From positions 1 through 64,000 of the IMG/VR virus record IMGVR_UViG_3300045284_000330: DNA of 64,000 nt. One strand, 5' to 3'. The DNA comes from a virus. Positions 1 to 64,000 of this stretch are shown piece after piece (positions within the stretch are counted from its first letter, which is position 1; each line of letters begins with the position of its first letter). Below the pieces are notes generated by a model. It searched no databases. It was not told the origin of the DNA and saw only the letters and a list, made by a program, of their open reading frames with translations. Both the position numbers and the translations under genes were made by a program.

Positions 1-100
1 GGCGGCGGCGGCGGCGGTGGCGGCGGCGGCGGCGGTGGCGGCGGCGGCGGCGGTGGCGGCGGCGGCGGCGGTGGCGGCGGCGGTGGCGGCGGCGGCGGCG
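1..100. repeat. (GGC/GGT)n trinucleotide tract encoding about 32 consecutive Pro in the tape measure frame
   Basis: Read directly; minus-strand codons CCG/CCA in frame with the ATG at 3146. Confidence 0.9.
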
Positions 101-3100
101 TTACAACCTTCGGCCCGGACGGCGGCGGTGGCGGCTTTAGCCCTCCCTCCTCTTCACCCTTCTTCGCCTCTCCCTCCTTCGCTTGCGGGATCACGATGTT
201 GCCAAGCGCCTCGATCAGCCGTTTGATCGCGGCAGCCAGCTCGTCCATCGCGGACGCAACCTCGCGGCTCGGACCAGGGACAGCACCCAGCCCATCAGCG
301 GCCTGCTTCCCGGCGTCACCCGCCTGCTTCATTCCGGTCGAGGCGGTCTCGCCAGATGATCCGACCTTGCCCAACGATGACTCAGCGGCGTTCGCAGGCG
401 TGACGAAGTTCTTCATCACGTCCGTGATGCTGCTGATCGCGCCAGCGTGCGGCTTCTCCGCATCGCTGGTCTTTGAGGTCGCGTCGGCTAGGTCCTTGAG
501 GGACTTGGTGGCGTCGTCCTCGACCTCGGAGCGCTTGCCTCGATCCTCCCGGCTCGGGAGCCGGAACTTGTCAATCGTGCCGGTTGTTGATGTGCTGAGA
601 TTTTTCTCGTTCTCCTCCAGCGCCTTCCTGATTTCCTCGTTCTCGGCGTCGGGATAACGCTTTCGCAAAAGCCTGACTATGCCCCGGCTGTTTCTCCCGA
701 GCGTAGACGTGATCTCGTCCTCTTTTGATGCCGCCTCCGGGTATTGTCCCCGCTGACGATCCGCATAGCCCTTCGCGGCACCGACGATCGTACTGAAGAT
801 GCCAAAGCCACTGGCGCCAGCCAGCACACCTCCGGCAGTCAATCCGCCTGCCGCTGCGGCTGCCCCAGGAATAGCCACGCCAATCTCTGGAAGCGCCCCA
901 GCCGCCGCACCGCCGGCCTCAGCAGCGCCTCCAACTGCAGCGGCCCCCTCACCAAGCCCAAGCCCGCCCTTTAACCCGCTAAGAAATTGACGCGGAGCCA
1001 ACAGCGCTCTCACCGCCTTGTATCCGAACTTGAGCGTTTTGAATGGATGCAACAGCGCTTGGAGCCCGAGGTAGCCCGCTGCTGCTGCCCCTGCGAGCCC
1101 GCCCGGAAAACCGCCGCCCGAGTCCGGCGGAGCCTCCGCGCCAGCAGGATGCTCAGGGTGCTCCTCAGCGGGGGTGGCCGGCTCCGTCTTGGGTGTCGGC
1201 GTGGTTTCCTCCTTACCGACACGCGACGGCGGGACGACGATGCCGCTCTTGTACAATTGCCGGGCATCGTCTTCGCTGAGTTTCTTGCCGCTCTGAAGCT
1301 TCGAGAACGCTGCATTGAATGGCGTCTGCTCAACTGGCTGCACAGCGGTGACCCCTGGCGCGAACCGCACGCCGGGGCCGCCCATCAATTCATGCTCGCG
1401 CAAAAGCCTCCGGTTTTCCTCGCTGAAAAAACCCGTCGGCTTTTGCGGCGGCACCGCCGGTCGCGGGCGCGGCAGGGGGACATCTCCAGCAGCCGCCGCA
1501 CCCGTTGGTGCCTCCTCAGCATGGGCTGTGCTGATCGGTGACAGGTCTTCGAGAAGGCTATGCTTGGCGCCCTCGGCCGGCGCCGCCGCGCCCGCTGGCG
1601 CGCCCTTCTTGCCAGAAAATTGCTCCTTTAACTTTTCCCACGTCCACTCAGCGGCGAAGCCCGCCAAAGCCGCCTTGCCAAGCTTTCCGCCCAGTGTCCT
1701 GAAACCAATCAGCATCCCCGCGCCGATTTCCAGCGTGGAAGCATCCTGATCAAACAGCTTGTTAAATGTGTCCTTGAAAGGCTTGACGAAACTAGAAGCG
1801 TCATCCTTCAGGGATTTTAACGCCTTCCCAATCGTCTCAAATGTTTTTTGCCATTTCTCTACGCCAGCATCCGCGTGGGTGTCGTCGCCGACGATGGCGC
1901 GCGACAAGCCGAGCATCGAATCGCCGAAGCCCTTGATGTAGGGCGTGATCTTTCCAGCAATGTCCCCGCCCCACGCGAGGATTTTCTGGTGGTTCTCCGA
2001 AACATACTCGGTGAATTTCTCCATGTTCTCCGCCCACGGCTGGGCGAACATGAGACCGAGCTTCGTCTTGGTGATATCAAGAACCGAGGAGAGCCGGTTG
2101 AACGCCTGATGGAAGGCGGTCGCCCTGTGCTCCTCGACATCACCCATGGTGAGGCCGAGGTGCTCCATTTTGTGCATGAATTCTTCGATGCCCTGACTAC
2201 CCTGCTTGAACACAGGGATCATGTCGGAGCCCATCGTGCGCCCCATGGCGCGCATCAATATCGAGGAGTTTTCCGCTGCGTTGCCGCTGTTCTTGACGAA
2301 ATCGGCGACGTTTTTGAAAACGTCCAGGACCTTCGGCCCCTCGCCCTGGATCGATAGTAAGCTGCCGTTGAAATTTTTTAGCGCCTCCTCGGCGCCCTCG
2401 GTATTTCCGATCAACCCTTTGAAAATATTGTCGGTGGTGAGATTGGCCTCTTTGCCTGCCTCGGCAAGCGTCTTCTGGCCTTTGAGGATATTGCCAACCG
2501 CCTTGGTGACGACCTCGTAAGAACTGAGCCTGTCATTTGTCCGCTTCTTCTCAGCCTCGTGCTCGGCCTGCTCCGCGTGCTCCAGCGCGGTGACGGCCTC
2601 CCTCCGCCTCAATAGCTGCTCTTGATGCGGATCAACCCGGCCGCCGAACGCCTTCTGGCGGGCCAATCGAGCGCGGTCGACCGACTCCTCGGCCCTATCA
2701 ACCCGGAGATTGTCGTCGATCACCTTGTCGGAAGCGTTGGAAACCTCCTCCTTTACTTTTTGCCATTCCTGCGTGATCGCCTGGCCCATGCGCCGGAAAC
2801 TGGTGCTGAGCCCTTCCCCGCTGCCGCCCAGCGCAGTAATCGCCCCCTCAAGCGCGGAGATATTCTCCACGCTCTCGCCGGTCTGGTCGGCCAGAATTTC
2901 CATCTGGTGGACAGTCTTGGCGCTCTCGTCCGCCCACTTGAACGTGAGCCCGCCGATCGCGGCGCCCGCCGCTGCCACGCCAGCAAGCGTCTCGGCAAGC
3001 TTGGCGAACGGCGATTCCGCCTTTTCCGCCGCCTCGGCTACTCTGGCAAAAGCTTCAGTGCCCGCGCTCGCGATCTCGCCGAACGCCTCGATGACCTGGT

Positions 3101-3146
3101 CTTGGCCGGAGAGGGCAATCGACTGAACTATGTCGTCCCCGGCCAT
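1..3146 (-). CDS. Tape measure protein, 3'-truncated by the window edge (absent from the ORF track)
   Basis: Hand translation from ATG at 3146 (MAGDDIVQSIALSGQDQVIEAFGEIASAG...) gives over 1000 aa of Ala/Gly-rich helical sequence ending ...GPKVVTPPPP; lies downstream of tail tube and chaperone genes. Confidence 0.85.
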   Translation of the reverse strand, partial: MAGDDIVQSIALSGQDQVIEAFGEIASAGTEAFARVAEAAEKAESPFAKLAETLAGVAAAGAAIGGLTFKWADESAKTVHQMEILADQTGESVENISALEGAITALGGSGEGLSTSFRRMGQAITQEWQKVKEEVSNASDKVIDDNLRVDRAEESVDRARLARQKAFGGRVDPHQEQLLRRREAVTALEHAEQAEHEAEKKRTNDRLSSYEVVTKAVGNILKGQKTLAEAGKEANLTTDNIFKGLIGNTEGAEEALKNFNGSLLSIQGEGPKVLDVFKNVADFVKNSGNAAENSSILMRAMGRTMGSDMIPVFKQGSQGIEEFMHKMEHLGLTMGDVEEHRATAFHQAFNRLSSVLDITKTKLGLMFAQPWAENMEKFTEYVSENHQKILAWGGDIAGKITPYIKGFGDSMLGLSRAIVGDDTHADAGVEKWQKTFETIGKALKSLKDDASSFVKPFKDTFNKLFDQDASTLEIGAGMLIGFRTLGGKLGKAALAGFAAEWTWEKLKEQFSGKKGAPAGAAAPAEGAKHSLLEDLSPISTAHAEEAPTGAAAAGDVPLPRPRPAVPPQKPTGFFSEENRRLLREHELMGGPGVRFAPGVTAVQPVEQTPFNAAFSKLQSGKKLSEDDARQLYKSGIVVPPSRVGKEETTPTPKTEPATPAEEHPEHPAGAEAPPDSGGGFPGGLAGAAAAGYLGLQALLHPFKTLKFGYKAVRALLAPRQFLSGLKGGLGLGEGAAAVGGAAEAGGAAAGALPEIGVAIPGAAAAAGGLTAGGVLAGASGFGIFSTIVGAAKGYADRQRGQYPEAASKEDEITSTLGRNSRGIVRLLRKRYPDAENEEIRKALEENEKNLSTSTTGTIDKFRLPSREDRGKRSEVEDDATKSLKDLADATSKTSDAEKPHAGAISSITDVMKNFVTPANAAESSLGKVGSSGETASTGMKQAGDAGKQAADGLGAVPGPSREVASAMDELAAAIKRLIEALGNIVIPQAKEGEAKKGEEEGGLKPPPPPSGPKVVTPPPPPPPPPPPPPPPPPPPPPPPPPPPPPPPP

Positions 3147-3225
3147 GCTAAGCTCCAGCAAAGCTGCGAGCCGCTGAGACGGACAAACATCTCAACGGCT
3201 CTAACCACGGACAAGGGAGTGTCCT

Positions 3226-3507
3226 ATGGCTGGCAAACCCAGTATCACGCCTTGGTTGGTCGGGAAACGCTTCGGGCAGTGGACCGTCCTGAAATGGTTC
3301 CCGCTTTATTATCGCCCGAAAGGGAATGGGCAAAGCAAAGTCGCGGGTCTTCTGTGCAGATGCGACTGCGGCAAAGAAAAAATTGTAGATAGCTCCAGCT
3401 TGCGATCCGGACGAAGCCACAGTTGCGGCTGTCTCAGAAGAGAACTCATGAGCCGCTTTCCACGACATGACGGCGAGGGCATCAGACACCGATTCACCTC
3501 AAATTGA
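3226..3507 (+). CDS. Stand-alone Cys-rich domain (GxxFG...CxCxCG...SCGC) of the type found N-terminal to phage HNH/AP2 proteins
   Basis: GKRFGQWTVL...CRCDCGKEKIVDSSSLRSGRSHSCGC; SD AAGGGAG upstream. Confidence 0.7.
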   Translation: MAGKPSITPWLVGKRFGQWTVLKWFPLYYRPKGNGQSKVAGLLCRCDCGKEKIVDSSSLRSGRSHSCGCLRRELMSRFPRHDGEGIRHRFTSN

Positions 3508-4012
3508 TGTGGTAGAAACCTTTTAATTCATTTGCTACCTGCTTGATGATATCCCGCAGGTGCCACTTCTGCGGAATCGTCACCTGCGGCGTCAATATGT
3601 ACTCTGGCTCCTTGGTCTGCGTGTCGAACAGCGCGCGCCCCTTGCGAAACAGATTCCCGCGATCACGCGGCCATACCGTGTTGTTGGGATCAATAGGAAT
3701 CGCCAGCATCCCATTTTTGCCGGATATCGTGGCGCCAAACTCGAAAACCTTCCAATAGCTAACCGGCGGCCCGCCACTCATCGTTGAGACGATCTTGATC
3801 TCGTTGCCGCTTTCCTCGGTCTTCGAATTGAATGCCTGTGTCCACCGCGGGCCGAACCTGCCGCCGCCCGCAATGCTGGCGCGGCCGCGCTCCTCGATCG
3901 CCTTGGCGGCGTCTTTGCAGGCGTTCTCGCATGCCTCCTTAACAGCATTTCCAGCCGCCACCATGTTGCCCTTGAGCTTTCCGGCGTTGCCGTCGTATGT
4001 GAAACCGACCAT
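3494..4012 (-). CDS. Putative tail completion/neck protein
   Basis: Position in tail operon; YWKVFEFGATI resembles HK97 gp10-like 'Y...EFG' motif. Confidence 0.5.
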   Translation of the reverse strand: MVGFTYDGNAGKLKGNMVAAGNAVKEACENACKDAAKAIEERGRASIAGGGRFGPRWTQAFNSKTEESGNEIKIVSTMSGGPPVSYWKVFEFGATISGKNGMLAIPIDPNNTVWPRDRGNLFRKGRALFDTQTKEPEYILTPQVTIPQKWHLRDIIKQVANELKGFYHINLR

Positions 4013-4017
4013 GGGCG

Positions 4018-4341
4018 TTAGTCCTCAAATGATAGCCGGATTTCGGCGTCCTTCGCCCAGCGCTCCAGTTGCTTCTCGTAGGAATGCTTATCACCGTGCT
4101 GTGCGATCCGGATCTGGCTGACGAAATCGATCCGCTCCTGCGATTTCCGCCTTTCTTGGATGAACAGGAGTGCGGACATCTGCCGCGGCGTCAGCTTCCA
4201 GACGGCTGGGTGGCGGGCGGCGCCGAGGGCTTCGGCCTGGGCGGCGAGGTCATAGCCTGGGCCTTTGAAGCGACTTGCACGACCACCTGTAACACCTGCT
4301 GGGCTCCCGATGACATCGAAGCTAACTCTTCGAGAAAAGGG
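4018..4341 (-). CDS. Frameshift extension of the tail chaperone (lambda T analogue)
   Basis: -1 frame reads ...HPAVWKLTPRQMSALLFIQERRKSQER...LSFED*; WxLTP is typical of this segment. Confidence 0.7.
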   Translation of the reverse strand, partial: PFSRRVSFDVIGSPAGVTGGRASRFKGPGYDLAAQAEALGAARHPAVWKLTPRQMSALLFIQERRKSQERIDFVSQIRIAQHGDKHSYEKQLERWAKDAEIRLSFED

Positions 4342-4685
4342 CCGAGGCCATCAGGAAACGTGCACCTCCCAATGGCCTGCACGAGCTTTAGCTGAACGCC
4401 CATTCCCAAGCTGCGGCCGCGTGACTCGGCCACGTCATTGCCGAGCATCGAGTGCTCGCTGCCGTTGCGCTGGCTCGCCGCCAGCATCGCACCCAGCAAG
4501 GCCGGGTCCCATCCAGCGATGTTCCCGCCGCTGCTGGCCATCTGGTGAAACGCATTCGGGAAACGCTGCAGTATCCTTCCCACGTCTTCCGTGGAGATGC
4601 CGAAGACCGTCAACTCCTGGCCGTCCCCGACGGGCACCTTCTCGCTGCGCGGCAGAACGTCGAGCAGCGACAGCATGCTTCCCAT
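4191..4685 (-). CDS. Tail assembly chaperone (lambda G analogue)
   Basis: Follows tail tube gene; contains an in-frame slippery heptamer. Confidence 0.75.
   Translation of the reverse strand: MGSMLSLLDVLPRSEKVPVGDGQELTVFGISTEDVGRILQRFPNAFHQMASSGGNIAGWDPALLGAMLAASQRNGSEHSMLGNDVAESRGRSLGMGVQLKLVQAIGRCTFPDGLGPFLEELASMSSGAQQVLQVVVQVASKAQAMTSPPRPKPSAPPATQPSGS
4335..4341 (-). promoter_or_regulatory. -1 ribosomal frameshift site C CCT TTT
   Basis: X XXY YYZ heptamer in the correct phase; the -1 frame is open from here to TAA at 4018. Confidence 0.75.
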
Positions 4686-4715
4686 GGCACATCCTACGCA
4701 TCACCCGGCCGCCAC

Positions 4716-5276
4716 CTACGGCGACAGAATGTCCGTAGCCGTGGCGTGACCGAAGGCCTGAGTTACGTCGTCGTAGAGCACGTCGCATTCGAAATCCATC
4801 GCGCCCCACGTCCCGCTGCCAGCGGGCAGCAAGCTCATGGCCTTACTCGGCGTGAACAGGCAAACAGGGAACTCATACGTCCACTGTGGGCCGACCACGT
4901 TGGTGCTCACGAACTTGAATGCCGCGTAAATCAGCGGCTGCGACAAGATGCTGACCGAATGGGTGCCTGGCGGAGACTCCGCCTGAATACCCAATGCAGC
5001 GAACGCCAAGTTACGGGCCGTGAACTCTTCGAGCACCATGGTGAGCGTGGCCGCGAGTTCGGTCACCACGACCATGTCCTTTTTTCTCACGCCTATGCGT
5101 GACGAGAAGTGCTCCAGCCGGGTCGGCTTCACCTGGAACGTGAACTCGGTGATATTGCCCGCGTCGACATAAGCTGCGTCCGGGTTTGTGCTCGGGGGGA
5201 TCAGCTTGATGTAGCCGATGCCGCGGCCGACGACATAGTTACCGATATTTGGCGACTGTTCATGAGGCGCGACCAT
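4716..5276 (-). CDS. Tail tube (major tail) protein
   Basis: MVAPHEQSPNIGNYVVGRGIGYIK...DAGNITEFTF...EHFSSRIGVRKKD; beta-rich; SD AAGGAG supports start 5276. Confidence 0.8.
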   Translation of the reverse strand: MVAPHEQSPNIGNYVVGRGIGYIKLIPPSTNPDAAYVDAGNITEFTFQVKPTRLEHFSSRIGVRKKDMVVVTELAATLTMVLEEFTARNLAFAALGIQAESPPGTHSVSILSQPLIYAAFKFVSTNVVGPQWTYEFPVCLFTPSKAMSLLPAGSGTWGAMDFECDVLYDDVTQAFGHATATDILSP

Positions 5277-5290
5277 TGCCGGCTCCTTTC

Positions 5291-5848
5291 CTAGTAGCGC
5301 GAGGGAAACAGGGGGTAGCGAAAGACGTAGAACATCGAGAGGATCGCGCCGCCGCCCCCGATGGTTCTGCCGGGCTTGAGGTCCGTGGCGATGGAGGACA
5401 GCCAATGCATGCCGCCGGCCGTCACCAGATCGATGATCTCGTCATCGTTGGTGATGATGCTGTTGAGCATGGCCACCCAGTTGGAGATTTCCGTTCCTAC
5501 CGGCGCCGGCGCCATTTCGAGCGTGTCGTTCGCCACCGTGTCCCGGTTTTGCAACAGCACGACAATCTGCGGATCCATCTCCCAGATGGTCGGCGGCATC
5601 TTTGCCGACTTGTGAATCGACACGTCTTGAGTGCACTTCGCGTCGCCGTCGTAAAGCAGATAGGCCGGACGCGGGACGACAGGCGGATCGCCGGTCTCGG
5701 TAGGGCCGTGGTTGCGGTAAGCCGAGGCGATGCCATCGAGCCCTTGGCCTATTTCCAGAAGGCGGGCGAGAATGGCCTCGCGGCGATCGAGTGTCGGGTC
5801 GAAAATCGCCCGCGGGGCAATCCGCTCTATGGTCTGATGAACGCTCAT
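5291..5848 (-). CDS. Putative tail terminator
   Basis: Position before tail tube; RREAILARL motif; ATGA overlap with upstream gene. Confidence 0.55.
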   Translation of the reverse strand: MSVHQTIERIAPRAIFDPTLDRREAILARLLEIGQGLDGIASAYRNHGPTETGDPPVVPRPAYLLYDGDAKCTQDVSIHKSAKMPPTIWEMDPQIVVLLQNRDTVANDTLEMAPAPVGTEISNWVAMLNSIITNDDEIIDLVTAGGMHWLSSIATDLKPGRTIGGGGAILSMFYVFRYPLFPSRY

Positions 5849-6258
5849 TGCCTCACACTCAGGCGCCAATACAGTTGCCTGCTGGTGCCTCCGATCTTGG
5901 CTGGCGGCGCAATGATCTTGAGATACCGGCTCACGATCGGCTCACCGCCCGCGTCCATCGCCACGGAGCCGTCCTCATTGAAGATCAGCGCAACGAGGGC
6001 ATCCTTCTCGCTCGGACGCGGCGTCAGCTCTGCCCCGGTATCCGGGCTGATGGCCGAAACCACGGCCTTCATGTCGGCCGGGTTGCTGATGCCGCCGACC
6101 CGCTCCATCGTCGAATACTGCCCGAAGAGGACGAGGATCCAGCGATCGGGAATGCCCTGCTGGCGCAGCAGCGCAAGCTCGCCGTAGCGCGCGATCAGGT
6201 TGTCCCAGATGCTGCGGGACTTATTGACCGGGAATGGCGCGGGTTGCGGCTGCATCAC
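5845..6258 (-). CDS. Putative head-closure protein
   Basis: Position; LIARYGE near N-terminus and YWRLSVRQ C-terminus. Confidence 0.55.
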   Translation of the reverse strand: MMQPQPAPFPVNKSRSIWDNLIARYGELALLRQQGIPDRWILVLFGQYSTMERVGGISNPADMKAVVSAISPDTGAELTPRPSEKDALVALIFNEDGSVAMDAGGEPIVSRYLKIIAPPAKIGGTSRQLYWRLSVRQ

Positions 6259-6635
6259 ATCATCACCGCGCTGTTCACGACCAGGACGGCCGGGAAGTTC
6301 TTGCGCACCAGGCTCAGCCAGCGCTCGCCGTAGATCGTCATCGTAAAATCGATCGGCGAGTTCGGGTCTGGGACCGAATAGGTGACCGACAGGTCCGGCG
6401 TCCGCTCGCTCGACACAAGCTGGCCGGTGCCGGACTCCCCTCGCATGATGGCGACTTGCAGAAGATGGGCCGCATAATAATATAACCCTAAAACTTGATT
6501 GGCGTCATCGACCCAATCGCCGTTGCCGCAGGTGACCACGGCCTCCTCGATCGCAAACTCCACCGAGGCGTCATCGACCGAATCGAACGCCGGCTTGAAC
6601 TTGAATTTGAGATTCGCGGCGGTCGGTACCGTCAC
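6255..6635 (-). CDS. Head-tail adaptor (DUF4054-like)
   Basis: FKPAF...YYAAHLL...LSVTY...TIYGERWLSL. Confidence 0.75.
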   Translation of the reverse strand: MTVPTAANLKFKFKPAFDSVDDASVEFAIEEAVVTCGNGDWVDDANQVLGLYYYAAHLLQVAIMRGESGTGQLVSSERTPDLSVTYSVPDPNSPIDFTMTIYGERWLSLVRKNFPAVLVVNSAVMM

Positions 6636-6991
6636 AGCCGGTTCCTCGTGTCCGTGACCGTCATGATTCCGCAGCTGAGCGTCGAGATATTCCCCGACGC
6701 GTCGACCAGCGTGGCCTCATGGTAGTAATTGCGAAGCAATTCGACGGTATCGCCGCGCTCGATCTGCACGCTGAACGAGGTTGCCGGCGAGCCCACGACC
6801 ACACCTCCATCGAGGGTCGATTTCTCGATCAGCGCGGCCGGCGAGCTGTCGAAATCGGGAATGCCGAATGCTTCCTGATAAGCCCGCCAGTAAATATCGC
6901 CGGCGAGCGGCGCGGCCGCTGGCGCCGTGAGCGGAACGACAGCGTCGTTGCCCGCAGGCACGGAAAAGTTCTGCGCGACCGGCGCGATCAT
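6632..6991 (-). CDS. Small beta-rich virion protein (BppU-like)
   Basis: QNFSVPAGND...YYHEATLVDASGNISTL; coupled to neighbours. Confidence 0.5.
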   Translation of the reverse strand: MIAPVAQNFSVPAGNDAVVPLTAPAAAPLAGDIYWRAYQEAFGIPDFDSSPAALIEKSTLDGGVVVGSPATSFSVQIERGDTVELLRNYYHEATLVDASGNISTLSCGIMTVTDTRNRL

Positions 6992-7296
6992 GGCGTAGCC
7001 GACGGGGCTGCTGCCGCGGCGCCGCTGGCGGTCAGCGTCAGATCCCCTTTGCCGAGATACTCGGCAATGTCGGGACGCAGCGGGACAGCCGTTTTCGTTT
7101 CGCCCGGCCGGATCACCACCTGCTTGCCGAACCAATCGTGCACCACGCGCGGCGCCTTCGGGTTTTTGCTGGTGATGTCATAGGTCTGCGGCTTGACCTC
7201 CTTTGCCTTCTCCGCCATGGCGGAGAGCCTTTCCTCACGCTCGGTCGGCTCGAACATCGGCTCGGGGGGGAGCCTTCTCGTCGGTGTGATCGGCAT
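6988..7296 (-). CDS. Small protein directly after the major capsid gene
   Basis: MPITPTRRLPP...APRVVHDWFGKQVVIRPGETK; SD upstream. Confidence 0.65.
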   Translation of the reverse strand: MPITPTRRLPPEPMFEPTEREERLSAMAEKAKEVKPQTYDITSKNPKAPRVVHDWFGKQVVIRPGETKTAVPLRPDIAEYLGKGDLTLTASGAAAAAPSATP

Positions 7297-7333
7297 GCTT
7301 TTCCCTTCCTGCCTGGCTCTGCTTTCCCGCGCC

Positions 7334-8296
7334 TTATGGGCTGCCGACCCCGCTGATGCCGTCGACATAGCGGACCGCGCCGGTGCGCCGGATTTCGACC
7401 GACCCGACGCGGAAAATGCCGGGGACGTCGAATTGGAGCGCGGACCGCTGGAAGACCGGCAGGAACTGATGCGGCATCGGGACATGGAGCTTGAGAACGC
7501 GAGCGTCGCGGCGATAGACGATCATGCGCCCGCCGCCGTCGGCGCCGGCGGAATCGAGGCCGAGCACGCCGCGGATCGTCAGCGGCCTCCCGGTGTTGAA
7601 CGTGTAGAGGTTGTAACGCGACAAATAGTCGAGCGCGTTCCCATAGGTATTCGGGATTCGAATGTTGGCGAGCTTCTGCATCTCGCCGATCGGGAGCAGC
7701 ACGGTATCCGCCATCTCGACGGTCAAGCTGCCCTCATAGACGCCCGTGAGCGCGTCCTGCACGTCGCCGATGATCTCGTCCGCTGTTTTCACCGACCAGT
7801 GTGACGAGCCTGCGGCCCCGGTCTTTGCGGTGACCACCGCAACGTATGGATTATTGAAAAGCCCGGTGATGCCCTTCGCCGGCGAACCGCGATAGGCGTG
7901 ATTGTCCATGAACATCTCATAGGAGAAATGCGCCGCCTCGGCCTTTTCCCCGGTGAGATTGAGGCCAGGGATCATCATCGCCTGGCCAACCTCCTCGAGG
8001 GTCCAGTTGTACCCGATGCCCGCCATCTCAATGCCCTGCTCGAACTTGTTGCGGTTGATGTCCGCAAAGGGCATGTCGGTCGCGACGTTGCTCAGCCATT
8101 CAGCCTGGCCGACCTTGTCGAGCGAGTAATAGGTGATGGATTTCACCCATGGCCCCCCCGAACTGTCTATAGGTATCAGCTGCTGATAAATAATTTCCGG
8201 ATATTCGATCCGGTAAACTTCCTGCTCGATGTAACTGGTTTGGCTGACCAGGAAGGCCATCGTCTGTTGTGGATTGTCGTAAACATTAAGGCGCAT
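7334..8296 (-). CDS. Major capsid protein (DUF2184 family)
   Basis: FLVSQTSYIEQEVYRIEYPEI...GDVQDALTGV...GSVEIRRTGAVRYVDGI; SD GGGAGG. Confidence 0.9.
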   Translation of the reverse strand: MRLNVYDNPQQTMAFLVSQTSYIEQEVYRIEYPEIIYQQLIPIDSSGGPWVKSITYYSLDKVGQAEWLSNVATDMPFADINRNKFEQGIEMAGIGYNWTLEEVGQAMMIPGLNLTGEKAEAAHFSYEMFMDNHAYRGSPAKGITGLFNNPYVAVVTAKTGAAGSSHWSVKTADEIIGDVQDALTGVYEGSLTVEMADTVLLPIGEMQKLANIRIPNTYGNALDYLSRYNLYTFNTGRPLTIRGVLGLDSAGADGGGRMIVYRRDARVLKLHVPMPHQFLPVFQRSALQFDVPGIFRVGSVEIRRTGAVRYVDGISGVGSP

Positions 8297-8309
8297 CTCG
8301 GCCTCCCCT

Positions 8310-8792
8310 TTACCTGTTGCCGGCGATGTTGCCGATGCGCACGACAGCAAGAACCGGCGCGTTTGCGCTTCCTGCCGCAGTGGTCTGCCACCGCGCGTCC
8401 TCGATGGTCGTGCCGGCCGCGCCGAGCTTTCCGGTGGTGGTGTCGTAGGTCACCGCCGCACCAACCGCGACGCTGCCGTAGCAATTCACCCAGAGGTCGC
8501 CGGTGCAGAGAACGCCGGCGTTGTCGTATTGCGGGTAAACATCCACGGGGAGCCCTTCCACACGGGCAAGCGTCTTGTCGGCACGCGTGACGCCGACAAA
8601 GGCGGTGCCGCCGACAATGCAGCCGGCATCGGACAGGGTGCCCTGGCTGACGGCGAGGCCAAAGCCGATGCCGCCCGCGGTTTCCACGGTCCGGGTATCG
8701 GCCGAAAAGTTGATCTCGCTGGCGAGATCGCCGTTCTGGCCGACCGGCTGATAGCGGTTGTAGGTCGATTGAACAGGAGCTGGTTGCAGCAT
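8310..8792 (-). CDS. Capsid decoration/cement protein
   Basis: IGFGLAVSQG...GDLWV; lies between protease and capsid genes. Confidence 0.75.
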   Translation of the reverse strand: MLQPAPVQSTYNRYQPVGQNGDLASEINFSADTRTVETAGGIGFGLAVSQGTLSDAGCIVGGTAFVGVTRADKTLARVEGLPVDVYPQYDNAGVLCTGDLWVNCYGSVAVGAAVTYDTTTGKLGAAGTTIEDARWQTTAAGSANAPVLAVVRIGNIAGNR

Positions 8793-8820
8793 GTTGGTTT
8801 CCTCTCGGCGCTGCGGCGCC

Positions 8821-10464
8821 TTACGCGCCCGCGCCCGTCTGGGCGTGCGTCGGCTGTTTCCACGCGTTGCTCATTCTGGCGACGTAGTCGGCATAGGCCG
8901 CGTCTCTGAGCGCCCGGGGATCGCTCGCAGCGCCTCCCCCGCGGCCCAGCATCGACAGGCTGTCGGCCAGACGATCCGTGCCGGTGCGCGGCTTGAGATC
9001 CGCCGTCACCGCCTTGAAGGCGCCGATCATCTCCGCGTCGGTGAGCTGCTTGGTGGCGGCATCGCCCAGCTTGGCGCAGACGACCGCGCGCCTGATCTCG
9101 GCGGCCGAGGACTTCGCCGTCAGATCCATCTTGCCCTCCAGCGCCGCGTCGGCCTTGAGGAGCAGATCGATCTTCTCGTTCACCGCGTCGTCGACCTTGG
9201 CGACCGCATCCTCGAGCTGCTTCTTGAGCGCAGTGTTCTCGCCCTTCAGGGCGGCAAACGCGGCATCTTTCTCGCCGCGCTCTTTCTTCTCCCGCTCTTG
9301 CTCCGCCTCGACGTCCTCGTCCTTCTTCTTGGCGTCGGCGAGCTGCTTCGTCAGCGCTGCAAGATGATCGGTGACGTGCTTGGCCGCGAGTTCGGTGGCA
9401 AACTCGATCGTCTGCCCGTCAATGAGCGTCTTCACCAACATTTGGCCGTCTCCTTCATATCCTTCGTCCCCGAGGCGCAATCGCGATCCGCCTCTGGCAG
9501 CGGGGACGACAGCCAGGTGATTTCCGCGTATCGCTGTTTGGATTGCGTCGTAGGCCTCGCCGTCAGGCGTGGTGCCCTTTTCCCACTTCAGCTCGGTGGA
9601 ATAGCCGACCGAAAGCTCCCGCACCCCGTCGCGCTCGTAGGCGCGGATGGCCTTGCCATCCATGATCAACATCGGCACGCGCACGGTGTCGCCGTCGCGG
9701 GTGACCTCATCGCCAATGTGGCCGATGGCGTATTTTTCCCAGTTATTCGAATCGACCATGTCGGGCGGGTGATCGAACGTGATCGGCTTGTGCGCCATGC
9801 TCTGCATCGCCGCCTTCGAGAAAACCTCCTCGGGCGGCCGATAAACTCGCACCACCGCCATATCCGGGACGCCTAGCTCACTGCCCCCATACTCCTGGAT
9901 TCCGGTGCGGGCGATGCGCGCAGAGGCGACGAGATAGCCATCCGCGCTCTTGCGGATTTTGCCGCCATCGACGACAAGCCGGATGCTGTCCCGCATCCGG
10001 CGGCCGTCGGCCACGTCGTCGTCATCATCATCATCGTCATCGTCGTCGGGTGGCCGGCGCCGGTCTTCGAGACTGGCGGGAATTCCGACATAGCCCTCGC
10101 CGGAGCAGGTCGCGCAGACCTCGCCGTCATCGTCCACCCCATCGCCGCCGCAGTCGGGGCACGGGGCGGCATCCTCCATCGCTTCGGCCGGATCGCTGTC
10201 CCAGTTCTCGGGAAGCAGCTCAGTCGCGCCGAGCGCCTTCGCCCGCTTCTTGATCCAGGCCTTGGTCGCCGGCTTGTCCTCGGCGCGGCCGAACGCCTGA
10301 ATGGCCCGTTTCAAATCGGCGCGATTCTCGATCGGGTATGCCCCCGAACCGGGCATCGCCTTGCCCTGCTTCGCGAGCGTCTCGCGCCGGGCCGCGGTGA
10401 ATTCCTTGTCTCGGATTGGTCCCGGAGACTTCATCCGGGATGCTGGCGGCGAGCGCTTGCTCAT
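8821..10464 (-). CDS. Prohead protease/scaffold (DUF2213) with N-terminal extension
   Basis: ARTGIQEY, KPITFDHP, ELSVGY, GNHLAVVPAARGG; coiled-coil C-terminus. Confidence 0.9.
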   Translation of the reverse strand: MSKRSPPASRMKSPGPIRDKEFTAARRETLAKQGKAMPGSGAYPIENRADLKRAIQAFGRAEDKPATKAWIKKRAKALGATELLPENWDSDPAEAMEDAAPCPDCGGDGVDDDGEVCATCSGEGYVGIPASLEDRRRPPDDDDDDDDDDDVADGRRMRDSIRLVVDGGKIRKSADGYLVASARIARTGIQEYGGSELGVPDMAVVRVYRPPEEVFSKAAMQSMAHKPITFDHPPDMVDSNNWEKYAIGHIGDEVTRDGDTVRVPMLIMDGKAIRAYERDGVRELSVGYSTELKWEKGTTPDGEAYDAIQTAIRGNHLAVVPAARGGSRLRLGDEGYEGDGQMLVKTLIDGQTIEFATELAAKHVTDHLAALTKQLADAKKKDEDVEAEQEREKKERGEKDAAFAALKGENTALKKQLEDAVAKVDDAVNEKIDLLLKADAALEGKMDLTAKSSAAEIRRAVVCAKLGDAATKQLTDAEMIGAFKAVTADLKPRTGTDRLADSLSMLGRGGGAASDPRALRDAAYADYVARMSNAWKQPTHAQTGAGA

Positions 10465-10744
10465 ATCCGGCTTTCCGCAGGCCCATTCCTGGGCACCGCG
10501 CGGAGCAAAACTGCCGGCATCGCGGACAGAAGTGACGCAAAACGAAAATTATGTCAAATCGCGCAATCGGCGCTTAACAAGCACGGCTGGGGGAAAGAGG
10601 CGCGATGCGCCGACGCAGCACCGCCGCGCCGGCAAGTCACAGGGAGAAAAACCACAAGAAGAGCAAGCATGCTAAGCCGCGCTTTCAAGATGTGTCAAGC
10701 GCGGGTAAAGTGCCGGCCAAGCAAGAGGCGATGCCGAAAGAGCC

Positions 10745-11326
10745 ATGAGCCTTCCGCAGATCAAGGTCGAGGAGGCGCAAGACCTCCGCAAGCTTCGCCC
10801 CGACTGCATGATGTCGGCCCGGGAGCGCGCGATTCTCGTGACGCTTCTTCGGGAGATCAGCGCCAAAACGGTGATCGAGATCGGCGTCCATGAGGGCCGG
10901 TGCGCCGAAATCATACTGCTCAACGTCCCCACCATCGTCAGCTACGTCGGCATCGACGTCGAGCGCGGCTACGTGCCCAGCAAGCCGAGCCAGCGGATGG
11001 AAATTCCGGCAAAGCCGGGCGAATTCGCGGTCGATGATGTGCGCTTCACGCTGATAACGAGGCCCCGCGGGTCATTGGACCTGTCGCACTGCGACCTGCC
11101 GATGTGCGACGCGATGATTATCGATGGCGATCATGGGCGCGAGGCTGTCGTGCACGACACCAAACTCGCGGCGCAGCTGGTTTACCCGTGCGGAACCACA
11201 ATATGGCACGACTACCATCCCGATGGTGACCCGGTGCTGGACGTGAGCGCGATGCTGGAGCAATTCGCCATGGATATGCGGATCGAGCATATCCAGGACA
11301 CCTGGCTCGCAATCATGAGGGCATGA
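10745..11326 (+). CDS. Class I SAM methyltransferase (Methyltransf_24-like, small molecule or sugar)
   Basis: VIEIGVHEG, IIDGDH, WHDY motifs. Confidence 0.8.
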   Translation: MSLPQIKVEEAQDLRKLRPDCMMSARERAILVTLLREISAKTVIEIGVHEGRCAEIILLNVPTIVSYVGIDVERGYVPSKPSQRMEIPAKPGEFAVDDVRFTLITRPRGSLDLSHCDLPMCDAMIIDGDHGREAVVHDTKLAAQLVYPCGTTIWHDYHPDGDPVLDVSAMLEQFAMDMRIEHIQDTWLAIMRA

Positions 11327-11336
11327 CGCCGCTGCG

Positions 11337-12446
11337 ATGGCTTCCATCCAAGTCCTGCACGGCGATTGCCTCGCGCTGCTGCCGACGCTCGCGGAAACCT
11401 CGATCGACGCTATCATCACCGATCCGCCATACGGAATTGGATTTATGGGCCGGAACTGGGATCACGGCGTTCCCGGCGTTCCCTTTTGGGCGGCGATGCT
11501 GCGTGTCCTCAAGCCCGGCGGCCACCTCGTCGCCTTCGGCGGCGCGCGCACCTATCACCGCTTGGCATGCGCGATCGAGGACGCCGGCTTCGAGATACGC
11601 GACCAGATCATGTGGCTGTACGGTAGCGGCTTTCCCAAAAGTCTCGACGTGGGAAAGGCGACGACGTTTCACGGCCCGACCTTATCCGGCACGCCTCTTG
11701 ATGACGGCAAATGGCAAGGCTTTGGCACAGCGCTAAAGCCCGCCCACGAGCCGATCGTCCTCGCACGAAAGCCGCTCATCGGCACGGTGGCGGCCAATGT
11801 GCTGGCGCATGGCGTCGGGGCACTTAATGTAGATGCTTGTCGCGTCGAAAGTGACGGAACGCACGGAAGCGCTGATAGTGTCGGGAAAGGTGCAGGGCGC
11901 AGCACCGCAAATGTTAATGGTAATGCTTATGGGAATGGTTTGGGTGGCATTGTGGCTGCCCCACACCCTGCAGGCCGCTGGCCCGCCAACGTCATCCACG
12001 ACGGCAGCGACGAGGTGATGGGGGCGTTTCCTGACTCGGCCCCATCGTCTGGACGGCCTCGCAACAACAAAGCAAGCATCGGCTATGGCGGCTCCGATGT
12101 TGATTTCCTAACGGTGGGATATGAAGATGCTGGAGGCTCTGCCGCCCGGTTCTTTTATTCGAGCAAGGCCGACAAGGACGATCGCCTTTCCTCCAGGCAT
12201 CCCACGGTGAAGCCAGTCGACCTGATGGCGTACCTCTGCCGCTTGGTGTGTCCTCCCGGCGGCCTAATTTTGGACCCCTTTGCCGGCAGCGGCTCGACCG
12301 GCATGGCCTGCATGCGGGAAGGCTTCGACGCCATCCTGATCGAGCGTGAGGCGGAATATGTCGCGGACATCAGGCGCAAGATCGCGCATGTGTCGGGAGA
12401 GGATACGCCGCTGTTCACGAGGACCGCCGCATGCCCGCCGCGCTGA
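11337..12446 (+). CDS. DNA N6-adenine/N4-cytosine methyltransferase (beta class)
   Basis: TDPPY precedes HPTVKP and LDPFAGSGSTG. Confidence 0.92.
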   Translation: MASIQVLHGDCLALLPTLAETSIDAIITDPPYGIGFMGRNWDHGVPGVPFWAAMLRVLKPGGHLVAFGGARTYHRLACAIEDAGFEIRDQIMWLYGSGFPKSLDVGKATTFHGPTLSGTPLDDGKWQGFGTALKPAHEPIVLARKPLIGTVAANVLAHGVGALNVDACRVESDGTHGSADSVGKGAGRSTANVNGNAYGNGLGGIVAAPHPAGRWPANVIHDGSDEVMGAFPDSAPSSGRPRNNKASIGYGGSDVDFLTVGYEDAGGSAARFFYSSKADKDDRLSSRHPTVKPVDLMAYLCRLVCPPGGLILDPFAGSGSTGMACMREGFDAILIEREAEYVADIRRKIAHVSGEDTPLFTRTAACPPR

Positions 12447-12689
12447 TCACCTGGAACGACGACCTGGTGGCCGATCTGCGCAGCAGATTCGCCGCCGAAG
12501 ATGCCGCGCGGCAGCAGGCCCTGCTGCCTCATCAACATCACCAACGAGACCTGCCGGTGGCCGCTGTGGGACGAAGCCCCCGATGCGCCGCGGCTGTTCT
12601 GCGGAGCGGCCGACGCCAAGCTTCATGAGGGCATGCCGTATTGCGCCGAGCATGCGAGGCTCGCGTTCGGGCATGCACCACACCGATAA
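12431..12689 (+). pseudogene. GcrA-like regulator, internally deleted and split across two frames
   Basis: TWNDDLVADLR in one frame; TCRWPLW...FCG...GMPYCAEHARLAF in the +1 frame. Confidence 0.7.
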
Positions 12690-12775
12690 TGCCAATGCAT
12701 GCAATTCATTTCGACGCGATCCATTGCTAATCCAGGCCAAAAAATTGCTTTTCCGCGCCAGTCCACACACTCGGC

Positions 12776-12816
12776 GTTAAGCTCGGCTTGACGACGGGGC
12801 TGCGCCCGCCTAACAC
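12776..12816 (+). promoter_or_regulatory. Operator GTTAAG-CTCGG-CTTGAC overlapping promoter TTGACG-N17-TAACAC
   Basis: Read directly; one of 11 related sites. Confidence 0.7.
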
Positions 12817-12850
12817 CGCGGCATGGGGGGCTCAGCCAGGAAAGAGCCTC

Positions 12851-13159
12851 GTGAAAACTATCATTCTACTTTTGCTAGCCACCATCCCAGCATCCGCGGC
12901 CGGCGGCATCATTTATCCGCCGCCAAACCCAAAGGATCAGTCCTGCTTCGCCAAGTCCGTTCGCCAATTCCCATGGGCCTCCCAGAACGCGCAGCAGCGC
13001 AGGGCACAAGCTGATTGCGAAGCCGCGAGCGACGACATCAACACGCTGGATCACCTAATTCGCGATCTGCCTGCCGGGACATGCGCCAGCATCGGGCGCG
13101 CTGGTCAGGGATGGGCCCCCGGCGGCAACGGATACATCTCCGTCTGCAAGAAAGGATGA
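12851..13159 (+). CDS. Small secreted Cys-containing protein
   Basis: Signal peptide MKTIILLLLATIPASA; four Cys. Confidence 0.65.
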   Translation: MKTIILLLLATIPASAAGGIIYPPPNPKDQSCFAKSVRQFPWASQNAQQRRAQADCEAASDDINTLDHLIRDLPAGTCASIGRAGQGWAPGGNGYISVCKKG

Positions 13160-13163
13160 GCGT

Positions 13164-13400
13164 ATGAAAACCATCGCGATAGCGCTTGCACTCGCAAGTG
13201 CCGCAACACCAGCAACCGCCGCCTGCACATTCTGGCCAGGACAGGACAACAGAGCCTGGGAAAACTGCATGCAACTGGAACGCCAGAAAATAGAACTGCA
13301 GCGGTTGCAAAGCCAGCAATGGCTCCAGGAACAGCAGCTCAGACAGATCCAACAGCAAAGCGCCAGACCGCAAAATTGCGGCTCAAGGCGGTGCAGCTAA
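13164..13400 (+). CDS. Small secreted Gln-rich protein
   Basis: Signal peptide MKTIAIALALASAATPATA. Confidence 0.7.
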   Translation: MKTIAIALALASAATPATAACTFWPGQDNRAWENCMQLERQKIELQRLQSQQWLQEQQLRQIQQQSARPQNCGSRRCS

Positions 13401-13426
13401 ATATCCCGGGAGCCCGGAACCCGTCC

Positions 13427-13690
13427 ATGGAAATCCTGCTATTCCTCATCCTGCTCTGCCTCCTCCCCCGCGCGGTGTGGAGCGGACTCGGATGGATCAT
13501 CATCTGCGTGCTGATCGCGTTTGTGGTCGCCGACCATGACACCAATAGCCAGAAGGGTGCGAAAAAAGAGGCCGAATTAAAGATCGCGCCGACGCAATGC
13601 TTCGAGCGGTTGCAAAACCCAACGCAAAAGCCGGAGAGATGCCCGCCAGCATGGCGCTACGACCCACAATCCGGCGCGTGGACACCGTGA
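13427..13690 (+). CDS. Small membrane protein
   Basis: Two hydrophobic segments. Confidence 0.6.
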   Translation: MEILLFLILLCLLPRAVWSGLGWIIICVLIAFVVADHDTNSQKGAKKEAELKIAPTQCFERLQNPTQKPERCPPAWRYDPQSGAWTP

Positions 13691-13959
13691 CACTCATCAT
13701 CATCCTGCTTTTTCTCATCCTGCTGTGCCTGCTGCCGGGCGCAGCATGGAGAGTCATCTACGAAGTCTTGGGTGGACTCTTCTTCATCGGCTTGGTGACC
13801 TGGATATGGCCAGACTACACCGCCAATCCAGAGTTCATCGTCGGCACTCTGATCATAATAGGCTTCAATGCGGTGCGAGCGATCAAGACCCCCAAAACAG
13901 CAAAAGTCGCCGTCACCATCGTTGAGGATCGCGGTCGCATATCCGGGCAAAACAAATGA
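13687..13959 (+). CDS. Small membrane protein with N-terminus paralogous to the preceding gene
   Basis: Shared ILLFLILLCLLPxAxW; three hydrophobic segments. Confidence 0.6.
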   Translation: MTLIIILLFLILLCLLPGAAWRVIYEVLGGLFFIGLVTWIWPDYTANPEFIVGTLIIIGFNAVRAIKTPKTAKVAVTIVEDRGRISGQNK

Positions 13960-14330
13960 CCGATGCCATCCGAGTTGAAAACTCCACAGATGTCGACGTG
14001 ACCGAATGGAATATGGCCGACGAGCTGAACCTCGACGAGTGGCTCAGCAAAACCATCGGCAAGATGCTCGATGACAACCCCCCGATCCTGCAAATCCCCG
14101 TCGTCTCAGACAACGAGATTGCCGACCCGCTGACCATCCACATCTGCATCCCGCTGACCAACGACGTTTGGGATGGGCCGACATGGTCGATATCCCTGGC
14201 CGACGTCCTGAAGCCATACCTTGACGACGCCCGCGAGGACGGAAGCTACAGCAAAGGCCTGTCGCGCCTCGCCGACGCGCTCGATGGCCTGAGCAAAACC
14301 ATCCGGGAAACCCTGGCGGCCCCGCCATGA
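13956..14330 (+). CDS. Hypothetical acidic protein
   Basis: ATGA-coupled ORF. Confidence 0.6.
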   Translation: MTDAIRVENSTDVDVTEWNMADELNLDEWLSKTIGKMLDDNPPILQIPVVSDNEIADPLTIHICIPLTNDVWDGPTWSISLADVLKPYLDDAREDGSYSKGLSRLADALDGLSKTIRETLAAPP

Positions 14331-14500
14331 CAACCGACCCCCGACGACCGCGCCAAGGCCGCAATGCGCCATTGCGTTAGGCGGCAGGTAGTGCGAAGGC
14401 ATGATCAATTCGCCGCGGCAGCACAGCCGGCAGCCGTTGCATGGCACACGGCGCAGTTCGATCAAAGAGCCATCCAATCTCGTCATTCCGTCCAACGCGC

Positions 14501-14944
14501 TCACAGCGCAGGCGCCGACCCATGGCCATCCCCGCGACATCCGCGCCCGCGCCGCCGCGGCCGCGCCGGCAAGCTCTCCGCCGCAACCGGTATCACCCGC
14601 CGCAAAAACAACACCGCCGGCCCGGCAATGTGCGGCAGCCCATCAGGATCATCGTCGGGATGAAGCAGCAGATGCGCCGCCCGATAAAACCGCGTCGCCT
14701 CCTCGTTCACCGGCAAACGCCGCAGAACCGCCGTCTCGCCGTAGAACAGGTCAACCGTGTCGCGTTCTCGCGCACGCTCCCATTCCCCCGCGGGCGCGAG
14801 CACCTGGACGTGGTGCATCGCCATGCCGGATAAATGCGGCTCGACAACCAGCCGCAACTCGGCCCTCGTCGGGAACTCCGGCAGATCAACTACATTGACG
14901 CTGGTTTCGCCCTCGACCGTCAGCACATTTAAAATCGTCTCCAT
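14501..14944 (-). CDS. Hypothetical phage protein (DUF3846-like)
   Basis: LPVNEEAT...IAGPAVL. Confidence 0.55.
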   Translation of the reverse strand: METILNVLTVEGETSVNVVDLPEFPTRAELRLVVEPHLSGMAMHHVQVLAPAGEWERARERDTVDLFYGETAVLRRLPVNEEATRFYRAAHLLLHPDDDPDGLPHIAGPAVLFLRRVIPVAAESLPARPRRRGRGCRGDGHGSAPAL

Positions 14945-15284
14945 CCGCGTGCCCCCTCCGCGGGCGCGCGCCCCCGCACGCCGCATAGCGTCCCGTGGCC
15001 GGCAGGAGGTCGGCATCCACGCACGTCGTGGAGGCTTCTGCGAGCAAGGTCCACGGAAAAGTTACTTCACAACGTCAACCGTTGGCCGTGCAAGACCGTT
15101 CGATGACGCCTCGATCAATTTTTAACGCAGATTTAATAGCTTTGGTCGTATTCGTGTGTGCACAACGTCCGTCAACCCCCCCGCCTGAGGGGTTGACGGC
15201 CGTTGCCGACTTCCTCGCCGCGCTCGACCCGGACTACACAAAAACGTTATGGAAAACGAGGCATTGCCTTGAGACACTTGGCAA

Positions 15285-15602
15285 ATGCCCCGCCGCCCAA
15301 ATACAATCCAGCAGCACAAGGTCGCCAAGCGCATTACCGCGCTGCGGCAAGCGCGCGGAATGACCAAAGCCGCCTTCGCCCGCAGCTGCGGGATCACACC
15401 GCAAGAGATCGGCAACTACGAGACCGGCGGCCGACTGCCATCAATACCCGCAGCACACAAAATCTGCCTCGCCCACGGCGTGAGCTTCGATTACATCTAT
15501 CGCGGAATCCTCAAAGATTTGCCGGACGACCTGCGCGAGCGCATCCCAGCCCTGCTGGCACGGCCAAAAGAACCGCCGCGGCCACGGCGGGAAAAGCGGT
15601 AG
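15285..15602 (+). CDS. XRE-family HTH regulator
   Basis: RITALRQARGMTKAAFARSCGITPQEIGNYETGGRLP...VSFDYIY. Confidence 0.85.
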   Translation: MPRRPNTIQQHKVAKRITALRQARGMTKAAFARSCGITPQEIGNYETGGRLPSIPAAHKICLAHGVSFDYIYRGILKDLPDDLRERIPALLARPKEPPRPRREKR

Positions 15603-15665
15603 CCCCCGTCCTCAACCATCAAGCCATCCTTGACGCCACCGCACCCGCGGCGCAGGCTCTCCACC

Positions 15666-15914
15666 ATGACCCAAGTCCTGTTCGACAAACTCGCCTACAT
15701 GGACCGCCTCACCCGGGCCGGCATCAACGAAACCCAGGCCCGCGCCCACGCGGAAGCCATGGAAGAGGCGCTGCGAGAAAGCGTGGCGACCAAGTCTGAC
15801 GTCCGCGATCTCGAAAACAAGATCGAAATCGCCGTCCGCGATATGACAATCCGAACCGGAGCAATGCTCATCGTCCTGTTCGGAGCACTCGCATCAATCA
15901 AATTCTTCGGATGA
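15666..15914 (+). CDS. DUF1640/CCDC90-like coiled-coil protein with C-terminal membrane anchor
   Basis: FDKLAYMDRL.RAG...QARA...VATKSD followed by a hydrophobic tail. Confidence 0.85.
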   Translation: MTQVLFDKLAYMDRLTRAGINETQARAHAEAMEEALRESVATKSDVRDLENKIEIAVRDMTIRTGAMLIVLFGALASIKFFG

Positions 15915-16392
15915 ACGCTGAAACCGATCCGGGTCACGCTCGATCAACTCCCGCATTTGACGATCCGCTTCAATGAAGAATTCCGTGATATCCAGAATCC
16001 CTCGGAGTAGCGCCACGCCCTTGACTTGGGCTAGTCGCACCTCGATCTCGCGGCGCAGCTCGACGCGCTCGATCACCTTGTCAGCCTGAATATCTGCACC
16101 CATCGCGCATGGCCCTCAGCGCCACCGGTCTCGCTCGGCAGCGTCTTCGTCTTCCTTCAAGCAAGCGTCGCACACGGCATTATCCGGCACCGGCTCCTCA
16201 AAGTGCGGCCACTCCCAAACGACATGACAGCAGAAAGCGCAGATCGGGAACGTCACCGAATGTGGTGGCGACAACCTTTTGTAGCTTCCATCTTTCCACC
16301 CAATCGGGGAGTCAAAATCATCAAACAGCGGACCACGCCAGCATTTGGCTTTCGTTTCATCATCGCGTTTTGGTGGCGTGTACTTCATCGCT

Positions 16393-16599
16393 TCATCTTC
16401 GGATGAGCGCATAACGCAGACGCTTCGAACATCCGCACGTCCGCACCAAACCACGCCGCAGCCCACACGTCGACGCGTACGTCTCCCCACCACACTCGCA
16501 ACGGCAGCGCCAAATGATGTGCTTGTGCGCGTCAGCGCCATCCCGCCCAACCACAGTCAAACAGCCAAACCGCTGGCCGCGTAAATCAGCACGAGGCAT
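16393..16599 (-). CDS. Stand-alone GxxFG...CxCxCG...CGC domain
   Basis: DLRGQRFGCLTVV...WRCRCECG...LRRGLVRTCGC. Confidence 0.7.
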   Translation of the reverse strand: MPRADLRGQRFGCLTVVGRDGADAHKHIIWRCRCECGGETYASTCGLRRGLVRTCGCSKRLRYALIRR

Positions 16600-16872
16600 C
16601 CAAATCACACACCCGAAATAGCCCAGCCCGCAGCCGCCCCTACGGCAGTGCCAGCTGCGGGCCGACTGAACCATCCCGCGCTGCCGGGCGAAAACGAGAT
16701 GGCCAAAACACCCCTACACGATTTGTGATGCCCAGGCTATTGCCTCCCACACGCACGACAAGCGGCAGCGGTCATGCTTGCCGTGCAGGCATGCCGTCGA
16801 AAGATAGTCGTGGGGATCGGCTCTCGTCAGACGCTCGATCTCGTCGGCGCCAATCATAATGCTCCTCCGGGC

Positions 16873-17103
16873 CTACAGGTTGAACACCTTGACGAAGATG
16901 GCGCCGACCGCCGCACCCGCCGCAAAGACGGTGGCGGCCGCTGTGGCGCCAGCAAACACCGCCAGCCATGGCGCAATCCTGATCTCTTGCCTCAACCGGC
17001 CGGCTTGAGCCTGATTTTTATGAATGTCGGCCAACATCTGATCGATGCGCGTAACTTGTTCCCGCACATCGAGTGACGGCATTTCGTCAGAAAACGTTGT
17101 CAT
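16873..17103 (-). CDS. Small coiled-coil protein with C-terminal TM segment
   Basis: Heptad pattern then APWLAVFAGATAAATVFAAGAAVGAIFVKVF. Confidence 0.7.
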   Translation of the reverse strand: MTTFSDEMPSLDVREQVTRIDQMLADIHKNQAQAGRLRQEIRIAPWLAVFAGATAAATVFAAGAAVGAIFVKVFNL

Positions 17104-17167
17104 CCCACATCACTAGCCAATAAAGCCAAGCTTGACAACCGCGGCAGGCGCGGCGTTATTGGCGCCC
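17104..17167. promoter_or_regulatory. Divergent promoters sharing the operator ATAAAG-CCAAG-CTTGAC
   Basis: Minus strand TTGTCA-N17-TAGTGA-N6-ATG; plus strand TTGACA begins 36 nt before ATG 17168. Confidence 0.6.
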
Positions 17168-17395
17168 ATGGCCGACGTGACCCTCGAATTTCTCGCACGC
17201 CAATCCGAACGCATCCTGGATGAGCTTGCCGCCGCCCGCGCGGATCGCGCGCAAATCCTGAACGAAATGGCGACCATCCGCGAGGATATCGAAATCATGT
17301 CCGCCATGCTGCGGCGCATGGAAAGTTGGATGCGTCGCACAGACGACAGGGTGCGACGGCTCGAGGACAGAGTACCACCACGGCCACCACTATGA
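17168..17395 (+). CDS. Small coiled-coil protein
   Basis: MADVTLEFLARQSERIL...DDRVRRLED; paralog of 38105..38338. Confidence 0.7.
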   Translation: MADVTLEFLARQSERILDELAAARADRAQILNEMATIREDIEIMSAMLRRMESWMRRTDDRVRRLEDRVPPRPPL

Positions 17396-17663
17396 GGACC
17401 AGCCTCGACCAGCCACCGCAACGCAACTTTATTGCGCATAGCCGAAATCGCACGTAGGAAGCCCGCCCATGCGTTTTGCCTCGGGGGGGCTGTTCAGGTA
17501 CCGGCCACGGCGTTTAGGCCATCAGGCGAGGCTCCAGGCGCGGGCCGACACTATCCTGGGGATTGGGGACTGCTACGGCGGCGTTGGGCGGGCTGACACG
17601 CCGCACATCGGCGGCGCCACGGCGCCGGAATCGTCGCCATGACCGCGTTCACGTCTTCGGCCA

Positions 17664-17864
17664 TCACCTGAATCCTTCGATCCACCGGCGCACGCCAGCG
17701 CTGTCACCGCGGGCAGCCGTCATCATGCCGACCACCATCAGAGCCGAGTCATTGGGCGCATTCTCGACCTTGTTCAGATCGGAACCCATCGACGCGACTG
17801 CATTTACCAGATCGCCGCGATCGAGGTATTCGAGCGCCCGCTGCTTGCATTGCTCCAGCGTCAT
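17664..17864 (-). CDS. Hypothetical phage protein
   Basis: MTLEQCKQRALEYLDRGDL...RRWIEGF. Confidence 0.6.
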   Translation of the reverse strand: MTLEQCKQRALEYLDRGDLVNAVASMGSDLNKVENAPNDSALMVVGMMTAARGDSAGVRRWIEGFR

Positions 17865-17895
17865 TGCTTGGTCTCCACTTCCGCCATTTGCTCGG

Positions 17896-18522
17896 CTAGA
17901 ATCTCGCACCAATTCGCGCACGGTCTTTCTGCAGGTCGGCGGCGCTCACCCGACCCCGCGGACGCGTCAGCCCGCCCAACACCCGCCAGATCGTGGCCTC
18001 GCCGCACTCGTAATCACGCGCCAGCATCGCCAGCGTCTCACCCGCCGCATAACGCTCGGCAATCCGCCGACGCTGACCGGCATCGAGGAGCGACTTGCGC
18101 CCGAACTGCTTGCCCTGCGCCTTCGCCCGCTTGATGCCCTCGTCGCAGCGCGCCCGAATGAGCTTGCGCTCGAACTCGGCCATGCCCCCCATGATCGTCA
18201 AAATCAGCTCGCCATGCGGCGTCGTGGTGTCCAGCCACGGATCCTCGAGCGCCTTGATGTGCGCACCAGCCGCCTTGATGGCGTCAAGCAGCGAAAGCAG
18301 GTCGCGGATCGAGCGCGCCAGCCGATCAAGCCGCACCGTCACCAGCGTGTCGCCCGGCTCCAGCGCCCGGATCGCCTTGTCGAGAGCATGCCGACCGTCT
18401 GTCGACTTGCCCGAGGCCTTCTCGCTGAAAACCTTGGTGCAGCCGGCGGCCGTGAGCCGCTCGACCTGGCCGTCATAGTCCTGGCCCGTGGATGAAACGC
18501 GAGCGTAGCCGATCGTGGTCAT
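17896..18522 (-). CDS. Small serine recombinase (resolvase/invertase) with C-terminal HTH
   Basis: IGYARVSS, EKASG, RLDRLARS, AEFERKLI, FGRK. Confidence 0.95.
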   Translation of the reverse strand: MTTIGYARVSSTGQDYDGQVERLTAAGCTKVFSEKASGKSTDGRHALDKAIRALEPGDTLVTVRLDRLARSIRDLLSLLDAIKAAGAHIKALEDPWLDTTTPHGELILTIMGGMAEFERKLIRARCDEGIKRAKAQGKQFGRKSLLDAGQRRRIAERYAAGETLAMLARDYECGEATIWRVLGGLTRPRGRVSAADLQKDRARIGARF

Positions 18523-18560
18523 GGTGTTTCTTCCCGCCTTTTACCATCTCCGGGGGCCGG

Positions 18561-18831
18561 GAAGGGATCGGGTGGGCGGTCCGTGGCTCCTGTTCCAACC
18601 GAGTGTTTGGCGTACTGTGCGGCTTGCGCCCGGTTCTGCCTCAGCGGCGTGTTGACAGTTTGCGATGGCCGCCCGCCCGATCCCTTCGTCTTGCCCTACA
18701 GGGCCTTCCCAACTCTGTTCTGAAACTCCGGGGACGGTTCGGTGAACGGGTGATCTGAGGGCTTTCGCCTAGGACATCCGTTGCAGCGTATCGCGTCTGC
18801 AACAATGGACCTCACACCCGCTCACCGAACC
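18561..18831. ncRNA. Two candidate structured elements (18561-18687 and 18736-18831), RNA or DNA hairpins
   Basis: Closing stems of about 21 and 17 bp with internal stem-loops. Confidence 0.45.
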
Positions 18832-18884
18832 TTCTTACCGCTCGCCCGCCGCTACCGGGCATTCCCAGCTCTGTTCTGAAACTC
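18696..18884. repeat. Two 33-bp direct repeats, period 156 bp (18696-18728 and 18852-18884)
   Basis: CTAC(A/C)GGGC(C/A)TTCCCA(A/G)CTCTGTTCTGAAACTC. Confidence 0.9.
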
Positions 18885-18945
18885 TATAATATGAAATATA
18901 AAACACAAGGCAAATCAAGGTCAAGCACTATTTTTCAGAAATTGT
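18874..18945. promoter_or_regulatory. Putative res site and resolvase promoter
   Basis: AT-rich segment bounded by inverted TTCTGAAA...TTTCAGAA upstream of the resolvase. Confidence 0.55.
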
Positions 18946-19024
18946 ACATTTTGGGTGATTGCGCGAAGTCCAATAAAGCCGTGCTTGACAACCGCAGCAG
19001 GCCGCTCGCAGGGTACGACACCAG

Positions 19025-19240
19025 ATGGAGCCCGCGATGACAGAACGAGAAACCGTTGAAATCCTGCGACTAATCGAGGAAACGCGGAAGTTCACGGCCG
19101 AACAGCACAAGCTCATCGCCGAGGCCAGTAAGTTCCGCATGGAGCGATGGCTCAATCCGGTGATCGTCATATTCGGCGGCCTCGGCGCGTTCACCGCGAG
19201 CTGGGCTGCCGTCAGCGCACTCCTGCACATCGCGAAGTAG
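19025..19240 (+). CDS. Small coiled-coil protein with TM segment
   Basis: ILRLIEETRKFTAEQHKLIAEA then hydrophobic segment; operator upstream. Confidence 0.7.
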   Translation: MEPAMTERETVEILRLIEETRKFTAEQHKLIAEASKFRMERWLNPVIVIFGGLGAFTASWAAVSALLHIAK

Positions 19241-19258
19241 GCCTCGGGGAATGATGCA

Positions 19259-19405
19259 ATGGCCACGATGGCCGCGTATGAAACTCGTTTCGCCTCACTG
19301 GAGGTGAAGATGGAGCGCATCGACGGCAGGATCACGCTGATCCAGTGGATGCTGGCGCTATTAATCGGCGGTGTCGCCAGCCTTGTCGTCAAGGCGTTCG
19401 CCTAA
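19259..19405 (+). CDS. 48-aa coiled-coil plus TM microprotein (not in ORF track)
   Basis: MATMAAYETRFASLEVKMERIDGRITLIQWMLALLIGGVASLVVKAFA. Confidence 0.6.
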   Translation: MATMAAYETRFASLEVKMERIDGRITLIQWMLALLIGGVASLVVKAFA

Positions 19406-19957
19406 CCGCGAGGGTTGCAGCGCCGCTGGCCCCACATCAGGCTCTGCCGCGGGCTCTGAGCGAGGGGCACCGCCGCGCGAATTAGCCGCGCTCCCGGCTA
19501 ATTCTTTTCCCAGCCCAACATCGGGCTCGGGCTCTGCCTCGGCAACAAGCTGCGCCTGCTGCGCCTCAAGCTCCAGCACCGGCTTGTCGGCGCCAAACAC
19601 GACCGCCGGCAGCCCGCGCTCCTCAAGCCTCTTGCCCAGCTCGTCGGCGTCGATCGTGACGTTCAGCTCGATCGCGCCGCGTGGCCCCTGCCCCGCCACC
19701 TGCACCGGCAGCAGCCGCATGTACATCGATGTCCAGAACGCATATTCGTTTTCCGGCCGTTCCTTGACCCACGCTAGCAGCCGCTTCACGCCGCCGAGCT
19801 TGGATGCGGTTGTTTCCAGCATTTCCTGGACTTCCCGCGTCACCCGGTTGCGCTGGCCTTTTTTGCGGCCGCCTCGCCTATCGCCGGTTTGGAACTTGGC
19901 GGGTGCCGCCTGGGCTCGCGGGTCTCCTGGTTTGAACCTGCTGGGATTTAGGCTCAT
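19361..19957 (-). CDS. Putative terminase small subunit
   Basis: FKPG...GGRKKGQRNRVTREVQEM...FW...RLLPVQV is typical of P22-like/DUF5681-type TerS. Confidence 0.6.
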   Translation of the reverse strand: MSLNPSRFKPGDPRAQAAPAKFQTGDRRGGRKKGQRNRVTREVQEMLETTASKLGGVKRLLAWVKERPENEYAFWTSMYMRLLPVQVAGQGPRGAIELNVTIDADELGKRLEERGLPAVVFGADKPVLELEAQQAQLVAEAEPEPDVGLGKELAGSAANSRGGAPRSEPAAEPDVGPAALQPSRLGERLDDKAGDTAD

Positions 19958-20019
19958 GGGTGGTCAATCTCCGTCGCAATTTTACTAACTGGTGACTTCC
20001 GCGCAAAACCCCTCCGGGG

Positions 20020-20160
20020 TAGTTTGCGGGATCGCCCCCCCTTTCCCCGCGGGGGGTGCGAACTCCCGCGAACTATGTGGGGGTAGTAGGGGGAGTGTCA
20101 CCCACGGGAGTTCGCAGTAGTTCGCGGGCCGTTCGCGGGCAGTTCGCAGTGAGTTCGCCG
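20020..20160. repeat. Iteron-like AGTTCGC cluster, putative replication origin
   Basis: Five copies at 20109-20158 spaced 10-11 bp; two inverted at 20058 and 20068; directly after the helicase gene. Confidence 0.65.
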
Positions 20161-20166
20161 GTTGCA

Positions 20167-21546
20167 TCATTTCTCCACCTCAACCAAAAACGATCTTTTG
20201 TGTGATTTTGAGCCTTCGGTGTGGACTTTGAGGTGGCCGCTGTTGAAGAGGCGCGTCATGGCGTCGTTGAGCGCCCGCTTTTTGATCCCGGCGTTTTTGG
20301 CTGCGTCCTCTTTTGCGAACAGGCTCGGCGCGTGTTTGTTGCTGCCGTTGTGACTGACGGTTCGCCCCTCGATCGTGAATCGGCGCAACAACGTCATGAA
20401 GACATCATCGGCCTTGGCTGCGGCGGCGACGGCGTCGATCGATCCGGCGACGGGCTCGGGCGCGAAGATTCCGTCGCTCCATCGCAGCACGACGGCGTTG
20501 CCCGCCGGGCCATAGTTATTTTTCACGAACTGGAGCTTGCGCAGTTCGGCGCCGGCCACCTCGTCGTCATCGTCTTCGTCTTTGCTGGTCACGGCTGCGA
20601 GATACATTCGGGCGCGTACGCTGTTGTGCCAGGCGGTCGAGCCGCTCAGTCCGCTTGCGCTCTTGAGCCCGGATAGCGATGGGTGTGACAGCAGGATCAG
20701 CGCGGCGCTGGTGGCCATTGCGAGTCCGCGCAGCAGCGTTATGAATTGCCGTGTTTGCGAGCGGTCGATTTCGTTTCCGGCGAAGACGTCGGCTGCGGTG
20801 TCGATGACGATCAACTTGGGGCGCAGGTTGAGCGCGTCGGTGCGCAGTTGCTCGAACATCGCTGTTGGCTTGACGATTCCGCTACGATCTGGTGCGGCGA
20901 GGATGGCGTCGGCGCCGGCGCGCGAGATCACCCACAGGCCGGCGTCGCGCAGCTCGGCGCGGGTCGTGTCGTAGTGCTCCGCGATCTTTTCCAGGCGTCG
21001 GCAGATTTCGGCGTCGTCCTCCTCGGCTGAGAAGTAGAGCGCCGGGCCGCACTCTGGCAGCATGGTGACCCAGTCTTTTCCGAGCACTGTTGCGGCGCAT
21101 AGCTGCAGGATCAGCAGCGATTTGCCGATCGCGCCATGTCCTGAGAACAGCGTCACGGCGGCGGCTGGGATGCGATCGAGCACCTCCCACGCCCGCACCG
21201 GGATGGGATCGATGGCGATGTTGACATATGTGAAGGGGGGCGGCGTCGGTGCCTTGGCCTCATGCGCCTGGCCGTTTCCATTACCTTTCGTCTCGCTTGC
21301 GCGGATGCCGTCGGCTATTGCCGCTTGCACTGCATCGGCGCTGATTTCATGAACATCGATTGCCAGATCGGAGAGATGATCGATGGCGGCGCTATCGCCG
21401 AAAGGCGCGATCTTTGCGACGCCGTTGCGCAGGGCCATCAGCTTGTTGAGTTCACCGTCCGCCTGGCTCATTGCGAGGTAGGCGGCGGTCATGGCCTTTG
21501 TCACGGCCAGCGGTCGGGTAACGTCCTCTCTGTCATCGTCCCGCAC
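20167..21546 (-). CDS. RepA-type SF4 helicase (AAA_25)
   Basis: Walker A GHGAIGKS, SAEED, LIVIDT, HPS, GSTAW, KNNY. Confidence 0.9.
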   Translation of the reverse strand: MRDDDREDVTRPLAVTKAMTAAYLAMSQADGELNKLMALRNGVAKIAPFGDSAAIDHLSDLAIDVHEISADAVQAAIADGIRASETKGNGNGQAHEAKAPTPPPFTYVNIAIDPIPVRAWEVLDRIPAAAVTLFSGHGAIGKSLLILQLCAATVLGKDWVTMLPECGPALYFSAEEDDAEICRRLEKIAEHYDTTRAELRDAGLWVISRAGADAILAAPDRSGIVKPTAMFEQLRTDALNLRPKLIVIDTAADVFAGNEIDRSQTRQFITLLRGLAMATSAALILLSHPSLSGLKSASGLSGSTAWHNSVRARMYLAAVTSKDEDDDDEVAGAELRKLQFVKNNYGPAGNAVVLRWSDGIFAPEPVAGSIDAVAAAAKADDVFMTLLRRFTIEGRTVSHNGSNKHAPSLFAKEDAAKNAGIKKRALNDAMTRLFNSGHLKVHTEGSKSHKRSFLVEVEK

Positions 21547-21571
21547 CGTCTGCGCCTTTCGGTCTTCGTCT

Positions 21572-21931
21572 TCAATTGCGCGCCCTGCGCTCGCCCGGTT
21601 CGCCGAGCACGGCGTCGAAAAGCTTGTCCTTTGCGACGGTCGCGAGGATGCGTCTGATCAATGGGCCGACGCCTCTATGGCCGCGCCGCTTGGCCTCTTG
21701 GATCAGCGCTTGCCGCGTCTGCAGGCTCACGCTGGCGCCGACGTGGCGCGTCATCCCGAGCTTGATCTGATACCGGTTGCACATGACCGAGACGCTGCTC
21801 GGCTTGGCGCCGATCGCCTTGGCGATCTCGCTGGCTGTCCTGCCGGCGGCCGCCATGCGGCGCATGATCGCCATGGCCTCGTGTGTGAACACGGTCGGGC
21901 CGCGCTGCCAGCCATCGATGCGTGGCGTCAT
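21572..21931 (-). CDS. Small HTH protein
   Basis: AGRTASEIAKAIGAKPSSV. Confidence 0.6.
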   Translation of the reverse strand: MTPRIDGWQRGPTVFTHEAMAIMRRMAAAGRTASEIAKAIGAKPSSVSVMCNRYQIKLGMTRHVGASVSLQTRQALIQEAKRRGHRGVGPLIRRILATVAKDKLFDAVLGEPGERRARN

Positions 21932-22596
21932 GGTGCGCACCTCGCGAGTAGCGGCGCTCCGCCGAACTTCCCGATCTCGTCGCCCCACACCGTCTGGATA
22001 TCGGCCTGCGTCATGCCATGGTTCATCCTGTCCATCCACGCCGCTACTATTCGCAAGTCTTCAGCCGAGTAATTTCGCTTGATATTGTTGCACCGCCAAC
22101 AAATCAGTGCGACATTCGCCAACTCATACCCGGCGCCTGGAATACGTTGATCAAAACTCGGAGATGCGTCTTTCTTGACACCATTTTTAGGCCCGAGATC
22201 GAATCCGATTCCGCAACATTCGCAGTTCGGCTGACGTTGGAGCCATGCGATTATATATGTCTTGGTTCCCAGTTCCGGCGCGATCGGGAGCCCGCGAGAA
22301 CGCGCTCTTTCCCAAATTCCCTTCCGTAGATGTTCAGCGGTCACACGAAACGGAAACAATTCAGCGCGACGGCGTTCTCGTTGTTTGTGCGCTGCCCCGT
22401 TCTCGACGGCATAGATTGCACGTCTCTCGACGTTAATTCGCGTGCGATGCCTGTCTTTTGATGCCTTGCTAATTATGCGTCGGCATGGACGGCAGTAAGA
22501 CCCAATCTGGTCGCGACATTGTTTGTGCGGCGCGAACTCTTGAAGCGTCGCCGGTTTTTCAACTTTGCATTTCATACATTTTTTAAGCCACTGCAT
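21928..22596 (-). CDS. HNH-like endonuclease
   Basis: CxxC pairs; SFDQRIPGAGYELANVALICWRCNNIK. Confidence 0.75.
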   Translation of the reverse strand: MQWLKKCMKCKVEKPATLQEFAPHKQCRDQIGSYCRPCRRIISKASKDRHRTRINVERRAIYAVENGAAHKQRERRRAELFPFRVTAEHLRKGIWERARSRGLPIAPELGTKTYIIAWLQRQPNCECCGIGFDLGPKNGVKKDASPSFDQRIPGAGYELANVALICWRCNNIKRNYSAEDLRIVAAWMDRMNHGMTQADIQTVWGDEIGKFGGAPLLARCAP

Positions 22597-23242
22597 GGAA
22601 TTTTCCTGTTTCCAATCCCCATGAAGTCCAGCCGGCGCGCATTGACCGCGCGAACAGCTCGACGTAGGGACCGGCGCAATACTCCATGACACGGCGGTAG
22701 GCTTCGTCCGGTTTCCGGGAATGCTCGCGCACCGGGGACAGGATGACCTCGCGCACCCTCTTTGATGCGCGCTTGCAATTTCCACGGCGGCCGAGGAGGC
22801 AGAATTCAGCGTTCTTCCTGGTGGTCAGTCCGAGCCCGAGATGAAGGTCGCCTTCCGCAGTCGGCAGTATGCGCAACTGATTGGGATTATGGCTGCGCTT
22901 GAGCTTGATCCAGGTGAATGCGACGGATGAATATTTGAATCCCCACGATTTCATCACATCGAATGCAAACGGAAGACACGGTCCCGTGACCCACAGGAAC
23001 AGATGGCAGCCGGCCGGGTCGGCCAGCCCCCTGACCGGGAGCGCGGCGATATCGTCGACGCCCATCACAGCGTAATGTTTCTCGGCGTCGCGGCGGGACG
23101 TCCAGTTGCTCATCTGCAGCGCGGTTCGCGCTCTGAAGTGCCAAGGCGGATCGACCATGATTGCGCGATACTTGCCGGCCGGCCACGGCTGATCTGCTAT
23201 TAGAATCTCGCGGCAGTCGCCGGTGATGACGCGCATGCTCAT
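22583..23242 (-). CDS. MT-A70 family adenine methyltransferase
   Basis: DPPW, LFLW, WGFKY, EHSRKP, ELFAR. Confidence 0.92.
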   Translation of the reverse strand: MSMRVITGDCREILIADQPWPAGKYRAIMVDPPWHFRARTALQMSNWTSRRDAEKHYAVMGVDDIAALPVRGLADPAGCHLFLWVTGPCLPFAFDVMKSWGFKYSSVAFTWIKLKRSHNPNQLRILPTAEGDLHLGLGLTTRKNAEFCLLGRRGNCKRASKRVREVILSPVREHSRKPDEAYRRVMEYCAGPYVELFARSMRAGWTSWGLETGKFHAVA

Positions 23243-23652
23243 TGCGGCCTGACTTCCGTTTTCACCGCGCCCCAGCCTTTGAGAATGTCGACCGCGGCAT
23301 CAAACCGATCGGTCCATTGGAACGGCACGTTGTGTTCCCGGCACCATTCGCCGAAATCGTTCTGGACGTCGGACAGGGTCTCGCCCTTGCGCTTGAGCTC
23401 GAGGAAATGCGCCATGCCGGCCGGGCTCATCAGGATGAAATCTGACCATCCCCTCTGCACGCCCATCCGCTTCAGGCGTGCCGCAGTCGCCGGCGGCCGG
23501 TATTCGCCGAACGGCAGATGGGTCCAGCGCCAGCCGGGCACGCCCCACTTGGTCAGAATGTCGGCGACCATGCAGTGCAGGGCGATCTCTCGCGCCGGCG
23601 GCGCCTTGCGCACGCGCTTGGTGAACAGGTCGCGCTGCCCGAGGCGGATCAT
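23239..23652 (-). CDS. VRR-NUC-like nuclease
   Basis: LKRMGVQRGWSDF...FLELKR...LSDVQ. Confidence 0.8.
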   Translation of the reverse strand: MIRLGQRDLFTKRVRKAPPAREIALHCMVADILTKWGVPGWRWTHLPFGEYRPPATAARLKRMGVQRGWSDFILMSPAGMAHFLELKRKGETLSDVQNDFGEWCREHNVPFQWTDRFDAAVDILKGWGAVKTEVRPQ

Positions 23653-23996
23653 CCGGATCCCCCGATTGCCGGCAGCGTGCGATATTCGATCGGGATGCCG
23701 GCGGCCTTGGCCGCATCGATCGCGATCTGCATGCCTTCGCTGATACCGCGGTCGGTGTAGACGGCGATGGCGTCGGCGACCTCGATCCAGGCATGGCCGG
23801 CTTCGATGCCAACCTGGCGCTCGGCGGTGACCGCATCGCGCAGAATGTCGGGCTGTGTGAACAGCAGGTGCGACGCGATCGGCGCTTCGCCGCGCATGAC
23901 GCAATCGCGCACCGCCCGCCGCGCGTACGTGACGTTGGCGCGCTCGGCGAAATAGGTCGGGGCGCGGTACGGACTCTCGACGATGACGCGGCGCAT
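23649..23996 (-). CDS. Nucleoside deoxyribosyltransferase-like Rossmannoid phage protein
   Basis: VIVESPY...GEAPIASHLL...YTDRGISEGM. Confidence 0.65.
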   Translation of the reverse strand: MRRVIVESPYRAPTYFAERANVTYARRAVRDCVMRGEAPIASHLLFTQPDILRDAVTAERQVGIEAGHAWIEVADAIAVYTDRGISEGMQIAIDAAKAAGIPIEYRTLPAIGGSG

Positions 23997-24349
23997 CACC
24001 AGAATCCTCCAAGCATTTCGTCGTCGTGATCGGCCTGGCATTCGCGCTGCAGCTCGTCGGGCGGCTCTCGCTTTTGATGGGCGACGTGGGGACTCGAACC
24101 CTCGCGTCTACTTTGGCCAGTAGAATGGGGGCGCCCTTCCCCATCTCCGTCGCCCGGCTCCCGCATCGGGCATTCGCAGAGCCAGGCCATGCCGACCGAC
24201 CATTCGCGGTGCGAGCCTCCGATATCGAACGCCGCCATCCAGCCGCAGCGCAGGAAGGCGTCGACACGCTCATGGCGCACATAGCGGACCCAGCGGACGG
24301 GGGCGCGGCGCGGACTCTCGACGATGACGCGGCGCATGATCGCCTTCAT
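23996..24349 (-). CDS. Hypothetical protein carrying a duplicated MRRVIVESP start
   Basis: 38-bp repeat shared with the next gene. Confidence 0.5.
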   Translation of the reverse strand: MKAIMRRVIVESPRRAPVRWVRYVRHERVDAFLRCGWMAAFDIGGSHREWSVGMAWLCECPMREPGDGDGEGRPHSTGQSRREGSSPHVAHQKREPPDELQRECQADHDDEMLGGFW

Positions 24350-24909
24350 CTCATCACAAACAAATCCGGATGGCGGACAGCGACAGGCGGCAAGTGGTGG
24401 CGGCGGGTATCGAGAAACCGAGTCGGATGGTCTGGATCTCGGTCAAACCGCAGGAGTTCCACCAGAGTTTTTTCGCTTACTTCATATTTCCCGTCCCATA
24501 ACATGCGCTCCGAATTATCAGGACGGTTGTTCGACATCTGCAACACATGCACGCCAAGCCACCGCACTGATCGCCGGCATCCTGGTCTTCGGCTGTCCTC
24601 AACCGATATTGGCCGGCGCCGTCCGTTTCTCATCGAGGCCTTCCGAATTATCTTGTCTATGACATCGAAAGTATCGCGCTGTGCGAAGGGCATCTCGGCG
24701 CTGAACGTCTTCACCTCGACGAGCTGCAGATGCTCGTATACCGACGCAATGGTGACTCGTTTGCTCTCTTTGCGCTCCGAAAACCGGTGCATCCAAAGAT
24801 CATTGTCTTGCACGCTGAAACAGATTTCATTCGAGTCCAGATCGGGATGGTTCCTGATCCAGGCGCAAAATGGCGACGCGTGCTCGCCATCGCGGCGCGG
24901 CGAGGTCAT
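24346..24909 (-). CDS. Hypothetical protein, possible PD-(D/E)xK fold
   Basis: DND...LVEVK...Q. Confidence 0.5.
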   Translation of the reverse strand: MTSPRRDGEHASPFCAWIRNHPDLDSNEICFSVQDNDLWMHRFSERKESKRVTIASVYEHLQLVEVKTFSAEMPFAQRDTFDVIDKIIRKASMRNGRRRPISVEDSRRPGCRRSVRWLGVHVLQMSNNRPDNSERMLWDGKYEVSEKTLVELLRFDRDPDHPTRFLDTRRHHLPPVAVRHPDLFVMR

Positions 24910-24914
24910 TCCGC

Positions 24915-26198
24915 TCACTCCACTCGCCACACGATGATTTCTCGCGACAGCACGAGGCATTCCCTGTTGGCTTTCGCCCATTCGACCATTTGCGGGTTGC
25001 ACTGCTGGCTTTCGTAAGGGACCGAATAGCGCATTGCGACCGGCAGCTTGATCCTGCGAAGCATGTCGCCGACGTGATCGGTGAACTGCCGCTCTGGCGC
25101 ATTCCACTGCGTGGGCTGGATGATCAGCGCGATGTGCGCGCCATCCGAGAGTTTTTTGCCAAACCCGGAAATGATTCCTGCGAGCGTTTCATTGAACTGC
25201 TCGAGCGGCATGTTGGCGAGGTCGGTAGAGTCCTCGCTGTACTTGCCTTTTGCCTGCCACCAATACGGCGGGTCGAGGTAGACGAGCTTGACGTCTTTCC
25301 ATTGCGGCGGCTTCGGCAGGCCATCGGTGAGATCGTGCTGGCGGATTTCCTTCTCGCGCTCGACGATCGGCTTGCGATCGGAAACCCAATAGCGACGAAA
25401 GCGCTTTCGGCACAGATCGATAGTCGACCCGCCTCCGGCGAACGGGTCCACCACCACATCAAGCGGGTTGGTGTAGAGGTAAAGCAGGTTGTCGAGCCAG
25501 CGCACCTCGCTGTTGCCGAAATGCGTCGATCCCTTGGTTTTCTCCTGCTGTTTCCAAACGTTGTAGATGGGCGGCTCGAAGTCGGTGGCGTGCTCAGCAT
25601 TCGCAAGATTAGATTTGTTCAGATTTGGCAAATCTGCCATTTCCGAACAAAGTCCACTAACGACAGCCTTTGCAACGTTCTCATTCTCGGCGATCTCTTC
25701 CACTGTCCGGCACGCCAGCCACGCTTCGAAGATGCGCTTGTTTCGCGCCTCCTTGGCGTCCTTATCCATGCGTGACAGCCAATCGCGCACGGTGCGCTCG
25801 GAAACCGACAAGATGTGTGCGAGGTGCGCCTTCTTGCCTTCGCGCTCCTTCTCCGGCGTCATGCCGTAAATCTTGCGCGCCATGTTGCGCTTGTCGTCCT
25901 GCGATAACTGCAAGCCGTGCGCCGCATTGCGGTCGATCGCCAACTCCAGAAGCTCGGCGTCGCTCTCGGTTGGCGTGATCTTTGCCTTGATGGTCGCCGC
26001 TTCCATCTTTCGATGTGCGGTCCAGCGATGCCAACCGTCGATCAGCTCATTACGCTGATTGACCTCGATCGGCGGCAGCACGTCGAGGTCCTCGGCATAT
26101 TTCTGAACGGTGACGGCGCTGGTTTCAATGCGCGGATAGAGGTCCTCGCGGAAAACAATGTCGGCCACCGCAATTTCAACGACCGCAAGCATGTCCAT
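24915..26198 (-). CDS. ParB-like domain plus HTH plus DNA methyltransferase fusion
   Basis: PPIEV...LIDGWHR; LSVSERTVRDW; DPFAGGG precedes LDPPY. Confidence 0.85.
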   Translation of the reverse strand: MDMLAVVEIAVADIVFREDLYPRIETSAVTVQKYAEDLDVLPPIEVNQRNELIDGWHRWTAHRKMEAATIKAKITPTESDAELLELAIDRNAAHGLQLSQDDKRNMARKIYGMTPEKEREGKKAHLAHILSVSERTVRDWLSRMDKDAKEARNKRIFEAWLACRTVEEIAENENVAKAVVSGLCSEMADLPNLNKSNLANAEHATDFEPPIYNVWKQQEKTKGSTHFGNSEVRWLDNLLYLYTNPLDVVVDPFAGGGSTIDLCRKRFRRYWVSDRKPIVEREKEIRQHDLTDGLPKPPQWKDVKLVYLDPPYWWQAKGKYSEDSTDLANMPLEQFNETLAGIISGFGKKLSDGAHIALIIQPTQWNAPERQFTDHVGDMLRRIKLPVAMRYSVPYESQQCNPQMVEWAKANRECLVLSREIIVWRVE

Positions 26199-26212
26199 AA
26201 TGGCGCACCCCC

Positions 26213-26392
26213 TTACCCGAGCCCCTGCAGTGGGCCACTCTGGACGCCCCCGCCGTCCGCGCGCCGGGTCCGCCCCATGGCGCGGTCCCCTTCCGGAAGT
26301 TTTTCGGGCAATTCAAAAGCGGTCGGTGATAGAAATTCCCGAAACGGCAACGTCAATGCATTCGCGTTGTTTGAGGTGGTTTTTTTCAGCAT
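26213..26392 (-). CDS. 59-aa chimeric ORF sharing its C-terminus with the GapR-like gene
   Basis: Ends DRAMGRTRRADGGGVQSGPLQGLG; SD AGGAG. Confidence 0.5.
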   Translation of the reverse strand: MLKKTTSNNANALTLPFREFLSPTAFELPEKLPEGDRAMGRTRRADGGGVQSGPLQGLG

Positions 26393-26613
26393 GGATCACT
26401 CCTGCGAGGGTAGACGCCATAATTTATTTGAACCCAGAGAGACCAGATGCGATTGACTTTCCGCTTTGTTGTCGCGTCCATCTTGGGGCGCTCGCCTTCA
26501 TGACAATTGTGGCAATCAGCCCTGGAATAGCTTTGCATGCCGCCGCATGCAGAGCATTCCCAATGCCCAACCTCATCAAGAAGCTGTTGCATGGTCTTTC
26601 TTTGTGCGGGCAT
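26386..26613 (-). CDS. Small zinc-finger protein
   Basis: WECSAC...CHNC. Confidence 0.55.
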   Translation of the reverse strand: MPAQRKTMQQLLDEVGHWECSACGGMQSYSRADCHNCHEGERPKMDATTKRKVNRIWSLWVQINYGVYPRRSDPC

Positions 26614-26625
26614 GGTTCGCCCCCA

Positions 26626-27066
26626 TCACCCGAGCCCTTGCAGTGGCCCGCCCTGGACGCCCCCGCCGTCCGCGCGCCGGGTCCGCCCCATGGCGCGGTC
26701 GCGCTCGAGCGCCACGATGCCGAGCGGTAGGTCGTCCAGCCCGGGGATGGCGTCGTCGAGCAGCTCGTAGTTGGCGCGATCGTCGTCTTCGAGCTCGCTT
26801 TCGAGCTGGGCCGCCTTGCGCAGGTGCTGGCGCGTCTTGACCTTGACCTTGAGCGCCTTTTTCCTGATCCCAGCCTCCGTGGCCTCGTCGAGCACCTGCC
26901 GGATCGCCTCGTGGATCGGCTTGCATCGCAGCATGTAGTCAGATTTTTCCTTGTCGAGATCGGCATTTAGGCTCTCGATCCGGTCCACGAAGCTGGTCGC
27001 GGCGTCGTGGTCGAGGCCGTTGGTCAGATTGACGTCGTGGTCCGGGCCGTTCGTGTGCTCTTGCAT
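26626..27066 (-). CDS. GapR/DUF2312-like DNA-binding protein
   Basis: SFVDRIESL...IRQVLDEATEAGIRKKALK...R; LPLG near C-terminus. Confidence 0.6.
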   Translation of the reverse strand: MQEHTNGPDHDVNLTNGLDHDAATSFVDRIESLNADLDKEKSDYMLRCKPIHEAIRQVLDEATEAGIRKKALKVKVKTRQHLRKAAQLESELEDDDRANYELLDDAIPGLDDLPLGIVALERDRAMGRTRRADGGGVQGGPLQGLG

Positions 27067-27181
27067 GGCGTACTCCCGTGGCGCGACGCCGGGGCGGCTG
27101 CCGCGCGATTTTGCCGCTGTTGCTTGCGCATTTCCTCCGCCCCGGGATTAAGCCCGGCTTGACAAATCAGGCGGCGCGATA

Positions 27182-27430
27182 TTAGGAACTCGACGGAACC
27201 GGCCGGCGCTTCGGTGTCGGCGGCGGGTAGAAATCCGGTCGGATGACGTAAGGCTTGATGCCCATGACTTTCGCAACGGCAAGCACACGGTCGCGCGGCA
27301 CTTGGCGCCATTGCCAAATCGCTTGTCGCGTGACGCCGCACACCGCCATGATCTCGTTGACGATGGCCGGCGTCGCGCGGATCAGGCGCACCGTCTCGTC
27401 GATGCCCGCTGCTTTGGTCTGGGCGTCCAC
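27182..27430 (-). CDS. Cro-like (YdaS-type) regulator
   Basis: GVTRQAIWQW.QVP...IRPDFY; divergent from the repressor. Confidence 0.85.
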   Translation of the reverse strand: MDAQTKAAGIDETVRLIRATPAIVNEIMAVCGVTRQAIWQWRQVPRDRVLAVAKVMGIKPYVIRPDFYPPPTPKRRPVPSSS

Positions 27431-27454
27431 GACTTACCCCTCCGATCGGGAAAT

Positions 27455-27545
27455 TGGGAACTTGACAGTTAAGCGCCGCTTGCCGGCGTCCGTCAAGCGT
27501 CAAGCGTCTTGTTAACCGTGGAGTGAAGCCGTGCTTTACACGCAA
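27455..27545. promoter_or_regulatory. Immunity region: operators at 27468-27484 and 27523-27539 and the cro promoter
   Basis: GTTAAG-CGCCG-CTTGCC; GTGAAG-CCGTG-CTTTAC; minus strand TTGACG-N17-CTTAACTG. Confidence 0.7.
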
Positions 27546-27587
27546 GACGACATTCGCTTTAGAAATCAGGACGGGAGCCAATTGGGC

Positions 27588-28319
27588 ATGCTTGAACCGA
27601 CGACGGCTGAGATGACGACGACGATCGGGCATCGTTTGCGCCTAGTGCGCGAGGCTCGCGGCCTGACCCCGGGGGATGTCGCGGCCGCCTGCGAGGTCTC
27701 GCGGCAGGCCGTATCCCAATGGGAAGCCGACAAATATTCGCCAAACATCGCCAACCTGGAGAAAGCCGCGGCGCGGCTCAGCGTTTCCCTCGAATGGCTG
27801 CGCACCGGGCGCGGGCCGCCGCCCAATCTGCGCCCCATCGTGCCAGTAGCCGGCCGGGCGACCGAAGAGCCCGCCGCGGCCACAGCGCCAAAGCCGATGC
27901 CGCCGCCAGTGCCCCCGTTCCCTGACATGGTCCCCGAGCAAGCTATGGGCATCGGCTCGGGGCCGTTATTGTTGGATGGCAGAGTCCATGATTGGTGGAA
28001 ACTTCCGGCCGGCTTCGTCCATGAGACGTTGCGCACATCGCCCCCGTATCTCGTCGTGCTGCGCGTGCTCAGCGACAGCATGGAGCCGGTAATAAAATTG
28101 CACGACCACGTCATCATCGACCGCGGCGACGTGATGCCGGTCGACGGCAAAATTTATGCCATCGACAATGGAACGAGCGTGATCCTGCGCCGCATCTTCC
28201 TCGCCGGCGACAAGGTGATCTTGCGTTCCGACCGCGATCCCGACAAGGACGTGATCGAGATCCCGCGCGACGACGTGCGCATCATTGGGCGTTGCGTGGT
28301 GGCGATCGTGGTGACCTGA
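27588..28319 (+). CDS. CI-like repressor (XRE HTH plus S24-type domain)
   Basis: RLRLVREARGLT...VSRQAVSQWE; SDSMEP...DGKIYAI; LRRI where a catalytic Lys is usual; start uncertain. Confidence 0.9.
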   Translation: MLEPTTAEMTTTIGHRLRLVREARGLTPGDVAAACEVSRQAVSQWEADKYSPNIANLEKAAARLSVSLEWLRTGRGPPPNLRPIVPVAGRATEEPAAATAPKPMPPPVPPFPDMVPEQAMGIGSGPLLLDGRVHDWWKLPAGFVHETLRTSPPYLVVLRVLSDSMEPVIKLHDHVIIDRGDVMPVDGKIYAIDNGTSVILRRIFLAGDKVILRSDRDPDKDVIEIPRDDVRIIGRCVVAIVVT

Positions 28320-28365
28320 AAAAAAATCTGACGCATTCTAACTCTCTGTCGGCAAAGGCGACATT

Positions 28366-28393
28366 CGGCGGCCACGTGCCGCCGTCTTGCTTT
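28366..28393 (+). terminator. Probable terminator after the repressor gene
   Basis: CGGCGGC-CACGT-GCCGCCG followed by TCTTGCTTT. Confidence 0.4.
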
Positions 28394-28410
28394 CCCCCGC
28401 GTGCGCGTAG

Positions 28411-28442
28411 CTTGACAGCCATCGTTAAGGTGTCCTTAACTG
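28411..28442 (+). promoter_or_regulatory. Early promoter TTGACA-N17-CTTAACTG containing the perfect operator GTTAAG-GTGTC-CTTAAC
   Basis: Read directly; also matches TTAA-N7-TTAAC. Confidence 0.75.
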
Positions 28443-28670
28443 CTTGCGTCAAGCTCAAGCAGGGAGGACGAGAAGCATGGGTGACGCCGAGCGCGACCGG
28501 GTGCGGCATGACGCAGTGCAATTAGCCACCGCCGCGCTGCACGACGCCCGACGGGCCGGCGCTTTCGACCTTGTAGCTTCATCCCTGCTGATCGCGATCT
28601 GCGCGTTGGTCCGTCGCGAGAGCGGCGACGACGCGCTCGCCGATCTGCTCACCCTCGCAATGCTGGGGGA

Positions 28671-29522
28671 TTGCGCGTGACGCCACTCGCCTTCGAGTTG
28701 ATGCGCGATCTCACGACGCCGTGCGCCCTTCACGTGCGAGATTATCGGGATTGGTCTGGCCGTGAACCGCTGAACGATAAGGCCTGCCGAGCCGAACTAT
28801 GGAAGGCGGCGAACGAAAGTCAATTTTTTGAGCTATCCGCAATCGCGTCGCTTTGCGAAGAAAGCGGCGAAAAGATGCGTGCGTATTACGAGAATTCTCA
28901 CAGGTGGAATAGTCGGCTCGCATTCCTGCCTGCAGTCAAAACGTGGATCGAATTTGATTTTGGCGTAGATCGGCAAGCTTATTGCCTCGATAGCGGTGAT
29001 GATCCACTCGGAACTGCACATTTTGCGATAATCGCACGCAGACCACATCAGCCATGGACTTTCTGGCGACTCGGGGACATCGGAATGGTGAAATCCGAAG
29101 AAAAACCACATACTCTCACCTGCAACGCTGACAACGGAAAACGCAAGGGCGAAGCGTCCGAGCTGCAGTTCTTGGTCTACGCCGCGCTCGCCTTCATCAA
29201 TTCGCCTCGCATCATTGGTCGACGGCAGCACATGCCGCATGAGAGAGCCGAACGCGAACGGTTAAAATCGCGAGGGCTCGCAGGCAAGTTTCCATTGCGC
29301 GCGTGGACCGAGATCATCCTCAAGGTGATGCCGCCCGACGACAAGACTGGCGAACCCTCGCAAGAGGCGCACCTGACCGGCGAGCGCTGCCTACATTTCG
29401 TCCGCACGTTTTTGCGCGTGCGCCTCGGCCAGCTCGAGTATGTGAATTGCCATTGGCGCGGCGACCCAGCGCTCGGCATGAAGCGGTCGCGGTACATCCT
29501 GCGGCCAGAGGAGCGCGCATGA
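28671..29522 (+). CDS. Hypothetical phage protein
   Basis: 283 aa with C-terminal H..R......HWRGD. Confidence 0.65.
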   Translation: MRVTPLAFELMRDLTTPCALHVRDYRDWSGREPLNDKACRAELWKAANESQFFELSAIASLCEESGEKMRAYYENSHRWNSRLAFLPAVKTWIEFDFGVDRQAYCLDSGDDPLGTAHFAIIARRPHQPWTFWRLGDIGMVKSEEKPHTLTCNADNGKRKGEASELQFLVYAALAFINSPRIIGRRQHMPHERAERERLKSRGLAGKFPLRAWTEIILKVMPPDDKTGEPSQEAHLTGERCLHFVRTFLRVRLGQLEYVNCHWRGDPALGMKRSRYILRPEERA

Positions 29523-30478
29523 TCGAAACGTTTGACATCACCGGGCGCCACGATCTGTGGTCCGAATTGCGCAAGGGCCAGGTGACGGCCAGCGCGGTCG
29601 CCGCGCTGCTCGACGCACACCCGTTTATGTCGCGTCTCGGCCTCCATCTTTTGAAGTCTGATTTGATCGCCGAGGACCCGGAGGAGACCGCGCCGATGAA
29701 ACGCGGGCGGTTACTCGAACCAGTTGCCGCGCAACTGCTAAGCGAGCTTCGGCCGAATTGGAAAATACAGTATCCGGTTGGGCTTTATTTCCGCGATACG
29801 GAGGCGAGGCTCGGGGCGACGCCGGATTGTTTTGCAACAGACGAAAACGGCAAGTTGGGTGTTGTCCAATTCAAATCGGTCGAGGAGACCTTTTTCAGGC
29901 GCCTCTGGCGCGACGAAGACCGCGCGATCTCGCCGCCGCTCTATCCGGTGATTCAGGCAATCACCGAGGCATATCTGACCAGCGCGAGCTGGGCCGCGGT
30001 CGCCGCGCTTGTGATTGGTTTCGGCGTCGAACTTCACATCGTCGAAATTCCCATTCACGCAGGCGTCATCGATCGGATCAAGGCCGAGGTGCGCGAATTT
30101 TGGGACCGCATCGAGCGGAAGGACCCACCGCCGGCGGACTACGCTCGGGACAGCAAACTGATTGCAAAACTATTCCCAGAAAGCGACGGGCACATTATCG
30201 ACCTGTCTTCCGATAATATGCTGCCGGAACTCGCCGTCCAGGATCGCGCTTTGGCTGACGAGATCAAGGAACGAAAAGAACGCCGCGAGGCCATCAAGAG
30301 CGAAATCCTGATGAAGCTCGGAACGGCCTCGGGCGCGACCTTTCAGGGCGGCCGCATCACGGCGAACACCGTTCACCGCAAAGCTTATACCGTCGCTGCA
30401 ACCGCATATCGAGATCTGCGAATAAAGCTCGAAGATCATGGAGGACCGCATCATGGAAGTGAAATGCATCGAGGTTAG
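29519..30478 (+). CDS. YqaJ/lambda-exonuclease family protein
   Basis: W..LRKGQVTAS...MKRGRLLEP...LGATPD...QFK. Confidence 0.85.
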   Translation: MIETFDITGRHDLWSELRKGQVTASAVAALLDAHPFMSRLGLHLLKSDLIAEDPEETAPMKRGRLLEPVAAQLLSELRPNWKIQYPVGLYFRDTEARLGATPDCFATDENGKLGVVQFKSVEETFFRRLWRDEDRAISPPLYPVIQAITEAYLTSASWAAVAALVIGFGVELHIVEIPIHAGVIDRIKAEVREFWDRIERKDPPPADYARDSKLIAKLFPESDGHIIDLSSDNMLPELAVQDRALADEIKERKERREAIKSEILMKLGTASGATFQGGRITANTVHRKAYTVAATAYRDLRIKLEDHGGPHHGSEMHRG

Positions 30479-30791
30479 GGATCATAATACGTTTCTCCCC
30501 GTGATCTGCATCCGCCCGGTTCCGACGAATGCGGAGCAGCGCTATCTCCTGCGGCGCGATGGGTATCGCGGGGACGCGACGGAGCGCTGCATCATCATGA
30601 TCGACGCGCAGTGCCGCGGCGTTTCTTACGATCCCTATGACTGGCAAGGTGACAACAGAACCAAGCCGGTGGCGCATAATTTCATCGCAGAGCATTGGGA
30701 TGATTTGCGGGATGGCGATGTCGTGGATGTCGCGTTTATTCTCGGCGAAGCCGAAGAACGAAAGATCAGCGAGCGCGAGGAAGCAGTTTGA
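30438..30791 (+). CDS. Hypothetical phage protein
   Basis: EVRDHNTFLP...YDPYDW...HWDDLRDGDVVDV. Confidence 0.65.
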   Translation: MEDRIMEVKCIEVRDHNTFLPVICIRPVPTNAEQRYLLRRDGYRGDATERCIIMIDAQCRGVSYDPYDWQGDNRTKPVAHNFIAEHWDDLRDGDVVDVAFILGEAEERKISEREEAV

Positions 30792-30796
30792 GACCT

Positions 30797-30938
30797 GGCA
30801 AGGCAGGACTTGGCGCGGCGAGGCGAGGCATGGCAAGGCGGGGCCGGGCAAGGCTTGGCGAGGCATGGGGCCGTATGGCCGGTTCAGTTTCAGTTGGGCG
30901 GGGCAAGGCACGGCGTGGCAGGGCAAGGTAGGGCACGG
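30797..30938 (+). repeat. Degenerate GGCNN pentamer tandem array
   Basis: GGCAA GGCAG GACTT GGCGC GGCGA GGCGA GGCAT GGCAA..., intergenic before recT. Confidence 0.85.
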
Positions 30939-30967
30939 TTTTTACCGTGAAAACGGAGCAAACAGCT

Positions 30968-31960
30968 ATGAACGAGATGCCAAATCAGGTCGCCGTCTTT
31001 CGACACGAATTGCAAAACATGGAACCGCAGTTCGCCGCGGCACTGCCGCCGCATATCACCGTTGCGCGTTTTGCGCGCGTTTTACAAACCGCCGTCCAGA
31101 ACAATCCAGACCTGCTCTACAAATGTGACCGTCGGTCGCTCTGGAACTCCGCGATGAAGTGCGCCCAGGATGGGTTGGTCGCCGACAATCGTGAGGCCGC
31201 CATCGTTGTTTATGGTGACCAAGCTCAATATCTCCCGATGATTGCTGGACTCCGCAAGAAGGCGCGCAACTCTGGCGAGATCGCGACGTGGGATGCGCAG
31301 GTCGTTCACGCCAAGGACGCATTCGAATTCGAGCTTGGCGACGAACCGTTTATCCGGCACCGGCCTTGCCTCGACGAAGACCCGGGGCCGGTGAGGGCGG
31401 CATATTCGGTCGCGGTGCTCAAGTCCGGCGAAAAATCTCGTGAGGTCATGTCGGTGACCGCCATCGAAAAGGTGCGCGCGCGCTCACGCGCTAAGAAGGG
31501 CGGGCCGTGGTTTACCGACTATGAAGAGATGTGTCGGAAGACCGTGGCTCGCCGGCATTCCAAAGTCCTACCAACTTCGGTAGATATCGACACTCTCCTG
31601 CAGCGCGATGACGACCTCTATGATCTTAAGACCGGTGCCGGCGATGGCGGCATCGCGCCAGGCGAAAAGCCGCGGACGCTCGCCGGCCGCCTCGACGCCT
31701 TGGCGGGGCCAGTCCGAGAAACCGTCCTGGCATCTCGGGAACACCGCCAGGACGGCGACGAAGGGGCGGGCGCGGGGGACGCAGACGGGGCGCCCGCCCC
31801 CGCACAGAATTCCGCTGTGGACCTTCAGCCGCCTGCATCGGCGCAGGCCGCAGGCTCGGCGAGCCCGGCGAAGACGCCCGCGGCCGACACCACCGAGGCG
31901 CGCGCATACCGGCCGGGAACCGGTGGCGCGCGCCTGTCTGATCTCGATGTGGGGGAATGA
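30968..31960 (+). CDS. recT: RecT single-strand annealing protein
   Basis: AALPPHI...CAQDGL...ARNSGEI...GPWFTDYEEMCRKTV.RR..K.LP.S. Confidence 0.9.
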   Translation: MNEMPNQVAVFRHELQNMEPQFAAALPPHITVARFARVLQTAVQNNPDLLYKCDRRSLWNSAMKCAQDGLVADNREAAIVVYGDQAQYLPMIAGLRKKARNSGEIATWDAQVVHAKDAFEFELGDEPFIRHRPCLDEDPGPVRAAYSVAVLKSGEKSREVMSVTAIEKVRARSRAKKGGPWFTDYEEMCRKTVARRHSKVLPTSVDIDTLLQRDDDLYDLKTGAGDGGIAPGEKPRTLAGRLDALAGPVRETVLASREHRQDGDEGAGAGDADGAPAPAQNSAVDLQPPASAQAAGSASPAKTPAADTTEARAYRPGTGGARLSDLDVGE

Positions 31961-31963
31961 CAC

Positions 31964-32959
31964 TTGGCCCGTCGCATTATCACTCGTGAGAAAGCTCGTC
32001 GCATTATCACTCGTGAGGAAGCCATCCAGGCGGGGGCTAAATACTACTTCACTGGCAAGCCATGCAAGCGCGGGCACTTAAAACGCTATGCCAGCACTAC
32101 AAGATGCGTAGAATGCACTCTTGCTGGCTGCCGGCTGTATGAGAAGATGAACGCAGATAAGGTTAGAACATGGGGTAGATTATACCGGCAAAAGAACCTG
32201 GCCAAATTGGCAGCGTACCACCGGCGCTGGTACCAAAAAAATCGCGAGACACTTAGTGTTCGAGGTAAATTATATCGGCAAAAAAACGCGGATAAGATTA
32301 AAACACGCGACCGGCTGTATCGAGAACAGAATCGCGATAGTTTGAAAGCCTACCGGAAGAAGAATGCTGATAGGCGAAAAGCGCGCTACCGTGAATGGTG
32401 GCTAAAGAATTTGGATAAGAATAAGGCGCGCCGCAGATTGTACGTCCAAAAGAATGCGGAAAAGATTAGAGAACGCCGGCGGCTCCAGAGGCAAAAGAGT
32501 GCGGACCAGCGCAGGGCATACAGGCAATTGTATTATGAAAAGAACCGCGTAAAGATTATTGCTGCCAATCGTCTGTATTTTAAAGAAAATGCGGAAAAGA
32601 TTAGAGAACGCCGGCGAGTGCACAGACAAAAGAACGCGGATAAAATCAAGGCGGCTCGGTCGGCGTACCGCAGAAAGAATCATGACATCCTCGTCGCATA
32701 CAATCGGCGATATCATCTGGTGAATAATATTGCCGTTACCGCGCTGAGACAATTAGGAATTGAAATGTCGGCAGTGGGGCGCGGCCATCGCGGCAGCTTT
32801 GCCGCGGCCGCGCTGAAGCAGTTGGGAATTAAACTCAGGGAGGACGACAATGTTAGGCGAACGAAGCCCGCTGCAGCTATTGACCAATTTGATCGAAGAG
32901 GAGCCCACCGCGGATCAGGATACGATTTACCACAAGTGGCGAGCAAAGATCGCCGATGA
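31964..32959 (+). CDS. Very basic repeat protein with Zn motif and no nuclease domain
   Basis: YFTGKPCKRGH...CVEC then repeated (R/L)YRQKNA(D/E)KI; lower GC than surroundings. Confidence 0.7.
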   Translation: MARRIITREKARRIITREEAIQAGAKYYFTGKPCKRGHLKRYASTTRCVECTLAGCRLYEKMNADKVRTWGRLYRQKNLAKLAAYHRRWYQKNRETLSVRGKLYRQKNADKIKTRDRLYREQNRDSLKAYRKKNADRRKARYREWWLKNLDKNKARRRLYVQKNAEKIRERRRLQRQKSADQRRAYRQLYYEKNRVKIIAANRLYFKENAEKIRERRRVHRQKNADKIKAARSAYRRKNHDILVAYNRRYHLVNNIAVTALRQLGIEMSAVGRGHRGSFAAAALKQLGIKLREDDNVRRTKPAAAIDQFDRRGAHRGSGYDLPQVASKDRR

Positions 32960-33032
32960 TCCTAAACTCGAAGAAGCCGCATTAATACACCTGTTTGATT
33001 CGTGTTGGTCGGCTGAGCCACAGCCACTCTAA
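32850..33032 (+). pseudogene. Truncated duplicate of the next gene's N-terminus
   Basis: RSPLQLLTNLIEEEPTAD...HKWRA versus RSLLQLLINLIEGDPTAD...HKWRA. Confidence 0.6.
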
Positions 33033-33048
33033 AGGGAGGAAAGACACA

Positions 33049-33534
33049 ATGTTACACACGTCATCACGCAAGGGCGCATCAGCCACTCGCCGGTTCGGCA
33101 AGCGAAGCCTGCTGCAACTGTTGATCAACCTGATCGAAGGCGATCCGACCGCCGACAAGGAAAGAATGTTCCACAAGTGGCGGGCGGAGATCATCGACGA
33201 CCCTGAAGATGTGGATGCTGCACTGCTCCACTGTTTCACGAATTTATGGGAAACACTTCAAAAAGACAGGCAAGCGCCGCAGCGGCGAAAACCAATCGTG
33301 AGAAGCCGCGAGGAGCGGCAGGCTCAAGTGAATGCGCTTAAGGAAAGGATCGTGCAGAAGGTTCTAACGCTCAATTTCGTCATGCCTAACGGCAAGCGGC
33401 TCGCCGACTGCACTGGCACAGAGGTCAGCAGATACGGAATTATCTTCGCCGCGATCGCCAGGAAGGCTGGCAAGCAATTGGTCGGGGCGGTGTTTAAGAC
33501 AGACAGACAATTGCTGACGGCTGGAGAGCCATGA
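33049..33534 (+). CDS. Hypothetical protein
   Basis: MPNGKRLADCTG motif; SD GGAGG. Confidence 0.65.
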   Translation: MLHTSSRKGASATRRFGKRSLLQLLINLIEGDPTADKERMFHKWRAEIIDDPEDVDAALLHCFTNLWETLQKDRQAPQRRKPIVRSREERQAQVNALKERIVQKVLTLNFVMPNGKRLADCTGTEVSRYGIIFAAIARKAGKQLVGAVFKTDRQLLTAGEP

Positions 33535-33733
33535 CCGACATCGCGCGCGCCAGGATCGAGCTGATGAGAATTGCGCGGTCATTGACCTTCGTCGATCCCT
33601 GCACGGCGCGGCGGATCGAACTCGTCGTCGAAAACTATTTGGGTGGCGAACATGAAAGCAATGACGCCGTGCAACGTCAGAAGGTCTTGGATGACCCATT
33701 GCGCGGGTTTTCTGGGGTGGAAACGGGGGCAGA

Positions 33734-33967
33734 TTGATGGGCAAGCCGCACGTGGCAATCCCGTTCGGTGCTCGCTTCGGGCGGCTGCACGCGCAGGCGC
33801 GGACCTTCGGCGATAAAAGGGGCGCGCGATACACGTTTCGATGCGAGTGCGGGAACACGATCGTCGCCCACGCAGTCGACGTGCGCCGCGGCCAGCGAAA
33901 GACGTGCGGCTGTTTCTTGCGCTATCGGACCAAGCCGCCGGTGCCGCTACCGGACAAGACACCATGA
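33734..33967 (+). CDS. Stand-alone GxxFG...CxCG...CGC domain
   Basis: GARFGRL...FRCECG...VRRGQRKTCGC. Confidence 0.65.
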   Translation: MMGKPHVAIPFGARFGRLHAQARTFGDKRGARYTFRCECGNTIVAHAVDVRRGQRKTCGCFLRYRTKPPVPLPDKTP

Positions 33968-34277
33968 GCAGCGACACCGCCACCATTCCTGTGCCGTGCA
34001 ACGGCTGCCGCGCGATGAAGCGATCAGGCATCGTCGGCCAAGTCACCCGATCACGGCGCAGACAGCCAAATGGCTCAAGCCGAAGGAGGCCACGTCATGA
34101 GCATTTCGACCACGGCGCTCGGCTTCAAATACCAGGCCGAGGGCATCAAATTGACGACGGTCAAAACGTTCTTCGAGTTCATCGGGTTGCTGGTCACCGG
34201 GGTCGCCATGGTCGCCACGCTTGCGGTTCTGCAGATTGCGACGCTCAAGAGAATGCATCGCCGCCGAGGAAAGGGCC

Positions 34278-34478
34278 ATGAAAACCGCCGTCATTGATTA
34301 CACGAACTGGCGCGGCGAGCGCCGCAATCGGCGCATCCGGCCGACGGGGCTGGCGTTCACGTCGAACGAATATCACGCACAGCCGTGCTGGATGCTGCTC
34401 GCGCGTGATCTCGACAGCAACGAGGACCGGACATTCCCGCTTCAGAGTATTCACCGATGGGAGGACCGTGATGGATGA
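34278..34478 (+). CDS. Stand-alone WYL-like domain
   Basis: IDYTNWRGERRNRRIRP...WMLLARDLDSNEDRTFPLQSI. Confidence 0.75.
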   Translation: MKTAVIDYTNWRGERRNRRIRPTGLAFTSNEYHAQPCWMLLARDLDSNEDRTFPLQSIHRWEDRDG

Positions 34479-34663
34479 AACCATGCAGGTGCCGCCAGAA
34501 ATTCCGCACGCTCACAGCATCAGGATCGCCCGGTGCACCGACCCGGGTTGCGCTGCCGCGCATGTCCTCTTGCTCGATGAGGCCGGCGAGATATTTGCCC
34601 AGATCGTCATTGATGCCGAGCGATTGATTGAGCGCTTGCATGAGCTGGATGAGGGGGCGCCCC

Positions 34664-34945
34664 ATGCACACTAAATTATTCCTGGCCCAAGAGCTTCGCG
34701 CCGCCGGCCTTCACGAGATGGCCGAGCTAGCCGCCAACGGGTTTTATCATGATTTCGAAAGTCCCCTCGCGCTGCCCGAGGTGCAGCTCGACCGTGACCT
34801 GTTCGCCGCCGGCACTCCCGAGGCGATGGCGTTGCGCAAGCGGCACCATAACGGCGAATTCGATGCCTCGGTCGAGGAGAGCGAGGCGTGGGCGGCCAGC
34901 GCCGACGGGCGCGAGGCCATCAACAAGTTGATCCGCGGAGAGTAA
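34664..34945 (+). CDS. Hypothetical protein
   Basis: MHTKLFLAQEL...GFYHDFES...NGEFDA. Confidence 0.6.
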   Translation: MHTKLFLAQELRAAGLHEMAELAANGFYHDFESPLALPEVQLDRDLFAAGTPEAMALRKRHHNGEFDASVEESEAWAASADGREAINKLIRGE

Positions 34946-34951
34946 ATCCCC

Positions 34952-35650
34952 ATGAACACCCACGCATTGCGTCAGAGCCTGCCGCCGCTGCCGGAGCGGA
35001 TGAAACATCTGCCGCTCAACCATCAAGGATTCCCAGTTCCTTGGTTTGTGGCGTGGTTAAAAGACGGCAAACCTTGCGATCCTGGCCGGGGCGAGCCGGA
35101 TTTCCGTGTGATCGATACGCCCAAGCTCGGCATCGCCGTGCGACAGAAACGCTGCTGGGTTTGCGGCGGCTTTCTCGGCCGCCATCTCGCATTCGTGATC
35201 GGTCCGATGTGTGCGATCAACCGGGTGATTTCCGAACCGCCGTCGCACCTCGAATGCGCGATCTTTTCCGCGACGGCGTGTCCATTTATGTCGCAGCCGC
35301 GGATGCGGAGGGACGAGAAGGATTTGCCGGACGGCAAAGCGGCCGCCGGCTTCGGCATCAAGCGCAATCCGGGTGTCGCCTGTGTGTGGGTGACGCGGAG
35401 CTTCACCACGTTCCAGCCGCATGCTGGTGCGCCCGGCGTGCTGTTCGATCTGGGCGAACCGGAAGAGGTTCTTTGGTTCGCACACGGCCGGGCGGCAACC
35501 CGCGAGGAGGTGGTGGCGTCGATTGACAGCGGCTATCCGGCACTGCTCGAGATTGCGGCGCAGGAGGGGTCCGAGGCTGTTCGCGCACTCGATCAGGATC
35601 GCAAGCGCGCCATGCCGCTGCTGCCGAAGGAGGGGGCGCATGACGGCTGA
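34952..35650 (+). CDS. Hypothetical Cys/His-rich phage protein
   Basis: GFPVPWFV, CWVCG, EPPSHLECA...CPF. Confidence 0.7.
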   Translation: MNTHALRQSLPPLPERMKHLPLNHQGFPVPWFVAWLKDGKPCDPGRGEPDFRVIDTPKLGIAVRQKRCWVCGGFLGRHLAFVIGPMCAINRVISEPPSHLECAIFSATACPFMSQPRMRRDEKDLPDGKAAAGFGIKRNPGVACVWVTRSFTTFQPHAGAPGVLFDLGEPEEVLWFAHGRAATREEVVASIDSGYPALLEIAAQEGSEAVRALDQDRKRAMPLLPKEGAHDG

Positions 35651-35990
35651 TGTAGACGACGAGCGCATCCGACTGTTTTTCTCCAGGACATTGCGGGGAG
35701 TCATCCGGCAGATCGCCAAGGTGTTTGAAGTTTCGGAACGCGAGCTGCTGGGGGAATCGCGACGCATGGCCATCGCCAAGAAGCGCCAGGCCGCCATGGC
35801 AATTTGCTGCAGGATCAGCGGCAAAGGCTTGCTGCACATTGGCCGGGCTTTCGGCCGTGATCATTCCACCATCCACCATGGCAGGGAGATGATGGCCGCC
35901 CACATTGCGGCTGTGGCTGCCGAGCTTCCACCCGATGCAACGGCGGCCGATTGGGCGATGGCGATGAAGCGGAGGATCAAGCCGCTATGA
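35640..35990 (+). CDS. DnaA C-terminal (domain IV)-like HTH protein
   Basis: RQAAMAIC...IGRAFGRDHSTIHHG. Confidence 0.8.
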   Translation: MTADVDDERIRLFFSRTLRGVIRQIAKVFEVSERELLGESRRMAIAKKRQAAMAICCRISGKGLLHIGRAFGRDHSTIHHGREMMAAHIAAVAAELPPDATAADWAMAMKRRIKPL

Positions 35991-36169
35991 CGCGAATTGC
36001 CGGCCAATGATACGAGGGCCAGGGTCGGAGGTCCGGGACAGGAAGGCGGGATGCGGGGCCGGCGAAGGGTGTGGTTTGACCGTCACAATGCCGCCGATCC
36101 ACCCAAACCGTGAGACGGAATGACTCGTAAAGCTGGGCTTTATGATCCGCCTGCGAGAGGCTAAACTAA

Positions 36170-36514
36170 ATGATTGAGCGCAAGCGGGAACGCGGCACCA
36201 TCAGCGACGCCATGGGCATTCTCGGGATCGACAAGGCCCGGACCATCGAGGCCATGGCGGCCCGCGGGATCATTCCCAGCGCGGCCAAGATCGGCCGGCG
36301 GTGGACGTTCAATCTCGCCGCGCTTCGAACATTTGTGAAGGATCAGGAGCGCGAGGCATGGCAAAGAAGCGAAAGGCACCCAAGGGCTGTTATTGGGTCG
36401 GGGATGTCCTCTACGGGCGCACGCGGATCAAGGGCAAGCTGGAACGGATCGCACTCGGAACAGATAATCCGGCGGTGGCGGTCGGGCGCCGGAAAGCATG
36501 GCACGAAAGTCTGA
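36170..36514 (+). CDS. Excisionase-like HTH_17 protein overlapping the integrase start
   Basis: ARGIIPSAAKIGRRWTF. Confidence 0.7.
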   Translation: MIERKRERGTISDAMGILGIDKARTIEAMAARGIIPSAAKIGRRWTFNLAALRTFVKDQEREAWQRSERHPRAVIGSGMSSTGARGSRASWNGSHSEQIIRRWRSGAGKHGTKV

Positions 36515-37425
36515 TCGCCGGCCGGGTATGGGGCGACGATGAAAAGACGTTCCCCCAGGTCGTCGAAGTGTGGGAAGCGTCCTACATCGCCGGCGACCGC
36601 TCGGCCGGCCCAAACACCGTCAAGCGCTACAAAGTGAGCCTCGGGCAGATCATGCCCATCATCGGCGACCGGCCGGTCAAGGCGGTCGACGCCAAGCTGA
36701 TCCGCGAGGTCGTCGACGCCCGCCGCGCCGGCGGGGCGACCAACGCGACGCTGAAGCGCGACCTCGTCGCTCTGTCGAGCGTCATGAACTGCGCCGTCGC
36801 CCGCGAGTGGATCGACGCCAATCCGGTGCTGCCCCGGATGAAGGCGATCGTCGAGAAGCGCGAGCCGATCAATCTGCCGCGGCCAGCCGATGTCGAGCGG
36901 GTGATCGAGCGGGTGCCCGGTATGCTCAAGCAGCTCGTGCGGGCCGCAATCGTCACCGGCTGCCGTCTCAATGAGCTGGTGACGGCCAAGCGCGCCGACA
37001 TCGATCACGAGCGGGCGACCCTGACCGTGCTGGGCAAGCGCAACAAGCGGCGCACGATCGAGCTGGCGCCGATGGGCGGGTATGAGTTGATCCGGTCGCT
37101 GCCGGTCTTCGCCGGGTCGCCCTATGTTTTCTGGCACCACGACGGCAAACCTTATCGAAACCTGTCGGCCCGGTTTGCTTGGCTCGTGAAGGAAACCGGC
37201 GAGCTGGCGGCTGCCGAGGGGGTCGACTTTGCCCCGTTCTGTTTCCACGATCTGCGGCACCTGCACGCGACCCACTACCTGCATCAGGGGATCGACAATC
37301 TGTGGGTGCTCTCGAAGCGCCTCGGGCATACCTCGACCAAGGTGACCGAGCGCTATTTGCACGAGCTGAGCGAGGTCGAGGCAGCCGCGCAAATCCGCAA
37401 GGTCCAGCGGAGGAAGGCCGGATGA
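36358..37425 (+). CDS. int: Tyrosine integrase
   Basis: TGCRLNE, GKRNK, FHDLRH, LGH, TERY. Confidence 0.95.
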   Translation: MAKKRKAPKGCYWVGDVLYGRTRIKGKLERIALGTDNPAVAVGRRKAWHESLIAGRVWGDDEKTFPQVVEVWEASYIAGDRSAGPNTVKRYKVSLGQIMPIIGDRPVKAVDAKLIREVVDARRAGGATNATLKRDLVALSSVMNCAVAREWIDANPVLPRMKAIVEKREPINLPRPADVERVIERVPGMLKQLVRAAIVTGCRLNELVTAKRADIDHERATLTVLGKRNKRRTIELAPMGGYELIRSLPVFAGSPYVFWHHDGKPYRNLSARFAWLVKETGELAAAEGVDFAPFCFHDLRHLHATHYLHQGIDNLWVLSKRLGHTSTKVTERYLHELSEVEAAAQIRKVQRRKAG

Positions 37426-37727
37426 CTTCGGATCTCATGACGCCGCGCGAGGCCGCGGCGCAGCTTCGCGTCTCGATCAAGACGTTGAGGCTTCTGGTTG
37501 CTGATGGCGACTTGGCCTATGTCAACGTGGGGCGAGGACGGATCAAGGGGCGCATGATGTTCACCGCGGCGGCTCTCGCCGAGTTCGTCGCCCGCCGCAC
37601 GCAGCGGAGCCCCCCCGTTTTTGTGACGCCGCCGCGTTCCAAGCACCCAGACATATCCCCGGAGGTCAGCGATTTTCTGAGACGACGGGAGGCGCGCAAC
37701 AAAAAAAAGGCGCCGCCGGTATCATAA
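37422..37727 (+). CDS. Second excisionase-like HTH_17 protein
   Basis: LMTPREAAAQLRVSIKTLRLLVADG. Confidence 0.8.
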   Translation: MTSDLMTPREAAAQLRVSIKTLRLLVADGDLAYVNVGRGRIKGRMMFTAAALAEFVARRTQRSPPVFVTPPRSKHPDISPEVSDFLRRREARNKKKAPPVS

Positions 37728-37985
37728 ATAGTATCATAGGCCCTTCCCGGTATCACAGGGCGACCGGCAAGAAGTCCGCGATTTGTAGGGGTTTTCGGAG
37801 GATCGGCCGCCTTGGCGGTTTCGGTTTAGCAAACCGCCGCCTTCAGCCACTCGGCCACGTCTCCACGCGGTGAAAAGTCTTATAAAATCATGGCTTAGTG
37901 GTCAAGTCCGTTGTTCTCCCCCGGGCGCAAAAAACGCATGAAACGCGAACAAAACGGTCTGCCGGTATCATAAAAAGTATCATAG
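37715..37985. other. attP with arm-type repeats on both sides of the core
   Basis: GCCGGTATCATAAA(T/A)AGTATCATAG at 37715-37739 and 37961-37985; CCGGTATCA near 37747. Confidence 0.85.
37822..37864 (-). tRNA. 5' half of tRNA-Ser(GCT), the attP core; not a complete gene
   Basis: GGAGACGTGGCCGAGTGGCTGAAGGCGGCGGTTTGCTAAACCG: D arm and anticodon arm present, no T arm. Confidence 0.9.
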
Positions 37986-38104
37986 CGGACCGGCGCGCTG
38001 GCACAGGCCGTTCGCGAGACGTTCCACTCGCCCCCTCGGGCGCCTCGATCAGGCTCACCATGCCCAGACTGGTAAAGCTCGTCTTGATCCGCCATATTCG
38101 GCTC

Positions 38105-38338
38105 ATGGCCGAGCCTGACCTGACCTTCATCGCCAAGCAGCTCGAACGCGTGCTCGCCGAACTGGCCGGCATGCGCGACGAGATGCTCGTCCTGGGTGCG
38201 AGGATGGGATACGTCGAGCGATCGTTTGAACGCGTCGAAGCAGCCATGACGGTGCTGACGCTGGAAGTGCGAGCCAATCGCAATCAGCTTGCTCGCATGG
38301 ACGATCGGCTTCGCAATCTCGAAGACGCCGCACCATGA
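38105..38338 (+). CDS. Small coiled-coil protein
   Basis: MAEPDLTFIAKQLERVL...MDDRLRNLED; operator upstream. Confidence 0.7.
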   Translation: MAEPDLTFIAKQLERVLAELAGMRDEMLVLGARMGYVERSFERVEAAMTVLTLEVRANRNQLARMDDRLRNLEDAAP

Positions 38339-38457
38339 CCGACAAGGAAAATCGTTTGGCGGCGATTGAATCCCGACTGACCTTGCTCACCTGGATGACC
38401 GGCACGAACACCGCCGGCATTCTGCTTCTGCTTGGCCTCGCCTTGCGCCATGGCTGA
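38335..38457 (+). CDS. 40-aa coiled-coil plus TM microprotein
   Basis: MTDKENRLAAIESRLTLLTWMTGTNTAGILLLLGLALRHG; ATGA-coupled. Confidence 0.6.
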   Translation: MTDKENRLAAIESRLTLLTWMTGTNTAGILLLLGLALRHG

Positions 38458-38548
38458 CCCGCCGCCATGGGTGCCGATCTTGATCGGCATGGTGATCGGC
38501 GCGGCGCTGTTCGCGGCGGGCGCGGCGTTCGTCAAGATTTTCGGATGA
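38450..38548 (+). CDS. 32-aa TM microprotein
   Basis: MADPPPWVPILIGMVIGAALFAAGAAFVKIFG. Confidence 0.55.
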   Translation: MADPPPWVPILIGMVIGAALFAAGAAFVKIFG

Positions 38549-38561
38549 GGCGGCCACGGCC

Positions 38562-38960
38562 ATGACCGACGAAAGTTTCCACGCCGTCCTGAGGCTTGAA
38601 ACCGACGCCAACGTGCTCGGCGCCATCAAGGCGATCCGCGAACGTGGAACACGCGATGTCAATCTATTGGCGCTCTGCGACACTGCGGAACGCCAGATCA
38701 TGGAAGGCGCAAGCCAGATGACCGAGCACACCGACGACGGCCCCGATAATCTCATCCTGCGCCGTTTGCGCGAGATCGATCGCAAGCAGGATGTGCTGCT
38801 CGATCGGCTGGATAATCTCACCACCAGGGTGTCCGCCCTGGAGGGCGTCATAGGACTGTTGGTCACGCAGATGGCGACGTTGAATGCCCGGGTCGACAAT
38901 TTCGATCGCCGATTGGAGCGGATTGAACGACGGTTGAACTTGGTGGAGGCGCCAGCATGA
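38562..38960 (+). CDS. Coiled-coil protein with possible internal start at 38718
   Basis: PDNLILRRLREID...FDRRLERIERRLNL. Confidence 0.7.
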   Translation: MTDESFHAVLRLETDANVLGAIKAIRERGTRDVNLLALCDTAERQIMEGASQMTEHTDDGPDNLILRRLREIDRKQDVLLDRLDNLTTRVSALEGVIGLLVTQMATLNARVDNFDRRLERIERRLNLVEAPA

Positions 38961-38972
38961 GCCAGGGCGCGG

Positions 38973-40244
38973 TCAGTCCTTCGTCGCCCGGAAGAGCAAT
39001 TGAACCGCACTCAGCAACAGCACGATGATCGGAATTCCGCAGCGGGCCTCGACCCCCAACACCTGCAGGATCACCGCCATCGCCAGCGCAAAGCTGGCAT
39101 AGGCCACGCCAAGCCGCGTCAGCCGTCCCATCTTTTGCGCTCGCGCCATCGCAGCACCCATTCGAGCAGCAGCACCGCGGGATCGTAGCGCGGCGGGATC
39201 GCCAGCATGGCCGCGGCGAGGATCATGAGCACCCAGGCGAGGGTCATCAAAACCTCCGTGGGGCGTCTTCGCTCTTTAGAAAAACCTCGACGTGAAGATT
39301 GGCGAAGTTCCGACTATCGACCCGGACGCTCTCGATTTCCCGCCCGGACTCTTCTTCGAAGTCCAGCAGCAGGGTGCGAATAGCGTGTTCCAGTTCGTCG
39401 ACGGTCACTGCTTGGTCTCCCCCTCGGCCTCCCGGCGCACCCGCGCGAGGATCATCGCCTCGTTGACGGGGATCAGCGCCCGCACGCAGCGCAGCCACCG
39501 GGCGATCACCTGATCGCGCACCTCGTCGACCTGGGGGTGCGGTCCTTGGTGGCCGGCGAGGAACATCGCGAACAGATCGGCGAGCACCGCGGACTGAACG
39601 TCGGGGCCGTGGCCGTGCAGCATCGGCGCGATCTCGTTGACGAGCTGCTGCACGAGCTTGACGGCTTTGTTGGAGGCGCTCATAGCTTTGCCTCGATCGC
39701 TGCCATGATCATGGCTTCCAGCTCGACCCGCGCAGCTTTTGCTTCGGCCCACGCGATTTCGCATGCCCTCAACTTGGCCGGCGCCCACTCCTCGGCCATT
39801 TCCGCCATGGTGTCTTTACGGACAGCTTTGCGCAGCGCGTCGTCAAACTTGTTCAATGCCAGCATAATCTCTGCGGCGCTCATGGCCGGCCCTCGTCAAT
39901 CCTTCAGCCGCGGATCGATGTTCACATCGGTTTCCGGCCCGATAAACTTCGCGACTTCGCGCCCCATTTCGCGCTCATCGGTGCCAGCGAAGATGACGAA
40001 TTCGATGTCCCCGCCTAGGTGCATGGTCTCGCCGTTGAACTTGATCAGCGCGCCGGCCTTCAGCCGCTTTAGGTTTGCGTGCGACAACCCGAAGAAGACC
40101 AGCGTGACAGGGCGGCCGTCGTCCCGGCGCCCTTTGGCCATCATTTTCAACATCGTTGCGCTCTCCCATCAAAAGTCCAGGTCGTAACCCCGGCTCAACA
40201 GGTGCGTTTACGTCGGCCGGGACGATGTAGAGCGTGCCTTTCAT
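38973..40244 (-). other. Operon of about six small hypothetical genes
   Basis: Tightly coupled ORFs ending at 39896, 39680, 39405, 39247 and 38973; operator at 40272. Confidence 0.6.
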
Positions 40245-40411
40245 GGCGAGAACTTTACAACACGCGCGCCTGTTAAGCTACGCTTGATTTCGCCACCGGA
40301 TCGGTTTAGAGCGGGAAAAGCCCCAAACCCACCGGGGCGGCGAGCAAGTTGTCCTCAAGTTGTGTTGACGATAGTGCCCCTTGCGCGTCCGCCGGCCTTT
40401 CAGGGAGCAAC

Positions 40412-41396
40412 ATGACACGCATTCAGCCGCGGCTTGGCTTTGATTGGGGTCGCGTGACCTGGGGGAGGCCTGACTCCCCACGGTCCGCGCTCTGTTCCTA
40501 TTGCCATGCGGCGATCGGCATCGACGATGTGCCGTTAATTATGTGGACGCCGGACGGCAGCGCCGCGCAATTCTGCGATCGATGTCAAGTCGATTGGTGG
40601 GGCGGGATCTCCAAGGACGAGGATGACATCGAATGAAGCGCGGTGACCCTGTGCGGGTATTCGTCGACGACTGTCCCTTCGACGGCACAATCGAGTTGGC
40701 GTCGAGCAACCGGCGCTCGATCGCCGTTGAGCTTTCCGGCTGGCCGTTCGGTCCTGGCATGGCGCTCTACGCCGAGACCGAAGCCGAGGTCGCAGCCGGG
40801 CTCTACCATGATGTTTTGACTGGGCGCGCTTGCAGGATCGAACATGACGCGGACGGAAGTGCTCGCAAAAATCTCAACTGATCTCGCATGGCGCGGTCCG
40901 AACGGATCGTCGGCCCGCTATGTCGTGCTGGAACGCGACGCCGCCGAGGCATTGCTCGACCCGATCGACGAGCGCGCGCTGCTGTCTGAAATCTTTCGGC
41001 TCGTGGGGTTGCTCAACGACGCCATGCCCGAGTGCGAGCGGGCGCCGCCGCCTCAATCCACCGGAGAGGAAAATGCCAGTAGTTCTGCGCCTATGGGCGC
41101 CGCCGGGCGAGGATAGCGCCAGCGCCGAATTCGGCCACATGGAAAAGACGGTCGCCGGCATTGCCGCCGGCCGCAAGCCCGTGCTGCTCGAATATGTCCA
41201 GAGCTGCGATGTCGATGCCTACCGCGGCCATGGGGACGCGAAGTTCACCAGCGACGTGGCAAAGGCCAAGCGCTTCCCAGATGTCGAGGCGGCGGCATAC
41301 TGGAAACGGCAGAGCCGCGACCGCCCCTTCCGCCCCGACGGCCAGCCGAACCGGCCGCTGACCGCATACAACGTGACATTTGAGGATGTGCCATGA
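40412..41396 (+). other. Run of four small hypothetical genes
   Basis: Overlapping ORFs ending 40636, 40881, 41116 and 41396. Confidence 0.55.
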
Positions 41397-41809
41397 GCAA
41401 GCCGGTGCACAATCGTAGTGATTTGACCGGACAGATTTTCGGCAAGCTCAAAGTGCTGCGCTTTGCTGGCCCCGCGCGGCAGCGGTACGCGGCATGGGAA
41501 TGTGAATGTCGATGCGGCACGATCGTCACGCGAAGTTCACAGGTGCTACGAACCGGGATTACGAGATCATGCGGCTGCCTCGGCGACGAGAACCGCTACA
41601 CCGGCAAAACCGCCGATCTTACCGGGCAAGTTTTTGGCCCTCTGCGCGTCGTGCGTTTCGCTTATCCCAAGCGACCGTCGTGGGAGTGCGAATGCTCTTG
41701 CGGGACCACCGGCGTCATTGTCGCTGCTGAAAATCTGCGGGCCGGCCATACACGTTCATGCGGGTGCCTGCGGCAAGGCGGCATTCCGTCACGGCGGGTG
41801 CTCAGATGA
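41393..41809 (+). CDS. Tandem pair of DLTGQxFG...CxCxCG...SCGC domains
   Basis: Two clear internal repeats, no nuclease domain. Confidence 0.75.
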   Translation: MSKPVHNRSDLTGQIFGKLKVLRFAGPARQRYAAWECECRCGTIVTRSSQVLRTGITRSCGCLGDENRYTGKTADLTGQVFGPLRVVRFAYPKRPSWECECSCGTTGVIVAAENLRAGHTRSCGCLRQGGIPSRRVLR

Positions 41810-42342
41810 GAGAATGTGGCGACTGTACCCTATGCTGCAAGCTTTTGCCGATGAAGGAATTCGACAAGCCGGCGGGCGTGCGTTGCCAGCATCAACGCCA
41901 TGGCATCGGCTGCAACATTTATCCGCGGCGGCCGAGGGCGTGCAAACTCTGGACCTGCCGCTGGCTCAATGGCGATAACACCGGTCTGAGGCCGGATCGC
42001 GCGCATTATGTGGTCGATATTGTTCCCGACTATGTCACCCTGGTGCCGCACGACGGCAGCGAGCCGACCAAGGTGCCGGTGCTGCAGGTCTGGGTCGATC
42101 CGAAATTCCCCGATGCGCACCGCGACAAGAAGCTGCGCGCCTATATCGAAGGCATGGCGATGCCGGCGCTGATCCGGCTCAACGCGCGCGAAGGTTTCGT
42201 GATCGCGCCGCCAAACGTGAACACCGACGGTGTCTGGTACGAAGGCGTTGGCGTTGGGGTTTCGCTGGGACGGGAGCATACGCTCGAGGAGAGGCTCGCC
42301 GCGATAGGCCCGATGAATATCACCTTGGAGCTGGGCAAATGA
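41806..42342 (+). CDS. YkgJ/CxxCxxCC cysteine-cluster protein
   Basis: CGDCTLCC...CNIYPRRPRAC. Confidence 0.85.
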   Translation: MRECGDCTLCCKLLPMKEFDKPAGVRCQHQRHGIGCNIYPRRPRACKLWTCRWLNGDNTGLRPDRAHYVVDIVPDYVTLVPHDGSEPTKVPVLQVWVDPKFPDAHRDKKLRAYIEGMAMPALIRLNAREGFVIAPPNVNTDGVWYEGVGVGVSLGREHTLEERLAAIGPMNITLELGK

Positions 42343-42782
42343 GGGCGCTTTTGATGACGAACGCGGTGCGCGCCGAGATCGCGCGGGCGATCGCGGAAGC
42401 GCGCAAGACGCCGCTGCCTGCCGACCTCTTGATGGAGATCGCCAAGGGCACGCCGCAGGAAAAGGCGACGCTCGTGCTCGCCGACCGCAAGCCCGACTTT
42501 GTTCGCCCGGAATCGCAGCACGTCTTGATCGGTGTTGGCTATCGCGCGTCGATCAGTTTTGAGGAACAGCCGGCGGGGCTCGTTCGCCATCTCTCGATCT
42601 CGGTCGATGGGAAACCTGGCGCCCTCCCGAATGTGCCTGCCATCATGGCGCTCGCAGCCGAGTTCGGGCTGCCGGGCGGTCTCGAAGATTGGAAAGTCTG
42701 GATCGAGGAGTACGAGCCGGGGCAGTTTGCCGTCAACATCGTGGCGCTCGATCCCGGTCAGCCGGCGAGGACGATGCAATGA
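42339..42782 (+). CDS. Hypothetical protein
   Basis: RHLSISV motif; coupled ORF. Confidence 0.6.
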   Translation: MRALLMTNAVRAEIARAIAEARKTPLPADLLMEIAKGTPQEKATLVLADRKPDFVRPESQHVLIGVGYRASISFEEQPAGLVRHLSISVDGKPGALPNVPAIMALAAEFGLPGGLEDWKVWIEEYEPGQFAVNIVALDPGQPARTMQ

Positions 42783-43087
42783 GCGGTTATTACATACTGG
42801 GCGCCGACAATCAGATTATCGCGGTCGATGCGATGACATACATGCTCAATCGAACCGTCGGCTATACGCAGATCACCAGCGAGATCCTGGTCTCGACCGT
42901 GTTCCTCGGCCTAGATCATCATTTTTCCGGCCGAGGGCCAGCGATTCTATTCGAGACGGTGGTGTTCGGCGGCCCGCGCGACGGCGACATGTGGCGGTAT
43001 TCATCACGGGACGACGCGAAAGCGGGGCACGCCGCAGCGGTGCGGAATGTGCGCGCGGCGATCGGGCAGAAAGTCGGTGAAACATGA
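42779..43087 (+). CDS. Hypothetical protein
   Basis: VSTVFLGLDH...LFETVVFGG...RYS. Confidence 0.65.
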   Translation: MSGYYILGADNQIIAVDAMTYMLNRTVGYTQITSEILVSTVFLGLDHHFSGRGPAILFETVVFGGPRDGDMWRYSSRDDAKAGHAAAVRNVRAAIGQKVGET

Positions 43088-43108
43088 GCGACGATCATCC
43101 CGGCTATT

Positions 43109-43729
43109 TCACGTAGCCGACGAGGAGCCCGCGCGCATAAGAAGCGCGAGCTGGCGGCCGAATGGTTCCCTTCGATCAATTATCTCGAACCGCTTCGCGA
43201 TCTCCGCCTCGAATTCCTCACGCGGATAGCCGGGATGGCCGAGGAAAGGCTCGTAAAAATCCGTTGCGATAGCGAAGCGCGCTCCCGGACTCCCGTAGGC
43301 CAGCATGTTGTTCAACACGTCGCGCCAACCAACCAAATGATCCAACGCATTCCAGCAAATCACGGTATCGGCACGCAGGTTTGGAATGAACTCCTCCGCC
43401 GGCTGCGCATAGGCTGTGACGCCCGACCACCACTCCGGCGGAACGAGCCGCTGGTATTCGTCCGCGAGCGGGTCGATGACGGCGCAAGGCGCGAACGGGG
43501 GGCGCGGGCCGCAGCCGATGTCGAGCACGGCTCCCTGCGGATCAATGAACTCCTTGACTTCGTTCCATTGTGATGTGAACCCGGGGTCATCGAGATGCCC
43601 AAGGGGCAAGTGCTCGCGCCACCAGTTGAGTTCGAAGGGCTGATGAAGGTCGCGCCAAGCGTGCCAGGTCCGGAGGTTTTCGCCGTTCTTTCGCTCTTCT
43701 GCCAGCCTGGCGATAGCGCCGATGTCCAT
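43109..43729 (-). CDS. Class I SAM methyltransferase
   Basis: VLDIGCGP, IDPLADEY, NALDH. Confidence 0.8.
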   Translation of the reverse strand: MDIGAIARLAEERKNGENLRTWHAWRDLHQPFELNWWREHLPLGHLDDPGFTSQWNEVKEFIDPQGAVLDIGCGPRPPFAPCAVIDPLADEYQRLVPPEWWSGVTAYAQPAEEFIPNLRADTVICWNALDHLVGWRDVLNNMLAYGSPGARFAIATDFYEPFLGHPGYPREEFEAEIAKRFEIIDRREPFGRQLALLMRAGSSSAT

Positions 43730-43730
43730 C

Positions 43731-45194
43731 TCATACTCCACGGCAGGCGAAAGCGTCCTTCGCATACTTTCCGGCAGGCGAGAACGAACAGCGGCAGTTC
43801 GAGTGCGCGGGGATCAGGCCCTCGGCCTCGTCGAGGGTGTACGGCCCGTCAGCCGCGATGTCCAAGCATTCATCACAAACGTCATCGTCCTCCTGCGTGA
43901 CGACCTCGATCAGGTTGCCGCCCAGCGTGCTTTCGAGCCGCTTCTCTGCCGCCTCGACCCGCGCGATTGTCTCCTGGGACGGCGTCTCCTTCCGGCTGAC
44001 TTGCGCTGTGGGGCCTGGCTGCATCCGCTCCGCCGGCCGCGTCATCGCTGCATACTGGCGGTAGAGATCCTCGCGCTTGTACTGCTGCGCGGCCCGCAGC
44101 GCCTCGCCCTCGGCCTGCCGTCGCGCCACATATTCAGCGGTGCCACGCTTTAGCCCCTGGGCAAACTCAGACTCGGCCCGGACCAATCGTTCGCTCTCTT
44201 GCTGCAGTTCGTGCTCGATCTGGCGATACGCCTTCTCGCGGCCCTGCCGCTTGGACAGCGTGGCGAACCGCTCCCGCCAGCCCTTCTGTGCCTGGGAGAT
44301 CAGCGCTTGCAACGGCACCCGGACAGCCGATGCGCCCGCAACTTCCTCGGCCTCACCTTCCATCGCGCCGACTATTCCCAGACTGCGCCACGACGCCAGT
44401 TCCTCGGGTGTCGCCTGCCTGGTGCCGCTGCGCCATTGCCTGATCCGCCGCGCCTCTGGATAGCCAACCAGGGATTCGATCTCGTTCTGGGTCATATCGC
44501 CGATCGGTATCGCATCGGCCAGCCGACGCCGCCGCACGCGCTCCGGAATGGTCCCAACTTGCGTCACGCCGGCGCTGCGGAATGCGCTCAGCGTCGACGT
44601 CGCGTGCGTCCTGGCGATCACATACTCGGCCATCGCCCGGGTGCGATGACGCATCGCCCGGATCACGCCGGCCAGGGCGTTCGCCATTTTGGTCGGCGAG
44701 TGGCTCGCCATCATCGCCTGCGTGGCCAGCCGAACGAGTTGCTGCTGTGCCGCGGCCACGATGCCGCGCAATTCGCTTGTCGCGAGGCTCTCCATGGCGG
44801 CGATCCGCGCCGGGTCGACCCGGCCGCCGGGGACGAGCCCATCGGCGCGTTGCTGGGCTCGCTGGGCGGCCTTTCGAACGTGGGGTCTCAGCCATACCCC
44901 ACCGGCGAAAACCTTCTGGGCGAGCTCGCCTTCCAGCCATGCGGCAAACCCCTCCCCTTTGTCGGCATGCGGGAGCCGCCCGATGCCACGCAGGCCAACG
45001 AGGTCGTGCTCGATCAGTGCTTGTCGGAGAGTGCGGCCGAATGTCTGCCAGCGTCGATCGCCCTCGGCCTTCATCCGTATACGGAGGCCGGACGTGCCCG
45101 TGGGATCACGGCGCCCGGCCTGTGCATCCGCGACCGCCGACCGGGGACTGGGGGGGGGTGGTCGGTGACCGCAAAGGGAATGTTCCGCATACAT
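43731..45194 (-). CDS. Head morphogenesis protein (Mu gpF/SPP1 gp7-like)
   Basis: DDDVCDEC...IPAHSNCRC; downstream of portal. Confidence 0.75.
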   Translation of the reverse strand: MYAEHSLCGHRPPPPSPRSAVADAQAGRRDPTGTSGLRIRMKAEGDRRWQTFGRTLRQALIEHDLVGLRGIGRLPHADKGEGFAAWLEGELAQKVFAGGVWLRPHVRKAAQRAQQRADGLVPGGRVDPARIAAMESLATSELRGIVAAAQQQLVRLATQAMMASHSPTKMANALAGVIRAMRHRTRAMAEYVIARTHATSTLSAFRSAGVTQVGTIPERVRRRRLADAIPIGDMTQNEIESLVGYPEARRIRQWRSGTRQATPEELASWRSLGIVGAMEGEAEEVAGASAVRVPLQALISQAQKGWRERFATLSKRQGREKAYRQIEHELQQESERLVRAESEFAQGLKRGTAEYVARRQAEGEALRAAQQYKREDLYRQYAAMTRPAERMQPGPTAQVSRKETPSQETIARVEAAEKRLESTLGGNLIEVVTQEDDDVCDECLDIAADGPYTLDEAEGLIPAHSNCRCSFSPAGKYAKDAFACRGV

Positions 45195-45237
45195 TGGGGT
45201 GCCTCGGGCCAGCCGTCAACCGCGGTCGCGCTCGGCG

Positions 45238-45459
45238 TCAGGTCCGCGGGGTGCCATCAGGAAGCCTGGTGAGGGCGACATTGACCCACATGGCGTTGGC
45301 ACGGTGCGCCCGCAGGATGAATGTTTTGTCCGGGCCTTCCGGCAGGAGCCGGTCGAGCGCGTCTGCGTATACCTTAGCCGCCGTCCGCAGTTCGGCCATC
45401 GTGGCGATTTGTGCATCCGTAGGTTTCAGATATTCAAACGTCGATTCGTGCAGGCTCAT
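45238..45459 (-). CDS. Acb2/Tad1-like helical-hairpin protein
   Basis: FEYLKPT..Q...LPEGPDK...AMWVNVALTR. Confidence 0.55.
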   Translation of the reverse strand: MSLHESTFEYLKPTDAQIATMAELRTAAKVYADALDRLLPEGPDKTFILRAHRANAMWVNVALTRLPDGTPRT

Positions 45460-45784
45460 GCTGGCCTCCTGTCAACCGCGGTCGCGCTCGGCGATCGCCC
45501 ACGCATTCAAAATCGCTGCCATCTCGTGGGCGGTCTGCGGCGGCTTGTAGCCCTCATGGCTGACAATCTCGGTCGCCAGCTTCATCGCGTCGTGGAACGT
45601 CAATGCCGTCATGGCTCTGGCGACGCCCTGCAGCGGCGCATCAGCCCGCCGCGACGTGTAGCCTGGATAACCGACGGCACCCACCTGGCCCAGGCCGCGC
45701 GGTGGCCCATTGATGGGCGTGCTGGCGGGAACTGGAATGTCGAAATCAGAATCAGAATCATAGCTCATCACGGGCTCCATTCGG

Positions 45785-47338
45785 TTAACCGGTGGCCCCC
45801 ATTTCCTCGGGATTAGGACTGGGCGGCTCTTGCTTGTCATCCGGCGCCGGCGCCCCGCCGAATCCAATTGGCGCCGCTGGCATCTCCGGCTCCTCGGGCT
45901 CGGCGCCGTATTCGGCGATTGCAGTATCCAGACCAGGATAGGTGGCGTCTTCGACCAGCTGATTGACGACGCCCTCACGGAACGCGTCCTCGTTGATGAG
46001 GCCGATCGTCGAATAAATCTGCGTGGCCTGCGCCTTCTGGTACGCGATCGCCGCCTTCTCCGCCTCGCCCATCTGCCAAAGCGCATTCCATTCATAATGG
46101 ATGTCGGGGTCTGGCCGCCCGAACGCAGACCGCATCATCACCTGATCGAGCATCCCGAGTTTGGGCGCGACCTCGTTCTTCTGCATGTCGACGCAGGCGT
46201 CGTAGTAATTCCGCAGATCGTCCGGACCGCCCGCGGTGCTCCCGCCCTGCATCCCTCGCCCTTGGGCCTGGCCGAACAGGCGGCTCACCGGCATGTCCGC
46301 CGCGGCGGCGACGATGGTTGTGAATTCGTGCAGGATCATCGGCAGGCCACTGTAGTTCGTCTGTACCCGTTGCCATTCCTCCTCCTTGTCGAGGAGCAGC
46401 GCGCTGATGACGCTCTTGGTCTGCGCCGACAAGGTGAACCGCTCCAGCAGCTTGTTTTTGTAGCCGGGCGAGGTCAGGTTAAGCGCCATCTCCGGGATTT
46501 TAACGACGTCCAACTTGCCGTCATTCACGATTGCCGCAATCGACTGCAGGCTGCTCGTGAATCCCATCATCGTATCGACGACGGTCTGCAGAACGCTGTC
46601 GCCCCAGCCGCCTCCCATTGGGGCCAGCCGCCAATCTGGCAGTTCATTGCCTGCGTATTCGAGCACGCGGCTCGGATGAATCTGCGTCATGCCGATGCCG
46701 ATGGTCGGGATCGTCTGCAGCTGCTGCCCCTGCTGTCGTCCAAACGGGATAACGTTGCGGAACCCTCCCGCCTTCGGTGCCGCCGGCGGCGCAGGCGCAG
46801 GCGCCGTGGCGCCTGCCTCGCCCTCGAAGCCGAACATCGGCGTCGCCACCGTGTAATAGGCAGGCCGCGTGTAATAAGGGTCCATCACGTTGTAGATCCG
46901 CGGGCCCGCGTTCAGCTCATAGCGATTGAGCACCACAACGTATTTGAGGCAGCCCCGCCCGCACTTCTCCAGATTGAGCGGCTGACTCGGGTCATTGCCG
47001 TCATCCACGCCGACGATCAGCGCGGCTCCGCCATAAAGCCGCGCCCGGGTGATCCACTGCTTCACCTTGCGCTGCAGGTCCATCGTCTTTTCGATGGTCT
47101 CCAGCGCCTCGATCTGACTTTGCGACGCTTGCCACGCACGCCACTCGCGCGTCACATCCTCGGCCGGAGCATCGCAAATTTTTCGCGCCAGCCAGTCTCC
47201 GCGATACATATTCTCAAGCTGATTGCGATCGAGCAGAGTGAAGTCGTATTGAACGCTCCGGCTCGGATCGAGCCCAGGCGTGCCGAGGCCCGTCACGAAA
47301 TTTTTCAGCGTGTCGCGGACAGTTGTGTAGTAGCTCAT
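45785..47338 (-). CDS. Portal protein (DUF1073)
   Basis: YRGDWLARKICDAPAED.TREW, ARLYGG, PVSRLFG, DLRNYYD. Confidence 0.92.
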   Translation of the reverse strand: MSYYTTVRDTLKNFVTGLGTPGLDPSRSVQYDFTLLDRNQLENMYRGDWLARKICDAPAEDVTREWRAWQASQSQIEALETIEKTMDLQRKVKQWITRARLYGGAALIVGVDDGNDPSQPLNLEKCGRGCLKYVVVLNRYELNAGPRIYNVMDPYYTRPAYYTVATPMFGFEGEAGATAPAPAPPAAPKAGGFRNVIPFGRQQGQQLQTIPTIGIGMTQIHPSRVLEYAGNELPDWRLAPMGGGWGDSVLQTVVDTMMGFTSSLQSIAAIVNDGKLDVVKIPEMALNLTSPGYKNKLLERFTLSAQTKSVISALLLDKEEEWQRVQTNYSGLPMILHEFTTIVAAAADMPVSRLFGQAQGRGMQGGSTAGGPDDLRNYYDACVDMQKNEVAPKLGMLDQVMMRSAFGRPDPDIHYEWNALWQMGEAEKAAIAYQKAQATQIYSTIGLINEDAFREGVVNQLVEDATYPGLDTAIAEYGAEPEEPEMPAAPIGFGGAPAPDDKQEPPSPNPEEMGATG

Positions 47339-47615
47339 TGCTTCGTTCCCGCCGGCGCCATGGCGAGCCGGGCGCTCTCGATCTCCCGGGAATCCCGCTC
47401 CTCATCCAAAACGTCACGGCCCTGATGCAACGCGCACGCGTCGTCGCTTACCCCGACGATCGGCCGCACGAATTGGAAAGTGACCTTTCCCCCCGACATT
47501 GACACCTGCGTCGGTGTCGGCGGAGCGCCCCCGCACACTCGTCTGGTCAAATCCTGCGGCACGATCCGCGCGAAGCGGCACGTTCCGCAGCGCTTGATGT
47601 TCATGACCCCGACCA

Positions 47616-49199
47616 TCACGCCACCAAGCCCGTGTCCAGATACTTCTGGACCGCCGCGAACATCTCGTCGGCTTCCATTTTCAATTCCACTTCCTTCCGG
47701 ATTACGGGGCCATAATGGTTCGCGAGATTGCGAAGCGTCAGGCCGTGCGTCTCCACCGCAAAAGCCGGGCATTCCTTGCACAGCTTCTGAAACGCATAGC
47801 CCTGGCCGCTGCCGTAGCAGCCCCATTCGTCATCCGTGCAGGAAACCCCATCGTCGAAGACGCTGAGATAGCAGGTCGCCACGTTCCGCGGGTTTGAATA
47901 CTCCGCCATGAGATTGCTAAACGCTGGCTCGCTTGCGCTGTGGGCGTTCCATGACGTTTGAAACAGGCCCGCCTCCGCGGTGTCGCTCGACACATTGTCG
48001 GCCGACAGGTCCCGGCCCTCGCAGTGCCTTCCGCTCGACTCCCGCATCCCGCTGCCGAGCATCAAAGCATATAGGTGGCGCAAGGTAAGGGCCCCCGCGG
48101 CCTCGTTGCTCATTCCCAGCGCATCAAACTGGCTGCGGTAGATATTGAGCGCGTCCTTGTCCGATCCGGTCCGCGCCTTCGCCATTTCGACCGCCGCCTG
48201 GTGCCCAAGCTGAAGCTTGCGATAGGTCTGGGCAAACGCCAGCGCCATGCCTTGGGTGAACCCAGGCGGGGCAACCCCGCGGTCCTTCCAGGGATACTCC
48301 GCGATTTCGCTCTCATCGGCGATTACGCAAATCGCTTCGATGTCCCGTTCGTCCAGCGCGTGCGGCGGAGGCGGCAACGGCGGCTTGCCGTCGTACAAAG
48401 CCGCCCACGTCTGCTCGCCGCAAATGCCGTCGGCCGCAAGCCCGCGCGTTGCCTGGTACTGCGTAACGGCATCCTCGGTCCCGTTGCCGAAATCACCGTC
48501 TTCGTCGAGGTCCGGGTGCAGTTCGGTAAGGTTGAGCAGATGCTGCATATCATCCACGTCGTGGCCCTTGTCGCCGAGGGCGAGCACAGGGCGCTGGTCC
48601 AACGGCACCTCCAGCGGGTCCTCGACCCATGGCCGTTCGGGCGGCTTCTCGCCCGGCGCGTCCGGCACCGTCACGCCGCTGAGGGACTCCGCGATCGCTT
48701 TACAGATAGCGTCGAAGTGGGCGTTGTACTTGTTGCTGTCGTCTGTGCTGTCGCAGAAGCAGACCTCCAGGAGCACCGCTGGTTTGGCCGTATTGTTCAG
48801 GAAAAACAGGTTGTCGGTGTGCTTCTTGCCGCGGTCCTTGAAGCCGCCGGCCTTGGCTATCGCCGCCGAGATCGTCGCGGCATAGTCGGCCATACCGCTG
48901 CTCGTGTACCAGACTTCCGTGCCGTAGGCCCCCTCGGTGGCGTTGAAGTGAACCGAGACGTCCCGATCCCTGGTCTGCTCGTTGTGCCAGTTCACGATGG
49001 TGTTGAGGTTGGTGTTCTGGTCGTGGGAGGTGTTGTCGTGAAACGTCGCCGTCTTGATGCCGGCGCTTTTCAAGTGTTCCGCGACGCGGTCGACGACCCG
49101 TCGTGCTTCGTCGACCTCGTCCAGCTCCGGCGGCACTGGATTGCCGCACGCGCCCCGAATGTACTTTCCATGGCCAGAACTGATCGCGAAGCTTGGCAT
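47616..49199 (-). CDS. Endolysin: Amidase_3 plus PG-binding plus lysozyme-like domain
   Basis: SSGHG, SVHFNA, LLEVCF; DGDFG..T..AV..YQ...GLAADGI; RESSG...GLFQ. Confidence 0.88.
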   Translation of the reverse strand: MPSFAISSGHGKYIRGACGNPVPPELDEVDEARRVVDRVAEHLKSAGIKTATFHDNTSHDQNTNLNTIVNWHNEQTRDRDVSVHFNATEGAYGTEVWYTSSGMADYAATISAAIAKAGGFKDRGKKHTDNLFFLNNTAKPAVLLEVCFCDSTDDSNKYNAHFDAICKAIAESLSGVTVPDAPGEKPPERPWVEDPLEVPLDQRPVLALGDKGHDVDDMQHLLNLTELHPDLDEDGDFGNGTEDAVTQYQATRGLAADGICGEQTWAALYDGKPPLPPPPHALDERDIEAICVIADESEIAEYPWKDRGVAPPGFTQGMALAFAQTYRKLQLGHQAAVEMAKARTGSDKDALNIYRSQFDALGMSNEAAGALTLRHLYALMLGSGMRESSGRHCEGRDLSADNVSSDTAEAGLFQTSWNAHSASEPAFSNLMAEYSNPRNVATCYLSVFDDGVSCTDDEWGCYGSGQGYAFQKLCKECPAFAVETHGLTLRNLANHYGPVIRKEVELKMEADEMFAAVQKYLDTGLVA

Positions 49200-49304
49200 A
49201 GCTTTGTCATCCGATTATCTGTGAATGCGGGCATCGCGACCTCCTTTCCAGGTTGCCTTGTCAAGCGGCGGTCAGGCGTTGCTGCGTCTGGCCGCCACGC
49301 ATTT

Positions 49305-49553
49305 TTAGCCGAAGCGCAGAGCGCCAAACTCCGCGCGGCCGAAGAAATGGACCATCGGCGCGCCGACCAAGAGCGAGACCACGCAGATAATGAACACCAC
49401 CAGCACAATCAGCAGATAGATGCGCTGGATGTTCCATGGAATCGGCCACTCGAAAATATTGGCCACCCAGACGATGATTGCGCCAATCAGAACCAGAACC
49501 GCGGCAACAAGCACGCAATTGAGCACCCCGATCAGGATTCCGGTGACGGACAT
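49305..49553 (-). CDS. Two-TM membrane protein, holin candidate
   Basis: Hydrophobic; adjacent to endolysin. Confidence 0.55.
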   Translation of the reverse strand: MSVTGILIGVLNCVLVAAVLVLIGAIIVWVANIFEWPIPWNIQRIYLLIVLVVFIICVVSLLVGAPMVHFFGRAEFGALRFG

Positions 49554-49713
49554 GGTGCACCTCCTTTAATTGCGCTGCTCGGGCGGCACCACGACCGTGG
49601 GCGGCACGCTCGGATGCTCGGGCACCACCTGCGGCTGAGGTTGCGGCGGCGGTGGTTTTGGCACCTGCGGCGGTGGAGGTTTCGGCTTATCCGCATTCAT
49701 GGCTTTGTTCCTG

Positions 49714-49911
49714 TTAAGCGGTTGCGGCTTTAACTGCCCACATGGCGGCGTCTTCGTAGTGTGTTTGTGCGAGCGAGGCTAAACGGGCGTCTTTCGATTT
49801 CAGTGTCTCGCATAAATCGATGAGTTCCGCCGACTTCTGCTTGATCTGGTCGACGACGCTATCGGCGCTCGGATTGAATTTCGTTCGCACGCGATCCTCA
49901 CCAACACTCAT
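49714..49911 (-). CDS. Acb2/Tad1-like helical-hairpin protein
   Basis: RVRTKFNPS...VDQIK...RLASLAQTHYEDAAMWAVKAAT. Confidence 0.65.
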   Translation of the reverse strand: MSVGEDRVRTKFNPSADSVVDQIKQKSAELIDLCETLKSKDARLASLAQTHYEDAAMWAVKAATA

Positions 49912-50167
49912 GTTGCTCTCCTTGGCGTCCTATGCCGCCCCTATGGCACGACGCATTTCGACAGCAGCCTCGGTGACGTGCTTCTGGTGTTTCGGCTTGC
50001 CAGTCATTGCTTTTTCTCCTCTGCTGCCACCAGCGCCGCGCGAAGCAGCAATTCCACGCTCTCCGTCAGCCAACGCTGCGTCGCGGTGAATTGATCGTGC
50101 TTCATTTCCTCGATCTCATGCTTGCGCCTCAACAGCGCAATGATCTGCCGTTCGAGCACAGCTGGCC

Positions 50168-50542
50168 TCACGGTTCGGCATCAAGTAGCAACGGCCGCAG
50201 CGGCGGCAGCGGCACCAACTCAGACGCCGCATCCTGAAGCTTCATGCTGTCATTGCTGTTCTCAGATCGAGAATTGCCTGGAGGCCGCGAAAACGGACGA
50301 GGCGTCGCCGGCGGCCCCTGAATTCCAGTGCATGCGCCGAGCATTTCCCGCAAATGCGTTTGTCCAGCGTGCAGCATAACGACCTCTTCTTTCCGCTGCG
50401 CGGCGACAACTGATAATATCCAGTAAAAAAAGAACAGCAGCGCGATATTCATCAGAATAACACTGAGCGCGAGCGGACTCTCGCGCATGACGCTGAAGTA
50501 ACCAGCAACCGCCTTTCCGGCCTCTTCTGTAACGCCATTCAT
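50168..50542 (-). CDS. Single-TM protein in the lysis region
   Basis: PLALSVILMNIALLFFFYWIL. Confidence 0.55.
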   Translation of the reverse strand: MNGVTEEAGKAVAGYFSVMRESPLALSVILMNIALLFFFYWILSVVAAQRKEEVVMLHAGQTHLREMLGACTGIQGPPATPRPFSRPPGNSRSENSNDSMKLQDAASELVPLPPLRPLLLDAEP

Positions 50543-50839
50543 GGCTGCGGCGTCAATCTCTGTTCCAGAAGCTTTATGAGCGCTTCCGTATCCTTGCAGT
50601 CTTGCGCCGCCTGCGCAATATCAGCCTGCGCATTTGCATTGGCTTGCCACCCGATATAGCCAAGCGCGAGAGTGTTGGTCACAAGCAGCGCCAACATGAT
50701 CCAGTTCGATCTGGTCATCTATTCACCAAGCGTGATCCCTTCGATCACGTGCCACATCCACTGCGGTGATCACGACCCAAATGATCACCGCGACAAGCCG
50801 CTGCGCGGCAGGGGTGGCACAATTGCCTCTCCAGCTTTA

Positions 50840-51376
50840 TTACGTCGCCGGTGGCGTCGTTCCAGGCGCTCCAGGCAACGGCTTGCCGCCCGCCGGGAAG
50901 TAACCCCAACCATATGCCGGGTGATAGCCCCAGCCACCATCAGGCGGCGGCGGCTTGCCTCCATCTGGCGTCGTGCCTTCGGTCGGCGGCGGCGGCAGGA
51001 CAATGGGATGCGACGGGATTGGTGCCTGCCCTTCGGGCGGATTCGGCCAAATCTGAACCGGAGGACCGCCAGGAGTTACCGGCGGCAGGACAATCGGATG
51101 CTCAGGATGCGGCTGCGGTTTCACGCCCGGTCCCATCCCGCCACCCCAGTAACCGGGCGGCGAGGAGCCGGGAGGCCCGCCCGGATTGTAGATCGGGTGC
51201 GATGGGTAGGGCGGGTAGTAAATCGGGTGCTCTGGATGCGCACCAGCCGGCGGCTGTGGCATCGGAAATCCGATGTCGACATAAGGCGGACGAGGACCGC
51301 CCGGCATCGGACCGCCGCCGACGCCTACGTCACTAAAAAACAAAATTCCTTGAAACGTAACCGGTATTGCTGCCAT
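50840..51376 (-). CDS. Pro/Gly-rich protein with HPI repeats
   Basis: HPEHPIYYPP, SHPIYNP, HPEHPIVLPP, GGWGYHPAYGWGYFP; SD AGGAGG. Confidence 0.7.
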   Translation of the reverse strand: MAAIPVTFQGILFFSDVGVGGGPMPGGPRPPYVDIGFPMPQPPAGAHPEHPIYYPPYPSHPIYNPGGPPGSSPPGYWGGGMGPGVKPQPHPEHPIVLPPVTPGGPPVQIWPNPPEGQAPIPSHPIVLPPPPTEGTTPDGGKPPPPDGGWGYHPAYGWGYFPAGGKPLPGAPGTTPPAT

Positions 51377-51380
51377 GTAT

Positions 51381-51809
51381 TTATCCTCCTGATGCTTTCA
51401 GCATTTCACGACCCTTGTCGAAAAGGGCCTTCGGTAGTTTTCCACTCTTTACTGCCTCGCGGCGCCCCGCGCGGTCCGACTTGCGAAACAATTCACGGCA
51501 ATCGAACCGCTGGCATACATGTGGGGCGCGCCCGTGAATACTGCATCCGTTGGCTGTAAGATAGATACAATCGCCGTTGGGCCGCCGTTTTAGCGCGCGG
51601 CCAAGGCGCGTACCGTCGCGCTTCGTAATCCACGCCCAGTCATATTGCTCGTACTCCTCCTGCGCCAAGGGAACAATCAGAGTTCGGCAGCACAGCGTGC
51701 ACAAGCCGCACGGCACGTCGGATCGCCTGTCGTCCTTATCGACGAGATGTGTCGGCCGTAAATCAGGCAGACGCGCGACGCTCGGAATGTCCTGCTTCAT
51801 TTCTGCCAT
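51381..51809 (-). CDS. YkgJ/CxxCxxCC cysteine-cluster protein
   Basis: CGLCTLCC...DCIYL...CSIHGRAPHVCQRFDC. Confidence 0.85.
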   Translation of the reverse strand: MAEMKQDIPSVARLPDLRPTHLVDKDDRRSDVPCGLCTLCCRTLIVPLAQEEYEQYDWAWITKRDGTRLGRALKRRPNGDCIYLTANGCSIHGRAPHVCQRFDCRELFRKSDRAGRREAVKSGKLPKALFDKGREMLKASGG

Positions 51810-54022
51810 TATCTAACTCGTCGAGCACTGATATAGCCGGTCGCGGTGCACGTGCTGTTGAATGTGCCCTGCGCTGCGAGGTAGACGGTCGCCGGCGCAC
51901 TCACATTGACGCGCGTCGGACCAGTTTGCATCGTTTGCGTGACGCCATTGCCAAAGGTCAAACGATACTGAGTCATATTTCCATTGCCAGCACAAATCTG
52001 CGCAGCAGTCGGCAACGCCGCGGAAGTATTCGAAACTGCCGCCGCAAGCGCGGTTGGTCCCTGCGCCGGGCTGAAGATAACAACACCAGCCACCACCCAA
52101 TCGCCCGGAGTCAACGCCAGCGTCGCGACGTTCGCCGTGACGTTCGTGGTGAGATTGACGGGCGTCGTCTGGCTGGTGGCGAGCTGCTCACCCAGATTAC
52201 CCGCCACAGCATTGTCGGCCGCAACCGTGCCCTTGATCGCCTGCCGCGAAGTGTCGCTCGGATGGACGTGATCGCCTCGGGCCCAGGCTGTGGCGGTGCC
52301 GGCGGCGGCCGTCCCGTCCATGGCGGGGGCAGCACTGGACGCAGGAGGAAGCACCGCATTGACTTGCGCCGCCGTCTGGTAGCCGGCCGGGTTGCTAGCC
52401 GCGTAACGTGAGGTATCGGTCGGGTGAACGTGGTCGGACCTTGCCCATGTTGCCGCCACGCCACCCGCACCGACGCCGTCCATTTGCGGCACGGCGTTCG
52501 ATCCTGCCGGCGTGCTCGGCACGTAAATCTTGTTGTCGCTGCCCAGGGTGGCGGTGTTCCCTGCGTCAGCCGAGACCGCTGTCGGACCTGGAGTACCTTG
52601 AGGGCCTTGCGGGCCCTGTGACCCTGGTGGTCCCTGCAGACCGGTCGCCCCGTTCGCTCCGGTGTTGCCTGCCGGACCCTGGATTCCTGGGGTACCCTGG
52701 GGCCCCTGCAAGCCTTGTGGACCCACATCACCTTGAAGGCCTTGTGGCCCTTGGATTCCTGGGGTGCCGGCTGGGCCTTGGGGACCGTCGTTGCCTTGAT
52801 GGCCTTGGGGACCTGGAGGTCCTACGGGACCGGCTGGGCCTTGCTGCCCCTGGGACACTATCCCCAGGATGATGTTCATCCCGTTGGTGAGGGTACCGGC
52901 ACCCGCCTTCCAGGCGATCGGGACCTGGACGTACTCTGGTGAAGCGGGTGGCGCAAATGCCGAATTCGTGACGGTGTAGGAGTAGTAGACGGCCGCGCTG
53001 TCAGCGTTCTGCAGGAGGATTTCGTTGCCTGACTGGATCAGCCCCAGGATGACGCTGATGTCGGTGCCCGCACCGTCCAGGTTGCTGATGTAGAGGTTGG
53101 CTGCGCTCGCGGGGGTCGCATTATCTAGTTCAACCGTGCCAGCCGCAACTGGCGGGACCGTGGTGCTGGTCGAGAAAGCGTAGTTGAAGATGCTGCTGGT
53201 ATTGCCTTGAGGACCTTGTTGACCTTGCGGTCCGGCAGCTCCTTGGGGGCCGGGTGCGCCGTCCGCACCGGCCGGACCTTGGGGCCCCACATCACCTTGG
53301 AGACCTTGTGGCCCCTGAATACCCTGTGGTCCGGCTGGGCCTTGCTGGCCGTCGTTGCCGGCTGGTCCTTGGGGACCGGCCGGTCCGGCCAAGCCGGGTG
53401 ATCCGGCCTGACCGCCTGGACCGGGATCGCCTTGCGGACCTTGGGAACCTTCGGCTCCCGCTGGCCCCTGCGGGCCCTGTGTGCCCTGCGGACCTAAGTC
53501 CCCTTGCGGGCCAACCGCGCCTTGCGGGCCAGGATCGCCTTTTTGGCCTGCAGGTCCGGCCGCTCCCGGAACACCTGATGCACCGTCAACTCCGGCATTT
53601 CCTTGGGGACCGGCAGGCCCGGGAACGCCTTGCGGACCTGCAGGGCCGGCCGGACCTTGAGGACCCGGTGGGCCTTGGATTCCTCCGCCACCACTATCGG
53701 CAATTGGCTGCCAGCTTGCATTCTTTCGTCCATACATCGCTCCATCTTGCGGGGCCTCGGTAACCACTTCGTCCACCGGCACGATAGGCGTCCACGCCCC
53801 ATCAAGACGCGCGTGCGTGTCGCCATCTGATGGAGCGTCGGGAATGCCAGGAGTGCCTGGCGGACCTTGGGGACCAGCTGGCCCGGGCGGGCCCGGCGGA
53901 CCTTGTATGCCTGCACTGCCGCTGCCGATTCGCGCCCACACCTTGTCGAATTCGGAGTCGATCTGCTTCAGGGCCAGGCCGGGATCGAGGACGGTTGCAG
54001 GTTGGAATATGGTGGTGGTCAT
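51809..54022 (-). CDS. Collagen-like fibre protein
   Basis: Long Gly-X-Y runs; DAPSDG/EAPQDG; WARxDHVHP repeats. Confidence 0.9.
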
Positions 54023-54024
54023 AA

Positions 54025-55554
54025 TCAGGACACCCAGCTCATGTCAGACGGGTATCGATATCTGCTCGCGATCTTGTTGAACGCGCCGGAACTCGCATCA
54101 ATCTGGTCCTTGTATTTTCCGACCGGGAAATGTTCGGCCTCTTCGAGATAATTTTTCACCCATACACCCACGACCAGCCGCACATTGCCGCCCTGCCACT
54201 GCGCAGCGAACGGCTCGGCGCGCATCTCCTTTGCGCCGCGCACCCGATCGGCCTCGACGCGGAAGCCGGCGAGATTTCTGACCGTGGATTCCGCGCTCTC
54301 TTTGCCCCCGCTACCCGGCTCCTGCTCAACCCAGACCTTGGTCAGGAAATACTTTCTGCGATCCATCTCGGCGGTCTGCTTGATGATCCGCTCGCGGTCT
54401 AGCGCCGACCATTGCCCGCGCCTCACGTCAGCCACGACAAACGTGTCGTCGCGCATCCGCAGCATCAGGACGCCGGCGGTGTAAGCTCCGCCGCCGGCGG
54501 TGCCGCTCTTGTCCCAGTAGCGCACCGCGGCGACGACGCTCGCAGATGGCGGCGCCTCCGATATGATCGAGGCCATGTGGATCGGGAACATGTCGCCGCC
54601 GACGACAATGGGCGCCTGCTGGTAGACGCTCTGCCAGCCGGCCAATGTCATCATGGCGCGCTGCTGCTCGAGAAATTCCGCCGACTTGAGTTCCGGGAAA
54701 AGCGGTTCGCCCACCTTGCGCACAAACGGCCCGATCGGGCGCCCCACCTCATCAATGGCCGTATGTGTCTCCTCCTCTTCGGCCAGCGCCGCATAGCGGC
54801 ATACGCGCACATCCTTATGGCGCTCGATCAGCCGGCCCGCAGGATCGTCTAGATGCCATCGAGTCATCACGAGCAGCAGCGCGGCGCCGTCGGAGAAACG
54901 CGTCATGAAATCGTCGGTCATCCAATTCCATGTCTTGTCGCGGGTGAGCTTCGAGCTCGCCTCGGCACGGCCTTTGATGGGATCATCAATGACGCCCAAG
55001 TCCAGTCCCTCGCCTGTCACCGCACCTGCGATCGTGGTGTTGCGAAAAGACCCGCGCTCCAGGCCCGTTCCGTGAAACTCGATCATTTCGCTATTGGAGC
55101 GACGAACAGACGGGTTGACCGCCTGGTGCCCGAATATCTTGGCGTGCTTGGGATCGGCGAGAATGCGCTGCAGTCGAAGGTTCGCGCGAATGCCGAGCCG
55201 CTCGCTGAAAGACGCGAAGATGATTTTCAGTTGTGGGTCCGGCCCGCTCAAGCCGATGATCCACGAGAGGAAGTCTACGACTTGGGTGCTTTTCCCCAAT
55301 TGTGGAGGCGACTGCAGCAGGAGTTTTGGCCGGCGCCCGGCGCTATAGTCCAGCCAAAAGCGGTGCAATTCGAGCGCAACCTCGCGCTGCCACCATCCCA
55401 TGATCATGCGCGGATTGAGATAGCGGCGATACGCCCAGAAGGATTCGCGCGACTCGCGCTGGGCCTGCTGCTCCATGAGCCACAGGTCCTCCTCGGTGTA
55501 GGGGCGCGACGCTGGGACGTTGATGTTCACGAACATCACCACATCGGCGCGCAT
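54025..55554 (-). CDS. terL: Terminase large subunit
   Basis: [38 protein letters not shown]. Confidence 0.95.
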
Positions 55555-55591
55555 TTCGCGCGCGACGCCCGGCGATGGCGACTATACGCAA

Positions 55592-58500
55592 TCACGCGCT
55601 GCGTAGGAAGGCTTCATCCGGCTTACCGAAAATCTCCGCCGTCCAGCCCGACATGCTGCGAAAATGCGGGGCAATCTCGTTCTTGTATCTGATCCAACTC
55701 GGGCGGAATGCAATCGCCGATTGCCACTTTTGCCCGCGGATATAGTGCGCGCCGTCCACGGTCATCGGCACCCCGACACCGATCACCTTCTGATGCCCCT
55801 CCCGCCGCGCCACCTGAACGGCAAACAGCCCCGAGCTGCCGCCCCAGTCCAGCCCGGTATCGTGGGTGATCTCTGGGGCTTTGCGGTGCGCCCAGACCTG
55901 TTCCGGCTCCGGCAGCCCAGCCTTGCGCCGGCCGTTCAGCCAGGCGATGGGCCCCACAAGCTTGTCGGGATGCAGCGTGACCGCGACGCATTCATCAGGG
56001 AAAGTCTTGATCTGGTCGTTTATGGCAAACACGCGGAAGGGCAGATCGCCGATCAACTTCCTGGCCGCCTCCCAATCCTGCCTCCAGCACATGGCGCCGC
56101 CGAGCACGACCGCCACCGTCGCCGTGGGTGCATGGGGTGGTGGCGCACTCGGCAAACTCGGCAAACTGGACAAATCACCGGCTTTGCGCGCCTCGAACGT
56201 GCATGACTCGATCTGGTTGAAGTGATCCCCAATGACCCGGCCGTGCCCCTCGACGCCACGGAGCGCCGGGTCCTCCGATAGCCCAGACTCGCATGCCAGT
56301 ACATCGTCGAAGCCCGCGAAGTAGAGCGTGTCGCGCAGGAGCTGCGCGTTCCATGCGCATTCATGGCCATGAGCGTAGATGATCGCACTCATGGCGCCAC
56401 GCTTGTTGGGCCCGAGCTTCTGCCACTTGGTCGTAAAGCGGTGGTAGTCAGCGTCATCACATGCGGCGATCTGCTCCAGACTCGGCACAGTCACCCGAAG
56501 AACCCCGCCCGGCGCCAGGACCCTGTGGGCCTCCTGGAAGAAGCCGATCGCCGCTTTGTAAGGAACGTGCTCCACGCAATGCTCGATATTGACGTGACTC
56601 ACGCTGCCGTCCGGCCACGGCAACTTTTTGGTGATATCCACGTCAGCGTCGCGGTTCTCCCAACCAGCGAGCTTGTTGGTACCGCAGCCAAGATTTAGTT
56701 TGATGAGTATCGAGGCGCGCTCTTGCACCAGCTCATTGGGCTTCATGCGTTCCACGGCAAGCGCGGCCTCGACGAATTTTCTATACACACCTTGCTGCGC
56801 ACTGTCATGTTGGTGCGTCACCCAGTCTAGATCGAGATCGAGAATGTTGTCCTTGGTAATCTGGTTTTTGTCGGCCCGCTGCGCCTTCCACTGCATGATC
56901 TTCAGCCGGCATCCGTCCTTGGCCAGGATCTGCTGCCGAATGTAGCGCTCCGGTGTCGGCGCGACCTTCCGGTTCGGCCAATCATAGCGTTGAACGAAAT
57001 CGCTGCGCCGAAGGTAATCCGTCGAAAAGAACATGAGCCCGGTCTCAACCCAGAGCTTTTCATGCTCCTTGTGTTTCATCCCCTTCACATCGGTGGTTGC
57101 GCAATCGGCCTTCTCCTGCTGCATCCACCTGATGATGTCCCCCACGCAGAGCCGGAACAAGCTGTCGCCCTCTATATGCGCGACGTGCTCGTAACCCAGC
57201 TCGCAGGCGATCTCTAATCCCTTGCAAAAGGCCCGGCCCCAGCCGTCACGCCCCTCCGTCACGCCCTTGCGGCTGAGGTGGCCGATGTTGTCCGGAAAAT
57301 TGAAGACCATCCGGCGGTGTCGCTTGCCGTCATAAGGCGTCCAGTCCTCGAACTTCTTGATTGGCGACTGGCTGTCGACGGCGAGGAAATCGCAATCTCG
57401 TTCATTTAACGAGAAATGCAGCCGCTTCCACAGGTCCGTGAGATTGTCACGATCCGGGCTGTCCACATAGAACGTTCCGAACAACAGGGTGCTGCGCCTG
57501 GCCGCGAACGCCGTCACCGCTGCCAGCGCCTTCGGCACATCGATCGCCTTGTCGCAGCGGTGCTTGTTGCTGTGACAGTCGCATGGATTGAGAACGTCGA
57601 TCGGGAGCGTGGGGGCGAGGTGCGCGCCGACCCGCTGGGTCGTCCGATAGCTCTCGCGGCCGCCGTACACCACGATCAGCGGCGTCCCCACGGCCTGCGC
57701 CAGGACCGGCGCAAAGCCAGCGTTGCAGTAGACGAGGTCAGCTTCGGAAAACAGCGCCGCCATTTCCTCGAATGCCAGCTCCCCGTTGTGTAGCTTCAGG
57801 TCGGCCTCCTGCTCGGGCCCCTCGATCCACTCCTCGCCACGGCGCAGATCGGCGATGCTCACGACGTAGAACGAGTCCCGGATCGACCGAAAGATGGCGT
57901 CATAGGCCGCGGGGTCTGGATTGCGTGACCGGCCATCCCATTCCCGGCGCACCACGATCGGCCGGTGCACCATGAGCCGCTTGCCGCCCATATCGATCCG
58001 GCTCAGTCGATCGCGGGTCGATTGTCGCCATTCCGGCTTGATCGGCAGGCTGAAGTCAGGCCGCTCCGGCATTTGCAGACCGACGCATCCGAACATCGCC
58101 TCGAGGATCGAGCCGTGCTGATCGACAAGCGTCTTTGGATAGCCGATGCGTGCGACCCTCGCCGACGGCGGCGCCGCCGTAAACTTGGCCTGTTCGAATA
58201 GCCCCCGCTCCCGCTCAATGGTCTTTGCCTGCGCATGCAGCGAGGTGGGCCGCATCACCAGCTTGAGACCTTTGGCGACGAGGTCGTGATAAATCTGAAA
58301 GTGGCAGGTATGGAGCCAGACATCATAATCGCGCATCAGCACCCGCATCACCGCCCGCTGATGCAGATTGTCGCCGATACCGAAATGCCCGGTCACCGAG
58401 ATGCATGGCCTTGCCTGCTCTGGCGTCACTTTTGGAGGGAGCGGCTGCGGATGGGCGTGACGCTCGAACGTCGCTTCCTTCACCACGAGGTCGTTGCGCG

Positions 58501-58633
58501 CCAACAGCCGATCGACCGTGCCCTGATCGAGGTCGGCATATTTCATCGCGCCGGGAGCGAGATTGATCTCCCGATTGCGCGAGTCATAAAAAATGCGCGC
58601 CGCGCCAGCCGTGTTTTGCACAGCATAGATCAT
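55592..58633 (-). CDS. 1013-aa polyprotein: small N-domain, GT9-like GT-B, GT-A-like, SAM methyltransferase, Maf/MptE-like domain
   Basis: GIGDNL...LAQAVGTPLIVVYGG; AVDSQSP...HIEGDSL; LNLGCG...EHCVEH...LAPGG; VVLGGA...AIN...GSSGLFA. Confidence 0.8.
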   Translation of the reverse strand: MIYAVQNTAGAARIFYDSRNREINLAPGAMKYADLDQGTVDRLLARNDLVVKEATFERHAHPQPLPPKVTPEQARPCISVTGHFGIGDNLHQRAVMRVLMRDYDVWLHTCHFQIYHDLVAKGLKLVMRPTSLHAQAKTIERERGLFEQAKFTAAPPSARVARIGYPKTLVDQHGSILEAMFGCVGLQMPERPDFSLPIKPEWRQSTRDRLSRIDMGGKRLMVHRPIVVRREWDGRSRNPDPAAYDAIFRSIRDSFYVVSIADLRRGEEWIEGPEQEADLKLHNGELAFEEMAALFSEADLVYCNAGFAPVLAQAVGTPLIVVYGGRESYRTTQRVGAHLAPTLPIDVLNPCDCHSNKHRCDKAIDVPKALAAVTAFAARRSTLLFGTFYVDSPDRDNLTDLWKRLHFSLNERDCDFLAVDSQSPIKKFEDWTPYDGKRHRRMVFNFPDNIGHLSRKGVTEGRDGWGRAFCKGLEIACELGYEHVAHIEGDSLFRLCVGDIIRWMQQEKADCATTDVKGMKHKEHEKLWVETGLMFFSTDYLRRSDFVQRYDWPNRKVAPTPERYIRQQILAKDGCRLKIMQWKAQRADKNQITKDNILDLDLDWVTHQHDSAQQGVYRKFVEAALAVERMKPNELVQERASILIKLNLGCGTNKLAGWENRDADVDITKKLPWPDGSVSHVNIEHCVEHVPYKAAIGFFQEAHRVLAPGGVLRVTVPSLEQIAACDDADYHRFTTKWQKLGPNKRGAMSAIIYAHGHECAWNAQLLRDTLYFAGFDDVLACESGLSEDPALRGVEGHGRVIGDHFNQIESCTFEARKAGDLSSLPSLPSAPPPHAPTATVAVVLGGAMCWRQDWEAARKLIGDLPFRVFAINDQIKTFPDECVAVTLHPDKLVGPIAWLNGRRKAGLPEPEQVWAHRKAPEITHDTGLDWGGSSGLFAVQVARREGHQKVIGVGVPMTVDGAHYIRGQKWQSAIAFRPSWIRYKNEIAPHFRSMSGWTAEIFGKPDEAFLRSA

Positions 58634-58878
58634 CGCCGCCGCAACTTCTGCATCGCCTCAGCAAACTCCGACGCCGTCAGCGGCTCACGCCCAAGCGCAG
58701 CGCCGACAGCCTGCGCGCACCTCGCCAGAGCGTCATCGAGGGCGGAATCGGGCCCGCCCACTTCCGCGTAAATAGCCATGATCCGGTCCATGTCCACATT
58801 GGTGTGGCCGACATAAGACTTGCACTCGGCGATCTTCTCCTCCCTGGTCATGCACCTGATGTTCTCTTCGATGCGCAT
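58630..58878 (-). CDS. Hypothetical protein
   Basis: Coupled ORF. Confidence 0.55.
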   Translation of the reverse strand: MRIEENIRCMTREEKIAECKSYVGHTNVDMDRIMAIYAEVGGPDSALDDALARCAQAVGAALGREPLTASEFAEAMQKLRRR

Positions 58879-58881
58879 AAT

Positions 58882-60726
58882 TCATTTCCCTATTTTCGGG
58901 TCCGGCAGGAATTTCTCGATCTTGGCCACAGGTATGAATTGGCCCTTCGGATTGATCACCTGCTCGCCAGACACGATCTTGTAGCCAGACGTTCCAGTGT
59001 TCTTGCCCTTTTTCCAATTACTGGTCCCGTGCAACAGAATATCCGGCTTGCCTAATATCTTTGCGGCAACCGATGGCGACACCGGCTGCAACGGCTTGGT
59101 CTTATCAGGATTGCCTTTGTCATCCTTGGGATAATCGATAAACAAGCGGCGCATCTTCACGTCATTGGTGTCCAGCGTCTTGTTGGCCCATATCTGTAAT
59201 TCGGCCATCTCGACGCCGGTATTGTGCTTGGTGAGTATATTCCCTGTCGGGATGCCGATCCGCTTCTCTTTGACCGGGATGACAAACCCAGTGCAACTGT
59301 ATTTCGGCACGTCGAGGTCTTTGGCTGGATCGGGATTGGTGGGACGCGGCGGGTCGATCGACCCCTTGCCGTCTGCAGGTTGCCCCGCTATGACAGCCCA
59401 TTCGACGCCAGTGTATACGAGCCAGTTGAAATCACCTTCCGTGATGTACCGGTTTCCTGGCGCCAGCCCGGCAGCGGAGTTGAAGCGGGGCAACCCGTCC
59501 CTCGGGTTGCCCCAGAAGCCACGAATCCAAACGTTTTGCGGAACAATTTCGTTTGGCTCCAGCCCAAGTTGTTTGCGGCTGTAGGTGGCGTCGGGACCGA
59601 AAGGAAAAAGACCATTCATCCCCATTCCATCCAACTGAGGAGATATGATCCCATTGGGAACCACAGGGGCGTGCTGAAGCGAACTATCCGTGTAGTTCTT
59701 GTCGTCAAATGCCAGCCACGCCTTGCAGGCGGTCTTTGTGTCTGGTGGGACGAGGTCGCCTCCTCCTGGCGGCAGCGGCGTCTCTGGAAGCACCGAGGTC
59801 ACCCCGCCGCTGATGTCGAAGGAAAACAGCAGATGGTGCCAGGTCGCGTCGTCGATCCGCGGCGGAAGCGGGAATTCGTTGCCTGCCCGCTCTCCCCCGA
59901 TGACGAAAAACTCCGGCCCTGCCGCCATCACCTCGTTAGAAATGTCCTTGTAGTAGAACAGGAAGCCGTCCCAGTATCCTGGGATCTTTTCCACCGAAAG
60001 ACCTGGGGTGTGGAAGATGGTCTGCGTCGCCGTGATGGGGGTGAGGTTGTCTAGCTGGTAAGCGTATCCCTTGTAGTCTGCCCTGGTCTTGGTCTGTAGA
60101 CAAATCGTCAGGTAGCCGTCCTGGGCGATCCCGATGAACGACTGGGGGACCATCTTAGGTTTGTTCTGTGCTGCCCCCAGCTTCATGTTGGCCACCTTGA
60201 GTTTCCCGTCGATACCCACTGGTTTACCCCCCAGCACCTTCCAGTATGGTTTATAGGGTGGGGGCCAATCGGTAACCCGGTAGATGACGTTGAGCCCTGA
60301 GATAAATAGGACTGCCTCGATCACGTCGGGTCGTTGCAGTTCCCACGGGCAGTAGTCGTAGCTCTGGTCGTCGTCTCCGAAGGTCAAGATCATGCGCATC
60401 TGGCTGACCGCTAATGGCGGTGGCAGTGGCATAATCACTGGCGCGGGTCCATAGAAGGGGCTACCGCCTAAGAAGAGACCGCCTCCCAAGACGGAGCCTA
60501 CCGGGATGCCGTAGGCGCTCCAGTAGAAGATCGACGGTGGGTCAAGTGTCTTGACCAGCTCCGTCGTGTCTGGCGGCAGCATTGAGGTCCCGCCGGCCTC
60601 CCATGGTCCCGACGGCCACTTGTCGCCATCCGGCGCCTTTCCCTTTGATAGGTCTCTGAACCAGACCGATATTATGCCCGAACTCATATCAGGCATGGGA
60701 GCGGCTTCCATTTCAAGATAGCTCAT
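58882..60726 (-). CDS. Putative tail protein with LamG-like elements
   Basis: ISVWFR, DATWHHLLFSFD, MAELQIW. Confidence 0.6.
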   Translation of the reverse strand: MSYLEMEAAPMPDMSSGIISVWFRDLSKGKAPDGDKWPSGPWEAGGTSMLPPDTTELVKTLDPPSIFYWSAYGIPVGSVLGGGLFLGGSPFYGPAPVIMPLPPPLAVSQMRMILTFGDDDQSYDYCPWELQRPDVIEAVLFISGLNVIYRVTDWPPPYKPYWKVLGGKPVGIDGKLKVANMKLGAAQNKPKMVPQSFIGIAQDGYLTICLQTKTRADYKGYAYQLDNLTPITATQTIFHTPGLSVEKIPGYWDGFLFYYKDISNEVMAAGPEFFVIGGERAGNEFPLPPRIDDATWHHLLFSFDISGGVTSVLPETPLPPGGGDLVPPDTKTACKAWLAFDDKNYTDSSLQHAPVVPNGIISPQLDGMGMNGLFPFGPDATYSRKQLGLEPNEIVPQNVWIRGFWGNPRDGLPRFNSAAGLAPGNRYITEGDFNWLVYTGVEWAVIAGQPADGKGSIDPPRPTNPDPAKDLDVPKYSCTGFVIPVKEKRIGIPTGNILTKHNTGVEMAELQIWANKTLDTNDVKMRRLFIDYPKDDKGNPDKTKPLQPVSPSVAAKILGKPDILLHGTSNWKKGKNTGTSGYKIVSGEQVINPKGQFIPVAKIEKFLPDPKIGK

Positions 60727-61937
60727 GCGTCCTCGCGCTTCTGCTCCATGATCCTGAGCACCATCTTCTTAGGTGGCTTGAACGGCGGCGAGTCTTGGTT
60801 CTGCGGCGCAAAGATCACGGCCAGACCGCCCCAGCTGAGGTTGACAATCGATTGCAACGGATCGGTCCTGACCACCGATGACACGCCATCGACATCAACC
60901 GCCTGCGGATCGCCATCGTCGAAATACTGCTCGTATATGTTTTGGTTTTCAGCCAGCGACATTGCAACTTTCTGGCCCTGAACACCGCCTCTCTGCTCCT
61001 CCGTCTGAAAGCGATGGAAATATCTAATCGTAAGCTCGTAATCAATGTATTGAGAGGTATCCTTCTCGCCTTGCTGCAATTGTTGAAGGTAATCCTCGTA
61101 AGGAACGATCATCGGATGCGTGCCGTCGTCGTCCGACATCTTAAATCCAGCGAGATCGTTATTGTAGACCTTGACCACCCGAACCTTTCGGTCCGCTGGG
61201 TTCTGATCGTCGTCGCCTTCGCCGCCAGGCTGATCATTGTGGAACGTGAAGATGACCTCCTGACCCTGCCTGCCGGAGTAAAGATCGGACTGCGAAATCT
61301 GTGTCCCCGTCCTATCGATCACCCAGAGCTGGTTATCATCCCCGTCCTCGACATCGCTTATGGAGATGTCTGGATTCTTTACCTCAAGCTGATGCGTCGT
61401 CCTCGCCGCGTTCGCGTTCTCGTACTGAATGTCGGCATTGCTGTCATCTATGTTATCGTCTGGGTTGGCAGGATCGTCATTCCAATGAACGACAAAATCG
61501 ATCTGCTGCGCGTTGGAACCATAGCTGTCGCCCCAGAAAGTCACCGGCAGATCCTCCACCCGAAGCATGTCGAACCAGGTGTCGGTAAGTATGGTATTCT
61601 GGTCTCCCGCGCCTTTCTTCCGAGCGTCACCGCCGCCCTCCAAAGCAAAGACTCGCTTGACATGGGCACTCCGGCCTGAAGCAGGAAAGCCGTCGCCATT
61701 CCCACCGCCATTGGCGGCAACGTTCTCGTTCTTGGCCTGCGTGCAATAGCTCGTGACGGTCTCGTCGAAATGGGCTTGGCCGGTTATGATCGGCGGCAGC
61801 TGTCCAGCCCCCGATGAGCCAAATCCCGGTGTGATCGAGATCGGAAGATTGCTCGTCAGCGGCTGATTGGCCCGCTCCCCAGGCGCAGTGTCGGGAAGTT
61901 GATACGCGCGGACGAGGTCTGATGGTCCCTGCGCCAT
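60723..61937 (-). CDS. Putative acidic tail protein
   Basis: Asp-rich; position in structural operon. Confidence 0.55.
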   Translation of the reverse strand: MAQGPSDLVRAYQLPDTAPGERANQPLTSNLPISITPGFGSSGAGQLPPIITGQAHFDETVTSYCTQAKNENVAANGGGNGDGFPASGRSAHVKRVFALEGGGDARKKGAGDQNTILTDTWFDMLRVEDLPVTFWGDSYGSNAQQIDFVVHWNDDPANPDDNIDDSNADIQYENANAARTTHQLEVKNPDISISDVEDGDDNQLWVIDRTGTQISQSDLYSGRQGQEVIFTFHNDQPGGEGDDDQNPADRKVRVVKVYNNDLAGFKMSDDDGTHPMIVPYEDYLQQLQQGEKDTSQYIDYELTIRYFHRFQTEEQRGGVQGQKVAMSLAENQNIYEQYFDDGDPQAVDVDGVSSVVRTDPLQSIVNLSWGGLAVIFAPQNQDSPPFKPPKKMVLRIMEQKREDA

Positions 61938-61938
61938 A

Positions 61939-62649
61939 TCAGATTCCCGCCGCCAGAATGATGCCATGAGGCGGCAGATGCGTGCCTGACTGGACCGCAA
62001 GCATTGCCCCCGCGCCGTCCATCTGGGCTGCCCCGGCGAGGAGCGCGGAGCCTACGCCATGGAAAGCCACGGCCGCCTGACCATCCATCGCCGCAGAACC
62101 GACGTAGAAGCCGCCCGTCACGCTGCCAGCGAACGCGGCCGCGGCCGCGCCGTCCATGCGCGCCTTGCTGCCGCCCACGGCGCCATGAAAGTCGGGCGAG
62201 GTGAGGCCGTCCATCTCGGCCGAGCCGACGGAGGCGAGATCGCCCGTGAACGCCGCATCGCCCACGCCGTCCATCTGGGCATGACCCGAGATGACAACCC
62301 TGGCGCCGAACGCCGCCGACGCCACGCCATCCATCTGCGCCGCGCCAAACTCGGCCTCGATCGCGGTGAATTGGACCGATGCAGCGCCATCCATCTGGGC
62401 GGGTGCGGCTGTCCGAAGCGTCGCGCCCGCGAATGCGCCACTGGCGACGCCGTCCATCTGGGCCGCGCCAAGCCGTCCGGCGCGGGCGGCGAAGCTGGCG
62501 CTGGCGGCGCCGTCCATCTGGGCCGCGCCCGCATTTATGGTCACCACACCGATCTCAACGATCGGGACGCCGGGGGCGAGGGTGGTCTTGCCGGCACCGG
62601 CATCGGTGATGAATGCGACGCTCGGCAGCCCAGTCAGATAGACGGTCAC
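61939..62649 (-). CDS. Structural protein with about nine AQMDG...F repeats
   Basis: Repeat of roughly 20 aa visible in protein and DNA. Confidence 0.65.
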   Translation of the reverse strand: MTVYLTGLPSVAFITDAGAGKTTLAPGVPIVEIGVVTINAGAAQMDGAASASFAARAGRLGAAQMDGVASGAFAGATLRTAAPAQMDGAASVQFTAIEAEFGAAQMDGVASAAFGARVVISGHAQMDGVGDAAFTGDLASVGSAEMDGLTSPDFHGAVGGSKARMDGAAAAAFAGSVTGGFYVGSAAMDGQAAVAFHGVGSALLAGAAQMDGAGAMLAVQSGTHLPPHGIILAAGI

Positions 62650-64000
62650 GTAAGCACCACCGTCGGATCGATGTAGTAGGTGGCCGACGGCTTGCCGACG
62701 CGCACCCGCGCCTCAAGGATGCCCGGCAAGCCTGGCTGCGGAGAGGAGAGCGTCGCAACCAGCTTGAACGGTGACCAGCCCGCGCCAGAGCCGCCGCCGT
62801 TCCACGTCGAGCTGTCCGACGCCACCGCAGCATTCGCTGCAAGCGTGCTGCTCTTGGTCGTGCTGACGATCGTGCCAACGGGGAACGACGCGTTGCCGAG
62901 GTATTCGACCTCCAGCCAAATGTCGTCATTATTGGGCAGCGCACCGGCATTGACGGTCCCGCAAACCGTCACTGTGACGTTGGCGCCTATCGTTGAATTC
63001 CAGATCGCATAAGGTTCTGCCTGAAACGGCCGCAGCCATTGCGCGTTGCCGGTGCTGACGATCTTGCGGGATTGCGCCTGCCCGCTCGGATCGCTAGCGC
63101 CGCCAACGCGCGTGATCGATGTCTCGGTCGTCTCGGTGCCCTCGTACTGATAGCGCGCCGACTTGTACGCCGTGCCGCTGCTGTCGGAGCGAACGTATTG
63201 AACTGTCATGCCAGAAAGGGTGGGAATAGCGAACGTGGCCGATGCGTTGAGCTTGCAGTCCTTAACAAGAAAACTACCCAGTGCAGTGCTAGCACTAAAG
63301 ATATTGCCGGTCAGCTGACTCAGATCAACCGCCTCCAACACGACAGACGTAAAAGAGTTGCTGCCTGGAACTATGAAGTTATTAGGAACTGACGAACCTG
63401 ACGCCAGCACTTGGCCGGTGTTTTGCCAAGTTAATTGGCCCAATTGCACGCTTATGATTTGCCCAGTGTTTGCGAACTTGACCGTCGTGTTGTTGAACGT
63501 TACGGCGCCAGCGCCAGCACCACTGGATAGAACTATCTGTGCGCTCGCGCTGGTGGCCATCACAAGAGAACAGTTGTCCAAGTAGACCGTGCATAACTGC
63601 GCAGAAAAATTGAGACCTGCGGCTGCAGATTGCCCGACCCCTGCCACAAACGACACGCCATAGAAATAAAAACCGCCTGACACTGTTGGCGTAAAATTAA
63701 GGTTGACAGCACCCGTGGTCGAGATCGACGCCCCGGTCGTCAGATCACTGGCTGCTGGCGGGTAGCTGCCGCTGTGATTGTGGCAAAGCATCCTACTGAC
63801 GGTCGAAGGCGAGCCGGTCGGCTGGATATTGATGGTCGTCGCCTGTGACTCGGCGTGGTTGTCGCCGACATAGATCGTATTGCCAGGCGCGAACCAGTTC
63901 GTCGCGCAGGCATTCGCCAGCCGCGCGTGGGGCGCGCCGCCGCCGCTGAAATTGCCCACCACGCCGAGGCAGGTCCACGTCACCGTACTGTCGGTCTGTG
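62646..64000 (-). CDS. Tail fibre or beta-helix-like structural protein, 5'-truncated
   Basis: Ser/Thr/Gly-rich; TVTWTC; YYIDP C-terminus. Confidence 0.65.
   Translation of the reverse strand, partial: QTDSTVTWTCLGVVGNFSGGGAPHARLANACATNWFAPGNTIYVGDNHAESQATTINIQPTGSPSTVSRMLCHNHSGSYPPAASDLTTGASISTTGAVNLNFTPTVSGGFYFYGVSFVAGVGQSAAAGLNFSAQLCTVYLDNCSLVMATSASAQIVLSSGAGAGAVTFNNTTVKFANTGQIISVQLGQLTWQNTGQVLASGSSVPNNFIVPGSNSFTSVVLEAVDLSQLTGNIFSASTALGSFLVKDCKLNASATFAIPTLSGMTVQYVRSDSSGTAYKSARYQYEGTETTETSITRVGGASDPSGQAQSRKIVSTGNAQWLRPFQAEPYAIWNSTIGANVTVTVCGTVNAGALPNNDDIWLEVEYLGNASFPVGTIVSTTKSSTLAANAAVASDSSTWNGGGSGAGWSPFKLVATLSSPQPGLPGILEARVRVGKPSATYYIDPTVVLT

Follow-up and report, generated by a model that had tools for sequence, protein, structure and literature searches.

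A predicted four-enzyme phage glycan-building protein that shares its N-terminal domain with the gene after the capsid gene

Why would a phage chain four predicted sugar-chain-building enzyme modules into a single polypeptide, and how might such an enzyme find its substrate? The question is raised by a reading frame at positions 55592..58633 (-) of a 64,000-nucleotide stretch of viral DNA (the window) from an uncultured 74-kb temperate phage. An earlier note, made from the sequence alone, had proposed that this frame, located in the late operon just upstream of terL, joins a GT9-like GT-B domain, a GT-A-like domain with EGD in place of DxD, a class I methyltransferase and a domain with Maf/MptE/CstII-like motifs. 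It had also aligned the first 52 or so residues by eye with the product of the gene after the capsid gene, at about 11 of 50 identities, and had inferred that the shared domain docks the enzymes on the head, where they build a methylated and possibly nonulosonate-capped glycan. The observation holds, and the similarity on which it rests turns out to be stronger than the note had assumed. Its interpretation is supported only in part, because the docking, the glycosylation of virions and the use of a nonulosonate all remain inferences.

Predicted architecture of the enzyme

The reading frame is uninterrupted and encodes 1013 residues. It overlaps the stop of the upstream 82-aa gene by 4 nt, and terL (54025..55554 (-); Pfam Terminase_6N/6C, PHROG 38) follows 37 nt downstream. 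The term late operon needs a qualifier, however, since the gene closes the tail-gene block and abuts terL about 47 kb of window coordinates away from the capsid gene. The protein is predicted to be soluble, with no membrane-spanning segment (maximum 19-aa Kyte-Doolittle mean 1.55). More than 170 homologues were found in metagenomes, many on 72-80 kb contigs, whereas a DNA search of cultured phages gave no match. A confident AlphaFold model (pLDDT 87.5) shows five domains joined by disordered linkers: a 56-aa beta-rich N-domain followed by the four enzyme domains, each of which lies where the earlier note had placed it and has the fold it had assigned.

The GT-B domain (aa 74-378; 57500..58414 (-)) superposes on TibC (4rap, Z 19.2, rmsd 2.8 over 255 residues), on the GT9 structure 3tov (Z 19.2), on WaaF (Z 17.9) and on WaaC (Z 16.6), with 254-275 residues aligned; Foldseek gave E 3.8e-8 to 1psw, and PHROG 6804 is matched at E 1.4e-33. 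The Pfam GT9 family (PF01075) is reached with only 13.4 bits against a cut-off of 22 (E 0.048), and relatives also score below the cut-off, so that the domain is best described as GT9-like rather than as a member. A G85-I-G87-D88 motif is invariant in 52 of 52 sequences and lies at the start of the aligned range (model residue 74 aligns with TibC 95), and D88 may, judging from this position alone, correspond to the catalytic Asp in the N-terminal Gly-Asp motif of WaaC (D13) and TibC (D110, the catalytic base). A conserved C351-x-C353-H354-x3-H358-x-C360 cluster probably binds a metal.

The GT-A domain (aa 380-628; 56750..57496 (-)) matches more than 30 GT-A enzymes over aa 379-630 with Z 13-15.5, including WrtF (15.5), SpsA (15.0), TarP (15.0) and PBCV-1 A64R (2p6w, 14.0). 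A canonical DxD is absent. In its place E488-G489-D490 follows a hydrophobic strand and is essentially invariant in the 52 homologues (E and G 52/52, D 51/52), which makes an ExD variant likely; D420 is invariant. Pfam GT2 is not matched by this protein, and a relative scores 13.2 bits, below the cut-off. The class I SAM-dependent methyltransferase domain (aa 641-825; 56159..56713 (-)) is the most clear-cut by sequence, with 28.1 bits to Pfam Methyltransf_11 (PF08241) against a cut-off of 21.2, a match in 42 of 43 relatives, an invariant G649-C-G651 motif, PHROG 6636 and a fold match of Z 12.6.

The C-terminal domain (aa 838-1013; 55595..56122 (-)), modelled separately with pLDDT 96.6, has as its best folds Maf (5mu5, Z 11.3), SteA (Z 10.8), the Cst sialyltransferase 2p56 (Z 10.6) and MptE (8sd5, Z 9.5), with 134-163 residues aligned and the next match at Z 7.5. 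This likeness is at fold level only: the protein has no hit to Pfam PF01973, relatives score 22.1 bits against a cut-off of 34.6, and 1 of 43 relatives reaches E 9.7e-4. The domain is nevertheless homologous to the N-terminal 'alpha-2,3-sialyltransferase' (PHROG 4603) extension of the rhizobial-prophage form of the enzyme (hhalign 88.7%, E 2.5e-6), and a link to PHROG 4603 also runs through another protein, P0156.

A domain shared with the gene after the capsid gene

The N-terminal domain, or tag (aa 1-56; 58466..58633 (-)), is predicted to be a small beta-beta-beta-beta-alpha-beta domain with R13 and P27 invariant across the family. It is tethered to the enzyme by the Pro-rich linker seen in the earlier note (aa 57-73; 58415-58465), which is disordered in the model. 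The gene right after the capsid gene (6988..7296 (-)) encodes 102 residues, of which residues 37-92 (7021-7188) are a paralogue of the tag, followed by an Ala/Ser/Pro tail. Plain BLASTP gave no alignment between the two, so that the caution of the earlier note about a weak pairwise match was fair. Profile-profile comparison by hhalign, in contrast, gave a probability of 97.1% and E 6.6e-11 over 53 columns, against E 0.16-0.74 for reversed and 10 column-shuffled controls. An HMM built only from enzyme N-termini found the post-capsid ORF as the only other hit in the six-frame genome (E 6e-9) and hit the post-capsid ORF of a diverged relative at E 5e-18. In the reverse direction, an HMM built from the 8 small proteins alone hit the enzyme only weakly in this genome (E 1.5), but at E 1.9e-5 in a relative. 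The similarity is therefore real homology.

The major capsid protein (7334..8350 (-), true start probably a little downstream of the listed TTG) is of PF09950 type (E 6.7e-78; PHROG 264) and 46% identical to the MCP of phage Pam3; the closest cultured capsid found in a search of cultured phages was only 45% identical. The product of 8310..8792 (-) is a probable capsid cement/decoration protein (PHROG 563), 33% identical to the annotated Pam3 cement protein. A scaffold/protease gene at 8821..10464 also belongs to the head genes.

How general is the association? In 10 of 10 complete related genomes there are exactly two copies of the domain, the enzyme N-terminus and a 95-139-aa ORF directly after the PF09950-type capsid gene, and an eleventh, partial record (L078) also has the small gene in this slot. 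Of 5 records with untagged enzymes, none holds any copy, and these records lack a PF09950 capsid (the positive control was detected in 5 of 5); in them the enzyme gene mostly sits directly after the head-decoration gene. Cultured phages with the same capsid type but no such enzyme near it (Pam3, RHph_I65) lack the domain in the capsid region. A few enzymes in the same tail-end context lack the tag (loci L049, L052 and L053); those records are fragments. For a scan for more small-protein loci a 40-sequence alignment was too diverse to use, whereas a narrower alignment gave a single locus, again with the gene right after the capsid gene.

The tag is a mobile module. It has 247 clusters among 1.84 billion representative proteins at E <= 1e-3, and it is fused through Pro-rich linkers to GT-B alone, to the Maf-like domain alone and to other probable transferases, sometimes in tandem. 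A PDB sequence search with the domain profile gave nothing below E 0.07, and the ESM Atlas returned only unnamed small viral proteins at 0.87-0.88, which we regard as a lead only.

What might the enzyme modify?

We consider it most likely, though with no more than moderate confidence, that this is a phage-encoded glycosylation system for the phage's own particle, most likely the head. In this view, one soluble late protein carries four catalytic modules on flexible linkers, which together would build and cap a short methylated oligosaccharide in the cytoplasm from host nucleotide sugars. The N-terminal domain would not be catalytic but would act as a tethered targeting module. Two scenarios fit: both proteins may bind the same site on the PF09950-type capsid, or the two domains may bind each other, with the small capsid-associated protein acting as adaptor or acceptor. 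Either way the enzyme would be brought to the assembling head. Our analysis itself establishes the domain architecture, the folds, the homology of the tag, its strict co-occurrence with the small protein and this capsid type, and the position of relatives in virion modules, whereas docking, glycosylation of virion proteins, the acceptor, the donors and sugars, and the order of the reactions are inferred from these without experimental data, all relatives being uncultured.

Placement of relatives supports this view. In rhizobial-type prophages the untagged enzyme lies between the capsid genes and the head-tail connector genes, in 7 loci directly after the head-decoration gene. In D3-like Pseudomonas phages a GT-B homologue plus a methyltransferase lie between the head-closure and tail genes, and in Paracoccus phage Pkon1 a C-domain homologue follows the capsid gene. 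The closest folds include enzymes that glycosylate proteins directly, namely TibC and Maf. Several observations nevertheless speak against it. The gene is not next to the head genes in this phage; GT9 and GT-A folds also serve LPS and polysaccharide synthesis, and the fold scores do not separate TibC from WaaF or 3tov. The Pfam GT9 and MptE-like thresholds are not reached, and the few untagged enzymes in the same tail-end context also count against it. No obvious conserved Ser/Thr acceptor patch was identified, and the tail of the small protein is variable and often Pro-rich and basic rather than Ser/Thr-rich. The two copies of the domain show no same-genome excess similarity (0.293 against 0.285, permutation p 0.27), and thus no co-evolution signal for a direct contact. 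As to sugar supply, this genome has no SIS/GmhA-like or HldE-like gene, the two ADP-heptose-type families sought; among 11 related records, one (G010) has both and two others (G004, G007) have the HldE-type match only.

A bolder extension, which we regard as tentative and somewhat less likely than not, is that the ~55-residue domain is a previously undescribed capsid-targeting module that defines a family of small capsid-adjacent proteins and has been captured repeatedly as an N-terminal tag by different glycosyltransferases, tethering a whole glycan assembly line to the assembling head. If so, it would be the first known address label for a virion-modifying enzyme in a tailed phage, and the first virion glycosylation system in phages of Gram-negative (alphaproteobacterial-type) hosts.

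Alternatively, the enzyme may modify host LPS core, O-antigen or exopolysaccharide late in infection or in lysogens, which could block superinfection or stop progeny from sticking to debris, with the N-domain serving oligomerisation or regulation. GT9 relatives are classically LPS heptosyltransferases, the GT-A matches include the wall-teichoic-acid enzymes TarP and TarS and polysaccharide synthases, and the phage is temperate, with an integrase; seroconversion by phage transferases is well known. We consider this unlikely, because there is no membrane segment or lipid-carrier-related domain, the gene sits among late virion genes rather than near the integrase or immunity region, relatives sit inside head modules in at least three unrelated phage types, and the tag is shared with a capsid-adjacent gene and tied to one capsid type.

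It is also conceivable, but somewhat less likely still, that the target is another virion part or another protein, such as the tail tube, tail fibres or the collagen-like fibre encoded after terL, and that the tag recognises something other than the capsid shell. In this phage group the gene closes the tail and fibre gene block, the major tail protein has an Ig-like domain, and mycobacteriophages are reported to glycosylate tail-tube as well as capsid subunits (Freeman et al., 2023). However, the tag's only paralogue is the gene right after the capsid gene and it co-varies with capsid type, and the collagen-like fibre has GPQ/GPA repeats rather than the Thr-rich GXT repeats of glycosylated BclA, which led us to reject it as a BclA-type acceptor.

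More doubtful is the possibility that the N-domain is a head-interior packaging signal, whereby enzyme and small basic-tailed protein would be delivered with the DNA and the enzyme would act early in the next cell. Many stand-alone family members end in a Pro-rich spacer and a Lys/Arg-rich tail that could bind DNA, and the small gene sits beside the capsid and scaffold genes. Yet a folded five-domain 110-kDa enzyme would be an unusual cargo for a siphovirus tail, untagged relatives keep the same enzymes in head modules without any such signal, and no protease-site evidence was found. Hypermodification of phage DNA is the least likely reading: although phage glycosyltransferases that decorate hydroxymethylated bases with diverse glycans are known (Pyle et al., 2024, as cited in PMC12619734; the T4 glucosyltransferases), the complete genome has no thymidylate-synthase/hydroxymethylase family gene (PF00303; the control was detected in 10 of 14 genomes), the gene lies in the virion module, the tag is shared with a capsid-adjacent protein and the closest folds are protein- or glycan-directed transferases.

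Relation to known glycosylation systems

Virus-encoded particle glycosylation has precedents. The multidomain enzymes A064R and A111/114R of chlorovirus PBCV-1 build the glycans of the capsid protein (PMC7826918). Like the protein described here, A064R is one soluble viral polypeptide that chains glycosyltransferase domains with a methyltransferase, there acting on a terminal sugar; it works in the cytoplasm, independently of host glycosylation organelles. The GT-A domain superposes on its domain 1 (2p6w) over 191 residues, but no better than on many other GT-A enzymes. A064R belongs to a eukaryotic giant virus rather than a temperate siphovirus, has three modules with no GT9-like or Maf-like module, and has no known targeting domain shared with a capsid-operon gene; its function is proven, whereas that of the present enzyme is inferred. 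In mycobacteriophages (Che8 gp110, Corndog gp38, Myrna; Freeman et al., 2023, as cited in PMC12363180), phage-encoded transferases are likewise placed with virion genes, and the result is glycosylated capsid proteins on tailed phages. Those transferases are separate single-domain genes in actinobacteriophages, and no fusion, Maf-like module or docking tag has been reported.

Among bacterial enzymes, the TibC/AAH autotransporter heptosyltransferases (BAHT; PMC4358343) are GT9-type enzymes that glycosylate a protein directly, and TibC has an N-terminal beta domain and a Cys-based metal finger near the end of the C-lobe. The TibC barrel, however, has 97 residues and packs on the catalytic domain, whereas here a 56-residue domain hangs on a disordered linker, and the iron finger of TibC, which forms a dodecameric ring, uses Cys339/342/358/370, whereas the cluster at the comparable place here has the spacing CxCHx3HxC. 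Maf flagellin nonulosonic-acid glycosyltransferases and CstI/CstII sialyltransferases (MptE-like/DUF115 fold) share the fold of the C-domain, and Maf enzymes glycosylate a protein that self-assembles into a large structure; the 176-residue domain is only the core and lacks the flanking flagellin-binding domains of Maf.

Glycosylated phage particles are known experimentally from mycobacteriophages, where the glycans shield virions from antibodies (PMC12363180). A second, presumably unrelated enzyme set would show that particle glycosylation is widespread among tailed phages. The shared tag offers a concrete mechanism for how a soluble enzyme might find its viral substrate, and could also serve as a small portable module for directing cargo to capsids. 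The enzyme described here is fused into a single chain, is present in many soil and rhizobial-type phages and prophages, and is shuffled in module order and number between relatives. This variation in module content suggests diversifying glycan structures, which bears on phage-host recognition, particle stability and the immunogenicity of therapeutic phages.

Genome context of the enzyme gene

The sequence comprises bases 1-64000 of a 74,156-bp IMG/VR virus record that is rated as complete by CheckV, and its 65-bp terminal repeat looks like a circular assembly overlap. The genome is that of a temperate siphovirus of about 62% G+C, for which we identified an integrase, a RecE-like exonuclease, a tape measure protein, a major tail protein with an Ig-like domain, a PF09950-type major capsid protein (7334..8350), a portal (45785..47338), an endolysin and a large terminase subunit (terL, 54025..55554). 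Read on the minus strand around the circle, the order is scaffold/protease, cement-like protein, capsid, a small 102-aa gene, connectors, tail tube, tape measure, six large tail genes, an 82-aa gene, ORF 55592..58633 (-), terL, collagen fibre, lysis and portal. Thus, the ORF closes the tail block and, as the earlier note had stated, abuts terL. It is far from the capsid gene.

The virion genes (1-10464 and 43731-64000) are split by a roughly 33-kb early/lysogeny region (10500-43700): terL, fibre, lysis, portal and a minor head gene lie on one side, and scaffold, cement, capsid and tail genes on the other, whereas in the related partial viral record L078 portal through capsid are contiguous. 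The tail-fibre-like protein encoded directly after terL (51809-54022, -) has 737 residues with collagen GPQ/GPA repeats and lies ahead of the lysis and portal genes, an unusual place for a fibre gene. The gene that follows the small 102-aa gene (6632-6994, -) encodes 120 residues without a family match; the ORF listed at 6632..7135 starts too early, and the ATG at 6994 overlaps the stop of the small gene.

Predicted domain architecture of the enzyme

ORF 55592..58633 (-) yields 1013 residues without a stop and without a membrane-like segment. Pfam recognizes only the methyltransferase above threshold, together with a sub-threshold GT9 signal, and PHROGs adds family 6804 over aa 80-365 (E 1.4e-33). 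An AlphaFold2 model built on 52 full-length homologues has a mean pLDDT of 87.5 and breaks into five confident domains separated by disordered linkers at 57-73, 629-640 and 826-837. Structure searches assign four of these. Residues 74-381 resemble GT9-type GT-B enzymes, with TibC at Z 19.2 (rmsd 2.8 over 255 residues), a Veillonella GT9 at Z 19.2, WaaF at Z 17.9 and WaaC at Z 16.6. Residues 379-630 adopt the GT-A fold, matching dozens of enzymes at Z 13-15.5, including the chlorovirus capsid-glycan enzyme A64R at Z 14.0, and residues 640-819 match class I methyltransferases. Residues 838-1013 were refolded alone (pLDDT 96.6), and their only matches above Z 8 are Maf (Z 11.3, 163 residues), SteA, the Campylobacter alpha-2,3-sialyltransferase and MptE, the next match having Z 7.5.

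Conserved motifs fit active enzymes: GIGD88, D420, E488-G-D490 and G649-C-G651 are invariant or nearly so in 52 sequences. In addition, a C351-x-C-H-x3-H-x-C360 cluster at the end of the GT-B C-lobe (57554-57583, aa 351-360) is conserved in 46-52 of the 52 homologues and is a likely metal-binding knuckle. TibC has a Cys4 iron finger in the comparable region, albeit with different spacing, and a catalytic Asp in what appears to be the equivalent N-terminal motif (PMC4358343). We treat this parallel as a lead rather than as evidence of membership.

The N-terminal domain and its distribution

The earlier note had aligned, by eye, the N-terminus of the enzyme with the product of the gene that follows the capsid gene, and this observation holds. 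A profile of aa 1-60, cut from the 52-sequence alignment, was compared with a profile of the post-capsid protein and its 7 homologues, giving 97.1% probability and E 6.6e-11 over 53 columns, whereas the reversed control and ten column-shuffled controls gave E 0.16-0.74. An HMM made only from enzyme N-termini finds exactly one other ORF in the six-frame genome, the post-capsid one (E 6e-9), and in a relative whose capsid is 63% identical it hits the post-capsid ORF at E 5e-18. The domain is predicted to be beta-beta-beta-beta-alpha-beta, with R13 and P27 invariant, and reads roughly YDIxNPTxxxRVIYD...IxIxPGETKxxVxL...DLxL.

This domain, which we refer to as the tag, travels together with the small protein and the capsid type. 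All 10 complete related genomes examined (this one and nine others, G001-G009) hold exactly two copies, one being the N-terminus of the enzyme and the other a 95-139-aa ORF directly downstream of the capsid gene, and an eleventh, partial record (L078) shows the small gene in the same slot. Five records whose enzyme lacks the tag have no copy and no PF09950 capsid (positive control 5 of 5). Cultured phages with the same capsid, scaffold and cement set but no such enzyme near it (Pam3, RHph_I65) lack the domain in the capsid region, and there the cement protein, not this small protein, is the known decoration. Across 1.84 billion representative proteins, the domain profile finds 247 clusters, most of which are stand-alone proteins of 75-170 aa made of the domain plus a Pro-rich, often basic tail. 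There are also fusions to GT-B alone, to the Maf-like domain alone, to GT-B plus Maf-like, and to other unknown 300-aa domains, one with a weak GT9 lead. Two representative proteins (P0105 and P0130) carry two tandem copies of the ~55-aa tag at the N-terminus, and in P0130 and a further one (P0213) the tag precedes an unrelated ~300-aa domain with no Pfam or PHROG match.

The core GT-B/GT-A/methyltransferase unit occurs in more than 170 proteins, and among the best 120 of these, 73 carry the tag. In Mesorhizobium and Bradyrhizobium chromosomes and in matching proviruses the enzyme has no tag, but some of these proteins (about 15 of the best 120) carry an N-terminal PHROG 4603 'sialyltransferase' domain that is homologous to the C-terminal domain described here (hhalign 88.7%, E 2.5e-6). 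Their gene lies between the capsid genes and the head-tail connector genes, and in 7 loci it directly follows the head-decoration gene of an HK97-type head module. D3-like Pseudomonas phages have a stand-alone GT-B homologue and a methyltransferase between the head-closure and tail genes, and Paracoccus phage Pkon1 has a C-domain homologue right after its capsid gene. Relatives also duplicate, split or insert modules: four related viral contigs (L027, L043, L044 and L046) carry extra or rearranged modules, namely a second GT-A plus methyltransferase set, an inserted Methyltransf_24 domain, or two tandem GT-B domains, and one protein (P0056) has the methyltransferase before the GT-A domain. The assembly line is being shuffled, which looks like glycan diversification.

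A hypothetical glycosylation system for the phage particle

How might these features be related? On sequence evidence the enzymes are soluble and late, and across several phage lineages they are embedded in virion modules. Where the gene has moved away from the head genes, it carries a domain whose only paralogue sits beside the capsid gene. The most economical reading is glycosylation of the particle, probably the head, with the tag providing the address. The domain architecture, the homology of the tag and its co-occurrence with the small protein and the capsid type are established by our analysis, whereas the glycosylation function, the docking, the acceptor and the sugars are inferred. The tag may bind the shell, bind the small protein or mark an acceptor, and a test for same-genome co-variation of the two copies was null. 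The interpretation offered in the earlier note, in which the shared domain docks the enzymes on the head to build a glycan there, is supported only in part.

Alternatively, the enzyme may modify a host-surface glycan, which we consider unlikely but the strongest of the competing possibilities, or it may act on another virion target, which appears somewhat less likely still. That the tag is a head-interior packaging signal is improbable. Modification of DNA is the least likely, being disfavoured by the absence of a hydroxymethylase-family gene from the genome.

In the literature searched, phage particle glycosylation is described only for mycobacteriophages, and multidomain capsid-glycan enzymes only for chloroviruses, and we found no paper on this enzyme family or on the tag. 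We regard the system, whose function is unproven, as a putative variation on virus-encoded particle glycosylation.

With regard to the sugars, this genome lacks ADP-heptose-type supply genes, while pieces occur in 3 of 11 related records. Of the sugar-nucleotide supply genes that this phage lacks, a SIS/GmhA-like gene and a 469-aa HldE-like gene occur in one relative (viral record G010, 19013-20855), and a cytidylyltransferase-like gene lies about 2 kb from the enzyme gene in another (G004, 25474-25839).
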